Shown: positions 1 to 64,000 of the stretch, one piece after another | How positions within the stretch are numbered: the first letter of the stretch is position 1 | Layout: every line of letters begins with the position of its first letter | Source: Mytilus edulis | Taxonomy: Eukaryota | Length of the DNA stretch: 64,000 nt | Assembly (NCBI RefSeq): GCF_963676685.1 | Contig: NC_092351.1 | Span: 84,382,001 to 84,446,000 of the forward strand | Direction: 5' to 3' | Notes under the pieces: generated by a model | Database searches by the model: none | Seen by the model: the letters and a program-made list of their open reading frames with translations, nothing else | What the model was told of the DNA's origin: nothing | Translations under genes and position numbers: made by a program

Positions 1-1162
1 AAGGTGAATTCCGAGTATTGTCTGGTCAGGTATAAAAGTCCGAGAAACCCGAAAAAAGGTAAATGAACAGGATGGATGAAAATAAACCGTTAAACATATA
101 TTTCTTTCACCAAATTTTTTCGCAAATGACAAATTTTAATCGCCACAATTTGTTATTTTTTCGCTAGCGGAAACGCCAGCGGAAACCCTGGTTGGTACAT
201 TTTAAGGGCATATCCAACAGTTTATAACTGACGGTGAGATTTTGTTTACTTTAAGATTTATAGGCTTTTTTTAACCTGCTTAAATGAAATATGTAATAAA
301 AATTATACCTTCATGTGCTACTTTTTCAGTAAAATTAAATCGAAATTGCAGATATTTTCCTCCCAACAGAAATGCATAACTTTTTTGCTTTAAAAGATAA
401 ACACAAGCTGTTTTTTGTTATATTATTCTCTTTTTAAGTAGCCTATAAATTTATAAAAAATTTTTTTAGGAATAACTCAAACTTTCTCTTGTACATGAAT
501 GTAGAAAAACACGTCATATTTTGTTGTATATTTATCAAATTTAAAGAATTGCATCATTGACTTTTTTCATAAAATTTAGTACAAATAATCTTCATACGTA
601 ATCAAACCGAATGCCATTTTAAAAGGGAGGGATCCGTGAACTCGTTCAAAAGTTAAATCAGTTTGAATAACAAAAATCAGTTTGAATAATAAAATTCAGT
701 TTGAATAATAAAAATCAGTCGAAAAATGCATCTTTTCCCGATATGTCACAGTTTGACGTCGCGAAAATATCATTTTATGTTATTACCTCCACTGTAACTG
801 TAACACATGCCATTTAAAACGCTAAACCCCGCTGCATTTGTTTGCACCGATCCTAAGTCTAAGGTTCTGATGTTCATTTGTTGTCGTTTGTTGATGTGGT
901 TCATAAGTTTTCTCTTTTTTTATATAGACCGTTGGCTTCACACTAGTCATTTTATTGGCCCTTTATAGCTTATTGTTTGGTGTGAGCCATGGTTCGGCGT
1001 TGAAGACCGTGATTTGATCTATAATGGTTTACTTTTACATTGACACTAATACCACATCTTCTTCTATATATTTTGATAAAGGAAATTTGTGTTAATAAGA
1101 TGAAATGATAAGTTATCTGCAAGTTGATGACTATAAAACAAACATATTAAAAAAAAAACTAC

Positions 1163-2292
1163 CTTTAGTCAGTTTGATCAACAGTTCGTTATCTTCCTTT
1201 TCAGACGCGTATTCCATATTTTCAACCTTTATGTCGAACAGATCAGAGAGATCAAATTCTATCTTCTCCTCAAAATCATTTTCTCCACGTGTTAAATCTG
1301 CAACTGGCATATCTAAGTACATGTTCAAATGAGCCTCTACCGACTGATGGACGTTCAGAAGCGATCTCATACTATTACGGTTGATCAGTTGTTCAGAACG
1401 GTTACAATATTCTGTGGCATTTTTCAGAAAATTGTCTAAACTATCTTTTCTTAATCTATCTTTTGATTCTTTCTGTTTACAGGCAACGTTGTATCTATCT
1501 ACAAGTTTTTGTCTTTTGTTTTCTAAAATTTTAATACCCCTGTTGAAAATTGCATCCACATTTCTAAGAAATGCCGTCTTTTCATCTTGTAACGTACTGT
1601 CTTGAACGTTGAGCATTGTCGATTCGACTTGTGATATACGTCTTCGAAGAGATTTAATGTATTTTCCTAATTTTATTTTCTTCTTTTTGAAAGTTTCTTC
1701 GATGTCTTCAAGTTCATGATTACTCGGGTCTCTATGTTCAGCTACAACACACGAAGGGCAAAGTAAACTTTGACAATTCGGAGAGTTACAGAAATGTTTA
1801 AGTTTTGCCCTTTCATGTTGAGGATTCAGACATACATCAAGATCTTCTTCTCGGAATGTCTCATATGTGTTTATAATTGCGCTTTGCATCTTATATTCTG
1901 TTTCGTGTAGACAGCGACAAATCTCACAGAGATTGATTTTACGCTGTTGACATTTGTCGGTTAGATCAGCGGTATTTCCACATAGGTAAAATTGTTTGAA
2001 AGAATTTAGATTGAAGTGAGCCTGCAAAAACTATTATAAATCCCGTCTGGTGATATCCTTTGAAAACCTAAATGTACATTTGTCTTCAGTTAATGAACAG
2101 TGTTACAGGTCGGACAATTAATGGTGTCCTTCTGTAGACCGAGCTTGTTTAAACATTCTTAACAAAATGAATGATTCCCTGGGTAAACGCTTATCTTCGT
2201 CAAACAAATTGCGCATATGTTTCACTCCAAATATCGACGTTCCAATTCAGTTATTAGATTCACAGCATTTTTCGTAACCAACTTACTTCATT
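1163..2292 (-). pseudogene. TRIM paralogue A: RING/B-box/coiled-coil exon, pseudogenised (downstream exons would lie left of the window)
   Basis: Reads LVTKNAVNLITELERRYLE* (paralogues: ..LITELERRYLECSIC). Start is TTG at 2281-2279, TGA replaces the first RING Cys at 2222-2224, and more stops and frameshifts follow in the RING. ORF 1131-2027 keeps B-box2 (CLNPQH..CNSPNC..CPSC..H) and the coiled coil. Acceptor cag| before 2292; phase-1 donor G|gtagt at 1163. Confidence 0.88.
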
Positions 2293-3075
2293 CTGAAAGA
2301 ATCACAGTATTTCATTTCTTTTTAATAAAAATAAAAAATTACGTTATAACAGTAAAGCTTTATAAGATATCCAGAACAAGAGTATGTGTCAATGGGTCTT
2401 CAATGAAGCGAGAAACTCCCGCAACCGGAGGAGTCGTTCAGCTGGCCCCTAAACAAATATGTAACTACTTCAATGATGATGGACATCATAATAAACTCCA
2501 AATTATTCACTAAGAAACTAAATAAAATTCATACAAGACTAACAAAGGCCAGAGGCTCCTGACATTGCAGCGGGGTTAAGCATGTTGTTTTATATATCCA
2601 TACCCTCCCCTTTACCTCTAGCCAATGTAGAAAAATAAACGCACAACAAAACGCACAGTAAAACTCAGTCTAAGAGAAGTCCGAGTCCGATGTCCGGAAA
2701 GGTAAATGAAGAAACTAAACAAAAAGGCAATAACACATGAATTTACAAAGAACTACTAGCAGTTACTGGCATGCCTGCTCCAGACCTCAATTTAACTGAT
2801 TGAAAGATTATGTCCTCATCATATGAATATCAAGCACAATTCCTCCCTATAGGGGACTAGTATTATATCATTATAAAATATACGAGAAGAACATCAACCG
2901 TGTCATGCCTACAACTGGTTTTAGAATAAATATCTTTAATTCCGATGCAAAGACCCTATAAGTGAATCAATATTAAAGCCAAAATATGCAATCTTTCATG
3001 ACCGGATATCAGTATCCTAACTATATCCCTTCTTAATAAGTCTTTTAAAGGTTTTGTTAGCTTTTGATGTGAATA

Positions 3076-3280
3076 CTGTGGATTAATTTCTTTTTCGTGG
3101 GTATCAATTTTCGTGGATTGAGGAAAACTTGCACTTTCGTGGATATTTGATTTCGTGGTTTTGCCAATCTCTGCATACAAAGCCTACAAAGAATTTGCAA
3201 TTCGTTGAACATGCAAATTCGTGGTTCACCACACGAAATCCACGAAAATTGGTATACATCGAATAATAATCAAGCCACAG
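3076..3280. mobile_element. Small non-autonomous TIR element (MITE)
   Basis: Ends ctgtgg...ccacag, with internal inverted blocks caattttcgtgg / ccacgaaaattgg and repeated ttcgtgg motifs. TA on the left flank only. Confidence 0.55.
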
Positions 3281-4914
3281 TTCTGACATTTTTGTGTTTT
3301 GTAAAGAATATAACCATAAAAGATTTAATTTGAAGCACCTGAACGTATATGATGTCTAAATGTTGAGATATATTTACGAATGATGTCCTTGTACCGATGA
3401 TACAATTTAGTAAATGTATAGTTAAACCTTGAACAACAAAGGGGTTCATACCATTTTCAATGGCAACGATAAGGGTCAAGTAAAAATCAGTACTGTCGAG
3501 TATTGTTAAGACTGGGGACGAGTAATTTCGAGTACAATTCAGACCCATTCAGACTGGTCGAGTAAAAATAAGTACAGGCGAGTACAGATATAGGCAATTT
3601 TAGACTTTTACTGATTTGTAGTGATAATTAAAAAAAATCTTGGAACACATTCGAGTTTGTTCAATTAAGTAATAACGCAAAGGAAATATCTGTGTTGATG
3701 ATGTGCAAAAACAGGATAAAAATTAAAATTCACGTTTAGCTATTATCTATATTTTGTTTTTGTTGATATGTTCGGCTTTTGTTATGAAATTTGTACGGAT
3801 AACTGCTGTGATTCAATTAGATCAATACATGAAACAAATCGGCAGAACAAATATTTATTAATATTGAGAGAATAGGAAGCACAAGTTGAATTTGTCTTAT
3901 TTTAAAGCCTAGCCATATTATTCTGAATATATCAAAGAGTTTGAATTAAACAGTATTGTTAGTCCCACTATTGACCTATGTGCAAATGATAATAAAAGAA
4001 TACAACAAAACAGATGCAATAAGGTTAAAAAATATCCTTATTGTATTTTTCAGTCAATGCAATCATTGTTCTTTAAACTATGAACTAGTATGTGGTTTGT
4101 TTAGTTTTATCATTTACTGCATTGTTTCTTAAAGTAAGTGAACTGAATACAAATTATACTGGCACCGCTTTCGAGGGACATGTAATCTTCTTAATTATTG
4201 ATATAATATAAATGGCACAGATTCTCGCGACACCATCGATGTACTTTATCCGGGAATAAACTTTAAATGAATTGCATTTGAGGTGCAGTTGTACTTGCAT
4301 ACGCTTGATACAGTGACATAGTTCTTTTATGGGTTTTAAAAAGACAGAAATTATACATAGGTGTAATGAAAAAAATTAACCTTTGGTAATTCTGACAATA
4401 AAAGTGTATTCACCTCACATGCTACCTGTGTAGACCTTGAAGAAGAAAAAACATTTCTTTAACAATAGATCTATATTTAGTGATACACTAAATTCTCTCT
4501 CTTTCTGTTTACATCACACGAATGTTGACATCACATGAATGTTGTCGTTAGAAGTTTAAATACATGATTGTCAAGGGTGTTTCCAACAATGAATTATTTT
4601 GTGTCCTGTATGTGTATTTTCAATGGGAACGAAGAACTCATATGCATTACAATTATCATCAAGCTTTTTTTACAGATAAACAACATCTTACCTATAGTTG
4701 CTATGTATTTCTTTAAGTATTAGTATCTTATCTCAAAATCGATTTGATTTGTGTACACGACATATTTTGACTACGCTATGATTGAATAATTAAATTGAAT
4801 AGCTAAGTTTTACTTCCTCTTTAATGTTATTTTGGCGGAATTTTCAATTAATGATCGCACCAAAACATGAGGTAATGTACGTTTTTGATAACAAGTTTAA
4901 GTATAATTATAGCA

Positions 4915-5270
4915 ACGTTGACTGTTATGGAATAACCGTTTTACAGATGATATCTGATATGTTCCTTATGTCGAAACTACAATCTCCTTCTCCTTTCACG
5001 AATGTGACCTACCGAATTAGACAATTTACCGTTTTTTAATAACATAAGTAACACAACGGGTGTCACATGTGGAACAGGATTGGCTTACCCTTCCGGAGCT
5101 CCTCAGATAACCCCAAGTTAATGGTGGAGTTCGTGTTGCTTAGTCCTTAGTTTTCTATTTCTATGTTGTGTCTTGTGTACTATTATTTGTCTGTTGCTCT
5201 TTTTCGGTTTAAGCCATATGGCGTTGTCACTTTATTTAGTCTGTCACGTTGTAATCTTTCGACCCTCCTT
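4915..5270 (+). repeat. Dispersed repeat, probably the 3' tail of a Penelope-like retroelement
   Basis: Core acgggtg.cacatgtgg.acaggat..gcttacccttccggagc.cct recurs at about 32440-32545 (-), 37380-37470 (-) and 38600-38700 (+). The preceding VDCYGITVLQM resembles PLE ORF C-termini. Confidence 0.5.
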
Positions 5271-5821
5271 TGAATAGCATAGTTACGAGAGTTCATATAC
5301 TAAAGGGGATGCTATTGTTTTGTATTTTTTTCACGACTAAGAAAAATCATAAAATTGATCGATTTTCAACTCCAATTGCATCTTAATTGTTTTCGATTTA
5401 TCAGAGGTCAGAGAACATGCTAGATTACAGTCTCATATGTTAACATTCCTTTTGTTTGCAACGTTTTTTATTCCTTATATAATAACATTGGTCATATAAA
5501 TACTTGAATATTTCTGAAGTTGTTTTTTCTATGGTCGGATTGTTGTCTCTTTGACACATTCCTCTGCTGGTGGACTATTATTCCCCGAGGGTATCACCAG
5601 CCCAGTAGCCAGTACTTCGGTACTGGCATGAAAATAAGGATTTTTTGTGTTATTAAAATTTGCTGTTACAAAATATTAGAAATCATTATAAATTAAGGAA
5701 TGTATCTCCCTCATGCAAAGCTCTGATTCCTTTCACGGATTTGGCTATACTTTTTGGACCTTTTGCATTATAGCTCTTCATCTTTTATATAAGCTTTGGA
5801 TTTCAAAAATTTTGGCCACGA

Positions 5822-5865
5822 GCATCACTGAAGAAACATGTATTGTCAAAATGCGCATCTGGTGC
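5822..5865 (+). ncRNA. Type I hammerhead ribozyme, mutated (probably inactive) copy
   Basis: ctgaaga-Aaca..tgtc-Aaaa: G10.1>A and G12>A relative to the other units. Confidence 0.75.
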
Positions 5866-6172
5866 AAGAAAATTGGTGCCGTTCATTTTATTACTACCAC
5901 TGGGTAGATGCCTCTGCTGGTGGACTATTAAGTCTCCGAGGGTATCACCAGCCCAGTAGCCAGTACTTCGGTACTGGCATGAAAATAAGGATTTTTTGTG
6001 TTATTAAAATTTGCTGTTACAAAATATAAGAAATCATTATAAATTAAGGAATGTATTTCCCTCATGCAAAGCTCTGATTCCTTTCACGGATTTGGCTATA
6101 CTTTTTGGACCTTTTGCATTATAGCTCTTCATCTTTTATATAAGCTTTGGATTTCAAAAATTTTGGCCACGA

Positions 6173-6216
6173 GCATCACTGAAGAGACATGTATTGTCGA
6201 AATGCGCATCTGGTGC
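6173..6216 (+). ncRNA. Type I hammerhead ribozyme (predicted cleavage after C6210)
   Basis: Helix I GCAUCA/UGGUGC, core CUGAAGA, helix II GACA-uguau-UGUC, GAAA, palindromic helix III UGCGCA, AUC cleavage triplet. Confidence 0.9.
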
Positions 6217-6522
6217 AAGAAAATTGATACCGTTCATTTTATTACTACCACTGGGTAGATGCCTCTGCTGGTGGACTATTAGTCCCCGAGGGTATCACCA
6301 GCCCAGTAGCCAGTACTTCGGTACTCGCATGAAAATAAGGATTTTTTGTGTTATTAAAATTTGCTGTTACAAAATATTAGAAATCATTATAAATTAAGGA
6401 ATGTATCTCCCTCATGCAAAGCTCTGATTCCTTTCACGGATTTGGCTATACGTTTTGGACCTTTTGCATTATAGCTCTTCATCTTTTATATAAGCTTTGG
6501 ATTTCAAAAATGTTGGCCACGA

Positions 6523-6566
6523 GCATCACTGAAGAGACATGTATTGTCGAAATGCGCATCTGGTGC
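6523..6566 (+). ncRNA. Type I hammerhead ribozyme (predicted cleavage after C6560)
   Basis: Identical to 6173-6216. Confidence 0.9.
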
Positions 6567-6872
6567 AAGAAAATTGGTACCGTTCATTTTATTACTACCA
6601 CTGGGTAGATGCCTCTGCTGGTGGACTATTAGTCCCCGAGGGTATCACCAGCCCAGTAGCCAGTACTTCGGTACTGGCATGAAAATAAGGATTTTTTGTG
6701 TTATTAAAATTTGCTGTTACAAAATATTAGAAATCATTATAAATTAAAGAATGTATCTCCCTCATGCAAAGCTCTGATTCCTTTCACGGATTTGGCTTTA
6801 CGTTTTGGACCTTTTGCATTATAGCTCTTCATCTTTTATATAAGCTTTGGATTTCAAAAATTTTGGCCACGA

Positions 6873-6916
6873 GCATCACTGAAGAGACATGTATTGTCGA
6901 AATGCGCATCTGGTGC
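6873..6916 (+). ncRNA. Type I hammerhead ribozyme (predicted cleavage after C6910)
   Basis: Identical to 6173-6216. Confidence 0.9.
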
Positions 6917-7222
6917 AAGAAAATTGGTACCGTTCATTTTATTACTACCACTGGGTAGATGCCTCTGCTGGTGGACTATTAGTCCCCGAGGGTATCACCA
7001 GCCCAGTAGCCAGTACTCCGGTACTGGCATGAAAATAAGGATTTTTTGTGTTATTAAAATTTGCTGTTACAAAATATTAGAAATCATTATAAATTAAGGA
7101 ATGTATCTCCCTCATGCAAAGCTCTGATTTCTTTCACGGATTTGGCTATACTTTTTGGACCTTTTGCATTATAGCTCTTCATCTTTTATATAAGCTTTGG
7201 ATTTCAAAAATTTTGGCCACGA

Positions 7223-7266
7223 GCATCACTGAAGAGACATGTATTGTCGAAATGCGCATCTGGTGC
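7223..7266 (+). ncRNA. Type I hammerhead ribozyme (predicted cleavage after C7260)
   Basis: Identical to 6173-6216. Confidence 0.9.
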
Positions 7267-7783
7267 AAGAAAATTGGTACCGTTCATTTTATTCCATTCT
7301 CAATTTTATTGAAACACACTACCATTAACCGCATGATGTATTTTGTTACAATTTGTTTTATGGGGTCAATAAAGAATACAGTTTCGCGTTATCTTTACGT
7401 CAAATTATCAATTGTAGGTATAATCAACATGTACAATTGGTTTTATGAGGCCAATAAAGAAAATAGTTTCGCGTTAACATAGTTTTACAGATAATGATAA
7501 GAATACGGTAAAAAGCATTTTTTTCAAATAGTAAAATTAAGATCATGTTTAGTTATTGAAACGTGCCAAAGCTAAATGTAAGAACAATTTACTATTTTGA
7601 AAAATCCTTTCGCGCCAAATTTTTTATCGCCTACACATAAAAACAAGGAGATCCACTTTTCCTTATTTCTTTGCATTCTCTTGTTCTAATATCTATATAC
7701 TAACAGCTTATAACATTTATGAAATTTAGCCCTCAATGCTCTCCAACTTCGTACTGTATTTGTCGCTGTTAAGGATTTTTTTT

Positions 7784-7845
7784 GACGAAACGCGCGTCTG
7801 GCGTAAATATAAAATTGAATCCTGGTATCTTTGATGAGTTTATTT
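7784..7845 (+). repeat. Fragment of the hammerhead repeat family seen at 35491 (3' half only)
   Basis: gacGAAAcgcgcgTCtggcgta...aatcctggtatctttgat matches the 35491 copy. The CUGAUGA half is missing. Confidence 0.65.
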
Positions 7846-8502
7846 ATTCGTAAAGGCAGCAGAAGAATCAACGTTGAAAACACCAAGTAATATACAAAAT
7901 ATATAGATGTAAACACTGAAACAAGTGTATCCAGATATTTCTCCAGTGGAGACAGTTAAATTTTATTATTTAAGCTTGAGGCTTGTCGAGCTTTGTATTG
8001 AATAAAACGGAACTGTTGATAGTAGAGACATATCGTAATACACGAGTTATAGCAGTGAAATCTGTTTCTCTAATCATTTCTTTTCAAAGATATGGATGGC
8101 ATGGTAATTTTTTTTCGGTACGTCACAATACGAAATTTCAGAAGAAATCGAGACAACTTGATTTCACTAGTGATGAGAAATTTAGTTCTCACACTGCCCA
8201 AGAATTTTAAATTAGAACAAATTTGAATGAAGTCAACAATAGTATACCGATGTTTAAAAAGTCATCAATCGATTGACAGAAAACAAACATGGGTAACAAA
8301 CCAAAACACAGGGAAACACATCAACTATAAGAGGAAAACAATTGAATCACAGGAACACATAATTGCAACAAAAACAGACGCCAACACACATAGAAACGAC
8401 TTTTTGATAACAACTACCATATTTCTAACTCGGTAAATGAACAAGTGGTGGCTTGAACCTATTTTAATGTCAATCCAAACATCCAGCTTTATGACATGGT
8501 AA

Positions 8503-8785
8503 AACAAAAACGTGTCCATCGTACACGGATGCTCCACTCGCACTATCATTTTATAAGTTCCATGGAGTCAAAACTCTAATTTGGAATTCAAATTAGAAAG
8601 ATCATATCTTTGGGAACAGGTTAGAAGTTGATTAGACCTCAACTTCATCAAAAACTACCTTGACCAAAAACTTTAACATAAAGCGGTACGAACGAACGAA
8701 CGAACGAACGGACGGACGAACAGACGGACGAAAAAACAAACGGACGCACATACCAGTAAGCATAATGCCCAAAAATAGGGAATAA
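8503..8785 (+). mobile_element. Helentron/DINE-1-like (Pearl/CvA-type) non-autonomous element with (ACGA/ACGG)n core
   Basis: Colinear with the copies at 39646-39964 and 61181-61483. Tetranucleotide microsatellite followed by a cataatgccc..gg 3' hairpin. Confidence 0.7.
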
Positions 8786-10249
8786 CATATTGCTAGTATG
8801 ATAGCCCTACGTGACCGAAATACTAGTACACAAAAATATTCATCCGAGAGAAACGCACAATAAAAAAAATACAATAGTCGACACAAGATGCAAACCTCGG
8901 AACTACAACGAACATTTTCAATCAATTAAAGACACCACTGGATATCAGAATCAGTGAGGCTCATACGTAACTAATATAAAATCTTGAACGTTATATATAC
9001 GTAACTTAATTAAATCTTGAAATTTATACATATGTAACTAATATATTAAAATTTCGAGCTTTATACATAAGTAATTAATATAAAATCTCTATCTTTTATA
9101 CGATTATTTTTCCAATACTTCTCCAGACAATAAGCATGACAGTGGAAAGTCAATTTTATAAATATATGGGACTACAAACGATTTGACATAACAGATTATC
9201 CAAACCAAGCCATAACAGAAACCTGAAAAATAAATACATGAATGTTGGATGAACAAAATACCAAAAGGCGTCATCAATTCACAGTCGGTCTAACCGTCAT
9301 ATTCGTCATATAAACAAAAAATAGAGAAAATATAGTTAATATTTAAAAGTTGGTGTGTACACTTTTTATTCATAAACAAAATCCAACAAGTATGCACATT
9401 GCAAGAATCTACACAGTTTGTCATCTTGAAACCAACAATGTATCAAGTTTGATACTTTAAAAAAATAATGTTATAACATCATTACTCCCTTAATTACAAT
9501 TATTAATTTTTCTATCTAATGCCAAAAAATCAGCAACAATTTTGTGTGACCTGTCAGCTGTCTCTGGTTTACGTCACTGGTTGTTACATACTTATATTGA
9601 TTGTAAAGTCTGGGAAACTTTTCACTAACATTTTTCAAATCGTACAAGAGATATAAAACAAGTGTCAAAATAATAAAAAACAGTTAGAAACAGTTCATCA
9701 GAAGAGCAAAATTGACATCTTTTGATCAAAAATTGTTTTCTTAAACAATTTGTTGTAAAGAAAATTTTTTTTCATTTTTTAAAACGCTTGTTTTTATAAG
9801 GTATACAATTATTGCAAAAACAGATAGTGAACATTCTGTTGAAAAACTATTCGAATATTCATAAGTTTTGCTTTTAATGACCTTTCCAGTTGCAAGATTT
9901 TAAAAGTTTCGATTGAAGCGTTCCTAATGATGTAAGTGAACCGGATTCGGACCTACCAAATAATTCAAAAGATATTTCTTTACTTCACTTAACACGTATA
10001 ATTACTAGGTTCCAAAGGTTGATTCGAAATGTACATGTTTTAGTTGATATACATGTAAGTAATTATTCAATCTTATATAGAATTTTTGGAAACATGTATG
10101 TAGTATCTCTGTTTACGGTTCTTTCCATAAATTTATTATTATACTCAATAATTTTTATCATCCATACATTGTCTAGAGAATGTCAAGACTAATCATTTCA
10201 ATTAATTGTATAATTTAACAATCAAATATATGTATCTACTTTAGTCGTT

Positions 10250-11463
10250 TCAATTTGGAACAGTTAACAAAAGTAAATGTAGTCCGAAAATTATTCTGTT
10301 CACGTTGATGAGTTCCGTATGTTTGATAGAAGATACAATTATATCCTTTGCATTAATTTTTTCAATAAAAAATGTAGGAGCCAGTTTGTTGAACGGCTCA
10401 AATTGAAAACTTAGATAGCTGTATCCCCAAAAAAAATTAAGTATGTACATTTCAATAATACCATTTTTGTTGTAATGTAAAAACAAGCTGAGTTGGTTTC
10501 CTAAAAAAATCTTATTTGTATCAGCGTTTGAAAGACAAGAGCAAGTTGTTCTATACACACTGTCCCTTGTCTCAATATTCTTCGAACATTGTAAAAGGGG
10601 TATTACTTTTCGAAATCCATCTTTTTGTTGCACAATCCCGATCTTAAAAAAAATATCACCATCATTTGTCTCGAAAAGAATGTCAATCTTTGTTTGGATC
10701 GCATTTGAGTTTACAAACTTTTTAGGACGTGTAAAAATAACCGGAGTTCTAGAACTATTGCTTTGAAATGTGTCACTGAGCTTTGCATTAGACACTGTTC
10801 TATTGTCGTCAGAAATGTATAAATCTTGATGCAATGTGTTACGATCAAATACAACCCCATTTGTTTCCATCGTTATTGAAACGGTTATTAAATCAGAATT
10901 ATACACAGCGAAGACCGGCTTCAATGGATGTATAAAGTTCACATTCTTAACTGTATGCAGAATGGTCGTAGCATTATTTTTTTTAGATCTGGATAGGAAT
11001 AAAACTGATGAATGAAATGGTCGATAGGTAAGCATAAATCTCGCTTCAAAACAATATGGTCTGGTTTCACATTTAATTATGATTGTACTATTAAGCAAAA
11101 CTGTATTGCCAATCAAAAGATAGATGTTAGACTTATGTTGAGAGATAAATGCTCTGACAGACAAAATTGATGGAAATAATAGCTTAGTGCTGATGGTGTC
11201 ATTTGTTAGTCCGAATTCAAAAATAAGTACTTCACCGTGTTCCTGTAGTTGCAAAATTGGTTCATGAAATCTTATCGAAAATTCTATTGAACTTTCTTTT
11301 TTTGGAGAAAAAGACGAGTTTGAAAAACCACCTTGAAATTTAAAGAGCCTTCTTCTCGAACCACACAACATATGTTCTGATGGCACAGTAGCTACAGTCT
11401 GATTATCAGCTGATCTACATGTAAACTGGCTTCCCACTTGAGTGTCAAACTTCAGTTCCGTGA
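10250..11463 (-). CDS. TRIM paralogue B, last coding exon: two PRY-SPRY/B30.2-like repeats and a hydrophobic C-terminal tail
   Basis: Phase-1 acceptor ttctattatag|tc. PRY-like starts KFDTQVGSQFTCRSADNQTV and VFDRNTLHQDLYISDDNRTVSN, SPRY-like LIFEFGL and LKPVFAVYN, tail RIIFGLHLLLLTVPN*. Paralogous exon at 28589-29793. Confidence 0.8.
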
Positions 11464-12149
11464 CTATAATAGAAAATAGTAGCATATATAATATAAGTAA
11501 TCTCACATATATAAACAAGTTAAGTTTAAAATAATAATAAAAGGTATCAGCAGGCCACTTCTTTCTTTTTTAGCTGAAAAATTAAAAGAAAATCATAAAT
11601 CTACCAAATATCATCAGGTGAATGTTCACAAGACATACGTTAATATGTAGGAGATAACCGTGCTGTATTTTAAGCATAACCTCTGCAACTCTTAGATTTG
11701 ACTATCTAAAATTGAGTTTACCTTACGACGCCCAGCGGAGCAAAGTAAATGGTGTTTTCGACAATAAAATCAAGAATACCATGCTTATAATTAATAAAGA
11801 CAATTTCAATTTTATATAAACATGCAGTTGCAAGTAATGGAAATGCTATCCCTCCTAAGTGTATCATATATATTAAATGTCCAAAGTTTTTCAGTTTTTG
11901 TCATAAAATTGTCTGTTCGTTTTATGAGTTTGAATACTCCTTCTGTATATTTTGAATCACTTTTACAGATGTATAGATTTTTTAACCAAAAATAATCTTG
12001 TATGTTATCACTCACATATTATGTCCGAGCGAGCATTTGAAACGGATTAGTTTTGTTCAGTAGGTGAGTGAAAGCAAATTAATATGTAATATTTTATGAT
12101 ACATAATTCAATCATGCAGATCCGTATTGTATATATAATATATACTTAC

Positions 12150-12611
12150 GTTTACCATGTTCTCGTATACCAAGTGGTATAAGTGCTATTTCTGGTATAA
12201 CCAGGAACACAATTAAAAGCAACAGAAAGGGCCATGCTGTTATTGTTTTAATATCGTTACAGTATTCTTGGTTGTTTTCATCGTCATGGTACTGTCGATT
12301 GTAAGCACGTTTGGTGCGCCTTCTATTGCGCCTTCTATTGCGCCACTGTCTTTCAATTTGATTCGCTTGTTCAATTTGCCATTCGACTGACTGCATTCGG
12401 TTCAAAGGTAAATTGTCATGATACTCGTGATAGATATTAGTAATAAGCTTGACAGGCATTATTGCTATATTTATGATGATTTTAATGGGTATATGTAGTA
12501 TAATCCGTATCAATTGTATGATAAAATAACTAGTGCTAGTTGCTACAGGTAGGAAGATATTTTTTCCATATGCGTGTATCGTATTTTCCAAATGAATGTC
12601 TTGGTGATTCC
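12150..12611 (-). CDS. TRIM paralogue B, middle exon (154 codons): hydrophobic segment, Arg-rich stretch, predicted TM helix
   Basis: cttacag|gg acceptor and c|gtaagt donor; 462 nt, phase 1-1, in frame with both neighbours. Contains YFIIQLIRIILHIPIKIIINIAIMPV, RNRRRNRRRTKR and AWPFLLLLIVFLVIPEIALIPLGI. Confidence 0.82.
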
Positions 12612-13548
12612 CTGTAAGTATTACAAAAATGGACTAAATACCAAAGAACACGAATTCAAAATAACACTAATTAAATGAATTGGTAGGCAGCATTTTTTCA
12701 AACTCATCACAACCTTTCAAAATCAAAAACGTTTACGTGAAAGATTATAAGGTACAAAGTCGTCTTGATTAATTTTTGTTTATTTCAGACAGCATTTTTT
12801 GAGTTATGAAAAAAACAAAAATACTAAAATTACATAAGGCAAAAGAGGTGATTACTTTGCATTTATTTTCACCTCCTCAGCTTGTTTGGAAAAACGAGCA
12901 AAAGGAAGTGGACATTTAACTCTCAGTTATGTAGAAATGCATATTATATACAAATGATTAAACCATGCATTAAGGATACCACTTTTAAATATCATCTGTC
13001 AGGTGATATGACTGGTTTTGGTTTTGTTCTCATTCAATGTTCAATAATTTTTTTATATATTGAAAATAAGTTTTGCGTCTGGCAAACAATTATTTTTTTA
13101 CAGCATCGATAAATCCAAGGAGGAAAATACTTTACTCTCAAACTTGAAAACTTATATTTTGAAAATGTTATGAATCATTCTCCATATGAAGAGGTACAAA
13201 ATTCTATATTGAAAACAAAAGTCTTGAACAAGAAATGTCGACAAAATAAGGATGGGTCTTACTGCTTAGATCTCCTGCTACCTGGCATGAGAATGATGAA
13301 AAGTGTTCACATTTGGTTTATGAAAATAGGAAAGTAAAATTTGATAAAGGAAACAATGCCAGAACTAATAGATGAAAAGGTCAACATATTTAAAACCACA
13401 CCTGGTCTGAAACATGAAAGATTGAACTGGATATTTTGATGAGAGATCATAAAAAAATGTTCCTTCTAGTTGTATACAGATTCCATTATACTGCTTATCT
13501 TACAGTGCATCTTTTAAATCAAATTAAAGTAAATATATTTGTACTTAC

Positions 13549-14668
13549 CTATAACCTGATTCACTAACAGTATCTCATCGTCATCTCTCTCGTGGTTTTC
13601 CTGACTCTGTATGCTTCTCTCGAACAATCGAAGACTATCGTCAACAAATTTGTTCACCTCCAAATCAATTTCGTCTTCAGTTGAGTCAACTTGGGTATTT
13701 AAGTACAGTTTCAATTGACCATCTACTGTTGGATGGACGTTCAAAAAGGAGCTAATACTATTGCAGTTAATTAATTGTTCAGAAAGACTACAACATTCAC
13801 TTGCATTTTTAAGAAATTTACATAAGTAATCTTTTCTTGTAACTAATTTTGATTCTATTCTTTGGAAAGCAATATCATATTGATCAAGAGGTCTTTTGAT
13901 ATTTCTATCATATATTGGGTACAAGTTTCTGTGGAACTTATCCCCTTCGTCTTGGAGAGTACCAGTAGTCTTTTGGACCTTTTGTAGTTTATATTTGACA
14001 CGTAATATTTGCGTTCGAAGGGATTCAACGTCAATACCCAAATCTTGTTTTCTCTTTTTGAAAACTTCTTCAATGTCTTCCAGAGCATGTTTACTGATTT
14101 CCCGATGATCCTCGAGTGCACATGAAGGACACAGAACACTTTGACAATTTGCAGAATTACAGAAATATTTCAATTTCGCCCGGTCATGATTAGGAATCTG
14201 ACAAATATCAAAATTGTCTTCTTTCTCCTGGAATGTCTCAGAATTGTTAACAATTAAGCTGTGCGATTTGTTTTCTGTTATGTGTTGTTGCCGACATATT
14301 TCACAAAAATCCATCTTACACTGTTGACATGTATGAGTAACATCCACAGTACGACCACATTTGCAGCATTTTTTGAAGGCATTACGATATGAGTGAGTCT
14401 GCAAAAATGACGTTAAATCCCTTCTTGTGTTATCTTTTGGAAAATCTATAGGACTCTCCACCTTATGCACAGCGTTACAAGACGGACATTTAAGTGTATC
14501 CTTTCTTCGACCGAGCCTTTTTATACATTCTGAGCAAAACGAATGATGGCACGGAAGCAGTCTTGGTGTACGTCCATCTTCATCAAACACTTCTGTACAT
14601 ATGCTGCATTCTAAATATCGACGTTCTAATTCAGTTATCAAGCTGACCATATTTTTATCAGCCATCAT
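13549..14668 (-). CDS. TRIM paralogue B, first coding exon: RING (C3HC4), B-box1, B-box2, coiled coil; spliced product 931 aa
   Basis: CSIC..PCHHSFCSEC..CPSC RING and two B-boxes. Acceptor tttttcag|aATG, donor G|gtaagt at 13549. 1120+462+1214 nt = 932 codons including the stop, with no interruption. Confidence 0.9.
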
Positions 14669-15367
14669 TCTGAAAAATTTATATTCGTATAAGTTCTGAA
14701 ATACCATAAACAAATATGAAGGTAATGTTGAGGTAGCACAAAACAAAGATTTTATACCTCCAATTCCCCAGTTTCAAAATGCTTTAACTTTCTTTATTAT
14801 GCTTGAAAATTTATAAAAGTGATATCTATGGACAGTTAACAAATTAATGCAATGCTAGAATTATAAAACAATTATGTAATCAATTATAATTCTAACTGTG
14901 TCTACAAAATTTTACAAAAAATTTCAACTGTCAATTGCAATTAGCTTCTTCATGGATACCCCGAGAGGTGGATTTTTTAATATGTTGCTCCTAGAACCAT
15001 TATCTACAAAAGTGCGTCTCAGATTTTGGATAGAATGTTTAGATCAAACTTTACACATAATCAAACATTATTTACATTTATGTGGTAAAGATGTTGACAC
15101 TAATTACAGATTTATGAGAAAATGGAATACGATAGCAATAATTTGAGACACCTTATTGAAGCTCCTGGTGTGCTGATTAAGATTTCGTTAAAGTTTCCAG
15201 TATAGCTATACAGATGATAAAGCTAAATTCATTCAAGTGAACTGACCACAATTTTGCCATTAATTGCATACTAATTACATAATTATTGCATAGACAAAAC
15301 ATTGCATTTATTTAAAGTTTAATCTTTTATCTATCTACATATATCTCTTTCATTAATCTATATGCAG

Positions 15368-16000
15368 TGTAAGATTTGAAATATTCAAATTTTAGATATA
15401 AGTTTATTATTTATTAAATGTTTAACTAACATATTCATTTATTCTTGCAAGAATACGAAACATAGTTTTTACTATTTATTTATGAAAGCGCTAATGTAAC
15501 GTTGCGCTCTTTTGAACAACGCATTTTCCCGTTTCTGTTTTATGACGTTACGCCATTGACGTGCGCTTCGTCGTCTAGACTTTATTTGATTACATACTGA
15601 TGCACATTGTTTTTTATTAGACAGATTATAGTTGGTAAGAAACTTTTTATGTATACCATCTTTTTATTAAATCAAAACTTATTTAAAGAGAGAAAACATT
15701 ATATACTATTTATTAGAAATATGCGTAACTTTTCATTATTATTTTAAACGTGATTTAACTTATAAGAGAACTTATGATACATGAATGAAATGGTTTTTAT
15801 TGTTTGTTTAGTTAATGTGAACACTTAAACATGTATCTGATTATAATTTATGTATTTTTACTTATGTGAAATTATTCTTTATTTGTAGAGAATCGATTGT
15901 TAGCGACCATATGATATAATATATGAATAAAAGATAGATACATGGTGCAAACTCGAATACTCATCTCTTTGTCCTTAAGTTAACCGATGTGATTTGTACA
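15368..16000 (+). repeat. 5' LTR of the BEL/Pao element
   Basis: Direct repeat of 21872-22504, about 24 substitutions counted by eye (about 96% identity). Confidence 0.95.
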
Positions 16001-16080
16001 ATTCTCAACTCTGGAGACAATTATCAAGTTCTGGAGGAAATTCTAAAATTGTGCCGATTTTGTGACTATTTGGTTAAACA

Positions 16081-19000
16081 ATGGCTACCGATAGACGGAA
16101 TGAAGACTGTCTGGACTTCGGTGATGTAAAACGGACTCGTAGTACGAATGTAGCGCAGCTTACTAAATTGTACAACGAATTGAAGAAGAATTTAATTTCA
16201 TATGAGAAGATGGAACATGCAAAACAATTATATTCAAAGTTATGTGAAAGGTTTGAACAATTTAAGTTAGCTCACTTACAGTGTTTAGATTTGTGTACAC
16301 AATCAGAAGTTATAGCAAATTTGGAAGTGAACTATGAACGTTGTCATGAGAACTTTGTAGAACTCAGGGATAGATTTTCCCAGTATATCGCGAGTGAAAA
16401 ATCGCATGAAGAGGAAATACCCGAAGAAAGGGATACAGTTTCAATTGATAGCAGATTGAGTTCACGATCTCCAGTTTCATCACAATCTAGATTTCGCAGT
16501 GCCAAAGCTAAGCGACTCATCGCAGAACTTAAACTCAGGAAATTATCAGAACAGCATGAACTAGAGCGTGCACAAATAGAAATTAAATTTAGACAACAGG
16601 TATTTATTCAACTATCCGAGATGGAAGAGGCCAATATCGAAGAATCAGTGTGACAAGAAGCAGTGGAAGAAGATACAGATAATAACAGTGGAATCATGAA
16701 CATTCGGAACATTTCGCAAACAGTCTCGCAAACATTACAGAGCTCTGTTCCTGAGAGTGAAAATTAATGTATTAAAATGAACTCTTTTTCCGGATAAACT
16801 GTAGCAACTGATAAACCAAAGATCAACATTAATAACAGTACACAGGGAATCAGTGCTCAGTCTGGATTTTCAGATGTAAGTGTTTCTAGCATAGATTCGG
16901 CTTTTCAACGCCTAGCATCTACACTTCACGAAGGGTTTAATTTGCCAAAACCAGAATTTTAAACTTTTAATGGAACTCCGTTAGACTATAGTAAGTTTAT
17001 AAGGAACTTTGAGACAAACATTGAAGGTAGAATAAGTGATAATAGTTTGAGACTGAGTTATTTAATTCAGTACTGTAGAGGTGAAGCAAAGTGTTGTATA
17101 GAAGATTGTGCATTATTAGATTCTGATGAGGGTTGCAAACGTGCTAGGGCAATATTGTACTCCCGATACGGTAGGCCACATGTAATTGCTAGAACATTTA
17201 TTGAAAAATTAGAGTACGACGCTCAGATTAAAGCGTCAAATATTGAAGGTTTAACTAAATTGGCATTAGAAATGCAAAAATGTGAAATCACATTGTCTCA
17301 GTTAGGTTTTAATTCAGATATTGATAATTCTGAAATTTTAAGGTGTATTGTTAAACGCCTTCCAATGCATACGAGAACAAGATGGGTCGATATTGCTCAT
17401 TCAATTAGTGAGTCTGGTAGAGAACCCCGTTTTTCTGATTTAGCTAAATTTGTAGACGAAAAATCACGCATTGCTAGTTCTATGTATGGTTACGATCTTT
17501 GTAGAGAAAACAATCAGAACAAGACTGATAATAGGGTAAACATCATAATAATGATACAGTTAATTGTAAGGTTACTACGTTAAGTACTCAAAGTTTAAAT
17601 AACACAGCTAAGTATGAGCAAAAATGTAAATATTGTACAGGTACATGTGTTTATTTGACATCTTGTAGCAAATTCAAGTCAATGAGTTTAGATGATAGTT
17701 ATAAATTAGTACGCATGTTAAAATTGTGTTATAATTGTTTAAAAGGAAAGCATTTTGCTAATAATTGTAGAAAACCAAAAGCATGCACTGTATCTGACTG
17801 TAATGTTAAGCATTATATTTTATTGCATAGTTGGTCTAAGCCCGGTTTTGATCATGCAGCTACTCAGCCTTCAGTTAATTGCGCATCTACTAAAGGTTCT
17901 ATAATTAAGAACTGTTTAGGAATTATTCCTGTCCTCGTTAAGGGTCGGAACGGTAACTCTTGCAAAACATTTGCCTTGCTAGATTACGGAGCAGATAAAA
18001 CTTTATGTGATGAAAGATTACTTCAGAAATTAAATATAGCCAGCAAGCCGGTCACTTTCGAGATGTCTATTGTTAGCTCTTCTGGTAGTACAATTCACGG
18101 TCAAGAAGTTGACTTACAAGTAAAAGCTGTTGACGGAAATGATAACGTGTCTTTAAAAAAGGTCTGGTCAGTAAACAAGCTTCCAATTTCAGCTCGATCT
18201 GCCGCAGAAATGTAGATATAAGAAAATTGTCGTATTTAGCCGATATACAGATACCCTCTACTGATTTAACCGAGGTCATGTTGTTAATTGGTACAGATTC
18301 ACCTAACGCTCACATTCCGCTAGAAGTAAGGTCCGGTAACGAAAACCAACCATATGCAATTCGCTCACGCCTCGGATGGGCTATTCCTGGTCCTATTGAA
18401 GATACGCATGCGTCAAATGTTATAAATTATAATTGAGGAGGCAAGGGATGTTTTGTTGCAGCGACAATTAGAATGGATGTGGGCCTCTGATTTTGATGAT
18501 AGAGCACGAGAAGACAAGAATGGCTTGTCTATAGAGGATAAAGAGGCTATGAAAATGATGGAGTCATCTTTAACGCAGGAAGATGGCCATTTCAAGCTCG
18601 GACTACCTTGGCGCGATAGAGAGACCACGCTACCAAATAACATGGTTCTTGCACATGCCCGCTTACAACAATTGAAACGCAAATTGTCAAGTAATGAGAC
18701 GTTACATAAAATGTATACGACAACTGTCAATGATTACATAGAAAAGGGATATGTCAAGGAGATGACTAATATTGAGTCTAAATCAAAACGTATTTACCTC
18801 ATCACCCAATAACAAATGAAAATAAACCTGGAAAAGTTCGTGTAGTATTTGACTGCGTATCGAAGTATCAAGGAATTTCACTTAACAGCCAACTTCTACA
18901 GCGGCCCGATTTAATGAATAGTTTAGTAGGTGTAATTATCAGGTTCAGACAAGACAAAGTAGCTCTAGCTGCCGATATTGAAGCCATGTTTCATCAGGTA

Positions 19001-21789
19001 CGCGTTCGAGAAGACGACTGTGATGCGTTGCGGTTTTTATGGTGGCCTAACGGTAATTTAGATCAGAAACCTAAAATTTATTGTATGAACGTTCACTTGT
19101 TTGGGGCTACATCGTCGCCAAGTTGTACTGCATATGCACTTAAACGTACGGCAAGAGATTATGCACAATTATTTGACAAAGAAGTTGCGTTAACTGTAGA
19201 AAGAAATTTCTACGTCGACGACTGCCTGAAATATGTACCATCAGAGCAACAAGCTATTAAACTCGCTACAGACCTGCAATCAATGAAGAAAATGGGTGGT
19301 TTCCGACTTACAAAATGGCTCAGTAACAGAAGAAATATTTTGAATGCAATACCAGAATCAGAACGGGCTTCATCTGTAGTCAGTCTTGGACCTAGTGATA
19401 TGTTGCCAAGTGACAAAGCCTTAGGCGTTATTTGGGATGTGAATGAAGACAAAATAAAATTTAAAGTAAAACTATCAGACAAACCTCTGACAAGGCGTGG
19501 TATACTATCAATCGTGAGCTCCATATTTGACTCTTTTAGACTGGTTTCTCCAGTTCCACTTAGAGCCAAAGCTATTGTACAGCACGTATGCAAAGAGAAG
19601 GTTGGGTGGGATGAACAGATTCCACAAGAGTACGTTGATAAATGGAAAAGTTGGGTGAAGAACTAACCATGTTTAGAAAATTTGTCCGTAAACCGTTGTG
19701 TCCTACCACGAGATGTTCAACATGTTAAAAATGTACAATTGCACATATTTAGTGACGGTTCAGAACTTGGATATGGCGCGTGTGCATACCTCAGGGTCGT
19801 TGATGAAAATGACAGAACTACTTGGTCTCTTATGATGGGAAAAGCTCGCTTAGCACCAATTAAACAGGTTTCAATACCAAGACTGGAATTATCAGGAGCT
19901 GTTACTGCTTGTCGTTTGTATGAGATTTGTCAGATGAACTTGAATTAAATATAAATACGGTTACTTTCTGGACAGATTCAACGATTGTTATAGGGTACAT
20001 TAGAAATACGTCACGACGATTTGAAACATTCGTAGCAAATAGATTGAGCGTTATACAAAATACAACATCTCTAGATCAGTGGCGTCACGTTGACTCCAAA
20101 CAAAACCCTGCTGATATAGCGTCAAGAGGCATTGACGCCTGCGATAGACAAAATCTTGAACTTTGGTTGAACGGTCCAAAGTTTCTTCATAAAAACTCTG
20201 AGCACTGGCCAAGGAACGTACTGGACGAAGAACTAGGGATAGCTAAGACTGATACTGAAATCAAGAAGGAGATAGCTGTTCATGCTACAACCAATAATGC
20301 CATAGACAATTTGTTAGGATACTTCTCCGACTGGATAAAACTCAGACGAGCTATTGCATGGTTTGGGAGATTTAAGATTTATTGCAGAAATCGTTACCTT
20401 GGACATCATTTGCCGTGTAACAGTGGTAATCTTAATGTAACAGAACTTCGGGAGGCTACCTATAAAATATTAGCACATGTTCAAATGAGTTATTTTTCAG
20501 ATGAAATAACAAACTTGAAGAAGGCAAAGCCCGTGAAAAAAGGAAGCCGTATTGCTTCTCTCAATCCTGTTTTGGTTAATGAACTTATCCGATCAAAAGG
20601 GCGCCTAAATTATGACTTAAGCACTTGTCCCGTAATACTGCCAAACACACATCACGTGACTACGCTTATCATCCGTTATTATCACGAAACCACGGGACAC
20701 GTGGGAAAACAACAGGTGCTTGCAGCTTCTCGTGAAAAATATTGGATATTGAAAGGATCCAGTGCTGTGAAGACAGTTATCGATCGTTGCGTACCATGCA
20801 AACGACAACATGGTCCGTTTTGTAAACAGCAGATGGCACCCCTACTCGAGGAACAGATGACTGCAGACAAACCTCCTTTTACCTTTGTCGGAGTTGACTA
20901 ATTTGGTCCATTAAACGTTAAACTTGGACGGTCAGTTGTTAAGAGATATGGATGCCTCTTTACGTGCCTTACAACAAGAGCGGTTCATATAGAAATAGCC
21001 AACAGTTTAAATACGGATTCTTTTATTTCAGCCTTTCAACGCTTTACAAGTAGACGAGGCATTCCCAAAAAGGTCTACAGTGATAATTGAACACATTTCG
21101 TTGGCGGTGAAATCGAACTTCGAAAAAACATTGAACAATGGAATAAAGCAACTATATCAAATTATATGCTACACAAGGACATTATTTGGACATTTAATCC
21201 CCCATATGCAAGTCACCGCGGTGGTGCATTGGAACGAATGATTCGTTCAACAAGGAACATTTTAAAATCACTGATTAATCAACAACTACTTAGCGATGAA
21301 CAATTAGTGACATTTATGGCCGAAACTGAGCGTATAATGAATGATAGACCGATAACAGCAATAAGTGACGATTGTCGTGATTTACCAGTTTTAACGCCAA
21401 ATATGCTATTATTGATGAAGAGCAACACGTCAACACCACAAGGTGTGTTTGACAAAAAGGATATATATGCAAAACGATGGTGGAAACAAATACAACACCT
21501 AGCGAATGAATTCTGGAAACGTTGGTTGAGAGAATACTTACCAACCCTACATCAAAGAAGCAAATGGCAGAGGGAACAACGAGATGTTGAAATAGACGAT
21601 ATTGTTTTAGTTGCTGATGGACGTATACAGAGAGGACAATGGCCTTTAGGTAGAATAGTCGAGGTCACAAGGAGCCGTGATGGTCATATCCGTATCTGTG
21701 TGGTCAAAACTAGCTATATATATATATATAGTCAGTCACAGATTTTTAGACCTATAAATAAACTATGCTTACTCGAGTGTTCTAAATAG
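16081..21789 (+). pseudogene. BEL/Pao gag-pol polyprotein broken by stops and frameshifts
   Basis: Gag RLSYLIQYCRGEAK, CCHC knuckle CYNCLKGKHFANNC, protease [20 protein letters not shown] and YVDD, RNase H LHIFSDGSELGYG, integrase HETTGH..CVPC, GVD*FGP, SDN*, GGALERMI, spread over about 9 ORF pieces. Confidence 0.94.
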
Positions 21790-21871
21790 AACTATTTTTT
21801 ATTGGTGACAAAATTGTATTATATTTTTCAAACTGTATTAAGAATTTATTTGGTAATTTCATTGTGGGGAG

Positions 21872-22504
21872 TGTAATATTTGAAATATTCAAATTTTAAA
21901 TATAAGTTTATCATTTGTTAAATGTTTAACTAACATATTCATTTATTCTTGCAAGAATAAGAAACACAGTTTTTACTATTTATTTATGAAAGCGCTAATG
22001 TAACGTTGCGCTCTTTTGAACAACACATTTTCCCGTTTCTGTTTTATGACGTTACGCCTTTGACGTGCGCTTCGTCGTCTAGACTTTATTTGATTACATA
22101 CGGATGCACATTGTTTTTTATTAGACAGATTATAGTTGGTAAGAAACTTTTTATGTATACTATCTTTTTATTACATCAAAACATATTTAAAGAGAGAAAA
22201 CATTATATACTATTTATTAGAAATATGCGTAACTTTTAATTATTATTTTAAACGTGATTTAACTTATGAGAGAACTTATGATACATGAATGAAATGTTTT
22301 TTATTGTTTGTTTAGTTAATGTGAACATTTAAACATGTATCTGATAATAATTTATGTATTTTTACTTATGTGAAATTATTCTTTATTTGTAGAGAATCGA
22401 TTGTTAGCGACCATATGATATAATATATGAATAAAATATAGATACATGGTGCAAACTCGCATACGCATCTCTTCGCCCTTAAGTTAACCGATGTGATTCG
22501 AACA
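21872..22504 (+). repeat. 3' LTR of the BEL/Pao element
   Basis: Direct repeat of 15368-16000, preceded by the polypurine tract and followed by the TSD. Confidence 0.95.
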
Positions 22505-24264
22505 TGCAGTATTAAGACAGTAACAGCATTTTAAAGGTTAAAGATTGGAAACAAAAAATCTTTGTAATGTACTATAATTTCTCATCTAATCTTCAAAATT
22601 CTCAAACATTTTGGCAATAATGAGAAGTTTTTACTTGTCGAAATAAACATCTAGTACAGTACACATGGTACCATTGCTGTTTAAAATAGGGATATTAAAA
22701 AAGTAAAAGATCTAAACAGTATCAATTTACTTTTAAGAATCTTCTTGGTTAATAATGTAGGATAATCCTGTTTAAGTTCCTCGACTCTTTCCGTTCCCGG
22801 AGTAAACCCCTTACGTATGCGGTACATCCGTTTGGATGTGAATAGGACTGTTAAATTTGGGGCCTGATGTAAGGAGTGTTCCACAGCTTGCATTGCAGAA
22901 TCCGTTTTTTTTTTGGGTATTATTTGTTAATTTGCTCTCATCCTGAACATGCATGACATATGTGCCACTGGACGTCAAGTACACAATAAATCAATAAAAA
23001 TTATTGGAAGATTAGATGAGTGAAATATCCTATACACATCACCGTGATCGAAAAACAACATTCAATGGTCGGCAACATTATCTATACTTCTAAATTTAGC
23101 GGCATCTTTCACCTTTCATCATTATAAAGAACTAAGTTTGATAAGCTCGTTGACAACCAAAACATTCAGAAAAATAAACGTAAATGAAAATCTGTACATG
23201 TGTGTGTATAAATAATGATATGTTTTTTCGTGACAAGATTAAAAGACGATTATCTCTCCTTTTTAAAATCAAAAGATATTGAATTATCAACGACAGTCTA
23301 ACCAAGAACTCCTTACTTTAAGTAGCCTTTTCTCTTCTTATCAAAGTAGCATACTCTCGAAATATGCCAAACTCATTAATGGAACATGACGTTTCCCATA
23401 TCAAATGTGCATATAGTATTATGCACACAAAATAACCTGCACCTCTATCATGAGGGTCAATATTTGATTTCAAATAATGGATGTTATATAACAACCGGAA
23501 TATATATTATTTTCTTGTGATAAAGGCTTATGTCATGGTATAAACAGTTTATCCTCGTGGAATTTTGTCTGATGCTTGGTCCGTTTCTGTGTGTGTTACA
23601 CTGTAGTGTTGTGTCGTTGTTCTCCTCTTATATTTAATGCGCTTCCCTCAGTTATAGTTTGTTACCCCGATTTTGTTTTTTGTTCATGGATTTATGAGTT
23701 TGAACAGCGGTATACTACTGTTGCCTTTATTTATTGTTGATAATCAGCAAAAGTATAAACAGGGACTTGAGAAATTGTACGTTAAGTGATTCTGATATGA
23801 TTCCCCTAAATCGAGCAGAATAATATTTCAATAATGTAAATCTATAAGTTGATAGGCACGTCCACTGAAGTAAAATGACACAGAAATACATAACTATATA
23901 GATCATTGTACGGCCTTCAACAATGGGTGAAACTCATGCTGCATAGTTAGCTACAAAAGGCTCTTTGACAAATGTAAAACTATTATTCGCCCATTGTTTG
24001 AATATCAAATAAACTTCAGGTACTCGGAAAAAAGTTTGTGTGTTAGTACCAGCCGACAACACAGTCAATTAGTATGTGCTTGTAGTATGGCGTATCTCAG
24101 CTTAAGGCTTTTGAAAATATAATTGCAAATTAATTTGCTGCAAAGTCATGTTTATCTTTCTTCTTTCTTATCCAATGGGCTATCATACAACATCTTCTTT
24201 ATTTCATATATATTATTCATAATTCCATTTAAGCTGATACTGTGATCGTCATTGTAACATTAAC

Positions 24265-24406
24265 ATGGTTACCCGCCGACCTTAATAAAGCTACGTGTAA
24301 ACGTGGAACAAAAGAGTTGTGTCGAACTTCGAATGATTACCCGCCGACCTTAATAAAGCTATGTGTAAACGTGGAACAAAAGAGTTGTGTCAAACTTCGA
24401 ATGGTT
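24265..24406. repeat. 68-bp tandem duplication (2 copies plus 6 bp)
   Basis: atggttacccgccgacc...aacttcga starts at 24265 and 24333, and atggtt appears again at 24401; 3 mismatches. Confidence 0.9.
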
Positions 24407-27400
24407 GGATAATTTCCTAGCCTTTTTCAATGCAAAGGGAACTATGGCCTATAATGATACAAATCAAGCTATGACAATTTCAACTTTTTCATTGTGAATC
24501 AAAAACTGTCATATGCATGAGGTTTTAGTCTTCTAATTTTGTCGTAAGCCATAATATGAACTTGATGACGCCAAAACATTTCTTGTAATTAGAAAAGACA
24601 TAAATTTGCAATTGAAAAATTTTGTTGTTGAATTGACTAATTGTAACTGCCAGGAAGATTTACGTCTACAATTATTTTTCTTATAAGTATTTTGAATAAA
24701 GTTACTTACAGTTCTCAAGAGGGTTTTTCGATATATATTTCCAAATAGATCTAGCACAGAAAGATTCCACTATGATTGCCTAAATGTTATGTTACACTCT
24801 GCACACACAGATTTAGTATTTTTCAAGTACACTTCTCAATATCTTCTTGTCCCGAATGAAGTGATGTCAACAGATAAGAATTATTTGGCCTCTATATTCG
24901 ACGCAATAAAAGTCACGATAATCAGATAAATATATATAGCACCTGCAGATCACATTGAGTGCATACATTATTGTTACTTTTGATTCGTTACCTTTACGAA
25001 ATCGCTGTATCCTTACAAAAATATTTGACTGTTTCAGGAAGAAAAAAAAAAAACACTTCCGTTATAGGAACAATATTTTGAAGTAATATATTCAATATTT
25101 CATTTCAGTATTCAATAATTATGGACATTGTTAACCACAGGCTATAAAACCCGTTATACTACTTGAAAATAAGTGTTTTATTAGTAAAATTCGCTTTTTA
25201 AGGATTCAGATTCATAATATAAAAAAATCAAGGGTGTTATAAAATCTTATATATAAATGGTTGGAACTATCTTTATACCTATTTTACCTTTTACAAAAGA
25301 GATGCGAACGATACCGAAGGGATATTCAAACTCATAAATTGGTAACAAACTGAAAATGTCATGGCTAAAAAAAAGCTCGAAAAGTCTAGTAACAGGACAC
25401 ACCATTAACTGCATAAGAGAGATGTAAAATATCAAAGAGACATTCAAACTCACAAGTCAAAAATAAACTGAGCAATTAGATAGACGCGTTAAAGATATTC
25501 ATCAAACTTTTTAGTTTTAAAAATAGCGGAACGTGAAATTATAAAAGGCTAGTCTGTTCGTTCTTCCTAAGAAGCTCCTACAAGAAGTCAGCCGCATGTG
25601 AATAAAAGAGCACTCGTCATGAAGGGGAGCACAGTTGTTTTTATGGGAATGCAGATTGTTTGTTGTACACATTGTTAATCAAACATCTTGATATCAGTTT
25701 CTTTTAAGATCCTCCCTATGGCAAGATACTTGTATCTAGGATGGCCATTGTTTATGTGAAACAGTAGTGGCATGACCAATACTATAATATACTCATATAA
25801 AATTGAGAATGGAAATGGGGAATTGTTCAAAGAGCAGACAACAGCCGAAGGCCACCACATCTATAATATGCTTACGATAAAAAATAAACTTTCAAACTAT
25901 TTAAAAATTAAGCCAAATAACATTTAAAAAATGATCTCAAATTCATTTCAGATGATCTAAAAAAAAAGCTAATGCATAAAATTCTTTGTGGTGCTGGAAA
26001 TATAAGGGTGGGGTTAAGAGGAGATGAGCACTTCAAGAGAAGATGAGCACCATCCTTCAAATCCTGGACTATTAAAATCAAATTTTTCCAGCAAATATCT
26101 GCACAAATAACAAAACCCGATCACTTGAAAGATATTTTACAAAGGTCTTTTCTTATTCAAACGTAAATCCAAAATGCTTTTCAACATCAATAGGACATTG
26201 AAGCCTATACCAATGTTTAAAATAATTACTTTCCTATAAATCGTTTTCATCGTTACTTAGAGTTTTTAGACCAAATATCAAATTCTTGCGCCTATCCACA
26301 GCAAAGGAATACATGCAGATGTGGACTCATACTATACCCGCTTATTCTTATAATAAATAATTAGATACAAAAAAGGCTTCATGATGGGTCCCTAAAAAAG
26401 GAGCAGAACTGTATCATGATGTGAAAGAATACTCATACTCATAAACATTAACCTTTATTCTACAAAAAAAAACATTAATTATTCAATAAATTATTCATCA
26501 AATCATACTTTACAGCTATAATAATATGTTGTTAAATAAATGTCAAAATATATTCAGAATTAATGCTTTTGTACAGGCAAAAAGATTTTATTTTCTTTGG
26601 TTTTTCTAGTGATGAAAAAGACCATCAGGAGAGTTTCGCTGGTTGATTTTTCTTTATAGACTTTGATAACTTAATCAAACAGTTTATCAATAGCAAAGAG
26701 TTATGTTTTGTCCAATAAGGGTAGAAAGTTCCAAAATCAAGAAATAAGGAAAAAATTCCAATATTTTTAAAAAGATAATATTGGACAAAAATGACAAAAT
26801 CCCGAAATTCTGCATCTTCTAAGAAGTGTTATGCTTGTTTAATTTGAAATGCTAACGTTTAATGAACAGTTTGTTAAAAGTGTTTACGGTAAATTTAGAA
26901 ATCACTGCTAAAATGCAACAGGGTTGTAATCATTATAATTTAATCTCATATTTTAGATTTTTTTTTATATGAATGAATTGGGATTGTTTTTCTCAGTAAT
27001 TTTTTTTAGTAAATTATTATCGCATTTTGGTCTAAATTGACAAATCGCAATAATCCTACACAAAATAATTTATGGAATTAACAGAATAAGAGTCATCTTT
27101 TTGTATTTAGTATACTGTAAAATAGCATTTCCAATAGGTAAATTTACAACATTCCCTTAAAAATTACAATATCTTCAAAGAAAATTTAATATATAAAATG
27201 AGGTATATACCTGAAATATATGCATTTCATTCTTACAACATATTTCATAACCAAGTATATTCTGTCCAACCTCGTATCTTACCTGCTATTGATGTGATCA
27301 GAATTTAAGTGTAGCAGTGACTGCTAAATACATTTACTAATATGATAAAAATAAGGAGATGTGGTATGATAATGGTTAATTAGACGAATATACACCACAG

Positions 27401-28588
27401 TTCAAATGAACAGATGTTCATAGTAACTTATCTGCACAATATATTTAAGATTAGTTATTTTGGTTTTTCTGGCCTATATCTATATTAAACATAAAAAGTA
27501 AACATTTTAACAGTATAGACATTTTAGTACAGTTTTTCTATCTGTTTTCAAAGTTTACATTTCATATAGAAATAAGAAAATGTGTATATACAATAAAAGT
27601 ATACAGAGATAAGATAAATTAATTCAACGTACACGTGACATAATAAATAAAAAATTTATGAATAAAATACAGTTTACATGTACGTGTGCATCATAGAAAC
27701 AATATCAACTTTCAATCTAATACTATAATGTAATTGAAAAGTAATTCATGATGAGAGAGAATACAATGTGATTCAGTACTTTCAATTACAAATATTTGAA
27801 ATTATTCTGATTTTACATTAATTTAACATTATAAAAAGAAAATTAATCAATTAAAAATATCTATTAAGGTGGTATGGGAGTCTAAATTTAAAATGATAGA
27901 ATTTTTTCATACTTTGAAAAAATTGTATAGGTCACCGTGCATTTTCCTAGGCTACGGGTTATGACAAAATGACACATTGTGTATGGATTATACAGGAAAA
28001 ACATTATTATGTGATTAGAAGCTGAACTGAATGATAGAATTGTAAAATAAAATACGAGGAGATAGCTTTTAGAAAATGCTTTGAGAATATCAAAATAAAA
28101 GATAGGATCACTGTGTGTTTTTCTATGCCTAGAATTCAAAATAGCAAAATTCCTTCAAAAAATGATCTTTTTTAGAGTTACCTACCCTTAAAATGCCAAT
28201 TAAAAAAACATTGAAAATCGAGCTAAAATTATCTTCACTTGTAAAACATTCATATTTATGAGTTATAAGCTTATAAATTTGATCTTTTAAATGAAAATTC
28301 ACATTTGTTAACTGCATTCCTGCAATATATTTTGCTAACTTGATTTAAAATCTGGACCTTACGTTCTCTGTATTTTCATAATCCAAGACGGCGAAAGACA
28401 CCCATACCACCTTAAAAACATGCAAACGTTCAAGCTGCGACGTTCTTCATTTAGGAATAATCTCGATTCATAGTTGGATTGATCCTTTTCAACTTGAAAA
28501 TTGCAAAGCTTGTTGTACCATTTTATTAATTCACAGCAAATTTTCAATAACAACCAGTTTCTGTGAAGTCATTTTTTGTTTTTAATTT

Positions 28589-29793
28589 CTAAAGAAAAAA
28601 TATTATTACAATCAAGCATAAAAAAAAGTTGTAAATGTTGAATATATTGCTATTTTTAGTTGAAGATATAACAATATCCTTCGCATCAACTTTTTCAACA
28701 TAAACTTTAAGAGGCTGGTTATAAAACTGTCCAAAATGAAAGACTCGTCGACTGTACCCAAAGTTATAATTTACAACAGAGACTTCAATAAAACCAGCTC
28801 TGTCGTAATGTAAAAATAAGCTGAGTGGGTTTCCTACCATAACCTTATCAGACCCAAATGACAGGCAATAACCATCTGTAGGCAAATAGCCGAAAAGATA
28901 TTTCCAAACACATTTTGAACATTCTAATAGTACAGTTCTTTTAAAAACTCCGCCATCATGTTTCCCTATCCCGAGCTTAAATAATAAATTGCCACTGTTT
29001 GAATCTTCAAAATCAATAATTATCTTTGTTTGAATAGTTCTCGAGGTTCCAAAGTTTTTAGGGCGAGTAAATATCACAGGAGTTTTAAAATAGTCGCTTG
29101 GATACGTGCCACTAAAATTTTTATTAGACATAGTTTTATTATCTTCAGATATGTATAAACTCGGGTACAAAGTGTAACCATCAAACCCAACTTGATTTGT
29201 TTTAATGGTCATGAAAACAACATGTTTTGTATATGTAGCAAAAACAGGCCATAATGGATGTTTAAATTTGAAGGGTTGAATTCTATGCAACTCTATGGTT
29301 GTCTTTGTGTATGGAAATTTAGCAAGAAACAAAAGTGACAAATCAGAAGGTTGATAATAAAGTATAAAATGCCCTTCAGCAAAATGTGAATTGGTTTCAC
29401 TTTTGAAAATGTCTTTACTTTCAATTAAAACCATATTTCCAATTGAAAGACAGACGCCAAACTTGTTTTGACAAGAGACACCACTGACAGAAAAATATGC
29501 TGGAAACAATAAGTGTGTGCTAATGCTGTCATTTGTTAATCCAAATTCAAAAATAAGTAATTCATTAAACTCTTTTCGTTTAAAAGACATTTGGTTGAAT
29601 TTGATAGAAAATTCTACAAAACTTTCTTGTTGATGAAAAAAAGATGTGTTTGCAAAAACACCTTCATACTTATAAAGTCTACTTGTCGAACCGCAAGACA
29701 TTTTTCCAGTTGGTTTTGTAGCTACAGTCTGATTATCAGCTGATCGACATGCAAATTGACTTGTTACATGAGTGTCGAATTTCAATCCAGTAA
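28589..29793 (-). CDS. TRIM paralogue C, last exon: tandem PRY-SPRY-like repeats and hydrophobic tail (open frame)
   Basis: Acceptor ttttcag|tt, phase 1. KFDTHVTSQFACRSADNQTV, LIFEFGLTND, LWPVFATY, LYISEDNKT, tail FFLCLIVIIFFL*. Clear paralogue of 10250-11463. Confidence 0.78.
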
Positions 29794-29949
29794 CTGAAAA
29801 TATATAAATATATATATGTATATATATATAAAAGAGTTCTTAGTGTAAAATATAATAAATTAAGTAAATAATTTGAAGAAGTAAATCAATCAGCTACAGT
29901 TTAACAATTAGAATAATTTTGACTTTTATTCTTTATATAGCAAAAATAG

Positions 29950-30300
29950 TACCAGTAAGTTTGTCATCGATTCTAGTTACAAGTCCTCTATCTGTGTCAA
30001 TCACGTGTAAAAAAAATAAAGATATGAAGCAGACCTTCTTTTGTGGTAGTATAGTTGGTCTCAAGCTCATTAGGGTATATGCGATATTAGCACCCAGTAA
30101 AATGTTTGTTATTGAGTGACAGAACATCATCTAAATATCTGAAAGTGAAATTAAAGTAATTCGCATGATACTTTTCCCGTTTGTCTTTGCGAAGGTTCTG
30201 AATGAATTCTGCTTCACACGTGTACGAAAACAAATCGGCACGTAGGGGTGTATAATTCATATCCATTAGAATACCGACTGTGTCCTGAAATATCATTCCC
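29950..30300 (-). mobile_element. Penelope-like element reverse transcriptase fragment (intronic, decayed)
   Basis: FQDTVGILMDMNYTPLRADLFSYTCE (cf. QxxGIPMGxNxAPxxADLFL) and FTFRYLDDVLSLNN, followed by GLVTRIDDK. Confidence 0.75.
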
Positions 30301-30524
30301 CCAAACTAACTACAAATGTACCAATTAAATCACAAACTTTCATAAATATACCAATCCTATCTGTAACTGTTTATATCACACGGAAATTAATGTGAAGTAA
30401 AAAAGATGTTAGAATGTTTAACTTTCAACGATACTTATTGAACTCAAAATCCAACTTACATGAAAGTGTTATAATATCAATACACACGAACAAATGCAAA
30501 GTTTCTGCTTGTATTCATACTTAC

Positions 30525-30970
30525 GTTTTCCGTGTTCTATAAGGGTGAGTGGTATCAATAGTATTTCCCGCACAAATATGAAAATACAAGTGGCCAATAC
30601 AAAAAACCAAAATAGGGCAAAAATATGCATCAGGTATTTGGCCATGGGAATGTGTTCTCTGAGATATTGTTCCAATTCAAAAGTATCACCATATGCAAGG
30701 AATCTTTGATAAAGCCTTTGGGCATTTCTGACATTTCGACGCCTCTGTCTAACGTGTTCTTGATTAGGCTGTATAGCGTATGGGATTATCGGGGAAACAG
30801 TTGTTTCAGCTTAAATGGTATTTTTAAAATCGTGTTGATTAAAGATACCACATATAAGACACACTGTTTTACTTTTTGCAAGAAATAAATAAACACAATT
30901 GTTATATTGTTGTAGATATATTTTCCAAAGACATTTAAGGAATTCGCCGCCTGACATCGTCGTTGGTTTC
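30525..30970 (-). pseudogene. TRIM paralogue C, middle (membrane) exon with a frameshift
   Basis: atttgcag|ga acceptor and c|gtaagt donor; 446 nt (not 3n). The entry frame GNQRRCQAANSLNVFGKYI..ILKIPFKL aligns with copy B, then stops at TAA 30786-30788. The B-like remainder (QPNQEHVRQRRRN..IFALFWFFVLATCIFIFVREILLIPLTLIEHGK) is in another frame. Confidence 0.8.
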
Positions 30971-33598
30971 CTGCAAATATTACAAAAAAAATTCAATGTT
31001 TTCTAACATATAGATGATTAAAAGATTATAATGCAATAACAACGATCATCTATGGAAAAAGTTACGATTATCATAATTCTTAAATTCAATACACTCGTTT
31101 AGTTACTATGGAAGTAGTTTGCACCTGAGAGATTTTCATTTAGAACATAATTAGTTGAACTGTTTGCAATTAAATAAATATATGTCGCTCCTCTTCTTTA
31201 TGACATGTATAATACTAATAGTCAATTCATGATTTTAACTTAATGATGTAACTAAAAGTGGCATGTTGACTGGGGACAAACCATGTCGTGAATTGAAAAG
31301 TAAAATTTAAAATCAGATTACACTAAAATGTTAACAGATGGAAATATGAACAAGTTCTTGGTTATCAAACGACTTGTTATGCGAGTTTGAGTGGTAAGAC
31401 TAGTAATCGATCTATTAGGAGGTCATTTACAAAATACAAAAAGACTATATAAAAGGATACAAATATGTGTTCCTTATAACACGACAATGTACAAATAAAT
31501 TATTTCCATCTTTCAAAGTCGAATAAAACTCAAAATAATCTCTGTATGATTCTTATGAACATGATAGATGTTTGATTCACAATACACATATTTTTTTGGT
31601 ACTTTCTTTTCTCTTAGAGCTAATAATGCATATTTTCCTAACTCTTTTTGGTGCTAACCTGCATCTAATTTGCCTATTTACCTATTCGGCAGATCGTGTA
31701 TCCAATGTCATCTTAGATTGTAACAAAAAATAATCGGTTTGGACCGTCACCAATTTGGGAAAAAGAGTGCAAGTCATCTGTATGACTTTACATTGATACA
31801 GGAAAGATGATCAAATTCTGTTTATAACTACGTAAATTTTTACAAACATATTTTATTTTGTAGGTTTCATTTTTAACGTGATAGTTAGGGGATATAAGTC
31901 ATAAAATTAAGATTTATAAAGGCGTCTTTTTGTTGTTGCATTAAACAATTTGGATGACCCTTTGTGTTCTTTATTTTCACAATTTTAGATTTATCGTATA
32001 ATAACTTTATGAAAATCTTTTTTCATTTCCTTTCCGTTTCCATTAAATTAGAATCTGAACTACAGTAAAACATAAAAGTTTCTTAGTTTCATAATAAGAA
32101 TTGTATTTATTGTGTTGTATTATTTACTTTTGTATTATCCTTTAGAAATTAAGAATAACTGATTTTGCAATAGAAATATAATTTGAATCACATTTACAAT
32201 TCAATTGAATAAATGCACGTCATTCTGTTAGATAGTTTGTGTACTTTATTTATCTTCGTGATGTGATTTGGTGTTTGTTTAGTTTTGAACACTTTTATGT
32301 GTGAGAAATTGTAAAAGAGGGGCAAAATATACCATAGGGAAAGTCAAACTCATAGATCGAATATAAACTGACAACGCCATGGCTAAAAAATAAAAAGACA
32401 AACAATTGTACACAAGACACAACATAGAAAACTAAAGACTAAGTAACACGAACCAAACCAAAAACTGGGGATGATCGCAGGTACTCCTGAAGGGTAAACA
32501 GATCCTGCTCCACATGTGGCACCTGTCGTGTTGCTCATGTTATTACAAACCCGGAATACAGTAGACTAAGTAAAATGTCTATTGTGGTAAAATAAATTCC
32601 AAGTTGTATACTTTAAATTAATATTCAAGTAATTGGTATGAAATGCAAGTGTTATCAAGAGTGTTGAATTTAGTTCATTGAATACTAATTTTGTTTTGTA
32701 AATTTCATGAGGGGCTAGAGGTGGCCCTCAGTTCTAAATACTTTGAACTCAGGCCAACATACTAAAACTTTCACATAGGAAAAAAGTAATTACCCTTGAA
32801 ACAAAGACACATTTTTTGGCTTCTCACATTTTGAAGCAATTAAGATTCCTTAATCAAACATTGTTTGTATTGTAATGTTAGTTTTGATTCATTTCCCCAT
32901 GTTTTAACAATTAACATTGGCCGCGATATCTGATCTTAAATTATGTGTTGTATAAGGAAAAAGTCTTAACTCATCAGATGGATTCACATAGAAATACATA
33001 TAACAAGAATACAGATCAGAGATAACTTGCAGTTATTGACAGCAAGTTCAAAGCCAATAACAACTTAGAAAAAAAATCATGCACCCAAGATAAAGACTCA
33101 ATTATCAATCAGTTAACATCCAACATCCAATAGGTTAAGTGTAAAAACGTCACAAACTGTCAGAGAAAAACATGACTAATTGCAATGTCACGATACAGGT
33201 ATCGACATTTTGTGAATCAATGAAAGTGCATGCGTATAAAACAATAATATAAAGTTTGTTTTTAACTTACTGATAACAAAATACATATCAATAACAATAA
33301 AAACTATATTCAAAATCTAATTATAGAGTTAGATTGGTAACTTTTTAGAAAAAGTTTATCTAAAGGATCGATAGGTTTACAAGGATCATTTCTAAATTTA
33401 CGGGTATCGATGTGCTATCCCGTTTGAAACAACTTGTCTACAAACACAAAGCAACTTCAAAACCAAATATACAAATCCAGGATAGTTTATTAATGTTATA
33501 AAAATGTAGGATCGCTATGTCTCGCTTTTTCGACAAAAGTCGAAGGCTCGACGAAAAAGGAACAACATAAGCACTTAACTGCAACAGACTATATTTAC

Positions 33599-34745
33599 CT
33601 TTTGCCGGTTCGATCAAGGACTCCAAACCTTCTTCTCTTTTGGTGTTTTCTAGAAGTTCAACATTACCATTAAACGTGTGAAGATAATCATTGAAATCTA
33701 TATTTGTCTCTGAATCGTTTGTATCGCAAGATGAATCTTCAACTGCTATATTTAAGCACCGCTTAACATGAACGTCTAAAGTCTGATGGACGCTGAGAAA
33801 GGAGCTCATGCTATTGTGGTTTATTAGTTGTTCAGAGAGGCTACAGCATTCACTCGCATTTTGAAGAAAACTGTCTAAATTATGTTTTCTTGTCAAAAGT
33901 TTTGATTCTTTCCTTTTGAAAGCAATAATATATCTATCTATGAGCCTTTGTCTTCTGTTTTCCAATTCTGCAATACCTCTGTTATATATAGCATCCATGT
34001 TTTGAAGGAAATCATCTTTTTCATCTTGTAGTGTATTTGTTTTGTCAAGGACTGTTTGCTTGGTAGATTCGACATGGGATATTCGTGTTCGAAGAGATTT
34101 TGTGTCATTTCCTAATTCACTTTTCCGCTGTTTGAAAGCTGCTTCAATGTCTTCAAGATCATGCTTACTGATGTCTCTATGTTCATCTAGTGCACATGAA
34201 GGACAAAGAACACTTTGACAGTTTGAAGAATTGCAGAAATATTTGACTTTTGCCCTTTCATGATGAGGATTTTGACAAACATCAAGGTTGTCATCTTCTT
34301 CTCGGAATGTCTCGGATTTGTTAATGATAAGATTGTGCGTTTTATATTTTGTTTCGTGTTGACAACGACAAATTTCACAAAGGTTAATATTACATTGCTG
34401 ACATTTAAATGTTATATCAACGGTATTGCCACACTGAGAACATTTCTTAAAAGCATTGTGATCCGAGTGAGTTTGCAAAAATGAAGTCAAATTCCGCCTT
34501 GTGTTATCCTTCGGAAAATCGATTGGTCCATTCTTCTTTACTTTATGTACAGCGTTAAAGGTCGGACATTTAATAGTATCCTTTCGGCGACCGAGCCTTT
34601 TTATACATTCTGAACAAAATGGATGATGACAGGGGAGAAGCCTAGGTATTCGTTCATCTTCGTCGAAAACTTCTGTACATATGCTGCACTCTAAATATCG
34701 ACGCTCTAATTCAGTAATCAAATTGACCGTATTTTTAAATGCCAT
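33599..34745 (-). CDS. TRIM paralogue C, RING/B-box1/B-box2/coiled-coil exon (last RING Cys replaced by Phe)
   Basis: Open 382-codon frame from ATG 34745, donor G|gtaaat at 33599. CPTFN versus CPSCN in copy B. Confidence 0.85.
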
Positions 34746-35490
34746 GCTTCCTCATTCTGAAAAATCATAACATTCTTCTAAGAGTAAGAAGTTAAATCTG
34801 ATAAGTGATTACCGAACTGTGTAAAAAAAACATTAATTAAAGTAGGAAATTTGAAGTAAATAAAAACTTTCTGATTAAGTAAAATGTACACTAATAGTGT
34901 ACAATGATAAAATGAGTTCCCTATTAAATACCTGGAACAGATAATCATTTAAAAAAAAATATTCACCGTCTGTATTTATTTCACGACTACACGGGGATAA
35001 GTACAATACATGTGTTTAATTATTTTATAGATTTAAATTAAATCGAATTTTGGCGTTATTGAACTTTTCTTTTGTACATAATGTTGTATTATAATTTTAT
35101 TTTTAAGGAAAATGAAACGAAACGATACTATAACAGAAATATGCTATGTTTAAAATATAAATTGGTGTCAACAGTTACAGTTTAGTAACAACAGTGAAGT
35201 AAGATTGCCATGCACTGACGTTGGTAATTCTATTCAATTTAGAGGTAAATTTTACGATTCATCATCATAAAGGGTTCTTGGATTGGGGACGCATATTACC
35301 GTGAAATATTAGCAATGTATTATATTTTAAGTATCTCCAATTTAAGGGTACACAGATTATTTCAAAAAATATATTTTTATATTAAACATTAGCAAAGGAC
35401 ATTATCAATTTGAAAATTGCGTAACCTTTGTCATGCACATTACGTTATTACTTGTAAAAGTTATCAAAGATACCAGGATTATGATTTAGT

Positions 35491-35534
35491 ACGCCAGACG
35501 CGCGTTTCGTCTACATAAGACTCATCAGTGACGC
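35491..35534 (-). ncRNA. Solitary type I hammerhead ribozyme of a different family (GUC site)
   Basis: Reverse complement gcgtca-CTGATGA-gtct(tatgt)agac-GAAA-cgcgcg-TC-tggcgt. All core nucleotides are intact and helix III is palindromic. Embedded in a repeat fragment at about 35460-35610. Confidence 0.85.
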
Positions 35535-37549
35535 TCAGATCAAAATAGTTATAAATCCAAACAAGTATAAAGTTGAAAAGCATTGAGGACCAAAAATTTC
35601 AAAATGTTGTGCCAAAAAAAGAAAAGATGAAAATATTTCCAAATCTAAATGCATTCTGTGCGATGATGATGATGGACGTGTTTAACGACCTTGACTGGAT
35701 TTACATCCCTTGCACGGAGAGCTTTAAATATTTTCTGCAGTTGGTGGTCAGTAATAGGTTGAAGGCGCCATTTTGGTGAGTGTCCATCTTGGTTTTGCCG
35801 AGTTGTTTTTTATTTGTTCTGAGCAATACTGTGTGGTTACAATGTATACAGAGTAACTATATAATGTGTCAAACTTTCGTCAAACCTTTGTTCAAGGCTA
35901 AGAAACATATTAATTTAAACGTTCTAGTACGTATGGAATATATTTTTTATCCACGTGCGGTGGCTCTGTAAATTAAACGGGTGTTTTTTAATGTTTAACA
36001 ACAAGTTACTGTATTTTGTATTTTGATAATGTTATTTAAATAATTAAAATAAAAAAAATACAGTCAATGATGCATCAGCACCAAACAAATGAACAGTTAA
36101 AAAGTAACAAAATCTAATTTGAGTTTGAGTTTAAAATCTTAGTCTAAAAAATAACGACATTCGATTTCACGACAATTTATTTAGATTAATTGGCGTCTAG
36201 TCTAAAATATTCACGTAATGTCTATACATTATACTCAGCCTCACTGGCACTCATACCACATAAAACAACAGCTCAAAGTTTTAATATCTAAAAATTGAAT
36301 TTCGGAGATATCTTCATACATTGAAAAATTGGTAATATTTCAAGACACTTTAATAATAAAAGAACAAAGCTCAAATAGTAATCTATGATAATAAAATTTT
36401 TAGTGAACGTTGCGGGCACAATTCTTTGGTGAGACTGTATAATATACAAAAATGCAGGTAGCGAGAGAGTTTGTAGGTTTGGTAAATCGACAAAAAAAAA
36501 ACGGAAATTACCATTGCATGTTATCTGTGAACACTTTGAAACACAATTAAATAGTTAAAAAAACGCTCATTTGTATTAACATGATTAAATAAAACAAATT
36601 CTTACTTTTTATATCCGACGAAGTTTGTCCTCACAGCCGTATTTACATGGTTGTCAAGAGTGTTATGTACTATATATCATTTTGTGTTTGCGCATTTATA
36701 TTCTTTTGTTCGGTTTTTAAAAAAAGGAATAAAGAACTCAGAAGTTTTTTAATGCATACTATCTTTACAGTATAAAAGGTTATCTTACATACGTAAGTTT
36801 CAATGAATGTTTATAAATGTTTCATCTCTCCAGTGCAGTTTAAATTTTGTCGACAAAACATATTCAGTCGCTCTGATTGAATTATATATTGAATTGAAAA
36901 ATTTTACTTACACTTTTGTATAGTTGTTTTGAATGTGTTATGATATAAAACTGCACCGTAATCATTCATAAGTATTCATAGGTAAAATTGATAATTTTTC
37001 ATAGCAAAGTTAAACAATGTTAGCTTCGATATTCCTTATCTGAATGGTGTGGATGGCTATGCATTGTGTACAGATATCCTTAGCTATATAAAAAAATAAA
37101 ACAAGTCAAGATACACTAAAATCAATATTTATCGTCAATTACAACTCATTTTTCTTGCATTTTCTTTTTTCATAGGTCAATGAGTAGTTTAATTTCAGTT
37201 GGATTTGTTATTACCATTTGTATCTTAATCAAACTTATAAAAAAGTGGTAAAAGATACCAGAGGGACAGTTAAACTCATAGATCGAAAATAAACTGACAA
37301 CGCCAAGGCTTAAAATAAAAAGACAAACAGACAAATAATAGTTCAAAAAACACAACACAGAAAACTAAAGACTGATCAACACTAACCGCACCAAAAATTG
37401 CTCATCTCAGGTGCTCCAGAAGGGTAAGCAGATCCTGCTCCACATGTTGCACCCGTCGTGTTGCTCATATAATGTATGATCATTCGATTTTTATACATTC
37501 ATGCCTTTCACAAATTCTTTTTTGAGAGTTGCTGATGAAAGTAAATATA

Positions 37550-38858
37550 GATAAGAGGCTCTCAATAGCCTGAATCGCTCACCATGAAATTGTTTGCTTA
37601 AATCTTTTATCAATGATTATTTTTGCTTTTTAAATATATATCAATGAGTGGCATAAAAATGCCATTTGAATGGTCTTCATATTTTTCATATTTCTCCAAA
37701 CGCAAATTACCCCTTTGTTCCATTTTAGTCATAAATATGATGTTTTTTGACGTACAAGGAAATAAAATGCAAAATTTATACTAGATCTTCTGAAGTCTTT
37801 TAGTCCAAGTTTGGCTGAAATCTATTCAGCAGTTTCAAAAGAGAAGATTTTTTTAAAGAAGGCAAACTAGATGAAAAAATTGTGGAAAATTTGTATTCAA
37901 AGGGCAATAACTCCTTAAGGGACCAACTGTCAATGTTAATCTTTTAAGTATAAAAATATGATCCCTGATTTGACTGATAATTTCAGGGCAGGTATACCTT
38001 GACCTAATAAATACGTTTTCTCTGATTTCCTCTAAATGCTTTATATTTTGAGTTATAAGTATTTTAAGCCATGGTAACCATGTTTTCTGAGGAAAAAGAA
38101 ATGCTTAACTAACTTTATTCTAGATTACCTAAAAATCATTCAGCTTAAGTGGCTTAATTTGATTCAATAGTTTCAGAGGAGAAGTATTTTAACGTTAATA
38201 AAATAATAAACAAATTGTGTGAATGTACGTAATCTTTATCTATAATAATATTCAAGATGATAAACAAACAGTACAAAATTTTCCTAAAATAACACATTTA
38301 GAGATAGCAAACCAACAATGGGTTGTCAGGTTCATTCGAAAATGTCAGAGCTGATATAATTTTACCTACTGAACACGTTTAAGTCCGATTTGCTCTAAAT
38401 GCTTTAGTTTTTATAGATAAGCTCAAAACTGTTTTTTATCCCTATGTTCTATATTTAGCCGTGGCAGCCATGTTTTTTTACGAAACAGAAATAAAACACA
38501 TGTACAAACTTTTTTCTAGATACTCTAAGGATCATTTAGCTTAGGTAGGCTTAGTTTAATTAGTTCTGTAGTATGAGAAGAGAAGATGTTTGATATAGTT
38601 TACACGAGTGCCACAAATGGAACAGGATCTGCTTAGCCCTTCAGAGCACCTGAGATCACCCCTAGGTTTTGTGGGGTATGTGTTGTTTCTTCTTTAGTTT
38701 TCTATGTTGTGTCATATGTACTTCTTCGATTTATGAGTTTGACCGTCCCTCTGATATCTTTCGTCCCTTTTTTTACCCCGGACGGACGATGACGATGGAC
38801 GACGACGGACACCAAATGATGGCAATAGCTCACATTTTCGTCGGAAAGTTGAGCTAAA
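37550..38858 (+). mobile_element. Old Helentron-like non-autonomous element with decayed internal repeats
   Basis: 5' agaggctctcaa..gcctgaatcgctcacc, decayed internal repeats, (GAC/GGAC)n microsatellite, and a 3' hairpin tagctca..tgagcta followed by an A-run. Confidence 0.5.
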
Positions 38859-38904
38859 AAACACATTGGTCGCATGAAATTTAGAACGTATTGTTTTCAT
38901 TTTT

Positions 38905-39884
38905 ACAGCACTGGGTTGATACCTCTGCTGGTGGTCTATCAGTCTCCAATGATATCACCAGTTATTGATACTGACATAATCTGATAATTTATAAAACAAA
39001 TCCTTTAAATTGTCCATTAATGAATTTCGAAATTATTAGAAAGTAAGGTTCATCTCTTTCACGCAAAATTGACCTTGATGGCTTTACCTTTTTTTGGTAC
39101 TTTCTGGTTATATATTTTTTCAACCTTTTTATATTTTATACAAATTTATACCGTGCTGTTTATATCTTTTACAGCACTAGGTCGATACCTCTACTGGTTG
39201 GCTATCAGTCCGAAAGTATCATCAACTCAGTAGTCAGTATTTTGAAACAGACATGAATAAAAAACAAACAGTATCAAAATTTCGTTACTTACCTTCGAAA
39301 TGATAAGAAATAAGGTTTCATCTACTTCACGTAAAGTTGACTTTTGATAAATTCGGTTTTATTGTGTCATTTGTGGTTAAAAAGTTCTTCAACTGTTAAG
39401 GTTCTTAAAATCCATTGCTTTGGAATATTCAGCTTTGAGCTTATCAGATGAAGGTATAACAAGAACAGCGCTTCGGATGCATTCAATTTATAACGTGTTG
39501 TTTACATTTCTTACAGATCTGGGTCGATACCGTTGACTTTCAGTCCCCAAAGGTATCATAACTCAGTAGTCAGTACTTTGGTACTGACATGATTTATAAC
39601 AAACCTTTTCAGAATTGTCCGTTTATTAATTTCGAAATTATTAGAAACAAGAATGTGTCCTCAGTACACGAATGCCCCACTCGCACTATCATTTTCTATG
39701 TTCAGTGGACCGTGAAATTGGGGTAAAATCTCTAATTTGGCATTAAAATTAGAAAGATCATATCATAGGGAACATGTGTACCAAGTTTGAAGTCGATTGG
39801 ACTTCAACTTCATCAAAAACTACCTCGACCAAAAACTTTAACCTGAAGCGGGACAGACGGACGAACGAACGAACGGACGAACGA

Positions 39885-39915
<31 letters not shown>

Positions 39916-40160
39916 CACAGACCAGAAAACATAATGCCCCTCTACTATCGTAGGTGGGGCATAATAAGGTTTCAGACGCAATATTTACCTTTGATAGATT
40001 TGGGTTGGGTTTTTTTTTTTTGTCATTTGTGGTTGTATAGCACTTCAACTGTTTAGGTTCTTATTAAACATGGTTCTAGAGTATTCGGCTTTGAGCTTGA
40101 AGGTGTAACAAGAACAGCGCTTCGGATGCATACAATTAATTACGTTGCATTCATTTTATA
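38905..40160 (+). mobile_element. Decayed tandem array (about 3 units) of a sister retrozyme family, interrupted by a MITE
   Basis: Unit starts near 38906, 39171 and 39513 resemble ctgggtcgat.cctctgctggtgg..cagtagtcagtact.tggtactgacatg of the 350-bp unit. Hammerhead-like remnants (cagatgaagg..gaacagcgcttcggatgc) at 39437-39480 and 40093-40130. Confidence 0.65.
39646..39964 (+). mobile_element. Helentron/DINE-1-like (Pearl/CvA-type) element, apparently complete
   Basis: aacaagaatgtgtcc..atgccccac 5' block, (ACGA/ACGG)n core, 3' hairpin atgcccc..ggggcat. Host sequence attagaa|taaggttt resumes after it. Confidence 0.78.
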
Positions 40161-41016
40161 TAGATAGTGCATTGCTTTTAGTATTCCCGTGACAAACATT
40201 TGCTTCATCTTGATATAGATATGAACTTTTGTTTTGAAAAACATAAATGAACAAGAATTACTTGAAAACAATGTAATGTATTGGGCTGATTGTAAACCCT
40301 TCTATGATTAAATTCATAAATTTTGCTCAGTTTAGAACAACCCTAGGCCGAATTAGTTTTATATTTAGAAGTGTTTTAAGTTACAGAATAAAAAAAATAC
40401 TTGTTACATTTAGAAAACATTTTAATTTAGTTTACCTAATGATGGAATTATTTAAGCAATAATGAAAAAACATTGTATACTAGTATTATGAATTAATTTC
40501 AGCAGATGATAATGATAATTTTGCATATACGCATTGGATAATTTTAAAATTTCTGGTGAAAAGTTGTGGTCAATTTAAGCTATAAATAATTGATAACAGC
40601 ATATAATGATTTTAAATTGTATGACCATGATTTCGTATCAAAGTTTTCATTAATAGTAATAAAATGATGCGTTTCTCGATATTGTTCTGTTTTCTTTTAT
40701 ACCACTACTTTGTAGTGAACAATAAAGCTCTTTAAGTTGATAAATAAAAAAAAAAAATCACAAAAATACTGAACTCAGAGGAAAATCCAATCGGAAAGTC
40801 CATAATCACATGGCAAAATCAAATAACAAAACACATCAAAAACGACTGCACAAGAACTGTCATATTTCTGACTTGGTACAGGCATTTTCAAATGTAGAAA
40901 ATGGTGGATTAAACCTGGTTTTAAAGCGCTAAATCGCTCACTTTGATGACAGTCTAGCACATAAAAATAATATAAGTCATTCAGATCTATACATTTCCAT
41001 ATGATCCGTTTAAATA

Positions 41017-43238
41017 TCAAACATTTCGCAAATACAAGTATGTTTCTGGTATATGTTTCATAACCATCAAACAGAGATGGTACGCGGCGGCATTGTAAGC
41101 ACTGTTTTTCATTTGAAGAGATAACCTGAAGGTTGCAAAAGCCTTTTCTTCATCTCCTACCTCGCTAAAACAATACCCGAGAAGATTGAGCGCACGATGA
41201 CCATCGTTTTCGTTTTTCACTATTTTTGTTATTTGCTCCAACTGCCCTAGTGCTTTAAACTTGTTTTTCTTGTCATTCAGTCGCTGATGTAGTTGAAAAG
41301 CCAGGAAATAGTAATAGACCGCTGGGTGATATAAGAAATAAAAACTTGCTTTATCGTAGTCGTTAAGTTCACATTCAAATTTTACAGCTTCTGGCACACA
41401 CCGGACATCATGACCTGTTAAAATTACATCGTAGCACACGGAACCAGGAATGTTTTCATCGCAGATATCGGGAACGTCATTGGTAATTGATATTTCTCCG
41501 TCGGAAATTTTTACATTTTTGCTAGAACAACAAAACCCTTCATACTTCAGAATCAAAGATTTTTCGAAAATTTTCGCTATTCCTTCTGACATTTCGGTCA
41601 AATCGTTTTGAACTAATAAAAACATCGCCTGGTAAAGACGTCCCGATAATTGATCCAAAGAGCATCCTAAATCGAAAGAAGAGCTTGCTGCATTAAGTCT
41701 AATGTGCTTTTCTTCTAGATTGGAAGAGTCGATGAATTCTGACTTGAATATTCCTCCTTCAAAGTATAATGGACTAGGGTCCATTATGTTGATATAATCC
41801 AAATGGTACAAAATTCCTAGTCTGATGATTGAAAATATCTTCAAAGCGACTATGATTTCTACATTCAATTTACTTACTGACTGGTCAAAAATATCGAGTA
41901 ACTCTGTTAATTTTGACCCTTCTACATATCCTCTAACCATAGAAATCATTATTCCAAATGCAGCTCCATACTTACTGAATTTTTTTTTATTTCTAATACA
42001 TTCATCAGATCCCTGCGATAATTCTATCAGAACTTCCGATAACTTCGTCAGACTTGGAGGGTTTCCTTCTGAAACGATTACACTTTTTTCAAACTTTCGT
42101 AGCTTCACATCCTCTAAGGGCAATCTACAGTGTTGCAAAACAGAAATTATGTCGGATAAAATACAATCAATCATATTCACAATACTTTCTCGTAGATCTG
42201 AATTTTCGAATTTGTGATAAAACAAGTTATGATTACTTATAATGAAATGCTTAAGAGTCCTCCGAGAAATGCATTCTTTTAACATTTGAAGACAACGCTT
42301 AAGCACGCGTATTAAATTTGATTCCTGCAACTTTATCAAACCCTCTTCTGAAACCCAGAAAATAATAGTCTTTAAATGGTAAGTGCTAAGTATGTCCTTT
42401 GTCACAGGTTCTAAGAAGGCTTTAAATATGGTCTTAAGTAGAACAAAAGTGTACAGCTGAGATTCATTAAAACTCCAAACGAGTTCCCGTTCAACATAGC
42501 TAAAAGAAAGTCTCCATTGCAGCTGACATTCATCAGAGGTTGGATCTCCTACTGGAACGACATGAACTGGTAAATCGCGTGCTTTATCTATGAGATGTTT
42601 AGGTGGCCATATGCTATTCCTTTCTCGGCTTGTCCATGCAAGAGCCACCATTGGCCATTTTGAACATTGTATACCCTCCGTGGTGTCCAAATCAGTACTT
42701 CGACAACTAATGTCAAAATTTACTGAAGATGAGGAGCAAGGGCCATGTTCATGAAATCCGGACATCGATGCATAGGATGATAACCAATTTCCACTTTCTG
42801 GGATGATTTTCAAGTTACGGTATTTCTCACTACTAAGAAAATACACACCATCCTTTTCTATTAGGAATTCCCTGACTTCTTTATTTACAGTGGATTCATG
42901 GAGACAATTGAAAAAAGCAAGTTTCACGAAACAGCTTTGATTTTGCTTTGTGTTTAATAGAAATGTACACTTTTCTGAGTTTATTTCCTCTTTTTCATCC
43001 AGAATCACAATCATGTTTTGATCAATAAACATACGGTCTACGTCGCTACCAGGTAAATAAGACCCTTCCACAGTACTTCCTGTCGATAAAACATCAGTAT
43101 CATGCAGATGATGCATTAACATTTCATATAAAGGTGCTCTTGCTTTATCAATTTCCATTCTTGTGAAAATTCCCTCAGACTTAAGTAAAAGTGATACAAT
43201 TTCAGAAATCTTTGCAAAATATTCTTCCTCGTAATTGT
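41017..43238 (-). CDS. cGAS-like receptor (cGLR; Mab-21 nucleotidyltransferase plus C-terminal TPR), main coding exon
   Basis: Catalytic motif STGSTVEGSYLPGSDVDRM, third acidic residue in DLDTT, Mab-21 motifs WPPKHLI..VHVVPVG..QWRLSFSYVERELV, STYHLKTIIFW, LKHFIISNHNLF; TPR ALNLLGYCFSEVGDEEKAFATFRLSL. The frame stays open upstream of ATG 43158 to a phase-1 acceptor ctttacttgcag| at 43238. Confidence 0.92.
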
Positions 43239-44544
43239 CTGCAAGTAAAGTAAATTGATGATTAAAAAAGGAAGGTGTAGAAAATCAAGAGAATTCAAAG
43301 GGAAACCAAGTGTTTTGACGGCAGTAGAATCTATCACCTTTTATCAGCACTGCGTATAAAATTGGTATCACAGCTCAAAATTTAATAAACATGATGGTGA
43401 AAACCTTTGTATTGCAACGACATATTATGAGTCATATAATATTAAAACAACCGTTTTGAATGACAAATGGGACAAATGTTCTATTATAATGTTGTATCTG
43501 ATGTTGAGATTAAAACCGAGTTATAGCGTGTATGCAAGTATTAGATTGACAATGAAAGGCCGTCTTTCCCCTGGGATAGACGCAGTGTGGTGTTGGTGTA
43601 TCCAAAATGTGTTGATTACAAGTAGTGGATACAGTCAATGTTGGCTTTAATTTGTACGAGTTACGTTAATATCAAATTAGATATTAAGAACTTGAATTTC
43701 ATTATAATTATTTCAGGAAGAATTATCTATTGAATTAAAATTATAATTGTAATAATATGTAATAATATAAATATCAAATGTATTGTCTAAAAACAGCCAT
43801 TGTTTAGTTGTTAAAAATGTTCAAATAACTTTATTTACCCAAATTGTGACTAACAACAATAATAATACACATCATTCACTTGAACTTGGTTGTCTTCCAG
43901 AATTGGATGGATCCATCCCGAAATTTTGGCATCAATCAATTAATAATTGCTTAATTAATTTTTGTTTGCCTTACATTTAGTAGCAAATATCTCATGAATA
44001 TATAGTATGATACCTTTTCACAATTTATTCAATAATTTGATCCTTTATCAGAATGTTGGTCAGGATTAAGATTAAGGATGGGAAATTTGAAATGCCACTA
44101 GAAAATTACGATTTATTGGATAGGGATAGAAATTTAGCATTGCAATTGGCCATCTTTCTCAACGTTGCACGGATTCTTCTCTTTATGGAGCGTAGCACTC
44201 TCTATACACAGTAGGCATATAATTTAACATCTCCATTCTGGCTGCGAATTCATACATGAAATACAAACAACCAGCGACCAACTGTGGCAATAGCTTTATT
44301 GTCAGTCGGAAAAAAACCAAAAGATGAACATTTGCATATACCCAGGTAAACCTGTGGATTAGTAAATTCATAGAACCATTTGCAGAATTATTTAAGAGTA
44401 TGTGCGGTACATCTTACTAGTATATAGTATGATATTTAAGTTTTGAATAAAGTTATCATTCGTTGCTGAACATTTTAATCCATTTTCCCAATTATGTCGC
44501 TATTGTTGCACTTATTTATATTGCAAAGACGTCCTGTAGACTAT

Positions 44545-44928
44545 TCCAGTACTCAAGTTTGTAAGAAGTTCGCGGAACTCAGTGTCTCGCCTATTTTATG
44601 ATTATAATAAATGTTTATGAACCTGAACTGCAGATTGTAATTTCAACTGAAAGAAAAACGAAGCCTATATATATAAGTAACAAACGGACAAAAGGATTTT
44701 TTTTATAAAATGTCCCTCTAAATGCTAGCTTTTGATCATAAACAAGCTTCTGTCCATGTTTGGTAGAAATCCAGGATATGTCAAGAAAGGTATTTAAACT
44801 TGTTTTTTTTTTAAATTAACCATGCAGAGTGAATATTTGTGGACGCCGCCGCCGACGCCGACGACGACGACGGAATGTAGGATCGCTATGTCTATCTTTA
44901 TCGACAAAAGCCGAAGTCCCGACAAAAA
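44545..44928 (+). mobile_element. Helentron-like non-autonomous element in the cGLR intron
   Basis: (GCC/GAC)n microsatellite followed by aatgtaggatcgctatgtct..cgacaaaag, also present at about 33503-33555. Confidence 0.5.
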
Positions 44929-45597
44929 TCAGACGAATTATCTATTTCTCTTTGATTTTTCCTTTTTGATTGAATATGTTTATTAGTTTTTGTTTTAGTT
45001 TTTTGTAATGGGTAGACACACAATTGAATTTGACTTTAAGCAAAAGGAAACTTTTTGGGTTAACAAGCTTGAAAAGATATTTTCAAACTTTATATTGAAT
45101 TTATTTCATGTCCTTAATTTCCAACGGAAAAACATATTTTAAATAAGGATCAACTTTAAAATGATCGAATAGTGTTCATTGAATGAAACTAATAGCAAAC
45201 AGGTTGATAATACGTGACGTTTGGTGTGAATTACCACGACCTACTAATTTCATTGTTTGGTGTTCTTTATAATCGGTTGAAATCATACAGGTAACTTGAC
45301 AGATATTTAATGTTTATGAATTCTTAGTCACGCTTTACATAATCTGAATAGTATAAATAGATAAATATTTTTTATAAATATCTTTTAACATGTAGTGACC
45401 AAATGAAGATGATGATCAACAACTACTTTCATTTGTCTCTTATACAAAGATTAAGGACGGTCCTCTATTTTATTCTTGCATGTATCAGCGGTTTTAAATA
45501 TATGATACTCATTACGTAAGATTTAACATCTTTAAGAAGTATACATGCCAAATTATATCTAACTTTCACACACATTAGTTTACTAAAAGTATCTTAC

Positions 45598-45622
45598 CGC
45601 TCATGTCCATGTCAGGTTCCAT
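45598..45622 (-). CDS. Probable first coding mini-exon of the cGLR gene (MEPDMDMS-)
   Basis: aaacATGG Kozak context, 25 coding nt, donor G|gtaagat. Phase 1 matches the acceptor at 43238 and gives MEPDMDMSDNYEEEYFAK.., 748 aa in total. Confidence 0.68.
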
Positions 45623-48600
45623 GTTTTCGTTTGAATAAATAATCTCTACTTTAAATCTGCGGCTTTCATAAATACAAGTTGTACGTTGAATATGAATATC
45701 CTGGATGTGTAATTTAAAGTGTCAGATTACCAATTCATTTACCTTTAATTTAGAACGAAAGTAAAAGTAGCCTTACAAAATAGTGCTCTTGATGTCATTG
45801 TTTACTTAAACTAACCAACAAATTTGCAGAAATTATACTTTTGACGAAAGAGAAATATATTTAGATCGTATTAAGTCAAAATTTACTTGTCTATGAGTTT
45901 GCATTTAAAGTTGAGGAATAATGCGATCCAATTTTTCTAATTTTAGATTTTCAGAAAACCAGGGGTAACTCAGTAGTGCTTGTATTTCGAAAAGCAATCC
46001 TTTCTTAGGAGTCTCTAAACATGTTTTGATAATTGGCATGTAGGAAGGTGATATATGTTATATTCAGGTAAAATATAAGGAAAACTGTGTAAATTGCAAA
46101 ATTTGGTTAAATAGGTAGAGATTTTGAACTGGTAGTCTGAAACTTCACCTATTTTTTTTTTTAAATTGGTGAACCATTATTTTGGCTTTTTATAGCATGC
46201 TGTTCTGTATGAGCAAAAACTCAGTGTTGAAACCATACTTTGACCTATACTGGCTGAATTTTACTATTTGTGACTAGGAACAGTCATGCCACATCTTCCT
46301 TTATCTATATAGAAAGACAACCACTTAAAGACAGGTTACCTATTTCAAAAGCAATTCTATATAGGATTTAAACAATCAGAAAACAGTCTATATTTCAAAT
46401 AAAACTCAGAACAATTGAAGGCTGTCCACATTTTATTTCAAAATAACTGATGAGAAGCTACTTTTGGTTTACTCAAATTTACTATTGGCGTTCAATTATA
46501 GGTTTCCTCATAATTATTCAAAAACATATAGTTTTTTTTATTCCTTTGACTTAAATAGGGGAGATGATTTGCTTCTTCTGGTTAAGAAACTGTGACTTTC
46601 AGACTCATATGATAGCTTTCTTTGCCCTGATTCTTCATATATGTATGGTATTTAATATTATTTTATCTTAATTTTGGGAGATACTTTGTTACTCCCGTTA
46701 AAATAATGTCATTTTCAATTTCTTTAGATAGCTTATTTTCCACTGATTCCGAAAATTATGGTTTTTAAATACTTTCATTCAAATAAAAGAGAAAATAAGT
46801 TTCTCTCAGTTTAGATAATTTGACATGAGGCATCATTAAAAAGGGGATAGAATGACAGTTTTACAAAATCATAGTTTATAGGTATTTTTACTTGGAATTT
46901 GTGCAAACAAAGCTACTTCCGTTTAATAATTTATCAAGGAAATGTGTCGACTACCTCTGTGCAAAAGACACTATGGCTTCATCATATACGGAATGAAGTA
47001 AAATTCGACTTACCTGAAATTCAACATTAAAGGGCCAAAAACTCCTATGAATTATTGCTGCAGAATAAATATACTGTCTTTTTTTTAACAACACAAACAT
47101 TTAGCACCCGTTTTTTATATGTAGCTTTTATAGCATAAGATAAGATGCACACACAAGCTTAGAGATAACTTCCTTCAAGCAATTAGTTAATGCTTGAGCC
47201 AGTTGTGAGGTACCTCATGGTCTTGTTGGCAGTAATTTTGTTAAGAAATTCCCATAAGGTCTTTAGTATTATTGTTTATAGACCACACATTGTTTAAACT
47301 AATTGCTCATAGTTCCAACATATTTATTTATAGTGGATTGGGAAACAACTTATATATTAATTGTATAGATAATCACATATTTGCATCATGGATGTTGCTT
47401 TATCAGTGAAAATACTGATAGTTCACTATCTAATATCCCTCTGCATATTCTTTTAGTATTTCCTGGCAGTGTAATAATTTGGAAAAAATACCAATGTCAA
47501 TTATTTAATATACAAATCAATAACTTTGTACACCGGACAACCGTTTAATTCACATGTTACTTATAAACATTTGGAATATTTAGTGCCTCACAATCATCAG
47601 TATGTCAACAAATCACTCAACATAAGCATATTTGATTTTTAACTTAAACTTTCCATGTGCATTGTATCTAATATGATAGGCTTTGAAAAACTAAAATTGA
47701 AATGCTCTAAAGGACGTCTTACTGAACGGTTGATCATCACACCAAAAGTTACTGTATTTCATTTGTAGCTGTGTAAATGCAGTGCTTCTCAAGACCTACA
47801 GATTTGCCATCTTGTTTCAAATGCTATATCAAGTATCCTAATTGATTTACTTCAGTTATATAAAATAAACTCCATTAGAAATAAACAGATACACATAAAC
47901 ACTTTAATTATTTCAGAAACATTAATTACTCACTACATGATTCTTCAAATAATAATTTACAGATAGAACAACAATTGGACTGCTTTGAATGAATACAAGC
48001 ATTTTTGATAATAAAGATTTTCATTTTCTCTGTTTTGTCTAGTGAAGAATATAGTTCCAAGGATTTTTCTAGTCTAAGAAATGCCATATTCGAACAGAAA
48101 TGTTAGACTTTTAAAAATGTTGTCATTAAAAATCATTTGTTAATGTCGTTCTGGTGAAAAGGAAAACAAAAATATGTATCTTATCAAGGGTCCAAGAAGT
48201 TGTGTAAGAACTATTCAGTTTCTTTAAACTATTTTTTTTTGTAAAAAAAAACCACACACAAAAGAATTGGAGAAATTTTATGCCATCCTGTCATTTATTT
48301 ATTATCATTGCTAAAATTTGCGGAATATATCCAATTATTCCACTCAGGAATTGCCAGCACGGATCATGTATGCTTTATTCAAACAATGTAAGTATAATCA
48401 ACATTGCTGTGACATAATTTAAGATGTCAAATTGATATTTCAAAAGAAGAAAAACAAATTACGTGCATTCATATTTATAACAACATAATCAATAAATAAC
48501 TAATCATAACAGAAATAGTCATAATCAATCCAATACATTAAAGAAAAAAGTCCCTGTAAATTTACATGCAGGAGGGTCTAATAATTGTAATTTGTATAGA

Positions 48601-50091
48601 AAATTTTAAAACTGATAGAACTTTATACTTTTAAAACACCAGAATCATTGGAATTTACTTCTGTTATGTAAATTCACTTTGCAGATTTTAAAGTTCGTTT
48701 CATGATGAATATTGCCTATTTGTTGTCCTAAATATTGATTTTCCTAAAATATCAATTGTGTAAGCAGAAAAAAATGTCAAAAATCTTTAAAAAAAATTAC
48801 ACTGACAAAAATGTACAACTTAACAGAGTAAACAAGGTATTATTAATCTCAAATCAATGACATATGATACACTGAGGAATGATGAGTAATTCATTTGTAC
48901 ATAATACGGGATTTTCCCCATGTGTTGAAGATCCATTGGTGGCCTGTTTTCTGGTCTTTGGTCGGGTTGTTGTCTCTTGGACACATTACCCATTTCCATT
49001 TTCAATGATATACATAAAAACATTGCCAAAAATATTTATACATCATCGGAAATACATCATCATTTTGTTTGAGGTAATCCAGATTACAAATATATACACG
49101 TACAATGAACATTGAAATACATCACACAAAAGTATATGTTAATAGTTATCAAAGGTATCTAGGCTTATAAAAACTTCTTAGAACAAAACACGCTTTAAAA
49201 TTATAAAAGATAGTAAGTAACAGTTTATCGGATGAGCTTTTGATCACAAATTGATTTCGTAATTAAACATTTAGTTATAAAGGAAAACTTTTCCATTATT
49301 TAAAATTCTTGTATTTATATGTTATGTCATTATTGAAATAACAGATAGTAGACGTTCAACATATCGGATCTTCACACGAGTTTTCATTAACACTCCAGTT
49401 ACGAGATTTAAAATATTTCGATAATAGCGGTCCTGATGATGTATTTGAAAAGCGCTGCGTAATCGCCAAATTATTAAAATTCATTTTCTTTTATTTTTAT
49501 TAAGACGTTTATTTACGAGGTTCACGTGCTTGATTTTTAATTGTACAATTTCTAGTTGATGTACGATATTATTCGATCCGACTATCTATATATAACATTT
49601 TGGGCAGCCTGAATGTGGTATCTCTGTTAACGGTTCTTAAGTTTATGATAATGAATATATGAATCTTTATTTCCTCCATGTATATGAAAATCTTGCATTA
49701 AATTTTTTTTATTACTTTCACAATAAAGAAAATAATATACATTTTGAGATACCAAATACGCAATAAAAAAATCATTTTCAGATAAAAACACAATACACAG
49801 TTATAGGTAAACAAAGCAAGAACAAAAATGTTTTATCAATCAATAGATATAGAAAGATGTGGTATGAGTGCCAATGAGACAACTCTCCATCCAAATAAAA
49901 ATTTATAAAAGAAAACCATTATAGATCAATGTACGGCCTTCAACACGGAGCCTTGGCTCACATGGAACAACAAGCTATAAAGGTCCCCAAAATTACTAGT
50001 GTAAAACCATTCAAGCGGGAAAAGAAACGGTCTAATCTATATAAAAACACGAGAAACGAGAAACACGTCCATTAAAATTAAACCTGTTTTC

Positions 50092-51058
50092 AAACAAGAG
50101 TACACACGCTGAAATGTCTCGCCTTCTTTACTAATCATTGATATTATGTTAATAGTTCTAAATGTAAAACTTTAATACAACGTCACATAAACTTAACATT
50201 AACCAAGAAAAGTAAAAATTGACCAATGAATCATGAAAATGAGGTTAAGGTAAGATGAACCATCCCAGACAGACTTGTTCATCTATGAATTCTTCCATAC
50301 AACAAATATAGTTGACCTATTGCTTATAGTTTAAGAAAAACAGACCAAAAGACAAAAACTTAACACTTAGCGATAAACTATGAAAATGAGGTCAAGGTCA
50401 AATCAAACTTGCGCGACTGGCATATAGATCAAAAAATATTTTCAATACACTAAATATAGTTGACCTATTGCAAAAGTATTAGAAAAAAAAATCAAAATTC
50501 AAAAAACTTACACCAAATATAGTAGACCTATTGCATACAGTATAAGAAAAACAGACAAAAACACAAAAAGTTGACTATAACCACTGAACCATGAAAATGA
50601 GGATAAGGTCATATGACACCTGCAAGTTGGACATGTACACCTTACAGTTATTCCGTACACCGAATATACTAGACCTAATGCTTATAGTATCTGAGATATG
50701 GACTTGACCACCAAAACTTAACCTTGTTCTCTGATACATGAAATGAGGTCGCGGTCAAGTGAAACTGTCTGACGAGCATGAGGACCTTGCAAGGTACGCA
50801 CATACCAAATATAGTTATCCCATTACTTATAATAAAAGAGAATTTAGCATTACTAAAAATCATAACTTTTTCAAGTAATCAATGAACCATGAAAATGAGG
50901 TCAAGGACATTGGACATGTGACAGACGAAAACTTCGTAACATGAGGCATTAATATACAAAGTATAAAGCATCCAGGTCTTCTATCTTCTAAAATATAAAT
51001 CTTTTAAGAAGTTAGCTAACGCCGCCGCCGCCGGATCACAATCCCTTTGTCGAGCTAA
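50092..51058 (+). mobile_element. Helentron-like element with internal satellite-like repeats
   Basis: aaacaagag.. start, repeated atgaaaatgaggt.aagg and atatagttgacctattgc units, (GCC)n near the 3' end. Confidence 0.6.
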
Positions 51059-51074
51059 GTCGCAGTCTTGACAA

Positions 51075-51420
51075 TAATACATGTTGAACAATATTTTATG
51101 AGTTGAACCAGATTTACACTTGCATAAACGCCCAAAGAATAAAAGCTTGAATTTATCAATAACATTTTCTAATGACCAGACATCAAGGTTACTTGTAGTT
51201 GAACGAATATGTGTCCATGTACTGTATATATCGGGCAACATATAACTGTGTTCTTTCTAAAAGTTCTGTTTCAGAATTCCATAGTTGACCCTATATCCCG
51301 CAAAAGTACAATGCTGCAGAAACAACAAAACGTTTCCATATTAACGTGTTTGTGATCGGTGTAAGGCCTTTCAGACTTACTCCAGCACTATACAATGAGG
51401 TGAGTGTAGATTTTTCTCTA
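51075..51420 (-). mobile_element. LINE remnant (post-RT region)
   Basis: Translates to LKGLTPITNTLIWKRFVVSAALYFCGI*..ETELLER and IDKFKLLFFGRLC, which resembles the thumb/C-terminal part of CR1/L2-group RTs. Confidence 0.45.
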
Positions 51421-52699
51421 ACTTCGTTGTCGCATTGTTTATAATATGTTGTAATTTTTTGTTATCTATGTACGTGCAATATTAAAATGCATTTTCTAAA
51501 GCTTTTTTCACAAATTTAATTACTAGGATGCCTGTTCTTGATCTTTAGTTTTACATTTCTTAGATGTTGTTATTCGATTGTATTATCTACATATAACATT
51601 TTAGTTAACCTGTAGGTGGTATGTTTGGTGACGGTTCTTGAGTTCTCTATGAGTTCTAAAATCAAAAAAAAAATATCCTAAATATACCAATATCATTTTA
51701 TAATTTAATTTGATGTAAAAAGTAAAATCACAAAAACACTGAAGAGGAAAATCAATTCGGAAAGTCCCTAATCACATGGCAAAATCAAATAACAAAACGC
51801 ATCAAAAACGACTGGACAAGAAGTGTCATATTCCTGACTTGGTACAGGCATTTTAAAATGTAGAAAATGGTGGATTAAACCTGGTTTTATAGCGCTAACC
51901 CTTTCAGTTTGATGACAGTCTCATCAAATTCCGTTATATTTACATTGATGCGTTAACTAAACAGACAAAATAAATAAAACAGTCAAAATATGGGTACATC
52001 AGCATCATCGTATAACAATTTTAAAAGGAACAATTTAACAGAACACAAAAACATCTATCTACAAACACATTCATTGATTTGTGTGTCTGACGTCAAAATT
52101 TTTTATACGTCACATAGATTTGTCGTTCAATGTGCATACAATCAATTTTATAATTAACATAGGCAATGTTAGCATATAGGGTTAAAAAATCAAAAGTGTG
52201 TAAGAATAAATTTCAGAAATAGTCCGAGATTGAAAATAGTCCAAAAGTTATATATAGAATTTATAAGAATCCACAAATAGTGCGTTATTCAGTGTGCACC
52301 ATTTTTTTTATGTTATTTCTTCATAGACAGGGAAAAGAGTACAGTCATTCCTTCAGTAAATTTTACAATTATGTTTATCATAAAGCATGCTATAGATATA
52401 TTCAGGAAGATGAGTGCTAATGAGACAACTCTCCATCCAAATAACAGTTATTGTATTTTAAGCATGGCCCTCGTTAAATTAGATTTTACTGCAAATTGAG
52501 TTTGCCTAGCGACGCGGAGCTTAAAATGCAATACATTTTTTTTTAATTCTAAAGTCATACATACATACATATAAATATTGTCATAAAAATGCAGAACATA
52601 AAAAGTATGCGAAACTATTCTTTTGTATAATAACAATTTGACGTCATATGCATATTTACGATGTAAAAAAAATCCACACCGTCCGTTCGCTTCTAAATG

Positions 52700-53130
52700 G
52701 TATAAATATTGGAAGCATCTTACTGTGTTTATATTTCACAACTTGTTCGCTATGCTCGTGTCTATTGTGACGCTTTTGATTTTAACGAACGCAACCTATG
52801 TATTACTGGTAAATTATTAAACCAGGGATATCGTTACCATAAATTACTTAAAACTTTTACTAAATTGTTCCATAGATATAAAGATTTGGTATTGAAGTTT
52901 GGTTGTACCTGTAGAAAACTTATTTCAAACGGGATAGCACATCCTCATGTTTACGGAAATGTTGTTAACCGTGCCCGGAAATTTAGAAATGATCCATGTA
53001 AACTTGTCGCTCCTTTAAATTAACTTATTCTAAAAGGTTACCTATTCAACACTGTAATAAGATCATTGAATATTGTTTTTATTGGTATAAATATTGATTT
53101 TGTTATCAGTAAATTAAAAGCTAACTAAAT
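52700..53130 (+). mobile_element. Penelope-like element ORF fragment (RT thumb and linker)
   Basis: SYCVYISQLVRYARV..FNERNLCITGKLLNQGYRYHKLLKTFTK is the typical PLE thumb motif YxSQLxRYAR..KLLxQGY. Confidence 0.75.
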
Positions 53131-53499
53131 ATTACTAGTATGTTATATACATATTCATGGATCTACAATCTGTCGATACCTGTGACTTGGCATTGCACAA
53201 GGTCATATTTTTCTCTAGCTGTTTATGACGTCTTTACACTGAATCCAATGGAAATCGGATGTGAACGGATTGATAGTTTAGTCTTAGATGCATGATTTTT
53301 TATTAGTTGTTAATGGCTTTGAACTAGCTGTCAGATAACTGCAAGTACTCTCTGATCTGTTCATTGTTTCTTTTTGTGTCGGGATGTATAAGTACCCGGC
53401 CACGTCCACTTGTATTTTTGTCTATATGATGAGTTAAGCCTTTTTCAACTGATTTTTATAGTTCGTTCTTATGTTGTACAGTTATACCACTGTCCCAGG

Positions 53500-53835
53500 T
53501 TAGGGTGAGGGTTGGGATCCCGCTAACATGTTAAACCCCGCCACATTATTTATGTAAGTGCCTGTTCCAAGTCAGGAGCCTGTAAATTCAGTGGTTGTCG
53601 TTTGTTTATGTGTTACATATTTGTTTTTCGTTCATTTTTTTTTACATAAATAAGGCCGTTAGTTTTCTCGTTTGAATTGTTTTACATTGTCTTATCGGGG
53701 CCTTTTATAGCTGACTATGCGGTATGGGCTTTGCTCATTGCTGAAGGCCGTACGGTGACCTATAGTTGTTAATATCTATGTCATTTTGGTCTTTTGTGGA
53801 TAGTTGTCTCATTGGCAATCATACCACATCTTCTT
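53500..53835 (-). repeat. High-copy SINE-like repeat (best-preserved copy)
   Basis: agaagatgtggtatgattgccaatgagacaact..ggtcaccgtacggcctt..; related copies at about 810-1065, 23880-23990, 46170-46310, 49852-50070, 57415-57620 and 61490-61690. Confidence 0.65.
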
Positions 53836-54290
53836 TTGTATATAAGGAGATTTTGAGGCACGCAACGTGACCATTTGTTTTTTTTTTTTGAATATGCCAA
53901 TATCTATACATGATGACATAATGGAAACAGGTGCAATTCGATAAGAATCCATGTGTTTGGTTTGGGTTTTTTTTTGCATGGTAAAACACTTCAAGTTCAA
54001 TGAAGCAATTCTGCCAGAAACATGAAAAATACATTGTTAAAGTCAATGGTAGTCAACGTCAAAGTAAAGGCATCTGCGTGCAAGTCATGGAAATGCTATG
54101 ACTCGTTGAGTTTACTATTTTTGTAAGGTCAAAGGTCCACATCTACGGTCTTTAGTTTTCGTTGTTATGTTTTACGGTCTGTGTTTTTTTTCTCTCCATA
54201 TTTTGATGTATGAGTTAAAAAAATCTTGGTATGTTTCAATTCTCTTTGCAGTTGTATGTTTATATAATCAATATTATATAATTACATAAT

Positions 54291-55894
54291 AAACCAGATG
54301 CTCCGCAGGGCGCAGCTTTATACGACCGCAGAGGTCGAACCCTGAACAGTTGGGGCAAGTATGGACACAACTTTAAAGATTGATACAGCTCTGAATTTGG
54401 ATTGTGATTAAATAGTTGACAAAACATAAGTTTCTGACACAGAATGAATGTGGTCTAAGAACTTGAACTTAAAAACTTTAAAAAATTTAAATTGGACATT
54501 TACCTATTATGGTCCAATATCAAAAATCTATATAAATGGTTAGATTCAGCGTATCATAGAACCCCAAGAATTCAATTTTTGATGAAATCAAATAATGTTT
54601 AATTTTAGACCCTTTAGACCTCAATGTGAACCAATTTGATAACCGGGCCCAAATATTTAAAAAAATCTAAATACATGGTTAGATTCAGCATATTGAGGAA
54701 CCAAATATTCAATTTTTGTTGAAATCAAAAAAAGTTTATTTTTTTACCCTTTGGACCTTAATGTAGACCAATTTGAAACCGGACAATACTGTGCAATTGA
54801 ATATTTCTTGCTATTGCGCAAAACTGTGCAATTGGAAATTTCTTGCTATTGCGCAATATTGTGCAGTTAGATATTTATTGCTATTGCGCAATACTGTGCA
54901 ATTGAAGATTTCTTGCTATTGCACAATACTGTGCAATTAAAGATTTCTTGCTATTGCGCAATACTGTGCAATCGAAAATTTCTTGCTATTGCACAATACT
55001 GTGCAATTGAAGATTTCTTGCTATTGCTGAATGCTGTGCAATTGAAAATTTCTTGCTATTGAACAATACTTAATATAATAATTTTGGACCCCGATTTGGA
55101 CCAACTTGAAAACTGGGCCAATAATAAAAAATCTAAGTACATGTTTAAATTCAGCAGATCAAAGAACCCCAAGAATTCAATTGTTGTTAAAATTAAGCTA
55201 AGTTTAATTTTGGACCCTTTGGACCTTAATGTAGACCAATTTGAAAACAGGACCAAAAATTAAGAATCTGAATAAACGGTTAGATTTGGCATATCAAAGC
55301 ACCACAATAAATCATTTTTTGATGGAATCAAACAAAGTTTAATTTTGGACCCTTTTGGCCCCTAAATCGTTGGGACCAAAACTCCCAAAATCAATCCAAA
55401 CCTTCCTTTTGTGGTCATAAACCTTGTGTTAAAATTTCATAGATTTCTTTTAACTTATACTAAAGTTATTGTGTAAAAACCAAGAATAATAGTGCTTATT
55501 TGGGACCTGTTCTTGACCCCTTATTCCTAAACTGTTGGGACTTAAACTCCAAAAATCAATCCCAAACTTCTGTTTGTGGTCATAAACCTTATGTTATAAT
55601 TTCATAGATTTCTGTTAACTTATGCTAAAGTTATTGTTCGAAAACCAAAAAAAATGCATATTTTGGCCCCTTTTTGGCTCCTAATTCCTAAACTGTTGGA
55701 ACCAAAACACCCAAAATCAATCACAACCTTCCTTCTATGGTCATAAACCTTGTGTCTAAATTTCATAGATTTCTGTTTACTTTTAATTAAGTTAGAGTGC
55801 GAAAACCAAATGTCTTCGGACGACGACGACGACGACGACGCCAACGTGATACCAATATACGACCAAAAACTTTTCAATGTTTGCGGTCGTATAA
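54291..55894 (+). mobile_element. Helentron/DINE-1-like element with subterminal inverted repeats and internal tandem repeats
   Basis: ttatacgaccgca (54318-54330) / tgcggtcgtataa (55882-55894), 3' hairpin atacgacc..ggtcgtat, (GAC)n tract, several internal repeat blocks. Confidence 0.75.
54785..55070. repeat. 35-bp minisatellite, about 8 copies
   Basis: Unit caatactgtgcaattgaagatttcttgctattgcg, head to tail with no spacers. Confidence 0.9.
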
Positions 55895-55919
55895 TAAAAT
55901 TGACGGTACTAATTTTCTT

Positions 55920-55963
55920 GCACCAGATGCGCATTTCGACAATACATGTCTCTTCAGTGATGC
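55920..55963 (-). ncRNA. Type I hammerhead ribozyme
   Basis: Reverse complement gcatcaCTGAAGAgacatgtattgtcGAAAtgcgcaTCtggtgc, core intact. Confidence 0.9.
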
Positions 55964-56269
55964 TCGTGGCCAAAATATTTGAAATCCAAAGCTTATATAA
56001 AAGATGAAGAGCTATAATCCAAAAGGTCCAAAAAGTATAGCCAAATCCGTGAAAGGAATCAGAGCTTTGCATGAGGGAGATTCATTCCTTAATTTATAAT
56101 AATTTCTAATATTTTCTAACAGGAAATTTTAATAACACAAAAAATCCGTATTTTCATGCCAGTACCGAAGTACTGGCTACTGGGCTGGTGATACCCTCGG
56201 GGACTAATAGTCCACCAGCAGAGGCATCGACCCAGTGGTAGTAATAAAATTGACGGTACTAATTTTCTT

Positions 56270-56313
56270 GCACCAGATGCGCATTTCGACAATACATGTC
56301 TCTTCAGTGATGC
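56270..56313 (-). ncRNA. Type I hammerhead ribozyme
   Basis: Identical to 55920-55963. Confidence 0.9.
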
Positions 56314-56619
56314 TCGTGGCCAAAATATTTGAAATCCAAAGCTTATATAAAAGATGAAGAGCTATAATCCAAAAGGTCCAAAAAGTATAGCCAAATCCGT
56401 GAAAGGAATCAGAGCTTTGCATGAGGGAGATTCATTCCTTAATTTATAATAATTTCTAATATTTTCTAACAGGAAATTTTAATAACACAAAAAATCCGTA
56501 TTTTCATGCCAGTACCGAAGTACTGGCTACTGGGCTGGTGATACCCTCGGGGACTAATAGTCCACCAGCAGAGGCATCGACCCAGTGGTAGTAATAAAAT
56601 TGACGGTACTAATTTTCTT

Positions 56620-56663
56620 GCACCAGATGCGCATTTCGACAATACATGTCTCTTCAGTGATGC
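56620..56663 (-). ncRNA. Type I hammerhead ribozyme
   Basis: Identical to 55920-55963. Confidence 0.9.
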
Positions 56664-59600
56664 TCGTGGCCAAAATATTTGAAATCCAAAGCTTATATAA
56701 AAGATGAAGAGCTATAATCCAAAAGGTCCAAAAAGTATAGCCAAATCCGTGAAAGGAATCAGAGCTTTGCATGAGGGAGATTCATTCCTTAATTTATAAT
56801 AATTTCTAATATTTTCTAACAGGAAATTTTAATAACACAAAAAATCCGTATTTTCATGCCAGTACCGAAGTACTGGCTACTGGGCTGGTGATACCCTCGG
56901 GGACTAATAGTCCACCAGCAGAGGTATAAAATCGTATCATTTCTTTTATTACTAGAATTAAAGATGATACGTCCCTTTAGTTAATAATTATGGAGTACGA
57001 CAAAAGAAACCAGAGTGACAGTCAAACTGGCTCATAGATCGAGAAGAAACTGACAACGTCATGGCTAAAGACAAACAGGCAAATAATAGTACAGAAGACA
57101 CACCATAGAAAACTAAAGACTAAACAAAACGAACCCCACCAAAAACTGTATAATTGAAACGAATTTTGTTTTTACTTTACTGGACTTAATATTGTTCAGT
57201 AGGTGATTGAAAACAGATTAATATGTTTAAGGTAAATGAATTTCATATTCAGGAGGAACGGTTACTTGATTGAATGAAGTGGCTTTTGTTTCGTTGCTCT
57301 TATATCAACAAGTTTGCACTTGAAGGTAGTTTCTCAATAAACTATGTTAAAGACGTCCGTACTTTCAACATAATTTATACTTAACGCAAGTATCGGACGT
57401 CTAAATACATAAACAAAAAGAAGATGTGGTATGATTATCAATGTGACAACTTCCCACAAGAGACCAATATAACACAGAAATTAACATATATAGGTTGCCG
57501 TTCGGCCACCAACAATAAGCAAAGCCAATACCGGATAGTCAGCTACAAAAGGCCCCGAAATGACAATGTCAAACAATTCATATGAGAAAACTAACATCTT
57601 AATTTATGTACAAAAATTAATCTTTAAAGAGTGTAGGTTGGAGTCAGAAAATTCTGACTGTAGTGCTACCTTAAAAGGATTTTTAACCTGTTCTTCAACG
57701 TAGGATATTTCTTGATTTCTAAAAGGTTGATGCAGCTGTTACATATGTTTTATTTTAAAAAATCAAGTATATTAAAGTTTGTTGTTAAGGAATCGTGTAT
57801 GAAACAGAAACTAATAGATATAAGTAACGAAAAAGTATTACCTGCCATTTTGGTTGTAAATTCTAACTTTTATTAACACAGACCTGGTGACGGGGATTTC
57901 CCTAAAATCTACTTTCGTTTGTACTAAATTTTCATATGCAATTGATTGTTAAAAGTAGATTACCTGGTAAATACATTATAATGATATAATGATATAATAG
58001 ACATGTATAACATGTACATCCTGTGACGGATATGATAATTGAAGTGATTTAAGATATCGATTATACACTAATCATTTGCACAACTAATGATAAAATTTCA
58101 ATAATAGATTTAATTTGCTTTTTGTAAGTGAATCGATTTAACGAAATTATTGTAATTATTTCCTTGGTGTTGTTTTTTTCTTTCTTTTTAATATTATTTG
58201 TTAACTGTTACTAAACTTGTACGTATATGTGATTATTTTCAAAAGGTTGGAAGCTACACTTTCGATAGTGTTATATTTAAAAGAAATCGTAATCACACAC
58301 AAACAAATCAGATGTCTACAAACACAATTAACAAGTCAAAAACAGGAACAACAATACGATGGTCTTCCGATTTCCTGAGTTAAGCAATTTGCAGTTTATT
58401 TTTCTTCTAAGTATGTGATTTTACACCACTGTTCTATTATAAGAGCATGGAGCGCTCACACACACGATTTATACTCCCACATTAAATATATGTATATACC
58501 TTCCCCAAATTAGAAGCATGCATTTCATTGGTTCTAGTTGGTTCATGCCTGTCATAAACGTTTTTGGTCCGGCCATACGTTTTCTCACCTGAAATGCTGA
58601 AATGCTGAATTTAATTGTTTGTTACCGGTGACTTGTATAGCCTACTGTACGATATGGGTTTTTCTCATTGTTAAAGGTCGTTAGTTGACCTTTGATTGTT
58701 TTTATCTTCATAATTTTTCTCTGATGATTTATTGTTTCTTTGGATATCATCTCTTTATTTCAATGTGGATAGTATTGGTATCAAACTTATCTTGTAAATA
58801 CTGGCTTAAGAAATCAGAACATTGTGTTCGGGTTGGTTATAATAGCGTGGGGTACGGGTTTGAAACGTCTGCTAAGTTGTTGCATATGCATTAATTCATA
58901 AAAAAACACTGCACGTGTAGCCCAATAAAAATGTAGAAGTGTAGATTTGAAGCGTTATTTAAGATACAAGAACAGTAAAATGGCAGCATTTTAGCAGTAC
59001 AGTTCTAAAGGTTAATACACCATGCGAGTAAAATACTATATATATAATTATATATATAAACTCGTCATAGATACCAGGACTAAATTTTGTATATAGTATG
59101 CTGGAATAATCGTTTATTCTTGCGTCAAGCAATAGCAGTAAAATGTCGATTAACGTGGACAGTTATTATTATTAGAGTCCAGAAATTCGTCGTGGTTTTG
59201 GTTACATTTGTCATGGTTTAGATCAAAATTAATACATCTTTGTAGCACCTTAATATTGATAGTTTGTATGAATGCGATTGTGAAAAATTCAAGTAACACG
59301 TTTGACTAATTGACGAAGGAGGGAAAAAGTCTTTTGACCAAATTCGGTGGGTGTAAGCGGCAAAATGGCCTGCCAAATCGTAAATTGATATATTTGTTTA
59401 CCCCACGTAATGCATTTCAGGGTCAATAGAAATATTTGGCGTTTGTATTTTCGTCCGTCCGTCTGTGCGTTCATCCGTTCGGTCTCACGTTTACAATTAA
59501 TATGTTTTTGTCGGATTTTTCATGAAACGTGTGTCATAAATTTTTATAACAGTTTTTTTTTTAAATTGCATTGTTAGCACTCTTAAATGTACAATTCTTG

Positions 59601-59855
59601 CCAGAATTTTATGGAACATACATCATAAGTTTATATTAGCAATGCCTCGGACGAATTCAAAAATCAGTGCCAATCAATTAATTTTCAAAGAGTGGTGTTC
59701 CTTAGAAATATAATGATATGGAGAACTGCATTTTAGGCGCTCTCGTATGTAAATTCATACCCAAATTTTATGAAAGTTTAATCATAGGTTGATATAAGCG
59801 ATATTTTGGACTGATTCGAAAATTAGTACCGAAAGATTATTATTTGACTATCTAA

Positions 59856-60725
59856 AGCTGCGGTCACACCTACCAGATAGCTCTAACGGACGCCGAACTG
59901 ATAAAAAAAAAGATTTCCGTAAACAAAATTGTCTCAATTGGGTGTCCAATGGTATACTGACCAAATAAAACGGACGGGTGACGAATGCCTAAAGGACACT
60001 TACAGGATATGCAACGTACGAGAAACGGAAACTTAACAGACAGAACGGACGTCAAATGTACATCCAACGGACGAGTACCGTATAACACGGACACCTAACG
60101 AAAGCGTTCCAGATAAAAGGATGAACAAGATAACCGGAAAATTAAACTGAGCGATGATTATAATACATAACTTTCATGACTAAGAAATGATGTTGCCCAC
60201 CTCCTTCGTCTTATCATTCTTGTCCTTTCGACAACTAGTAGGTTTATATTTGAAACATTTAAGTTCAGTCGGACCTGAATAAGAGATGGTCGATAATGAA
60301 GACACGCTCTTACATTAAGATCCAAGCATGAGTAATAGACATTTATGACACTCAAGAAATCTGACCTTTCAATAATTGTCATTTCTGAGTGATGCGAAAT
60401 TTTCAATTGGCATTTATCCGTTTTGCTTTTGGTAGGTATTCCGTTCATGTCCGTTTCCCATCCGTTTTATCCGTTATAAGTCCGAAAGAAATGCGTTGGT
60501 GAATTTGTCTACTGGATCTCCAACGAATCTATAACGGACAATTAAAGAATACAAAACGGAAACAGAAAGGACGAGTACAGTACAAAACGGACGCCTACGG
60601 ACGCTAAGCGGACATGAACCAGATATGGACTGACGTTTAACGGGCCTGAACGGATTGAAAAAAGTTATCCGTTCGGCATCCGTTCGGCATCCGTTCGAGC
60701 TATCTGTTAAGGTGTGACCGAAGTT
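59856..60725. mobile_element. PIF/Harbinger-like MITE
   Basis: Imperfect TIRs of about 43 bp (agctgcggtcacacctaccagatagctc.. / ..gagctatctgttaaggtgtgaccgaagtt), TAA on both flanks (59853-59855 and 60726-60728), subterminal aacgga repeats. Confidence 0.8.
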
Positions 60726-61180
60726 TAACTGTTACGTTTTGCAACTCTAATTTGACGTTAGTATTATTTCTCACGATAATCATCTCCGGCATCTTAGGTC
60801 CACCTACCTAGAAATGATACGGTCCATGATACAATAACTCAACTATAAAATTAAACAAACCATATCGAGAGGACACCATAATGTCTTCAAATATCAGTTT
60901 AAACTTATTCATGTAGTAAACTGTAGGTGTCATTAATATGAAAATTGATTTCAAAGTGTTTACGATAAAAAGTATGAATTAGAAAAAGGTCCATAATGTC
61001 TATTTAAACGAACGAATAAAAGTGAATATGTTTTTTTTAACTCGTTAGATTAATTTTTCTTGTACATGTGTTGTATGCCATAAAGTTCTGATATAAAAAA
61101 AAGCTCTGTCGGTTAAGTATTAAGTATGACAAAATGTACATTATTACATGGTCTACAGTCTGTGATACACTGGCTTTTGT

Positions 61181-61483
61181 TTTATGCCCCAACTAAGATG
61201 ATAGAGGGGCATTATGTTTTCTGGTATGTGCGTCCGTCTGTTCGTTCGTTCGTTCGTTCGTCCGTTGGTCCGTCTGTCCCGTTTCAGGTTATTGTTTTTG
61301 GTCAAGATAGTTTTGATGAAGTTGAGGTCCAATCAACTTCAAACTTAGTATACCTGTTCCCTATGATATGATCTTTTTTATTTTAATGCCAAATTAGAGT
61401 GTTTATCCAAATTTCACGGTCAACTTAACACAGAAAATGATAGTGCGAGTGGGGCATCCGTGTACTATGGACACATTCTTGTT
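61181..61483 (-). mobile_element. Helentron/DINE-1-like (Pearl/CvA-type) element
   Basis: Reverse-complement copy of 39646-39964. Confidence 0.75.
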
Positions 61484-61578
61484 CACTATGTATTATATTT
61501 ATTTTTTGGTTTTGTTTTGTACATAAGTCAGGCTGTAAATTTTCTTATTTCAATGGTTGTATCTTTAATGTTGTCGGA

Positions 61579-61747
61579 GCCTTTAATTACTCACTAAAAG
61601 GTACGATTTTTTTAATTGTTGATGGGCGTACGGTGTGATTTCCAATTGAGGCAACTATCCACCATAGGACAAATGACGCAAATGTTAGGTCACCGTACGC
61701 CCATCAACAATTAAAAAAATCGTACCTTTTAGTGAGTAATTAAAGGC
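61579..61747. repeat. Perfect 57-bp inverted repeat with a 55-bp spacer
   Basis: 61579-61635 is the exact reverse complement of 61691-61747. Confidence 0.92.
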
Positions 61748-62367
61748 ATTTTGTGTATGTCTGTGTGCTTTCTTATGTCATAGTGTATAAAACATGCTGT
61801 TATTGAAATTCATTTATTATATACTACTCTAGTGGTCTCTTTATATGTGCTTGTTCTATAATTATAATCATGATAAATCTTAGTTTTACTATATTATTAA
61901 TAGGTGTAGTCTTGGGAGTAAAGGATCATCTGTAACATTTAAAAAAAACTCAAATCTCCTCGTCTGGGTAGAAAACAATAACATTAGAAAATAATATGGA
62001 CTCTATATAAAATGAAGGGTTAAACACGAAAAAATTATCAACGAAAATGTTGTTAAACAGTATTTTAATGCATGATGTCTTTTAATTTTGATCGTTACAC
62101 TTCCATCATGCACGAAAGGAATCACATAACTGAACCATAACGTACATGAACTTAACCATGACACTAGTGAATTAAACCATGACACCGAATTTTCTGTAAT
62201 CTTACATTGTGTGTAAATGTAGGCTTTTTTTAGGACTAATTGACTGCAGATTTATACCATAACGAAATATGGGATCTAACAGATCTAACAGTAAAAAAAT
62301 AACTGCACTTTATGCATTAGAAACGAACAACAACATTTGACATACCCAAGCTTTATTCTGTATCTAC

Positions 62368-63250
62368 CTATAATCTGATTCACTAACAGTATCTCATCTT
62401 CATCTCCCTTATGGTTTTCTAGACAATTTATGCTTCTCATTAACAATCGAAGACTATCATCAAAGTTTTTTTCCCCCTCAAAATCAATTTCGCTCTCAGT
62501 TGAGACACCTTGGGTATTTAAGTACAGTTTCAATTGACTATCCACTGTTGGATGGACGTTCAAGAAGGAGATCATACTATTGCAGTTAGTTAACTGTTCA
62601 GAAAGAATACAACATGCTCTTGCATTTTAAAGAAATCTACTTAAGTAATCTTTTCTTGTAACTAGTTTCGATTCTATTCTTTGGAAAGCAATATCATATT
62701 TATCAAGAAGTCTTTTAATATTTCTATCATATAAGGGGAACACGTTTCTGTGGAAGTTATCTCTTTCCTCTTGTAGAGTACAAGTAGTCTTTTGGACATT
62801 TTGTAGTATAGATTTGACACGCAATATTTGCGTTCGGATGGATTCTACGTCAATACACAAATCTTTTTTTCTCTTTTTGAATGCTTCTTCGATGTCTTCT
62901 AGAGCATGTTTACTGATTTCTCTATGATCCTCGAGTGCACACGAAGGACACAGAACACATTGATATAATGCCGAATTGCAGAAATATTTCAATTTCTCCC
63001 GCTAATGATCAGGATTCTGAAAACATCAAGGTTGTCTTCTTCCTCTTCGAATGACACATAATTGTTAGCAACTAAACTGTGCGATTTGTTTTCGGTTCTG
63101 TGTTGTTGCCGACACAATTCACAAAAAATCCATCTTACACTGTTGACATGTATGAGTATCATCCACAGTACGACAACATTCGCAGCAATTTTTTAAGCTA
63201 TTACGATATGAGTGAGTCTGCAAAAATGATGTTAATTGTCTTCTTGTGTC
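62368..63250 (-). pseudogene. TRIM paralogue D (close to copy B): B-box/coiled-coil exon remnant, RING absent here
   Basis: Colinear with about 13549-14430 (..TRRQLTSFLQTHSYRN..EILLVNQIIG|gt). Frameshifts near 63000-63120 and TAA at 62627-62629. The 5' end abuts a LINE fragment. Confidence 0.9.
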
Positions 63251-63702
63251 ACCAAACCCTAAACATTTTAAAGTTTTGCATATAAAGTTCCACTCCAAAG
63301 AATCGAAAGCTTTTTCAATGTCCAACAAGACAAGAAAGCCAGGCATATCTTCCTCATCAACTTTTTGTAACACGTGTAGACTCACCAATATATCTGCATG
63401 TCATAAAGCCGGTTTGAGTTTTAATAATTAAGTGATCAAGGACGTTTTTAAATTCTATTTGCAATACATGTTGATACTTTTCTAAAGTCTACATTACGTA
63501 GTGAAATAGGTCGCCATTTTTTTAGAAAATGTTTGGGTTTTCCGTCTTTGGGTAGACAGGTGATAACTTGTGTTTGCGAAATTGATAATTTACCTATCTT
63601 AAATGATTCTTTGAAAGAAAACAGCAGGAAAGGATAAATGTCGGGACAATTTTGTTTTATAAAATTCAGTGGTATAACCATCCAAACCAGGATATTTTTC
63701 AT
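63251..63702 (-). mobile_element. L1/Tx1-clade LINE reverse transcriptase fragment
   Basis: ITCLPKDGKPKHFLKKWRPISLRNVDFRKVSTCIANRI and LVLLDIEKAFDSLEWNFI (RT motifs 1-3). Confidence 0.88.
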
Positions 63703-63894
63703 GGTGACACAATAGTGAAATGGTTCACACCCCTGTACTATAACTCAAAAAGTTGTATCCAAATGGCGGCTATCTATCTGAATTTTTTTGTAAAAGAGAG
63801 GGGGTTAGACATGTTTGGAACTGCTTAGTGCATCAATAAAATATGATAACAATATTAATGGTATAAAGATAAAAGATTCTGAATTTTTACTCAG

Positions 63895-63897
<3 letters not shown>

Positions 63898-63942
<45 letters not shown>
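63898..63942. repeat. (TA)n microsatellite
   Basis: About 22 uninterrupted TA units. Confidence 0.95.
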
Positions 63943-63945
<3 letters not shown>

Positions 63946-64000
63946 TGATGATTCAACTTTGAACCTGGACGATAGTGAAGAATCTCTAGAAAAAAAACAA

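Follow-up and report, generated by a model that had tools for sequence, protein, structure and literature searches.

A Mytilus edulis TRIM gene with a conserved membrane segment between its ligase module and tandem B30.2-like domains

Three minus-strand ORFs (13514-14746, 12112-12591 and 10250-11518) in the 64,000-nucleotide stretch of Mytilus edulis DNA analysed here (the window) raise the question of whether they are exons of a single gene, copy B, and, if so, on which side of a membrane each part of its product would lie. The original prediction was of one 931-aa protein, in which a RING, B-box and coiled-coil (RBCC) module is joined through a membrane segment to tandem PRY-SPRY-like domains. 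The coding structure of copy B is as follows:

13549-14668, minus strand: coding exon 1 (373 codons plus 1 nt), with the RING, two B-boxes and a helical (coiled-coil-type) region
12612-13548, minus strand: intron 1 (GTAAGT...AG, phase 1), its junction identical in the public model P0093
12150-12611, minus strand: coding exon 2 (462 nt), a symmetric phase 1-1 cassette with the membrane segment
11464-12149, minus strand: intron 2 (GTAAGT...AG, phase 1), its junction common to the public models P0093 and P0016
10250-11463, minus strand: coding exon 3 (403 codons plus the stop codon TGA), with tandem B30.2-like domains and a hydrophobic tail
9196-9222, minus strand: alternative terminal coding piece (VSVMAWFG plus stop), present in the public 612-aa model and reached from an internal donor

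The three exons are open over 2.8 kb and their splice sites are intact. Both donors are GTAAGT, both acceptors are AG preceded by a pyrimidine-rich tract, and the codons split by the phase-1 introns encode G (junction 1) and L (junction 2). The junctions proposed from the sequence, 13549/12611 and 12150/11463, are matched exactly by P0093, the public M. edulis model of copy B, and the exon 2/3 junction is spanned in the same way by P0016 (VDH90478.1), an older M. galloprovincialis model. Furthermore, all the paralogues on the chromosome-scale contig C8, on which copy B lies, retain exon 2 and the GT-AG phase-1 splice sites, and the exon 2 acceptor and the AAAC/GTAAGTAT donor (slash, exon boundary) recur in all of them with small variants.

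The splicing of the three ORFs was thus borne out at gene-model level by P0093, but the 931-aa form was not, as this model ends at 612 aa. Its coding sequence begins at the second Met of exon 1 (14665) and continues through G, the whole of exon 2 and L into exon 3, of which only 77 residues are included before an internal donor, GAA/GTACTT (exon end 11231), that is weak and specific to the B lineage. The 931-aa protein was not found in a word-seeded, non-exhaustive search of a collection of 5.8 billion proteins with a length window admitting 931 aa; P0093 was also missed by one such search. Public annotation pipelines often give one isoform only. The whole last exon is retained in the paralogue models P0036 (XP_071128235.1, 942 aa), P0100 (835 aa) and P0037 (XP_071140804.1, 858 aa), and models from M. 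galloprovincialis and M. californianus (P0033, P0035) likewise have the three exons, the last one complete. We infer that a full-length form of copy B, with exon 3 whole, is probably expressed.

The N-terminal module encoded by exon 1 contains the following elements:

14474-14608, minus strand: C3HC4 RING finger with all zinc ligands present (PF13445, 40 bits; PF00097, 33.6 bits)
14261-14368, minus strand: B-box-1-like Cys/His cluster, read off the translation, with no Pfam match of its own
14087-14203, minus strand: B-box 2 (PF00643, 26.0 bits against a cut-off of 24.1)

The RING (ORF residues 46-91) scored above the Pfam cut-offs for PF13445 (40.0 against 25.2), PF13639 (35.3 against 27.3) and PF00097 (33.6 against 21). 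Sequence matches in the PDB were to the RING of TRIM2/3/32 (best relatives TRIM3, TRIM32 and TRIM2) and to the RBCC chains of PML and KAP1, which align with exon 1 as far as residue ~219, and the paralogue P0036 has a weak intermediate-filament (coiled-coil) match (E 4.6e-4). Hydropathy analysis revealed no hydrophobic segment or signal peptide in exon 1. This exon encodes a genuine RING/B-box TRIM module.

Exon 3 is less readily recognised by sequence profiles, and its parts are:

10862-11461, minus strand: B30.2 (PRY-SPRY)-like domain 1 (exon-3 residues 1-200), holding the Cys15/Cys33 pair
10304-10861, minus strand: B30.2-like domain 2 (residues 201-386), a diverged duplicate of domain 1
10253-10294, minus strand: C-terminal hydrophobic tail, ~12 apolar residues in B, with a predicted helix (387-400) of low confidence

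Pfam SPRY (PF00622) gave no match in B and matched only 1 of 32 relatives (E 1.3e-5). Pfam PRY (PF13765) reached 25.3 bits at exon-3 residues 203-237, below the cut-off of 27.5 (E 1.2e-5), and PRY matches were obtained in 10 of the 32 relatives at E <= 0.01. The PDB profile match of domain 1 to the TRIM21 PRYSPRY was weak (E 0.016). The AlphaFold model of exon 3 (pLDDT 85.9, pTM 0.81) consists of two beta-sandwich domains, and its best 50 structural neighbours are nearly all SPRY/B30.2 domains, mainly from TRIMs and butyrophilins (Z 10-12). In this model, domain 1 has a B30.2 fold: residues 9-201 align with the TRIM21 PRYSPRY over 141 residues (VIA-align Z 10.4, rmsd 3.3), and residues 8-201 give Z values of 10-11 with the B30.2 domains of TRIM25, TRIM5, TRIM72 and BTN. 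Domain 2 alone resembles a generic concanavalin-like jelly roll (Z 8.2-8.7), its score with TRIM25 (Z 8.2) being tied with those of galectin and GH43 modules, and by modelled structure alone it is indistinguishable from galectin or CBM jelly rolls. Profile comparison with hhalign (97.3%, E 2.7e-11) nevertheless identifies domain 2 as a diverged duplicate of domain 1. The tandem PRY-SPRY-like nature proposed for the last exon is therefore upheld by a confident model resembling TRIM B30.2 structures and by the internal duplication.

The three elements originally described between these two modules are all present in exon 2 of copy B:

12442-12531, minus strand: first hydrophobic stretch, broken by R, H, K and N (summed Hessa dG +4.5 in B)
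12307-12342, minus strand: polybasic run RNRRRNRRRTKR, specific to the B lineage
12166-12237, minus strand: conserved transmembrane (TM) segment (exon-2 residues 125-148; KD 2.83, summed Hessa dG -0.3)

By hydropathy, the last of these reaches TM grade in every paralogue, as well as in P0036, P0010, P0035, P0037, P0031 and P0046, and after it comes a conserved juxtamembrane motif that ends in EHGK. Neither the first hydrophobic stretch nor the polybasic run is conserved among the paralogues. The stretch is of borderline TM grade in B and in copy A (KD 2.1-2.5 and summed Hessa dG +1.9 to +4.5 in B, copy A and L017; Eisenberg mean hydrophobicity 0.74-0.75), is not TM-grade in L014, the locus of P0036 (Eisenberg 0.36, versus 0.74 in B), and is absent from P0010, P0035, P0037, P0031 and P0046. 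The polybasic run is one RNRRR unit shorter in the 90% identical duplicate of B. The positive-inside argument initially drawn from this run thus holds for the B lineage but not beyond it, the run not being conserved in the paralogues.

Exactly one mid-protein TM is found in P0036, P0010, P0035, P0037, P0031 and P0046, and P0010, P0035, P0037 and P0031 have no C-terminal TM; with a single span, the N- and C-terminal halves necessarily lie on opposite sides of the membrane. There is an excess of K/R on the N-side of the TM in P0010, P0035 and P0029, and the charges immediately flanking the TM of B itself are balanced. The oyster protein P0021 (Saccostrea cucullata XP_062619423.1), from which the TRIM module is absent, has its tandem domain between two TMs, with a short N-tail before the first and, after the second, a tail with basic last residues. 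One Cys pair was found mainly in members with membrane segments: Cys15/Cys33 is present in all the Mytilus TRIM-fused copies and in P0021, and is absent as a pair from the TM-less P0026, P0027 and P0028, and also from the signal-anchored P0029, only one of the two residues being found in P0009, P0025 and P0030. Because of the single-TM relatives, the oyster protein and the distribution of this Cys pair, the tandem B30.2 domains probably lie outside the cytosol, with the TRIM ligase module in the cytosol. The domain is not intrinsically extracellular, since TM-less relatives without a signal peptide occur in Pinctada and in assemblies.

Among the Cys pairs described as conserved, C15/C33 is kept in B, but C107 and C114 are both lost; C131/C137 is a lineage-specific pair in B, and the losses and gains of Cys in the B lineage are largely pairwise, in line with an exoplasmic tandem. 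The seven sequons noted in B are present, and four of them (residues 20, 48, 87 and 220) align with copy C, two of these four lying inside the PRY motif, an overlap that had been anticipated. However, sequon counts did not exceed those of composition-matched shuffles in any copy (p 0.12-0.57), and the sequons therefore no longer argue for a lumenal or extracellular SPRY region.

We favour, with moderate confidence, the view that copy B is an intact Mytilus TRIM ligase with one TM and an exoplasmic B30.2 tandem, activated by clustering, the full-length product, its topology and its activity being predictions. The N-terminal TRIM module, which has no signal peptide, would remain cytosolic, and the conserved TM of exon 2 would act as a type II signal-anchor, with the tandem B30.2 domains in the ER/endosomal lumen or at the cell surface. 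The C-terminal hydrophobic segment would be a second, partly degenerate span back into the cytosol. TRIM coiled coils form antiparallel dimers in which the two RINGs are kept apart, and RING activity requires higher-order clustering. A multivalent ligand bound by the exoplasmic B30.2 domains could cluster such dimers in the plane of the membrane, and the clustered dimers would then, to judge from TRIM biology, trigger ubiquitination and signalling in the cytosol. The gene structure, domain identities and TM conservation are observed here; ligand binding and ligase activity of copy B are suggested by analogy.

Seven paralogues lie within 210 kb, and the array in which copy B sits, which contains recent duplicates, broken copies and one RING-less copy, is a birth-and-death array. 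Copy C had been thought to repeat the exon structure of B, but it does not do so cleanly and is a broken gene: compared with its 98.6% identical duplicate, it lacks one nucleotide of exon 2 near 30798, which shifts the frame, a zinc-ligand Cys of its RING is replaced with Phe at 34557-34559, and its public model P0094 is truncated (416 aa). C2 carries two TAA stops, copy A has lost the RING and copy D is only a fragment. In the duplicate of B (90-96% identical), all three exons are open and the splice sites are intact. The dN/dS values between recent duplicates were 0.55-0.72 for exons 1 and 3 (0.7 for exon 3), indicating neither strong constraint nor clear positive selection.

The B30.2 tandem might lie in the cytosol, although we consider this unlikely. 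Since the first hydrophobic stretch borders on TM grade in B and copy A, a three-span topology, or a hairpin with the C-terminal tail as anchor, might form, and the frame would survive the skipping of exon 2 (phase 1-1), yielding a TM-less TRIM with a tail anchor. P0008, an older M. edulis model, does splice exon 1 straight to exon 3; however, it is chimeric and continues into the B-box of a neighbouring gene. TM-less, cytosolic-looking relatives of the tandem domain are consistent with such a location and, to our knowledge, every characterised TRIM B30.2 domain is cytosolic or nuclear. Against it, the first stretch falls short of TM grade in P0036 and is absent from the other five single-span relatives, the loop between the two stretches of B is Arg/Lys-rich and holds RNRRRNRRRTKR, which disfavours translocation, and the domain of the oyster TM-tandem-TM protein lies between two spans with short tails. 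With a cytosolic tandem, copy B would differ from a conventional cytosolic TRIM sensor only in its tether to the membrane.

It is similarly doubtful that copy B is decaying or re-wired, with a main product of 612 aa (TRIM, TM and a 77-residue stub), the full architecture being made only by some paralogues (L014, copy A and the C11 gene). The sole public model of B uses the B-lineage-specific donor, the longer form was not found in the non-exhaustive protein search, the neighbours are decaying, the C107/C114 pair, conserved elsewhere, is missing from B, whose C-terminal tail is weak, and the dN/dS of exon 3 points the same way. However, this donor is weak, reporting of a single isoform is common, the exons and splice sites are intact in both B and its duplicate, and exon 3 of B is predicted to fold with high confidence. 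The tail itself, correctly placed at the end of the protein in the original prediction, with an apolar end also in C, was then proposed as a possible GPI signal, such that the ectodomain would be held by a TM and a GPI anchor, as in tetherin. We regard this as improbable. B, C and L014 do end 0-2 residues past an apolar stretch of 12-14 residues, short for a TM, and small residues (Ser-Ser) lie ~11-12 residues upstream of that of B. GPI transamidase prefers a small residue two positions after the candidate omega Ser, and in B this position is occupied by Ile. Furthermore, the tail is short and weak in B (summed Hessa dG +6.2, versus 0.1-1.3 in paralogues), whereas it is longer and TM-grade in paralogues, and the homologous segment of relatives has at least 19 residues followed by charged residues, a TM signature: 11 residues follow it in P0100 and L017, 8 with Arg in P0046, and ~44, basic at the end, in P0021. 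Because of these charged residues, the tail is better read as a degenerate second TM than as a GPI signal.

We found no TRIM in the literature with a membrane segment before tandem B30.2 domains. The closest layouts are those of S. cucullata XP_062619423.1 and M. californianus XP_052099732.1, two uncharacterised bivalve proteins in which a signal-anchor TM stands before a homologous tandem or single domain and a hydrophobic or TM C-terminus after it, but with a short N-tail instead of the 370-residue RBCC module. The family is restricted to bivalves, and the best explanation of the data is a Mytilus-restricted subfamily of TRIM E3 ligases with this plan. Among membrane-tethered RBCC ligases with a cytosolic RING, the C-XI TRIMs (TRIM13/RFP2 and TRIM59) have the TM at the extreme C-terminus with nothing beyond it, whereas in copy B 403 residues of folded domain follow. 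The predicted logic of copy B, with an exoplasmic binding domain, one span and a cytosolic RING, is like that of the PA-TM-RING ligases (RNF43, ZNRF3, GRAIL/RNF128 and RNF13), a likeness in way of working and not in family membership: in the PA-TM-RING proteins a signal peptide and the ectodomain come first and the RING last, whereas copy B has the opposite polarity (N-terminal RING and C-terminal ectodomain, predicted type II), a TRIM-type RING with B-boxes and a putative coiled coil, and no Pfam match to a PA domain. Butyrophilins (BTN3A1 and BTN2A1) are also single-pass proteins with a B30.2 domain, which neighbours the exon 3 model (Z ~10), but this domain is cytosolic, the ectodomain is Ig-like and a RING is absent; in copy B, the B30.2 pair is predicted to lie across the membrane from the cytosolic module.

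Like copy B, the C-IV TRIMs (TRIM5alpha, TRIM21 and TRIM25) carry B30.2 behind a module of RING, B-box and coiled coil, the last of these being putative in copy B. Unlike them, copy B has a TM between the putative coiled coil and B30.2, a duplicated B30.2 domain too diverged for Pfam SPRY, a hydrophobic C-terminus, and a sensor domain predicted to lie outside the cytosol. Copy B lies in a lineage-specific tandem array, as is typical for immune TRIMs such as those of the C-IV group. A Mab-21/cGLR ORF is present inside the array at 41017-43158, in the same orientation as the array genes, and the turnover of the array together with this neighbour is compatible with a role in innate immunity.

The window (contig C8, 84382001-84446000) is AT-rich (GC about 0.32), and three ORFs were found on its minus strand where the original prediction had placed them. 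They form copy B, a TRIM gene with the following exons, each defined by an ORF and its splice sites:

14668..13549, minus strand: exon 1 of B, the RBCC-type (TRIM) module
12611..12150, minus strand: exon 2 of B, the transmembrane (TM) exon, symmetric phase 1-1
11463..10250, minus strand: exon 3 of B, two B30.2-like domains (domains 1 and 2) and a hydrophobic tail

Both introns have a GTAAGT donor and an acceptor AG preceded by a pyrimidine-rich tract, both are in phase 1 (split codons Gly and Leu), and the exons total 931 codons plus the stop. The predicted junctions, 13549/12611 and 12150/11463, are canonical phase-1 sites and are both used exactly by P0093, the public M. edulis model of B (612 aa), which corresponds letter for letter to exon 1 from its second Met, G, the complete exon 2, L and residues 1-77 of exon 3. 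P0016 (VDH90478.1), an M. galloprovincialis model of earlier date, shares the exon 2/3 junction of B exactly. P0093 exits exon 3 early, at an internal donor, GAA|GTACTT (site 11229-11231, exon end 11231), and finishes with a tiny terminal coding piece (9222..9196) located 1 kb past the normal stop; this GTACTT donor is weak and limited to the B lineage, and the truncation may be either regulated or noise of the annotation. The proposal of a single 931-aa protein thus holds for its junctions, but the public model has 612 aa, and the 931-aa form was not found in the protein collection by non-exhaustive, word-seeded searches with a length window admitting 931 aa. The whole of exon 3 is annotated in paralogues, namely P0036 (XP_071128235.1, 942 aa, from the C8 paralogue locus L014), P0100 (835 aa, the model of copy A) and P0037 (XP_071140804.1, 858 aa, from C11), and also in M. 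galloprovincialis and M. californianus. The exons of B were translated, searched and folded singly, and the whole protein was represented by public full-length paralogue proteins. Since exon 2 is symmetric, its skipping would preserve the frame and yield a TM-less isoform; in P0008, an older M. edulis gene model, exon 3 follows exon 1 immediately, but this model is a chimera with the neighbouring gene.

In exon 1, a RING and one B-box exceeded the Pfam cut-offs, and a second, B-box-1-like Cys/His cluster was read from the translation. The nearest solved relatives are the RINGs of TRIM2, TRIM3 and TRIM32 and the RBCC modules of PML and KAP1. The hydropathy scan revealed no hydrophobic segment in exon 1, and hence no signal peptide. 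The TM-like segment predicted in exon 2 was confirmed as TM-grade at residues 125-148 (12166-12237; KD 2.83, summed Hessa dG about -0.3), and a counterpart exists in all paralogues as well as in more distant proteins of full length (P0010, P0035, P0037, P0031 and P0046). It ends in a conserved motif, (P/R/C)-E-(I/M)-x-L-(I/L)-P-(L/F), followed in most copies by a juxtamembrane EHGK (variants EHNK, GHGK and EHGD); with this motif, prolines and an acidic residue come to lie within the bilayer or at its edge, and it may serve in oligomerisation, as a cleavage site or as a partner contact. Residues 27-56 of exon 2 make up a first hydrophobic stretch, which is broken up by R, H, K and N. The polybasic run of exon 2 is found only in the B lineage, with one repeat unit fewer in the duplicate L013.

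Only 32 relatives emerged from 1.84 billion cluster representatives, and the AlphaFold model of exon 3 built on their alignment (pLDDT 85.9, pTM 0.81) consists of two all-beta domains and a terminal helix of low confidence. With the whole model, Foldseek returned tandem laminin-G/neurexin LNS and galectin pairs first, followed by single TRIM B30.2 domains. The LG/LNS and galectin matches, with TM-scores of only about 0.2 and an rmsd of 14-20 Å, were interpreted as generic tandem jelly-roll similarity and set aside. After re-ranking with VIA-align, SPRY/B30.2 structures, mostly from TRIM and butyrophilin proteins, filled nearly all of the top 50 (Z 10-12), and domain 1 (residues 8-201) spanned most of the B30.2 domains of TRIM21, TRIM25, TRIM5 and TRIM72. 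A PDB sequence-profile search with exon 3 matched B30.2 chains only, albeit weakly (TRIM21, E 0.016). Domain 2 contains a Pfam PRY motif under the cut-off (E 1.2e-5) and, folded separately, reached a pLDDT of 81.7; alone against all PDB representatives, it did not discriminate inside the concanavalin-like fold (TRIM25, Z 8.2; galectin-1, 8.3; a GH43 module, 8.7). The profile-profile comparison of the two domains (97.3% probability, E 2.7e-11, 157 columns) identifies domain 2 as a diverged duplicate of domain 1. The nearest ESM Atlas clusters are also SPRY, with scores (0.82-0.87) under the 0.9 level, and serve as a lead only. Our conclusion is that exon 3 codes for two strongly diverged B30.2 domains in tandem, in agreement with the tandem PRY-SPRY-like domains of the original prediction. 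Because of this divergence, public annotation shows a RING protein only: Pfam misses the C-terminal 400 residues, and the family proteins are therefore labelled 'uncharacterized' or 'RING-type domain-containing'.

Seven paralogues of exon 3 lie inside 210 kb of C8, with more distant ones on C11, C4, C1, C13 and C25, and all relatives with a species named at source are from bivalves (Mytilus, Saccostrea or Pinctada). Exon 2 is retained in all C8 paralogues, with its acceptor and its AAAC|GTAAGTAT donor essentially unchanged. The TRIM array on C8 is in flux. L013 is a duplicate of B (90-96% identical). Copy C (28589-34745), which had been predicted to repeat the exon structure of B, does so only as remnants: its exon 2 has a 1-nt deletion near 30798 relative to its 98.6% identical duplicate L015 (C8:84.53 Mb), a zinc-ligand Cys of its RING is replaced with Phe (34557-34559), and its public model (P0094) is a 416-aa stump in which exon 1 is spliced to a small exon of no relation (near 32279-32425). 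In L015, by contrast, exon 3 is interrupted by two in-frame TAA stops; these two copies have therefore been broken at different places. In copy A, exon 1 (1131-2281) has its RING part (2093-2281) and its B-box/coiled-coil part (1176-2066) in different frames, with the remainder of the gene located in L016; the RING frame of L017 is disrupted in the same way. P0100 starts within the B-box region, lacks the RING and keeps the whole last exon, indicating that a RING-less form with B-box, coiled coil, TM and tandem B30.2 exists. Between recent duplicates, dN/dS was 0.55 for exon 1, 0.71 for exon 3 and 2.6 for exon 2, the last from about 16 changes; these values are uninformative, and positive selection was not retained as an explanation. 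The array also contains, in the same orientation as the TRIM genes, a cGLR-type gene (41017-43158), a 713-aa ORF matching the Mab-21 nucleotidyltransferase and Mab-21 C-terminal domains, with a weak TPR match. In an M. coruscus model (P0014, 1129 aa), another N-terminal region, which contains no RING, is fused to a copy with B-box, coiled coil, TM and B30.2; this fusion is probably a mis-join.

The position of the tandem domain relative to the membrane was assessed from the full-length proteins. Exactly one mid-protein span was found in P0036, P0010, P0035, P0037, P0031 and P0046, and four of these six (P0010, P0035, P0037 and P0031) have no TM-grade C-terminal segment; with one span and no C-terminal TM, the membrane must separate the tandem domain from the RBCC module. 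A 370-residue N-terminal module that lacks a signal peptide and depends on cytosolic E2 enzymes is expected to be cytosolic. There is a K/R excess on the N-side of the span in P0010, P0035 and P0029, and an oyster protein (P0021) has the order short N-tail, TM, tandem domain, TM and a tail ending in basic residues. All Mytilus TRIM-fused copies, and likewise P0021, carry the Cys15/Cys33 pair. The TM-less P0026, P0027 and P0028 and the signal-anchored P0029 do not have it as a pair, and P0009, P0025 and P0030 have one member only. In the B lineage, C131 and C137 were gained together, and C107 and C114 have both been lost in B, whereas L013 has lost C114 alone. This largely pairwise turnover is the pattern that disulfides would show. 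From these comparisons, we infer that the tandem B30.2 domain would be exoplasmic. The sequons cited for a lumenal or extracellular SPRY region in the original prediction do not contribute to this reading: in every copy, their counts fell within those of shuffles, and enrichment was rejected as a topology signal.

The flank charges of the TM of B itself are balanced, and the first stretch is borderline in hydrophobicity in B and copy A, so that these two copies could also adopt a hairpin or a topology with three spans; this stretch is clearly sub-threshold in L014 and missing in distant members. The TM-less relatives show that the fold functions in the cytosol as well. As for the C-terminus, the tail segment of copy A, L017, P0046 and P0021 has 19 or more residues with charged residues after it, a length and charge pattern pointing to a second TM, and B, C and L014 end right after an apolar stretch of 12-14 residues, with a poor TM score in B. 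A hydrophobic tail is thus present in both B and C, as predicted for a C-terminal anchor, but a GPI signal in B, C and L014 is the less parsimonious reading, given the longer tails of their relatives.

We found no description in the literature of a TRIM protein with an internal TM and an exoplasmic B30.2 domain, or of the mussel TRIM-TM-B30.2 family. We regard the mussel gene as an architectural variant of the TRIM family, with sequences that are public yet uncharacterised, and the family is a clean example of domain accretion through phase-1 exon shuffling that also illustrates birth-and-death evolution in a highly variable mussel genome. To our knowledge, every characterised TRIM B30.2 domain reads intracellular ligands, such as viral capsids, antibody Fc, RNA-bound sensors and phosphoantigens; with a B30.2 domain across the membrane from the RING, TRIM proteins could also sense ligands outside the cell or in a lumen. 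TRIM coiled-coil dimers are antiparallel and hold the RINGs apart, and RING dimerisation needs higher-order assembly. In the exoplasmic arrangement, the coiled-coil dimer would run along the membrane on the cytosolic side, with two TMs leaving from around the middle of the dimer and four B30.2 domains displayed on the far side, where a multivalent ligand would cluster the dimers and switch on ubiquitination. We tentatively propose, as a possibility that we rate somewhat below even, that these are receptor-type TRIM ligases, genomically linked to the cGLR gene, in which surface, phagosomal or ER-lumenal tandem B30.2 domains bind non-self or glycan ligands and clustering activates the cytosolic RING, and that they arose when exon shuffling added a TM-bracketed B30.2 cassette, which oysters still have on its own, to a TRIM gene. 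Alternatively, the protein could function as a ligase resident in the ER, the lumenal lectin-like domains of which would pick glycoproteins for degradation. The cGLR gene in the array and the rapid gene turnover favour an immune role, but prove nothing. If the receptor-type proposal is true, invertebrate immunity would gain a receptor and an effector in one protein, with pattern recognition and E3 ligase activity combined in the same molecule, and the family would provide a natural test of TRIM RING activation by clustering.

Two further regions of the window were characterised. Copy D (62285-63702) is a disrupted piece of a TRIM exon 1 that contains several stops and shares about 69% identity with residues 80-373 of B; it has no exon 3 partner within the window and adjoins an ORF whose motifs resemble those of reverse transcriptases. 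A GC-richer block (16081-21789, plus strand; GC 0.35-0.40), located between copies B and C, contains fragmented ORFs matching a Pao retrotransposon peptidase, a reverse transcriptase, an integrase zinc finger, DUF1759 and DUF5641, and these matches identify it as a putative decayed BEL/Pao LTR retrotransposon.

What the first reader, a model, noticed from the sequence alone, without database searches (positions are those of the whole stretch)
55892..56924. Second retrozyme array has the same ends as the first: fixed integration termini away from the ribozyme cut
Seen: both arrays begin exactly at CCTCTGCTGG and end at ..TTTTATT(A), so each is n x 350 minus the same 17-18 nt (actaccactgggt[a/c]gatg). 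The 3' end lies about 33 nt downstream of the cleavage site, not at it. The arrays have different diagnostic variants and unrelated flanks, so they are independent insertions. Short junction duplications overlap the element ends (attcc; gtataa). Inference: reverse transcription starts at a fixed U-rich site by target-primed microhomology and stops at a fixed structural position. An insert that runs across the cut site implies a circular or multimeric template. I do not know of this end specificity being described.
Basis: partly seen in the sequence, partly recalled or inferred. Interest (0 to 1): 0.72.

Follow-up and report, generated by a model that had tools for sequence, protein, structure and literature searches.

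The report
Mussel retrozyme ends at Naiad signal
Copies of this ribozyme-bearing mussel repeat nearly all stop at one point, just before a predicted RNA hairpin that also precedes the protein-coding frame of Naiad jumping genes, which likely names the enzyme that spreads them; their other end is scattered, so the two arrays' matching start is likely chance.

Summary
Both arrays are as described, but only one end is fixed. Across the genome, 93 of 103 sampled pieces end at unit 328-340 (63 at 332-333, 33 nt past the hammerhead cut). The 5' ends are scattered: 0 of 88 other insertions start where the window arrays do, and a genome-wide filter found 1 such junction where about 2 were expected. 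The shared start is likely chance. The 3' end does not follow the ribozyme: the offset from the cut is 33, 41 and 368 nt in three families. It lies about 6 nt before a 58-nt two-helix fold (7 of 13 pairs change on both sides). The same fold opens the 5' UTR of three intact Naiad Penelope-like retrotransposon families, whose own copies end at that spot. Naiad reverse transcriptase therefore likely binds this fold, starts just upstream of it and copies a circular or multimeric RNA until it falls off. The attcc 'duplication' of array A is probably a 4-nt target deletion. The repeat family is known; the helper and signal were not found in the papers searched. This scan reported the same link earlier on other DNA of this genome.

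The parts
55892..56924 (-). Array B: 2 full 350-nt units plus 333 nt, all identical; young insertion
56620..56663 (-). Type I hammerhead core, unit 262-305; predicted cut between 56626 and 56625
   Evidence: read from the sequence; cleavage not tested
56270..56313 (-). Second hammerhead copy
55920..55963 (-). Third hammerhead copy, 33-34 nt upstream of the 3' end by its cut site
56529..56586 (-). Naiad-type two-helix fold (unit 339-350 plus 1-46), likely the RT-binding signal
56179..56236 (-). Second complete copy of the fold
55889..55894 (+). GTATAA, 3'-junction copy of a probable 6-nt target duplication; overlaps the element end by 3 nt
   Evidence: empty allele not seen
56924..56929 (+). 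GTATAA, 5'-junction copy; overlaps the element start by 1 nt
5561..7293 (+). Array A: 4 full units plus 332 nt; older (1.9% between units), 6 variants shared by all its units and seen in no other sampled array
5545..5562 (+). Left part of the common host repeat into which array A inserted
7292..7310 (+). Right part of that host repeat; about 4 nt of target are missing between the parts

Best explanation
The array is a copy of a 350-nt hammerhead retrozyme that is likely spread by the reverse transcriptase and endonuclease of Naiad Penelope-like retrotransposons, whose 5'-UTR fold it carries just beyond its fixed 3' end. Shown: fixed 3' end, scattered 5' ends, the shared covarying fold, the same end register in Naiad copies, intact Naiad frames, and transcription. 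Inferred: the Naiad protein binds the fold; a nicked AT-rich target pairs by 1-6 nt with the U-rich tract just 5' of it; cDNA starts there and runs round the template until the enzyme falls off at random, giving n units plus a partial unit. A cleaved linear monomer has only 33 nt upstream of the start, so longer inserts need a circle (favoured) or an uncleaved multimer. The two window arrays likely share a 5' end by chance.
For: 3' ends: 93 of 103 pieces at unit 328-340, 61 of 66 in the position-ordered sample. RNA reads and DNA contigs of other samples show mixed flanks piling up at 56592/56593. 5' ends range over 10-348 in 88 insertions, and for the 51 longer than one unit a uniform spread is not rejected, KS p=0.13. 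Naiad-C matches unit 331-49 at 87% over 69 nt, E 3e-19, and this was the only stretch of the unit that matched it. Naiad ends fall at the same spot: 19 of 32 (A), 24 of 25 (B) and 37 of 50 (C). Fold z-scores are -2.6 to -3.5; 7 of 13 pairs change on both sides, 0 of 500 shuffles reach this, and slid controls give at most 2. The 355-nt family ends the same 6 nt before the fold but 41 nt from its cut (8 of 11 ends). Duplications of 5 nt or more occur in 25 of 88 insertions against 5.9 in permutations. Only 2 filtered junctions lie at the cut site genome-wide. 27 of 46 multi-unit arrays carry a variant shared by all their units and absent from the other sampled arrays.
Against: No binding, priming, cleavage or circularisation was tested. 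The covariation rests on 7 related sequences, and the structure was taken from one of them. Naiad-C, the closest in sequence, ends 4-5 nt before the first helix, whereas the retrozyme, Naiad-A and Naiad-B end 6 nt before it, so the actual helper family is not fixed. 63 of 88 insertions show no duplication of 5 nt or more. 5' ends in the 80-nt interval are slightly skewed (KS p=0.028). A 546-nt family with nearly the same hammerhead has a fixed end without this fold, so the link does not cover all retrozymes here. No pile of RNA read ends was seen at the cut.
Confidence: 0.8

Rival explanations
1. One reading: both ends are fixed, with reverse transcription stopping at a structural site at unit position 1.
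For: Both window arrays start within 1 nt of each other; about 0.9% for one pair under a uniform spread.
Against: 0 of 88 other insertions, 2 of 56 where 2.1 were expected, 1 true junction genome-wide. With roughly 1,850 arrays (estimate), about 80 windows of 64 kb hold two, so about 0.7 such coincidences are expected per genome (my arithmetic).
Confidence: 0.02
2. The shared segment is a relic of origin from a Naiad end, or a DNA-level signal (promoter or endonuclease site), and is not an RNA signal for the start of reverse transcription. Naiad machinery may still be involved.
For: PMC8557442 ascribes PLE end extensions to endonuclease-mediated resolution. The segment lies where an internal promoter could lie, just before the Naiad ATG.
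Against: Paired changes keep both helices across Naiads whose proteins are only 56-64% identical, which a double-stranded DNA signal would not need. In vitro, a PLE starts internally at a stem-loop and needs RNA 3' of the start (PMC11167929).
Confidence: 0.1
3. The template is an uncleaved multimeric transcript of an existing array and not a circle; everything else as in the best explanation (not exclusive of it).
For: RNA reads run across the cut with no pile of ends, and many are read-through with flanks. Unprocessed RNA was the main substrate for PAc in vitro (PMC11167929).
Against: Young arrays with identical units carry 1-4 variants of their own (L126, L111, L073, L122, array B), as expected from repeated copying of one monomer. 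Only 53 of about 1,850 arrays were compared, so a source array could have been missed. Circles are abundant in mussel tissue (PMC7229834).
Confidence: 0.3
4. Rolling-circle DNA transposition (Helitron- or IS91-like, recalled) gives one fixed end, a variable other end and multimers.
For: The geometry fits in outline.
Against: The fixed end and the fold are shared with elements that encode GIY-YIG plus RT, in the sense orientation. Target duplications are above chance.
Confidence: 0.03

Closest known systems
Mytilus galloprovincialis non-LTR retrozymes (Cervera and de la Pena 2020, PMC7229834; passages and Discussion read, supplement unreadable)
   Same: Tandem ~350-nt repeats, type I hammerhead, thousands of copies (2,728 exact 24-mer matches), two related families, transcribed.
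   Different: In what I read, that paper names PLEs only as candidates and maps no ends. Sequence identity with its clones could not be checked.
Poseidon PLE of Anolis (PAc; Frangieh et al. 2024, PMC11167929; parts 1-2 of 4 read, including the whole main text)
   Same: Fixed internal start of reverse transcription downstream of a hammerhead cut, AT-rich (ATT) targets, RNA 3' of the start required, cleavage not needed.
   Different: Autonomous, C-terminal endonuclease, two start sites within the ORF. Here a non-coding repeat with one narrow start zone and an N-terminal-endonuclease helper.
Naiad Penelope-like elements (Craig et al. 2021, PMC8557442; passages and section 6 read)
   Same: 5' truncation, partial tandems and a fixed 3' end. 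The helpers found here have GIY-YIG first, CxC, DKA, and no hammerhead core.
   Different: No shared 5'-UTR fold and no retrozyme partner appear in the passages read.
Retrozymes as non-autonomous PLE derivatives (Li, Clavereau, Pollet 2026, bioRxiv 10.64898/2026.07.22.740005; parts 1-3 of 5 read; supplements closed)
   Same: Proposes PLE origin and mobilisation from co-occurrence and pLTR homology in Xenopus.
   Different: No molluscs, no breakpoint map, no structure, no Naiad partner. Here the shared part is a 58-nt fold and the helper lacks the hammerhead.

Membership tests
Non-LTR retrozyme | Type I hammerhead core in each unit | tested here: met
   CUGAAGA, stem II, GAAA, short palindromic stem III, AUC, 6-bp stem I. 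Rfam gives no hammerhead hit, and the isolated motif does not fold as a monomer (z 0.77).
Non-LTR retrozyme | Tandem 150-450-nt AT-rich units, dispersed, without LTRs | tested here: met
Non-LTR retrozyme | Transcribed | tested here: met
   787-2,609 reads laid in 4 of 4 RNA runs from 2 studies; both strands, skewed in 3 runs. Family level, not this locus.
Non-LTR retrozyme | Self-cleavage and circular RNA | not testable with these tools
   Short reads cannot tell circles from tandem transcripts.
Non-autonomous Naiad-dependent element | Shares the terminal signal and end register with an autonomous element | tested here: met
Non-autonomous Naiad-dependent element | 5' truncation and AT-rich targets with short, variable duplications or deletions | tested here: met
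Non-autonomous Naiad-dependent element | Mobilised in trans by Naiad protein | not testable with these tools
   Needs an in vitro or cell assay.
Naiad PLE (the candidate helpers) | N-terminal GIY-YIG, upstream Zn-finger-like motif, CxC, DKA, C-terminal RT | tested here: met
   Pfam GIY-YIG at 179-269 of Naiad-A, E 2.8e-7; RVT_1 weak, E 0.021; motifs found in all three proteins. No tree was built.
Naiad PLE (the candidate helpers) | No canonical hammerhead | tested here: met
   No CUGANGA..GAAA core inside the elements on the coding strand.
Element with two fixed termini | Fixed 5' end | tested here: not met

The most novel reading that the evidence does not exclude
A 58-nt structured RNA is the Naiad reverse-transcriptase entry signal. 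It works only from downstream of the start site, so templates must be circles or tandems. Mussel retrozymes are that signal plus a borrowed hammerhead, that is, circular-RNA parasites of a hammerhead-free PLE clade, and the signal could direct rolling-circle insertion of any small RNA circle.
Probability: 0.55. Interest if true: 0.78.

Novelty: new variant of a known kind. Interest (0 to 1): 0.62.

Why it matters
A 2020 review (PMC7761336, passages read) states that animal retrozymes show no conserved motif pointing to their helper. Here there is one, placed at the insertion end and shared with young, intact Naiad copies. That gives a named enzyme, a 58-nt RNA signal with ready-made compensatory mutations, and a predicted start nucleotide, so the mobilisation step can be tested directly. 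It also suggests why Naiads occur in partial tandems: the signal lies beyond the end of a single copy.

Tried and rejected
Fixed 5' end: rejected. An apparent cluster of 5' ends at unit 37-44 in the first sample did not hold in the targeted sample. Excess of 5' ends at the cut site: none (2 matches; one more case, L005, that the filter excludes). End set by the ribozyme: rejected, offsets differ between families. One array copied from the other as DNA: rejected (11 fixed differences, unrelated flanks). Empty allele of array B: not visible in the shown part of the contig tables. Rfam: no family for the unit or the fold; no twister hit in three Naiad loci at E up to 1, which does not test the variant proposed in earlier notes. 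Helper of the 546-nt family: not found among the loci held. The other endonuclease-plus-RT loci did not share the fold at their ORFs. Literature searches found no paper that maps retrozyme ends or links them to Naiads; subscription journals and Repbase are not covered, and the supplement of PMC7229834 and those of the preprint could not be read.

Full report
What is there. Array B (55892-56924, minus strand) is two identical 350-nt units plus 333 nt; array A (5561-7293, plus strand) is four units plus 332 nt. Numbering the unit from CCTCTG, a type I hammerhead spans 262-305 and would cut after 299, so both arrays end 33-34 nt past the cut. Eleven fixed differences and unrelated flanks make them separate insertions. 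The genome has 1.37 Gb and 2,728 exact copies of a 24-mer across the cut. This fits the description of the mussel non-LTR retrozyme in PMC7229834; the organism is my inference, and that paper's sequences were unreadable.

3' end. I took arrays from a similarity search and all arrays under the first 100 pattern matches on contig C1. Of 109 aligned pieces (after a filter of at least 89% identity and 45 nt), 103 remained after removing duplicates. 93 end at unit 328-340, 63 of them at 332-333; in the position-ordered sample 61 of 66. Of the 10 others, 7 are upstream parts of interrupted or internally deleted arrays, one is an over-extended alignment, one a side fragment and one an array cut at 111. 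All loci were chosen for similarity to the unit or for holding unit 289-312, so pieces lacking the ribozyme are under-sampled. Reads from other samples agree: loose ends with mixed flanks pile up at 56592/56593, that is unit 333/332.

5' end. For 88 simple insertions (six 3' parts of interrupted arrays and the window's own arrays left out), starts run from 10 to 348 with none at 350, 1 or 2. For the 51 longer than one unit a uniform spread is not rejected (p=0.13). A pattern that selects junctions in the 80 nt around position 1 gave 300 matches. I examined the first 70; 56 were distinct junctions, 2 of them at 350/1/2 where 2.1 were expected, with a slight skew across the interval (p=0.028). 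A filter for starts exactly at position 1 gave 4 matches, 1 a true junction and 3 internal deletions; about 2 are expected from the pass rates (and my arithmetic). The shared start of the two arrays is about a 1% event per pair and about 0.7 events per genome.

Junctions. Duplications of at least 5 nt occur in 25 of 88 insertions against 5.9 (maximum 13) in permutations, and of at least 7 nt in 10 against 1.2. Most begin within the terminal TTATT, so the target overlaps the element end by 1-6 nt. Most insertions show no such duplication. GTATAA at array B fits a 6-nt duplication, but no empty allele was seen. ATTCC at array A probably is not one: the host is a repeat with at least 11,053 matches, and 10 of 10 other copies in my loci have four more bases between what are here the two flanks, pointing to a 4-nt deletion with CC and TT overlaps.

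What places the end. A GIY-YIG search led to a 1,053-codon frame whose start resembles the stretch just beyond the retrozyme end. It has the Naiad marks listed in PMC8557442: endonuclease first, CxC, DKA, no hammerhead. A protein search found two more families with many intact frames, of 1,007 and 1,000 codons; the three proteins are 56-64% identical. All three carry the segment just before the ATG, and Naiad-C matches the retrozyme at 87% over 69 nt and nowhere else. Retrozyme and Naiad versions fold with the same two outer helices, z -2.6 to -3.5. On 7 sequences 97.8% of cells pair and 7 of 13 pairs change on both sides; none of 500 shuffles reaches this and slid controls give at most 2. The set is small and related, and the structure came from one member. 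Naiad copies end at the same place: 19 of 32, 24 of 25 and 37 of 50 non-read-through alignment ends. The gap to the first helix is mostly 6 nt in the 350-nt family, the 355-nt family and Naiad-A, 6 or 4 nt in Naiad-B, and 4-5 nt in Naiad-C. The distance from the cut is 33 nt in the 350-nt family, 41 nt in the 355-nt family (8 of 11 ends) and 368 nt in a 546-nt family that has nearly the same hammerhead, lacks the fold and ends at its own fixed site (27 of 38 ends, mostly next to TA repeats). The ribozyme therefore does not set the end.

Mechanism. Inferred: Naiad protein binds the fold, the nicked target pairs with the U-rich tract 5' of it, and cDNA runs upstream until the enzyme falls off. 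PMC11167929 shows this logic in vitro for a Poseidon element: internal start, RNA needed 3' of the start, ATT targets, cleavage dispensable. A cleaved monomer offers only 33 nt upstream of the start, and only 2 filtered junctions lie at the cut, both 33-nt inserts. Longer inserts need a circle or an uncleaved multimer. 27 of 46 multi-unit arrays have a variant common to all their units and absent from the other sampled arrays, including young arrays with identical units. This favours one monomer copied repeatedly, but only 53 arrays were compared. The family is transcribed in 4 of 4 RNA runs, with no pile of ends at the cut.

Relation to print and to earlier notes. PMC7229834 and PMC8557442 name PLEs as candidate helpers; PMC7761336 says no motif points to one; the 2026 preprint 10.64898/2026.07.22.740005 shows pLTR homology in Xenopus without ends, structure or Naiads. 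Searches found nothing closer. Six earlier notes of this scan report the same Naiad link on other pieces of this genome; I had reached it before looking (notes), and they are not independent evidence.

Verdict. The repeat is a known retrozyme; the fixed end, its independence from the ribozyme and the shared Naiad fold are well supported by sequence, and the enzymatic steps are untested. Interest 0.62.

Noticed in passing
G000:C8:84459500-84465255 (L308), about 13.5 kb beyond the window end: An intact Naiad-B copy (1,007-codon frame, pLTR of at least 1.2 kb).
   Followed up: partly
window 40747-40955, 51715-52281 (Naiad-A-like); 23586-23734 (B-like); 4917-5237, 25295-25371, 32312-32562, 37237-37468, 38604-38773, 56999-57147 (C-like): Several 5'-truncated Naiad 3' ends lie in the window; one is 70 nt from array B.
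   Followed up: partly
window 35453-35616 (-) and 7784-7835 (+): Fragments of the 355-nt sister retrozyme family; the first ends at that family's fixed site.
   Followed up: partly
window 38900-39240 (+): Decayed copy of a further family of about 270 nt period with two copies of the same fold.
   Followed up: partly
L174, L213-L230 and others: A 546-nt tandem family with almost the same hammerhead, its own fixed 3' end and TA-repeat targets; helper unknown.
   Followed up: partly
L110:3240-3895 and L102: Naiad-B and Naiad-C 3' ends inserted into 350-nt arrays, so the Naiads were active after these arrays formed.
   Followed up: partly
window 5530-5562 and 7292-7310: The host repeat of array A (at least 11,053 matches) itself ends in TTTTATT and may be the 3' end of another Naiad family.
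   Followed up: no
L171-L190: Several other young PLE families with C-terminal GIY-YIG (755-959 codons); hammerhead-like motifs occur in some of these loci (L167, L181, L187, L189).
   Followed up: no
window 55361-55894: Array B inserted at the end of a repeat with a 161-nt tandem, a short GAC run and a terminal hairpin (Helentron-like; label recalled).
   Followed up: no
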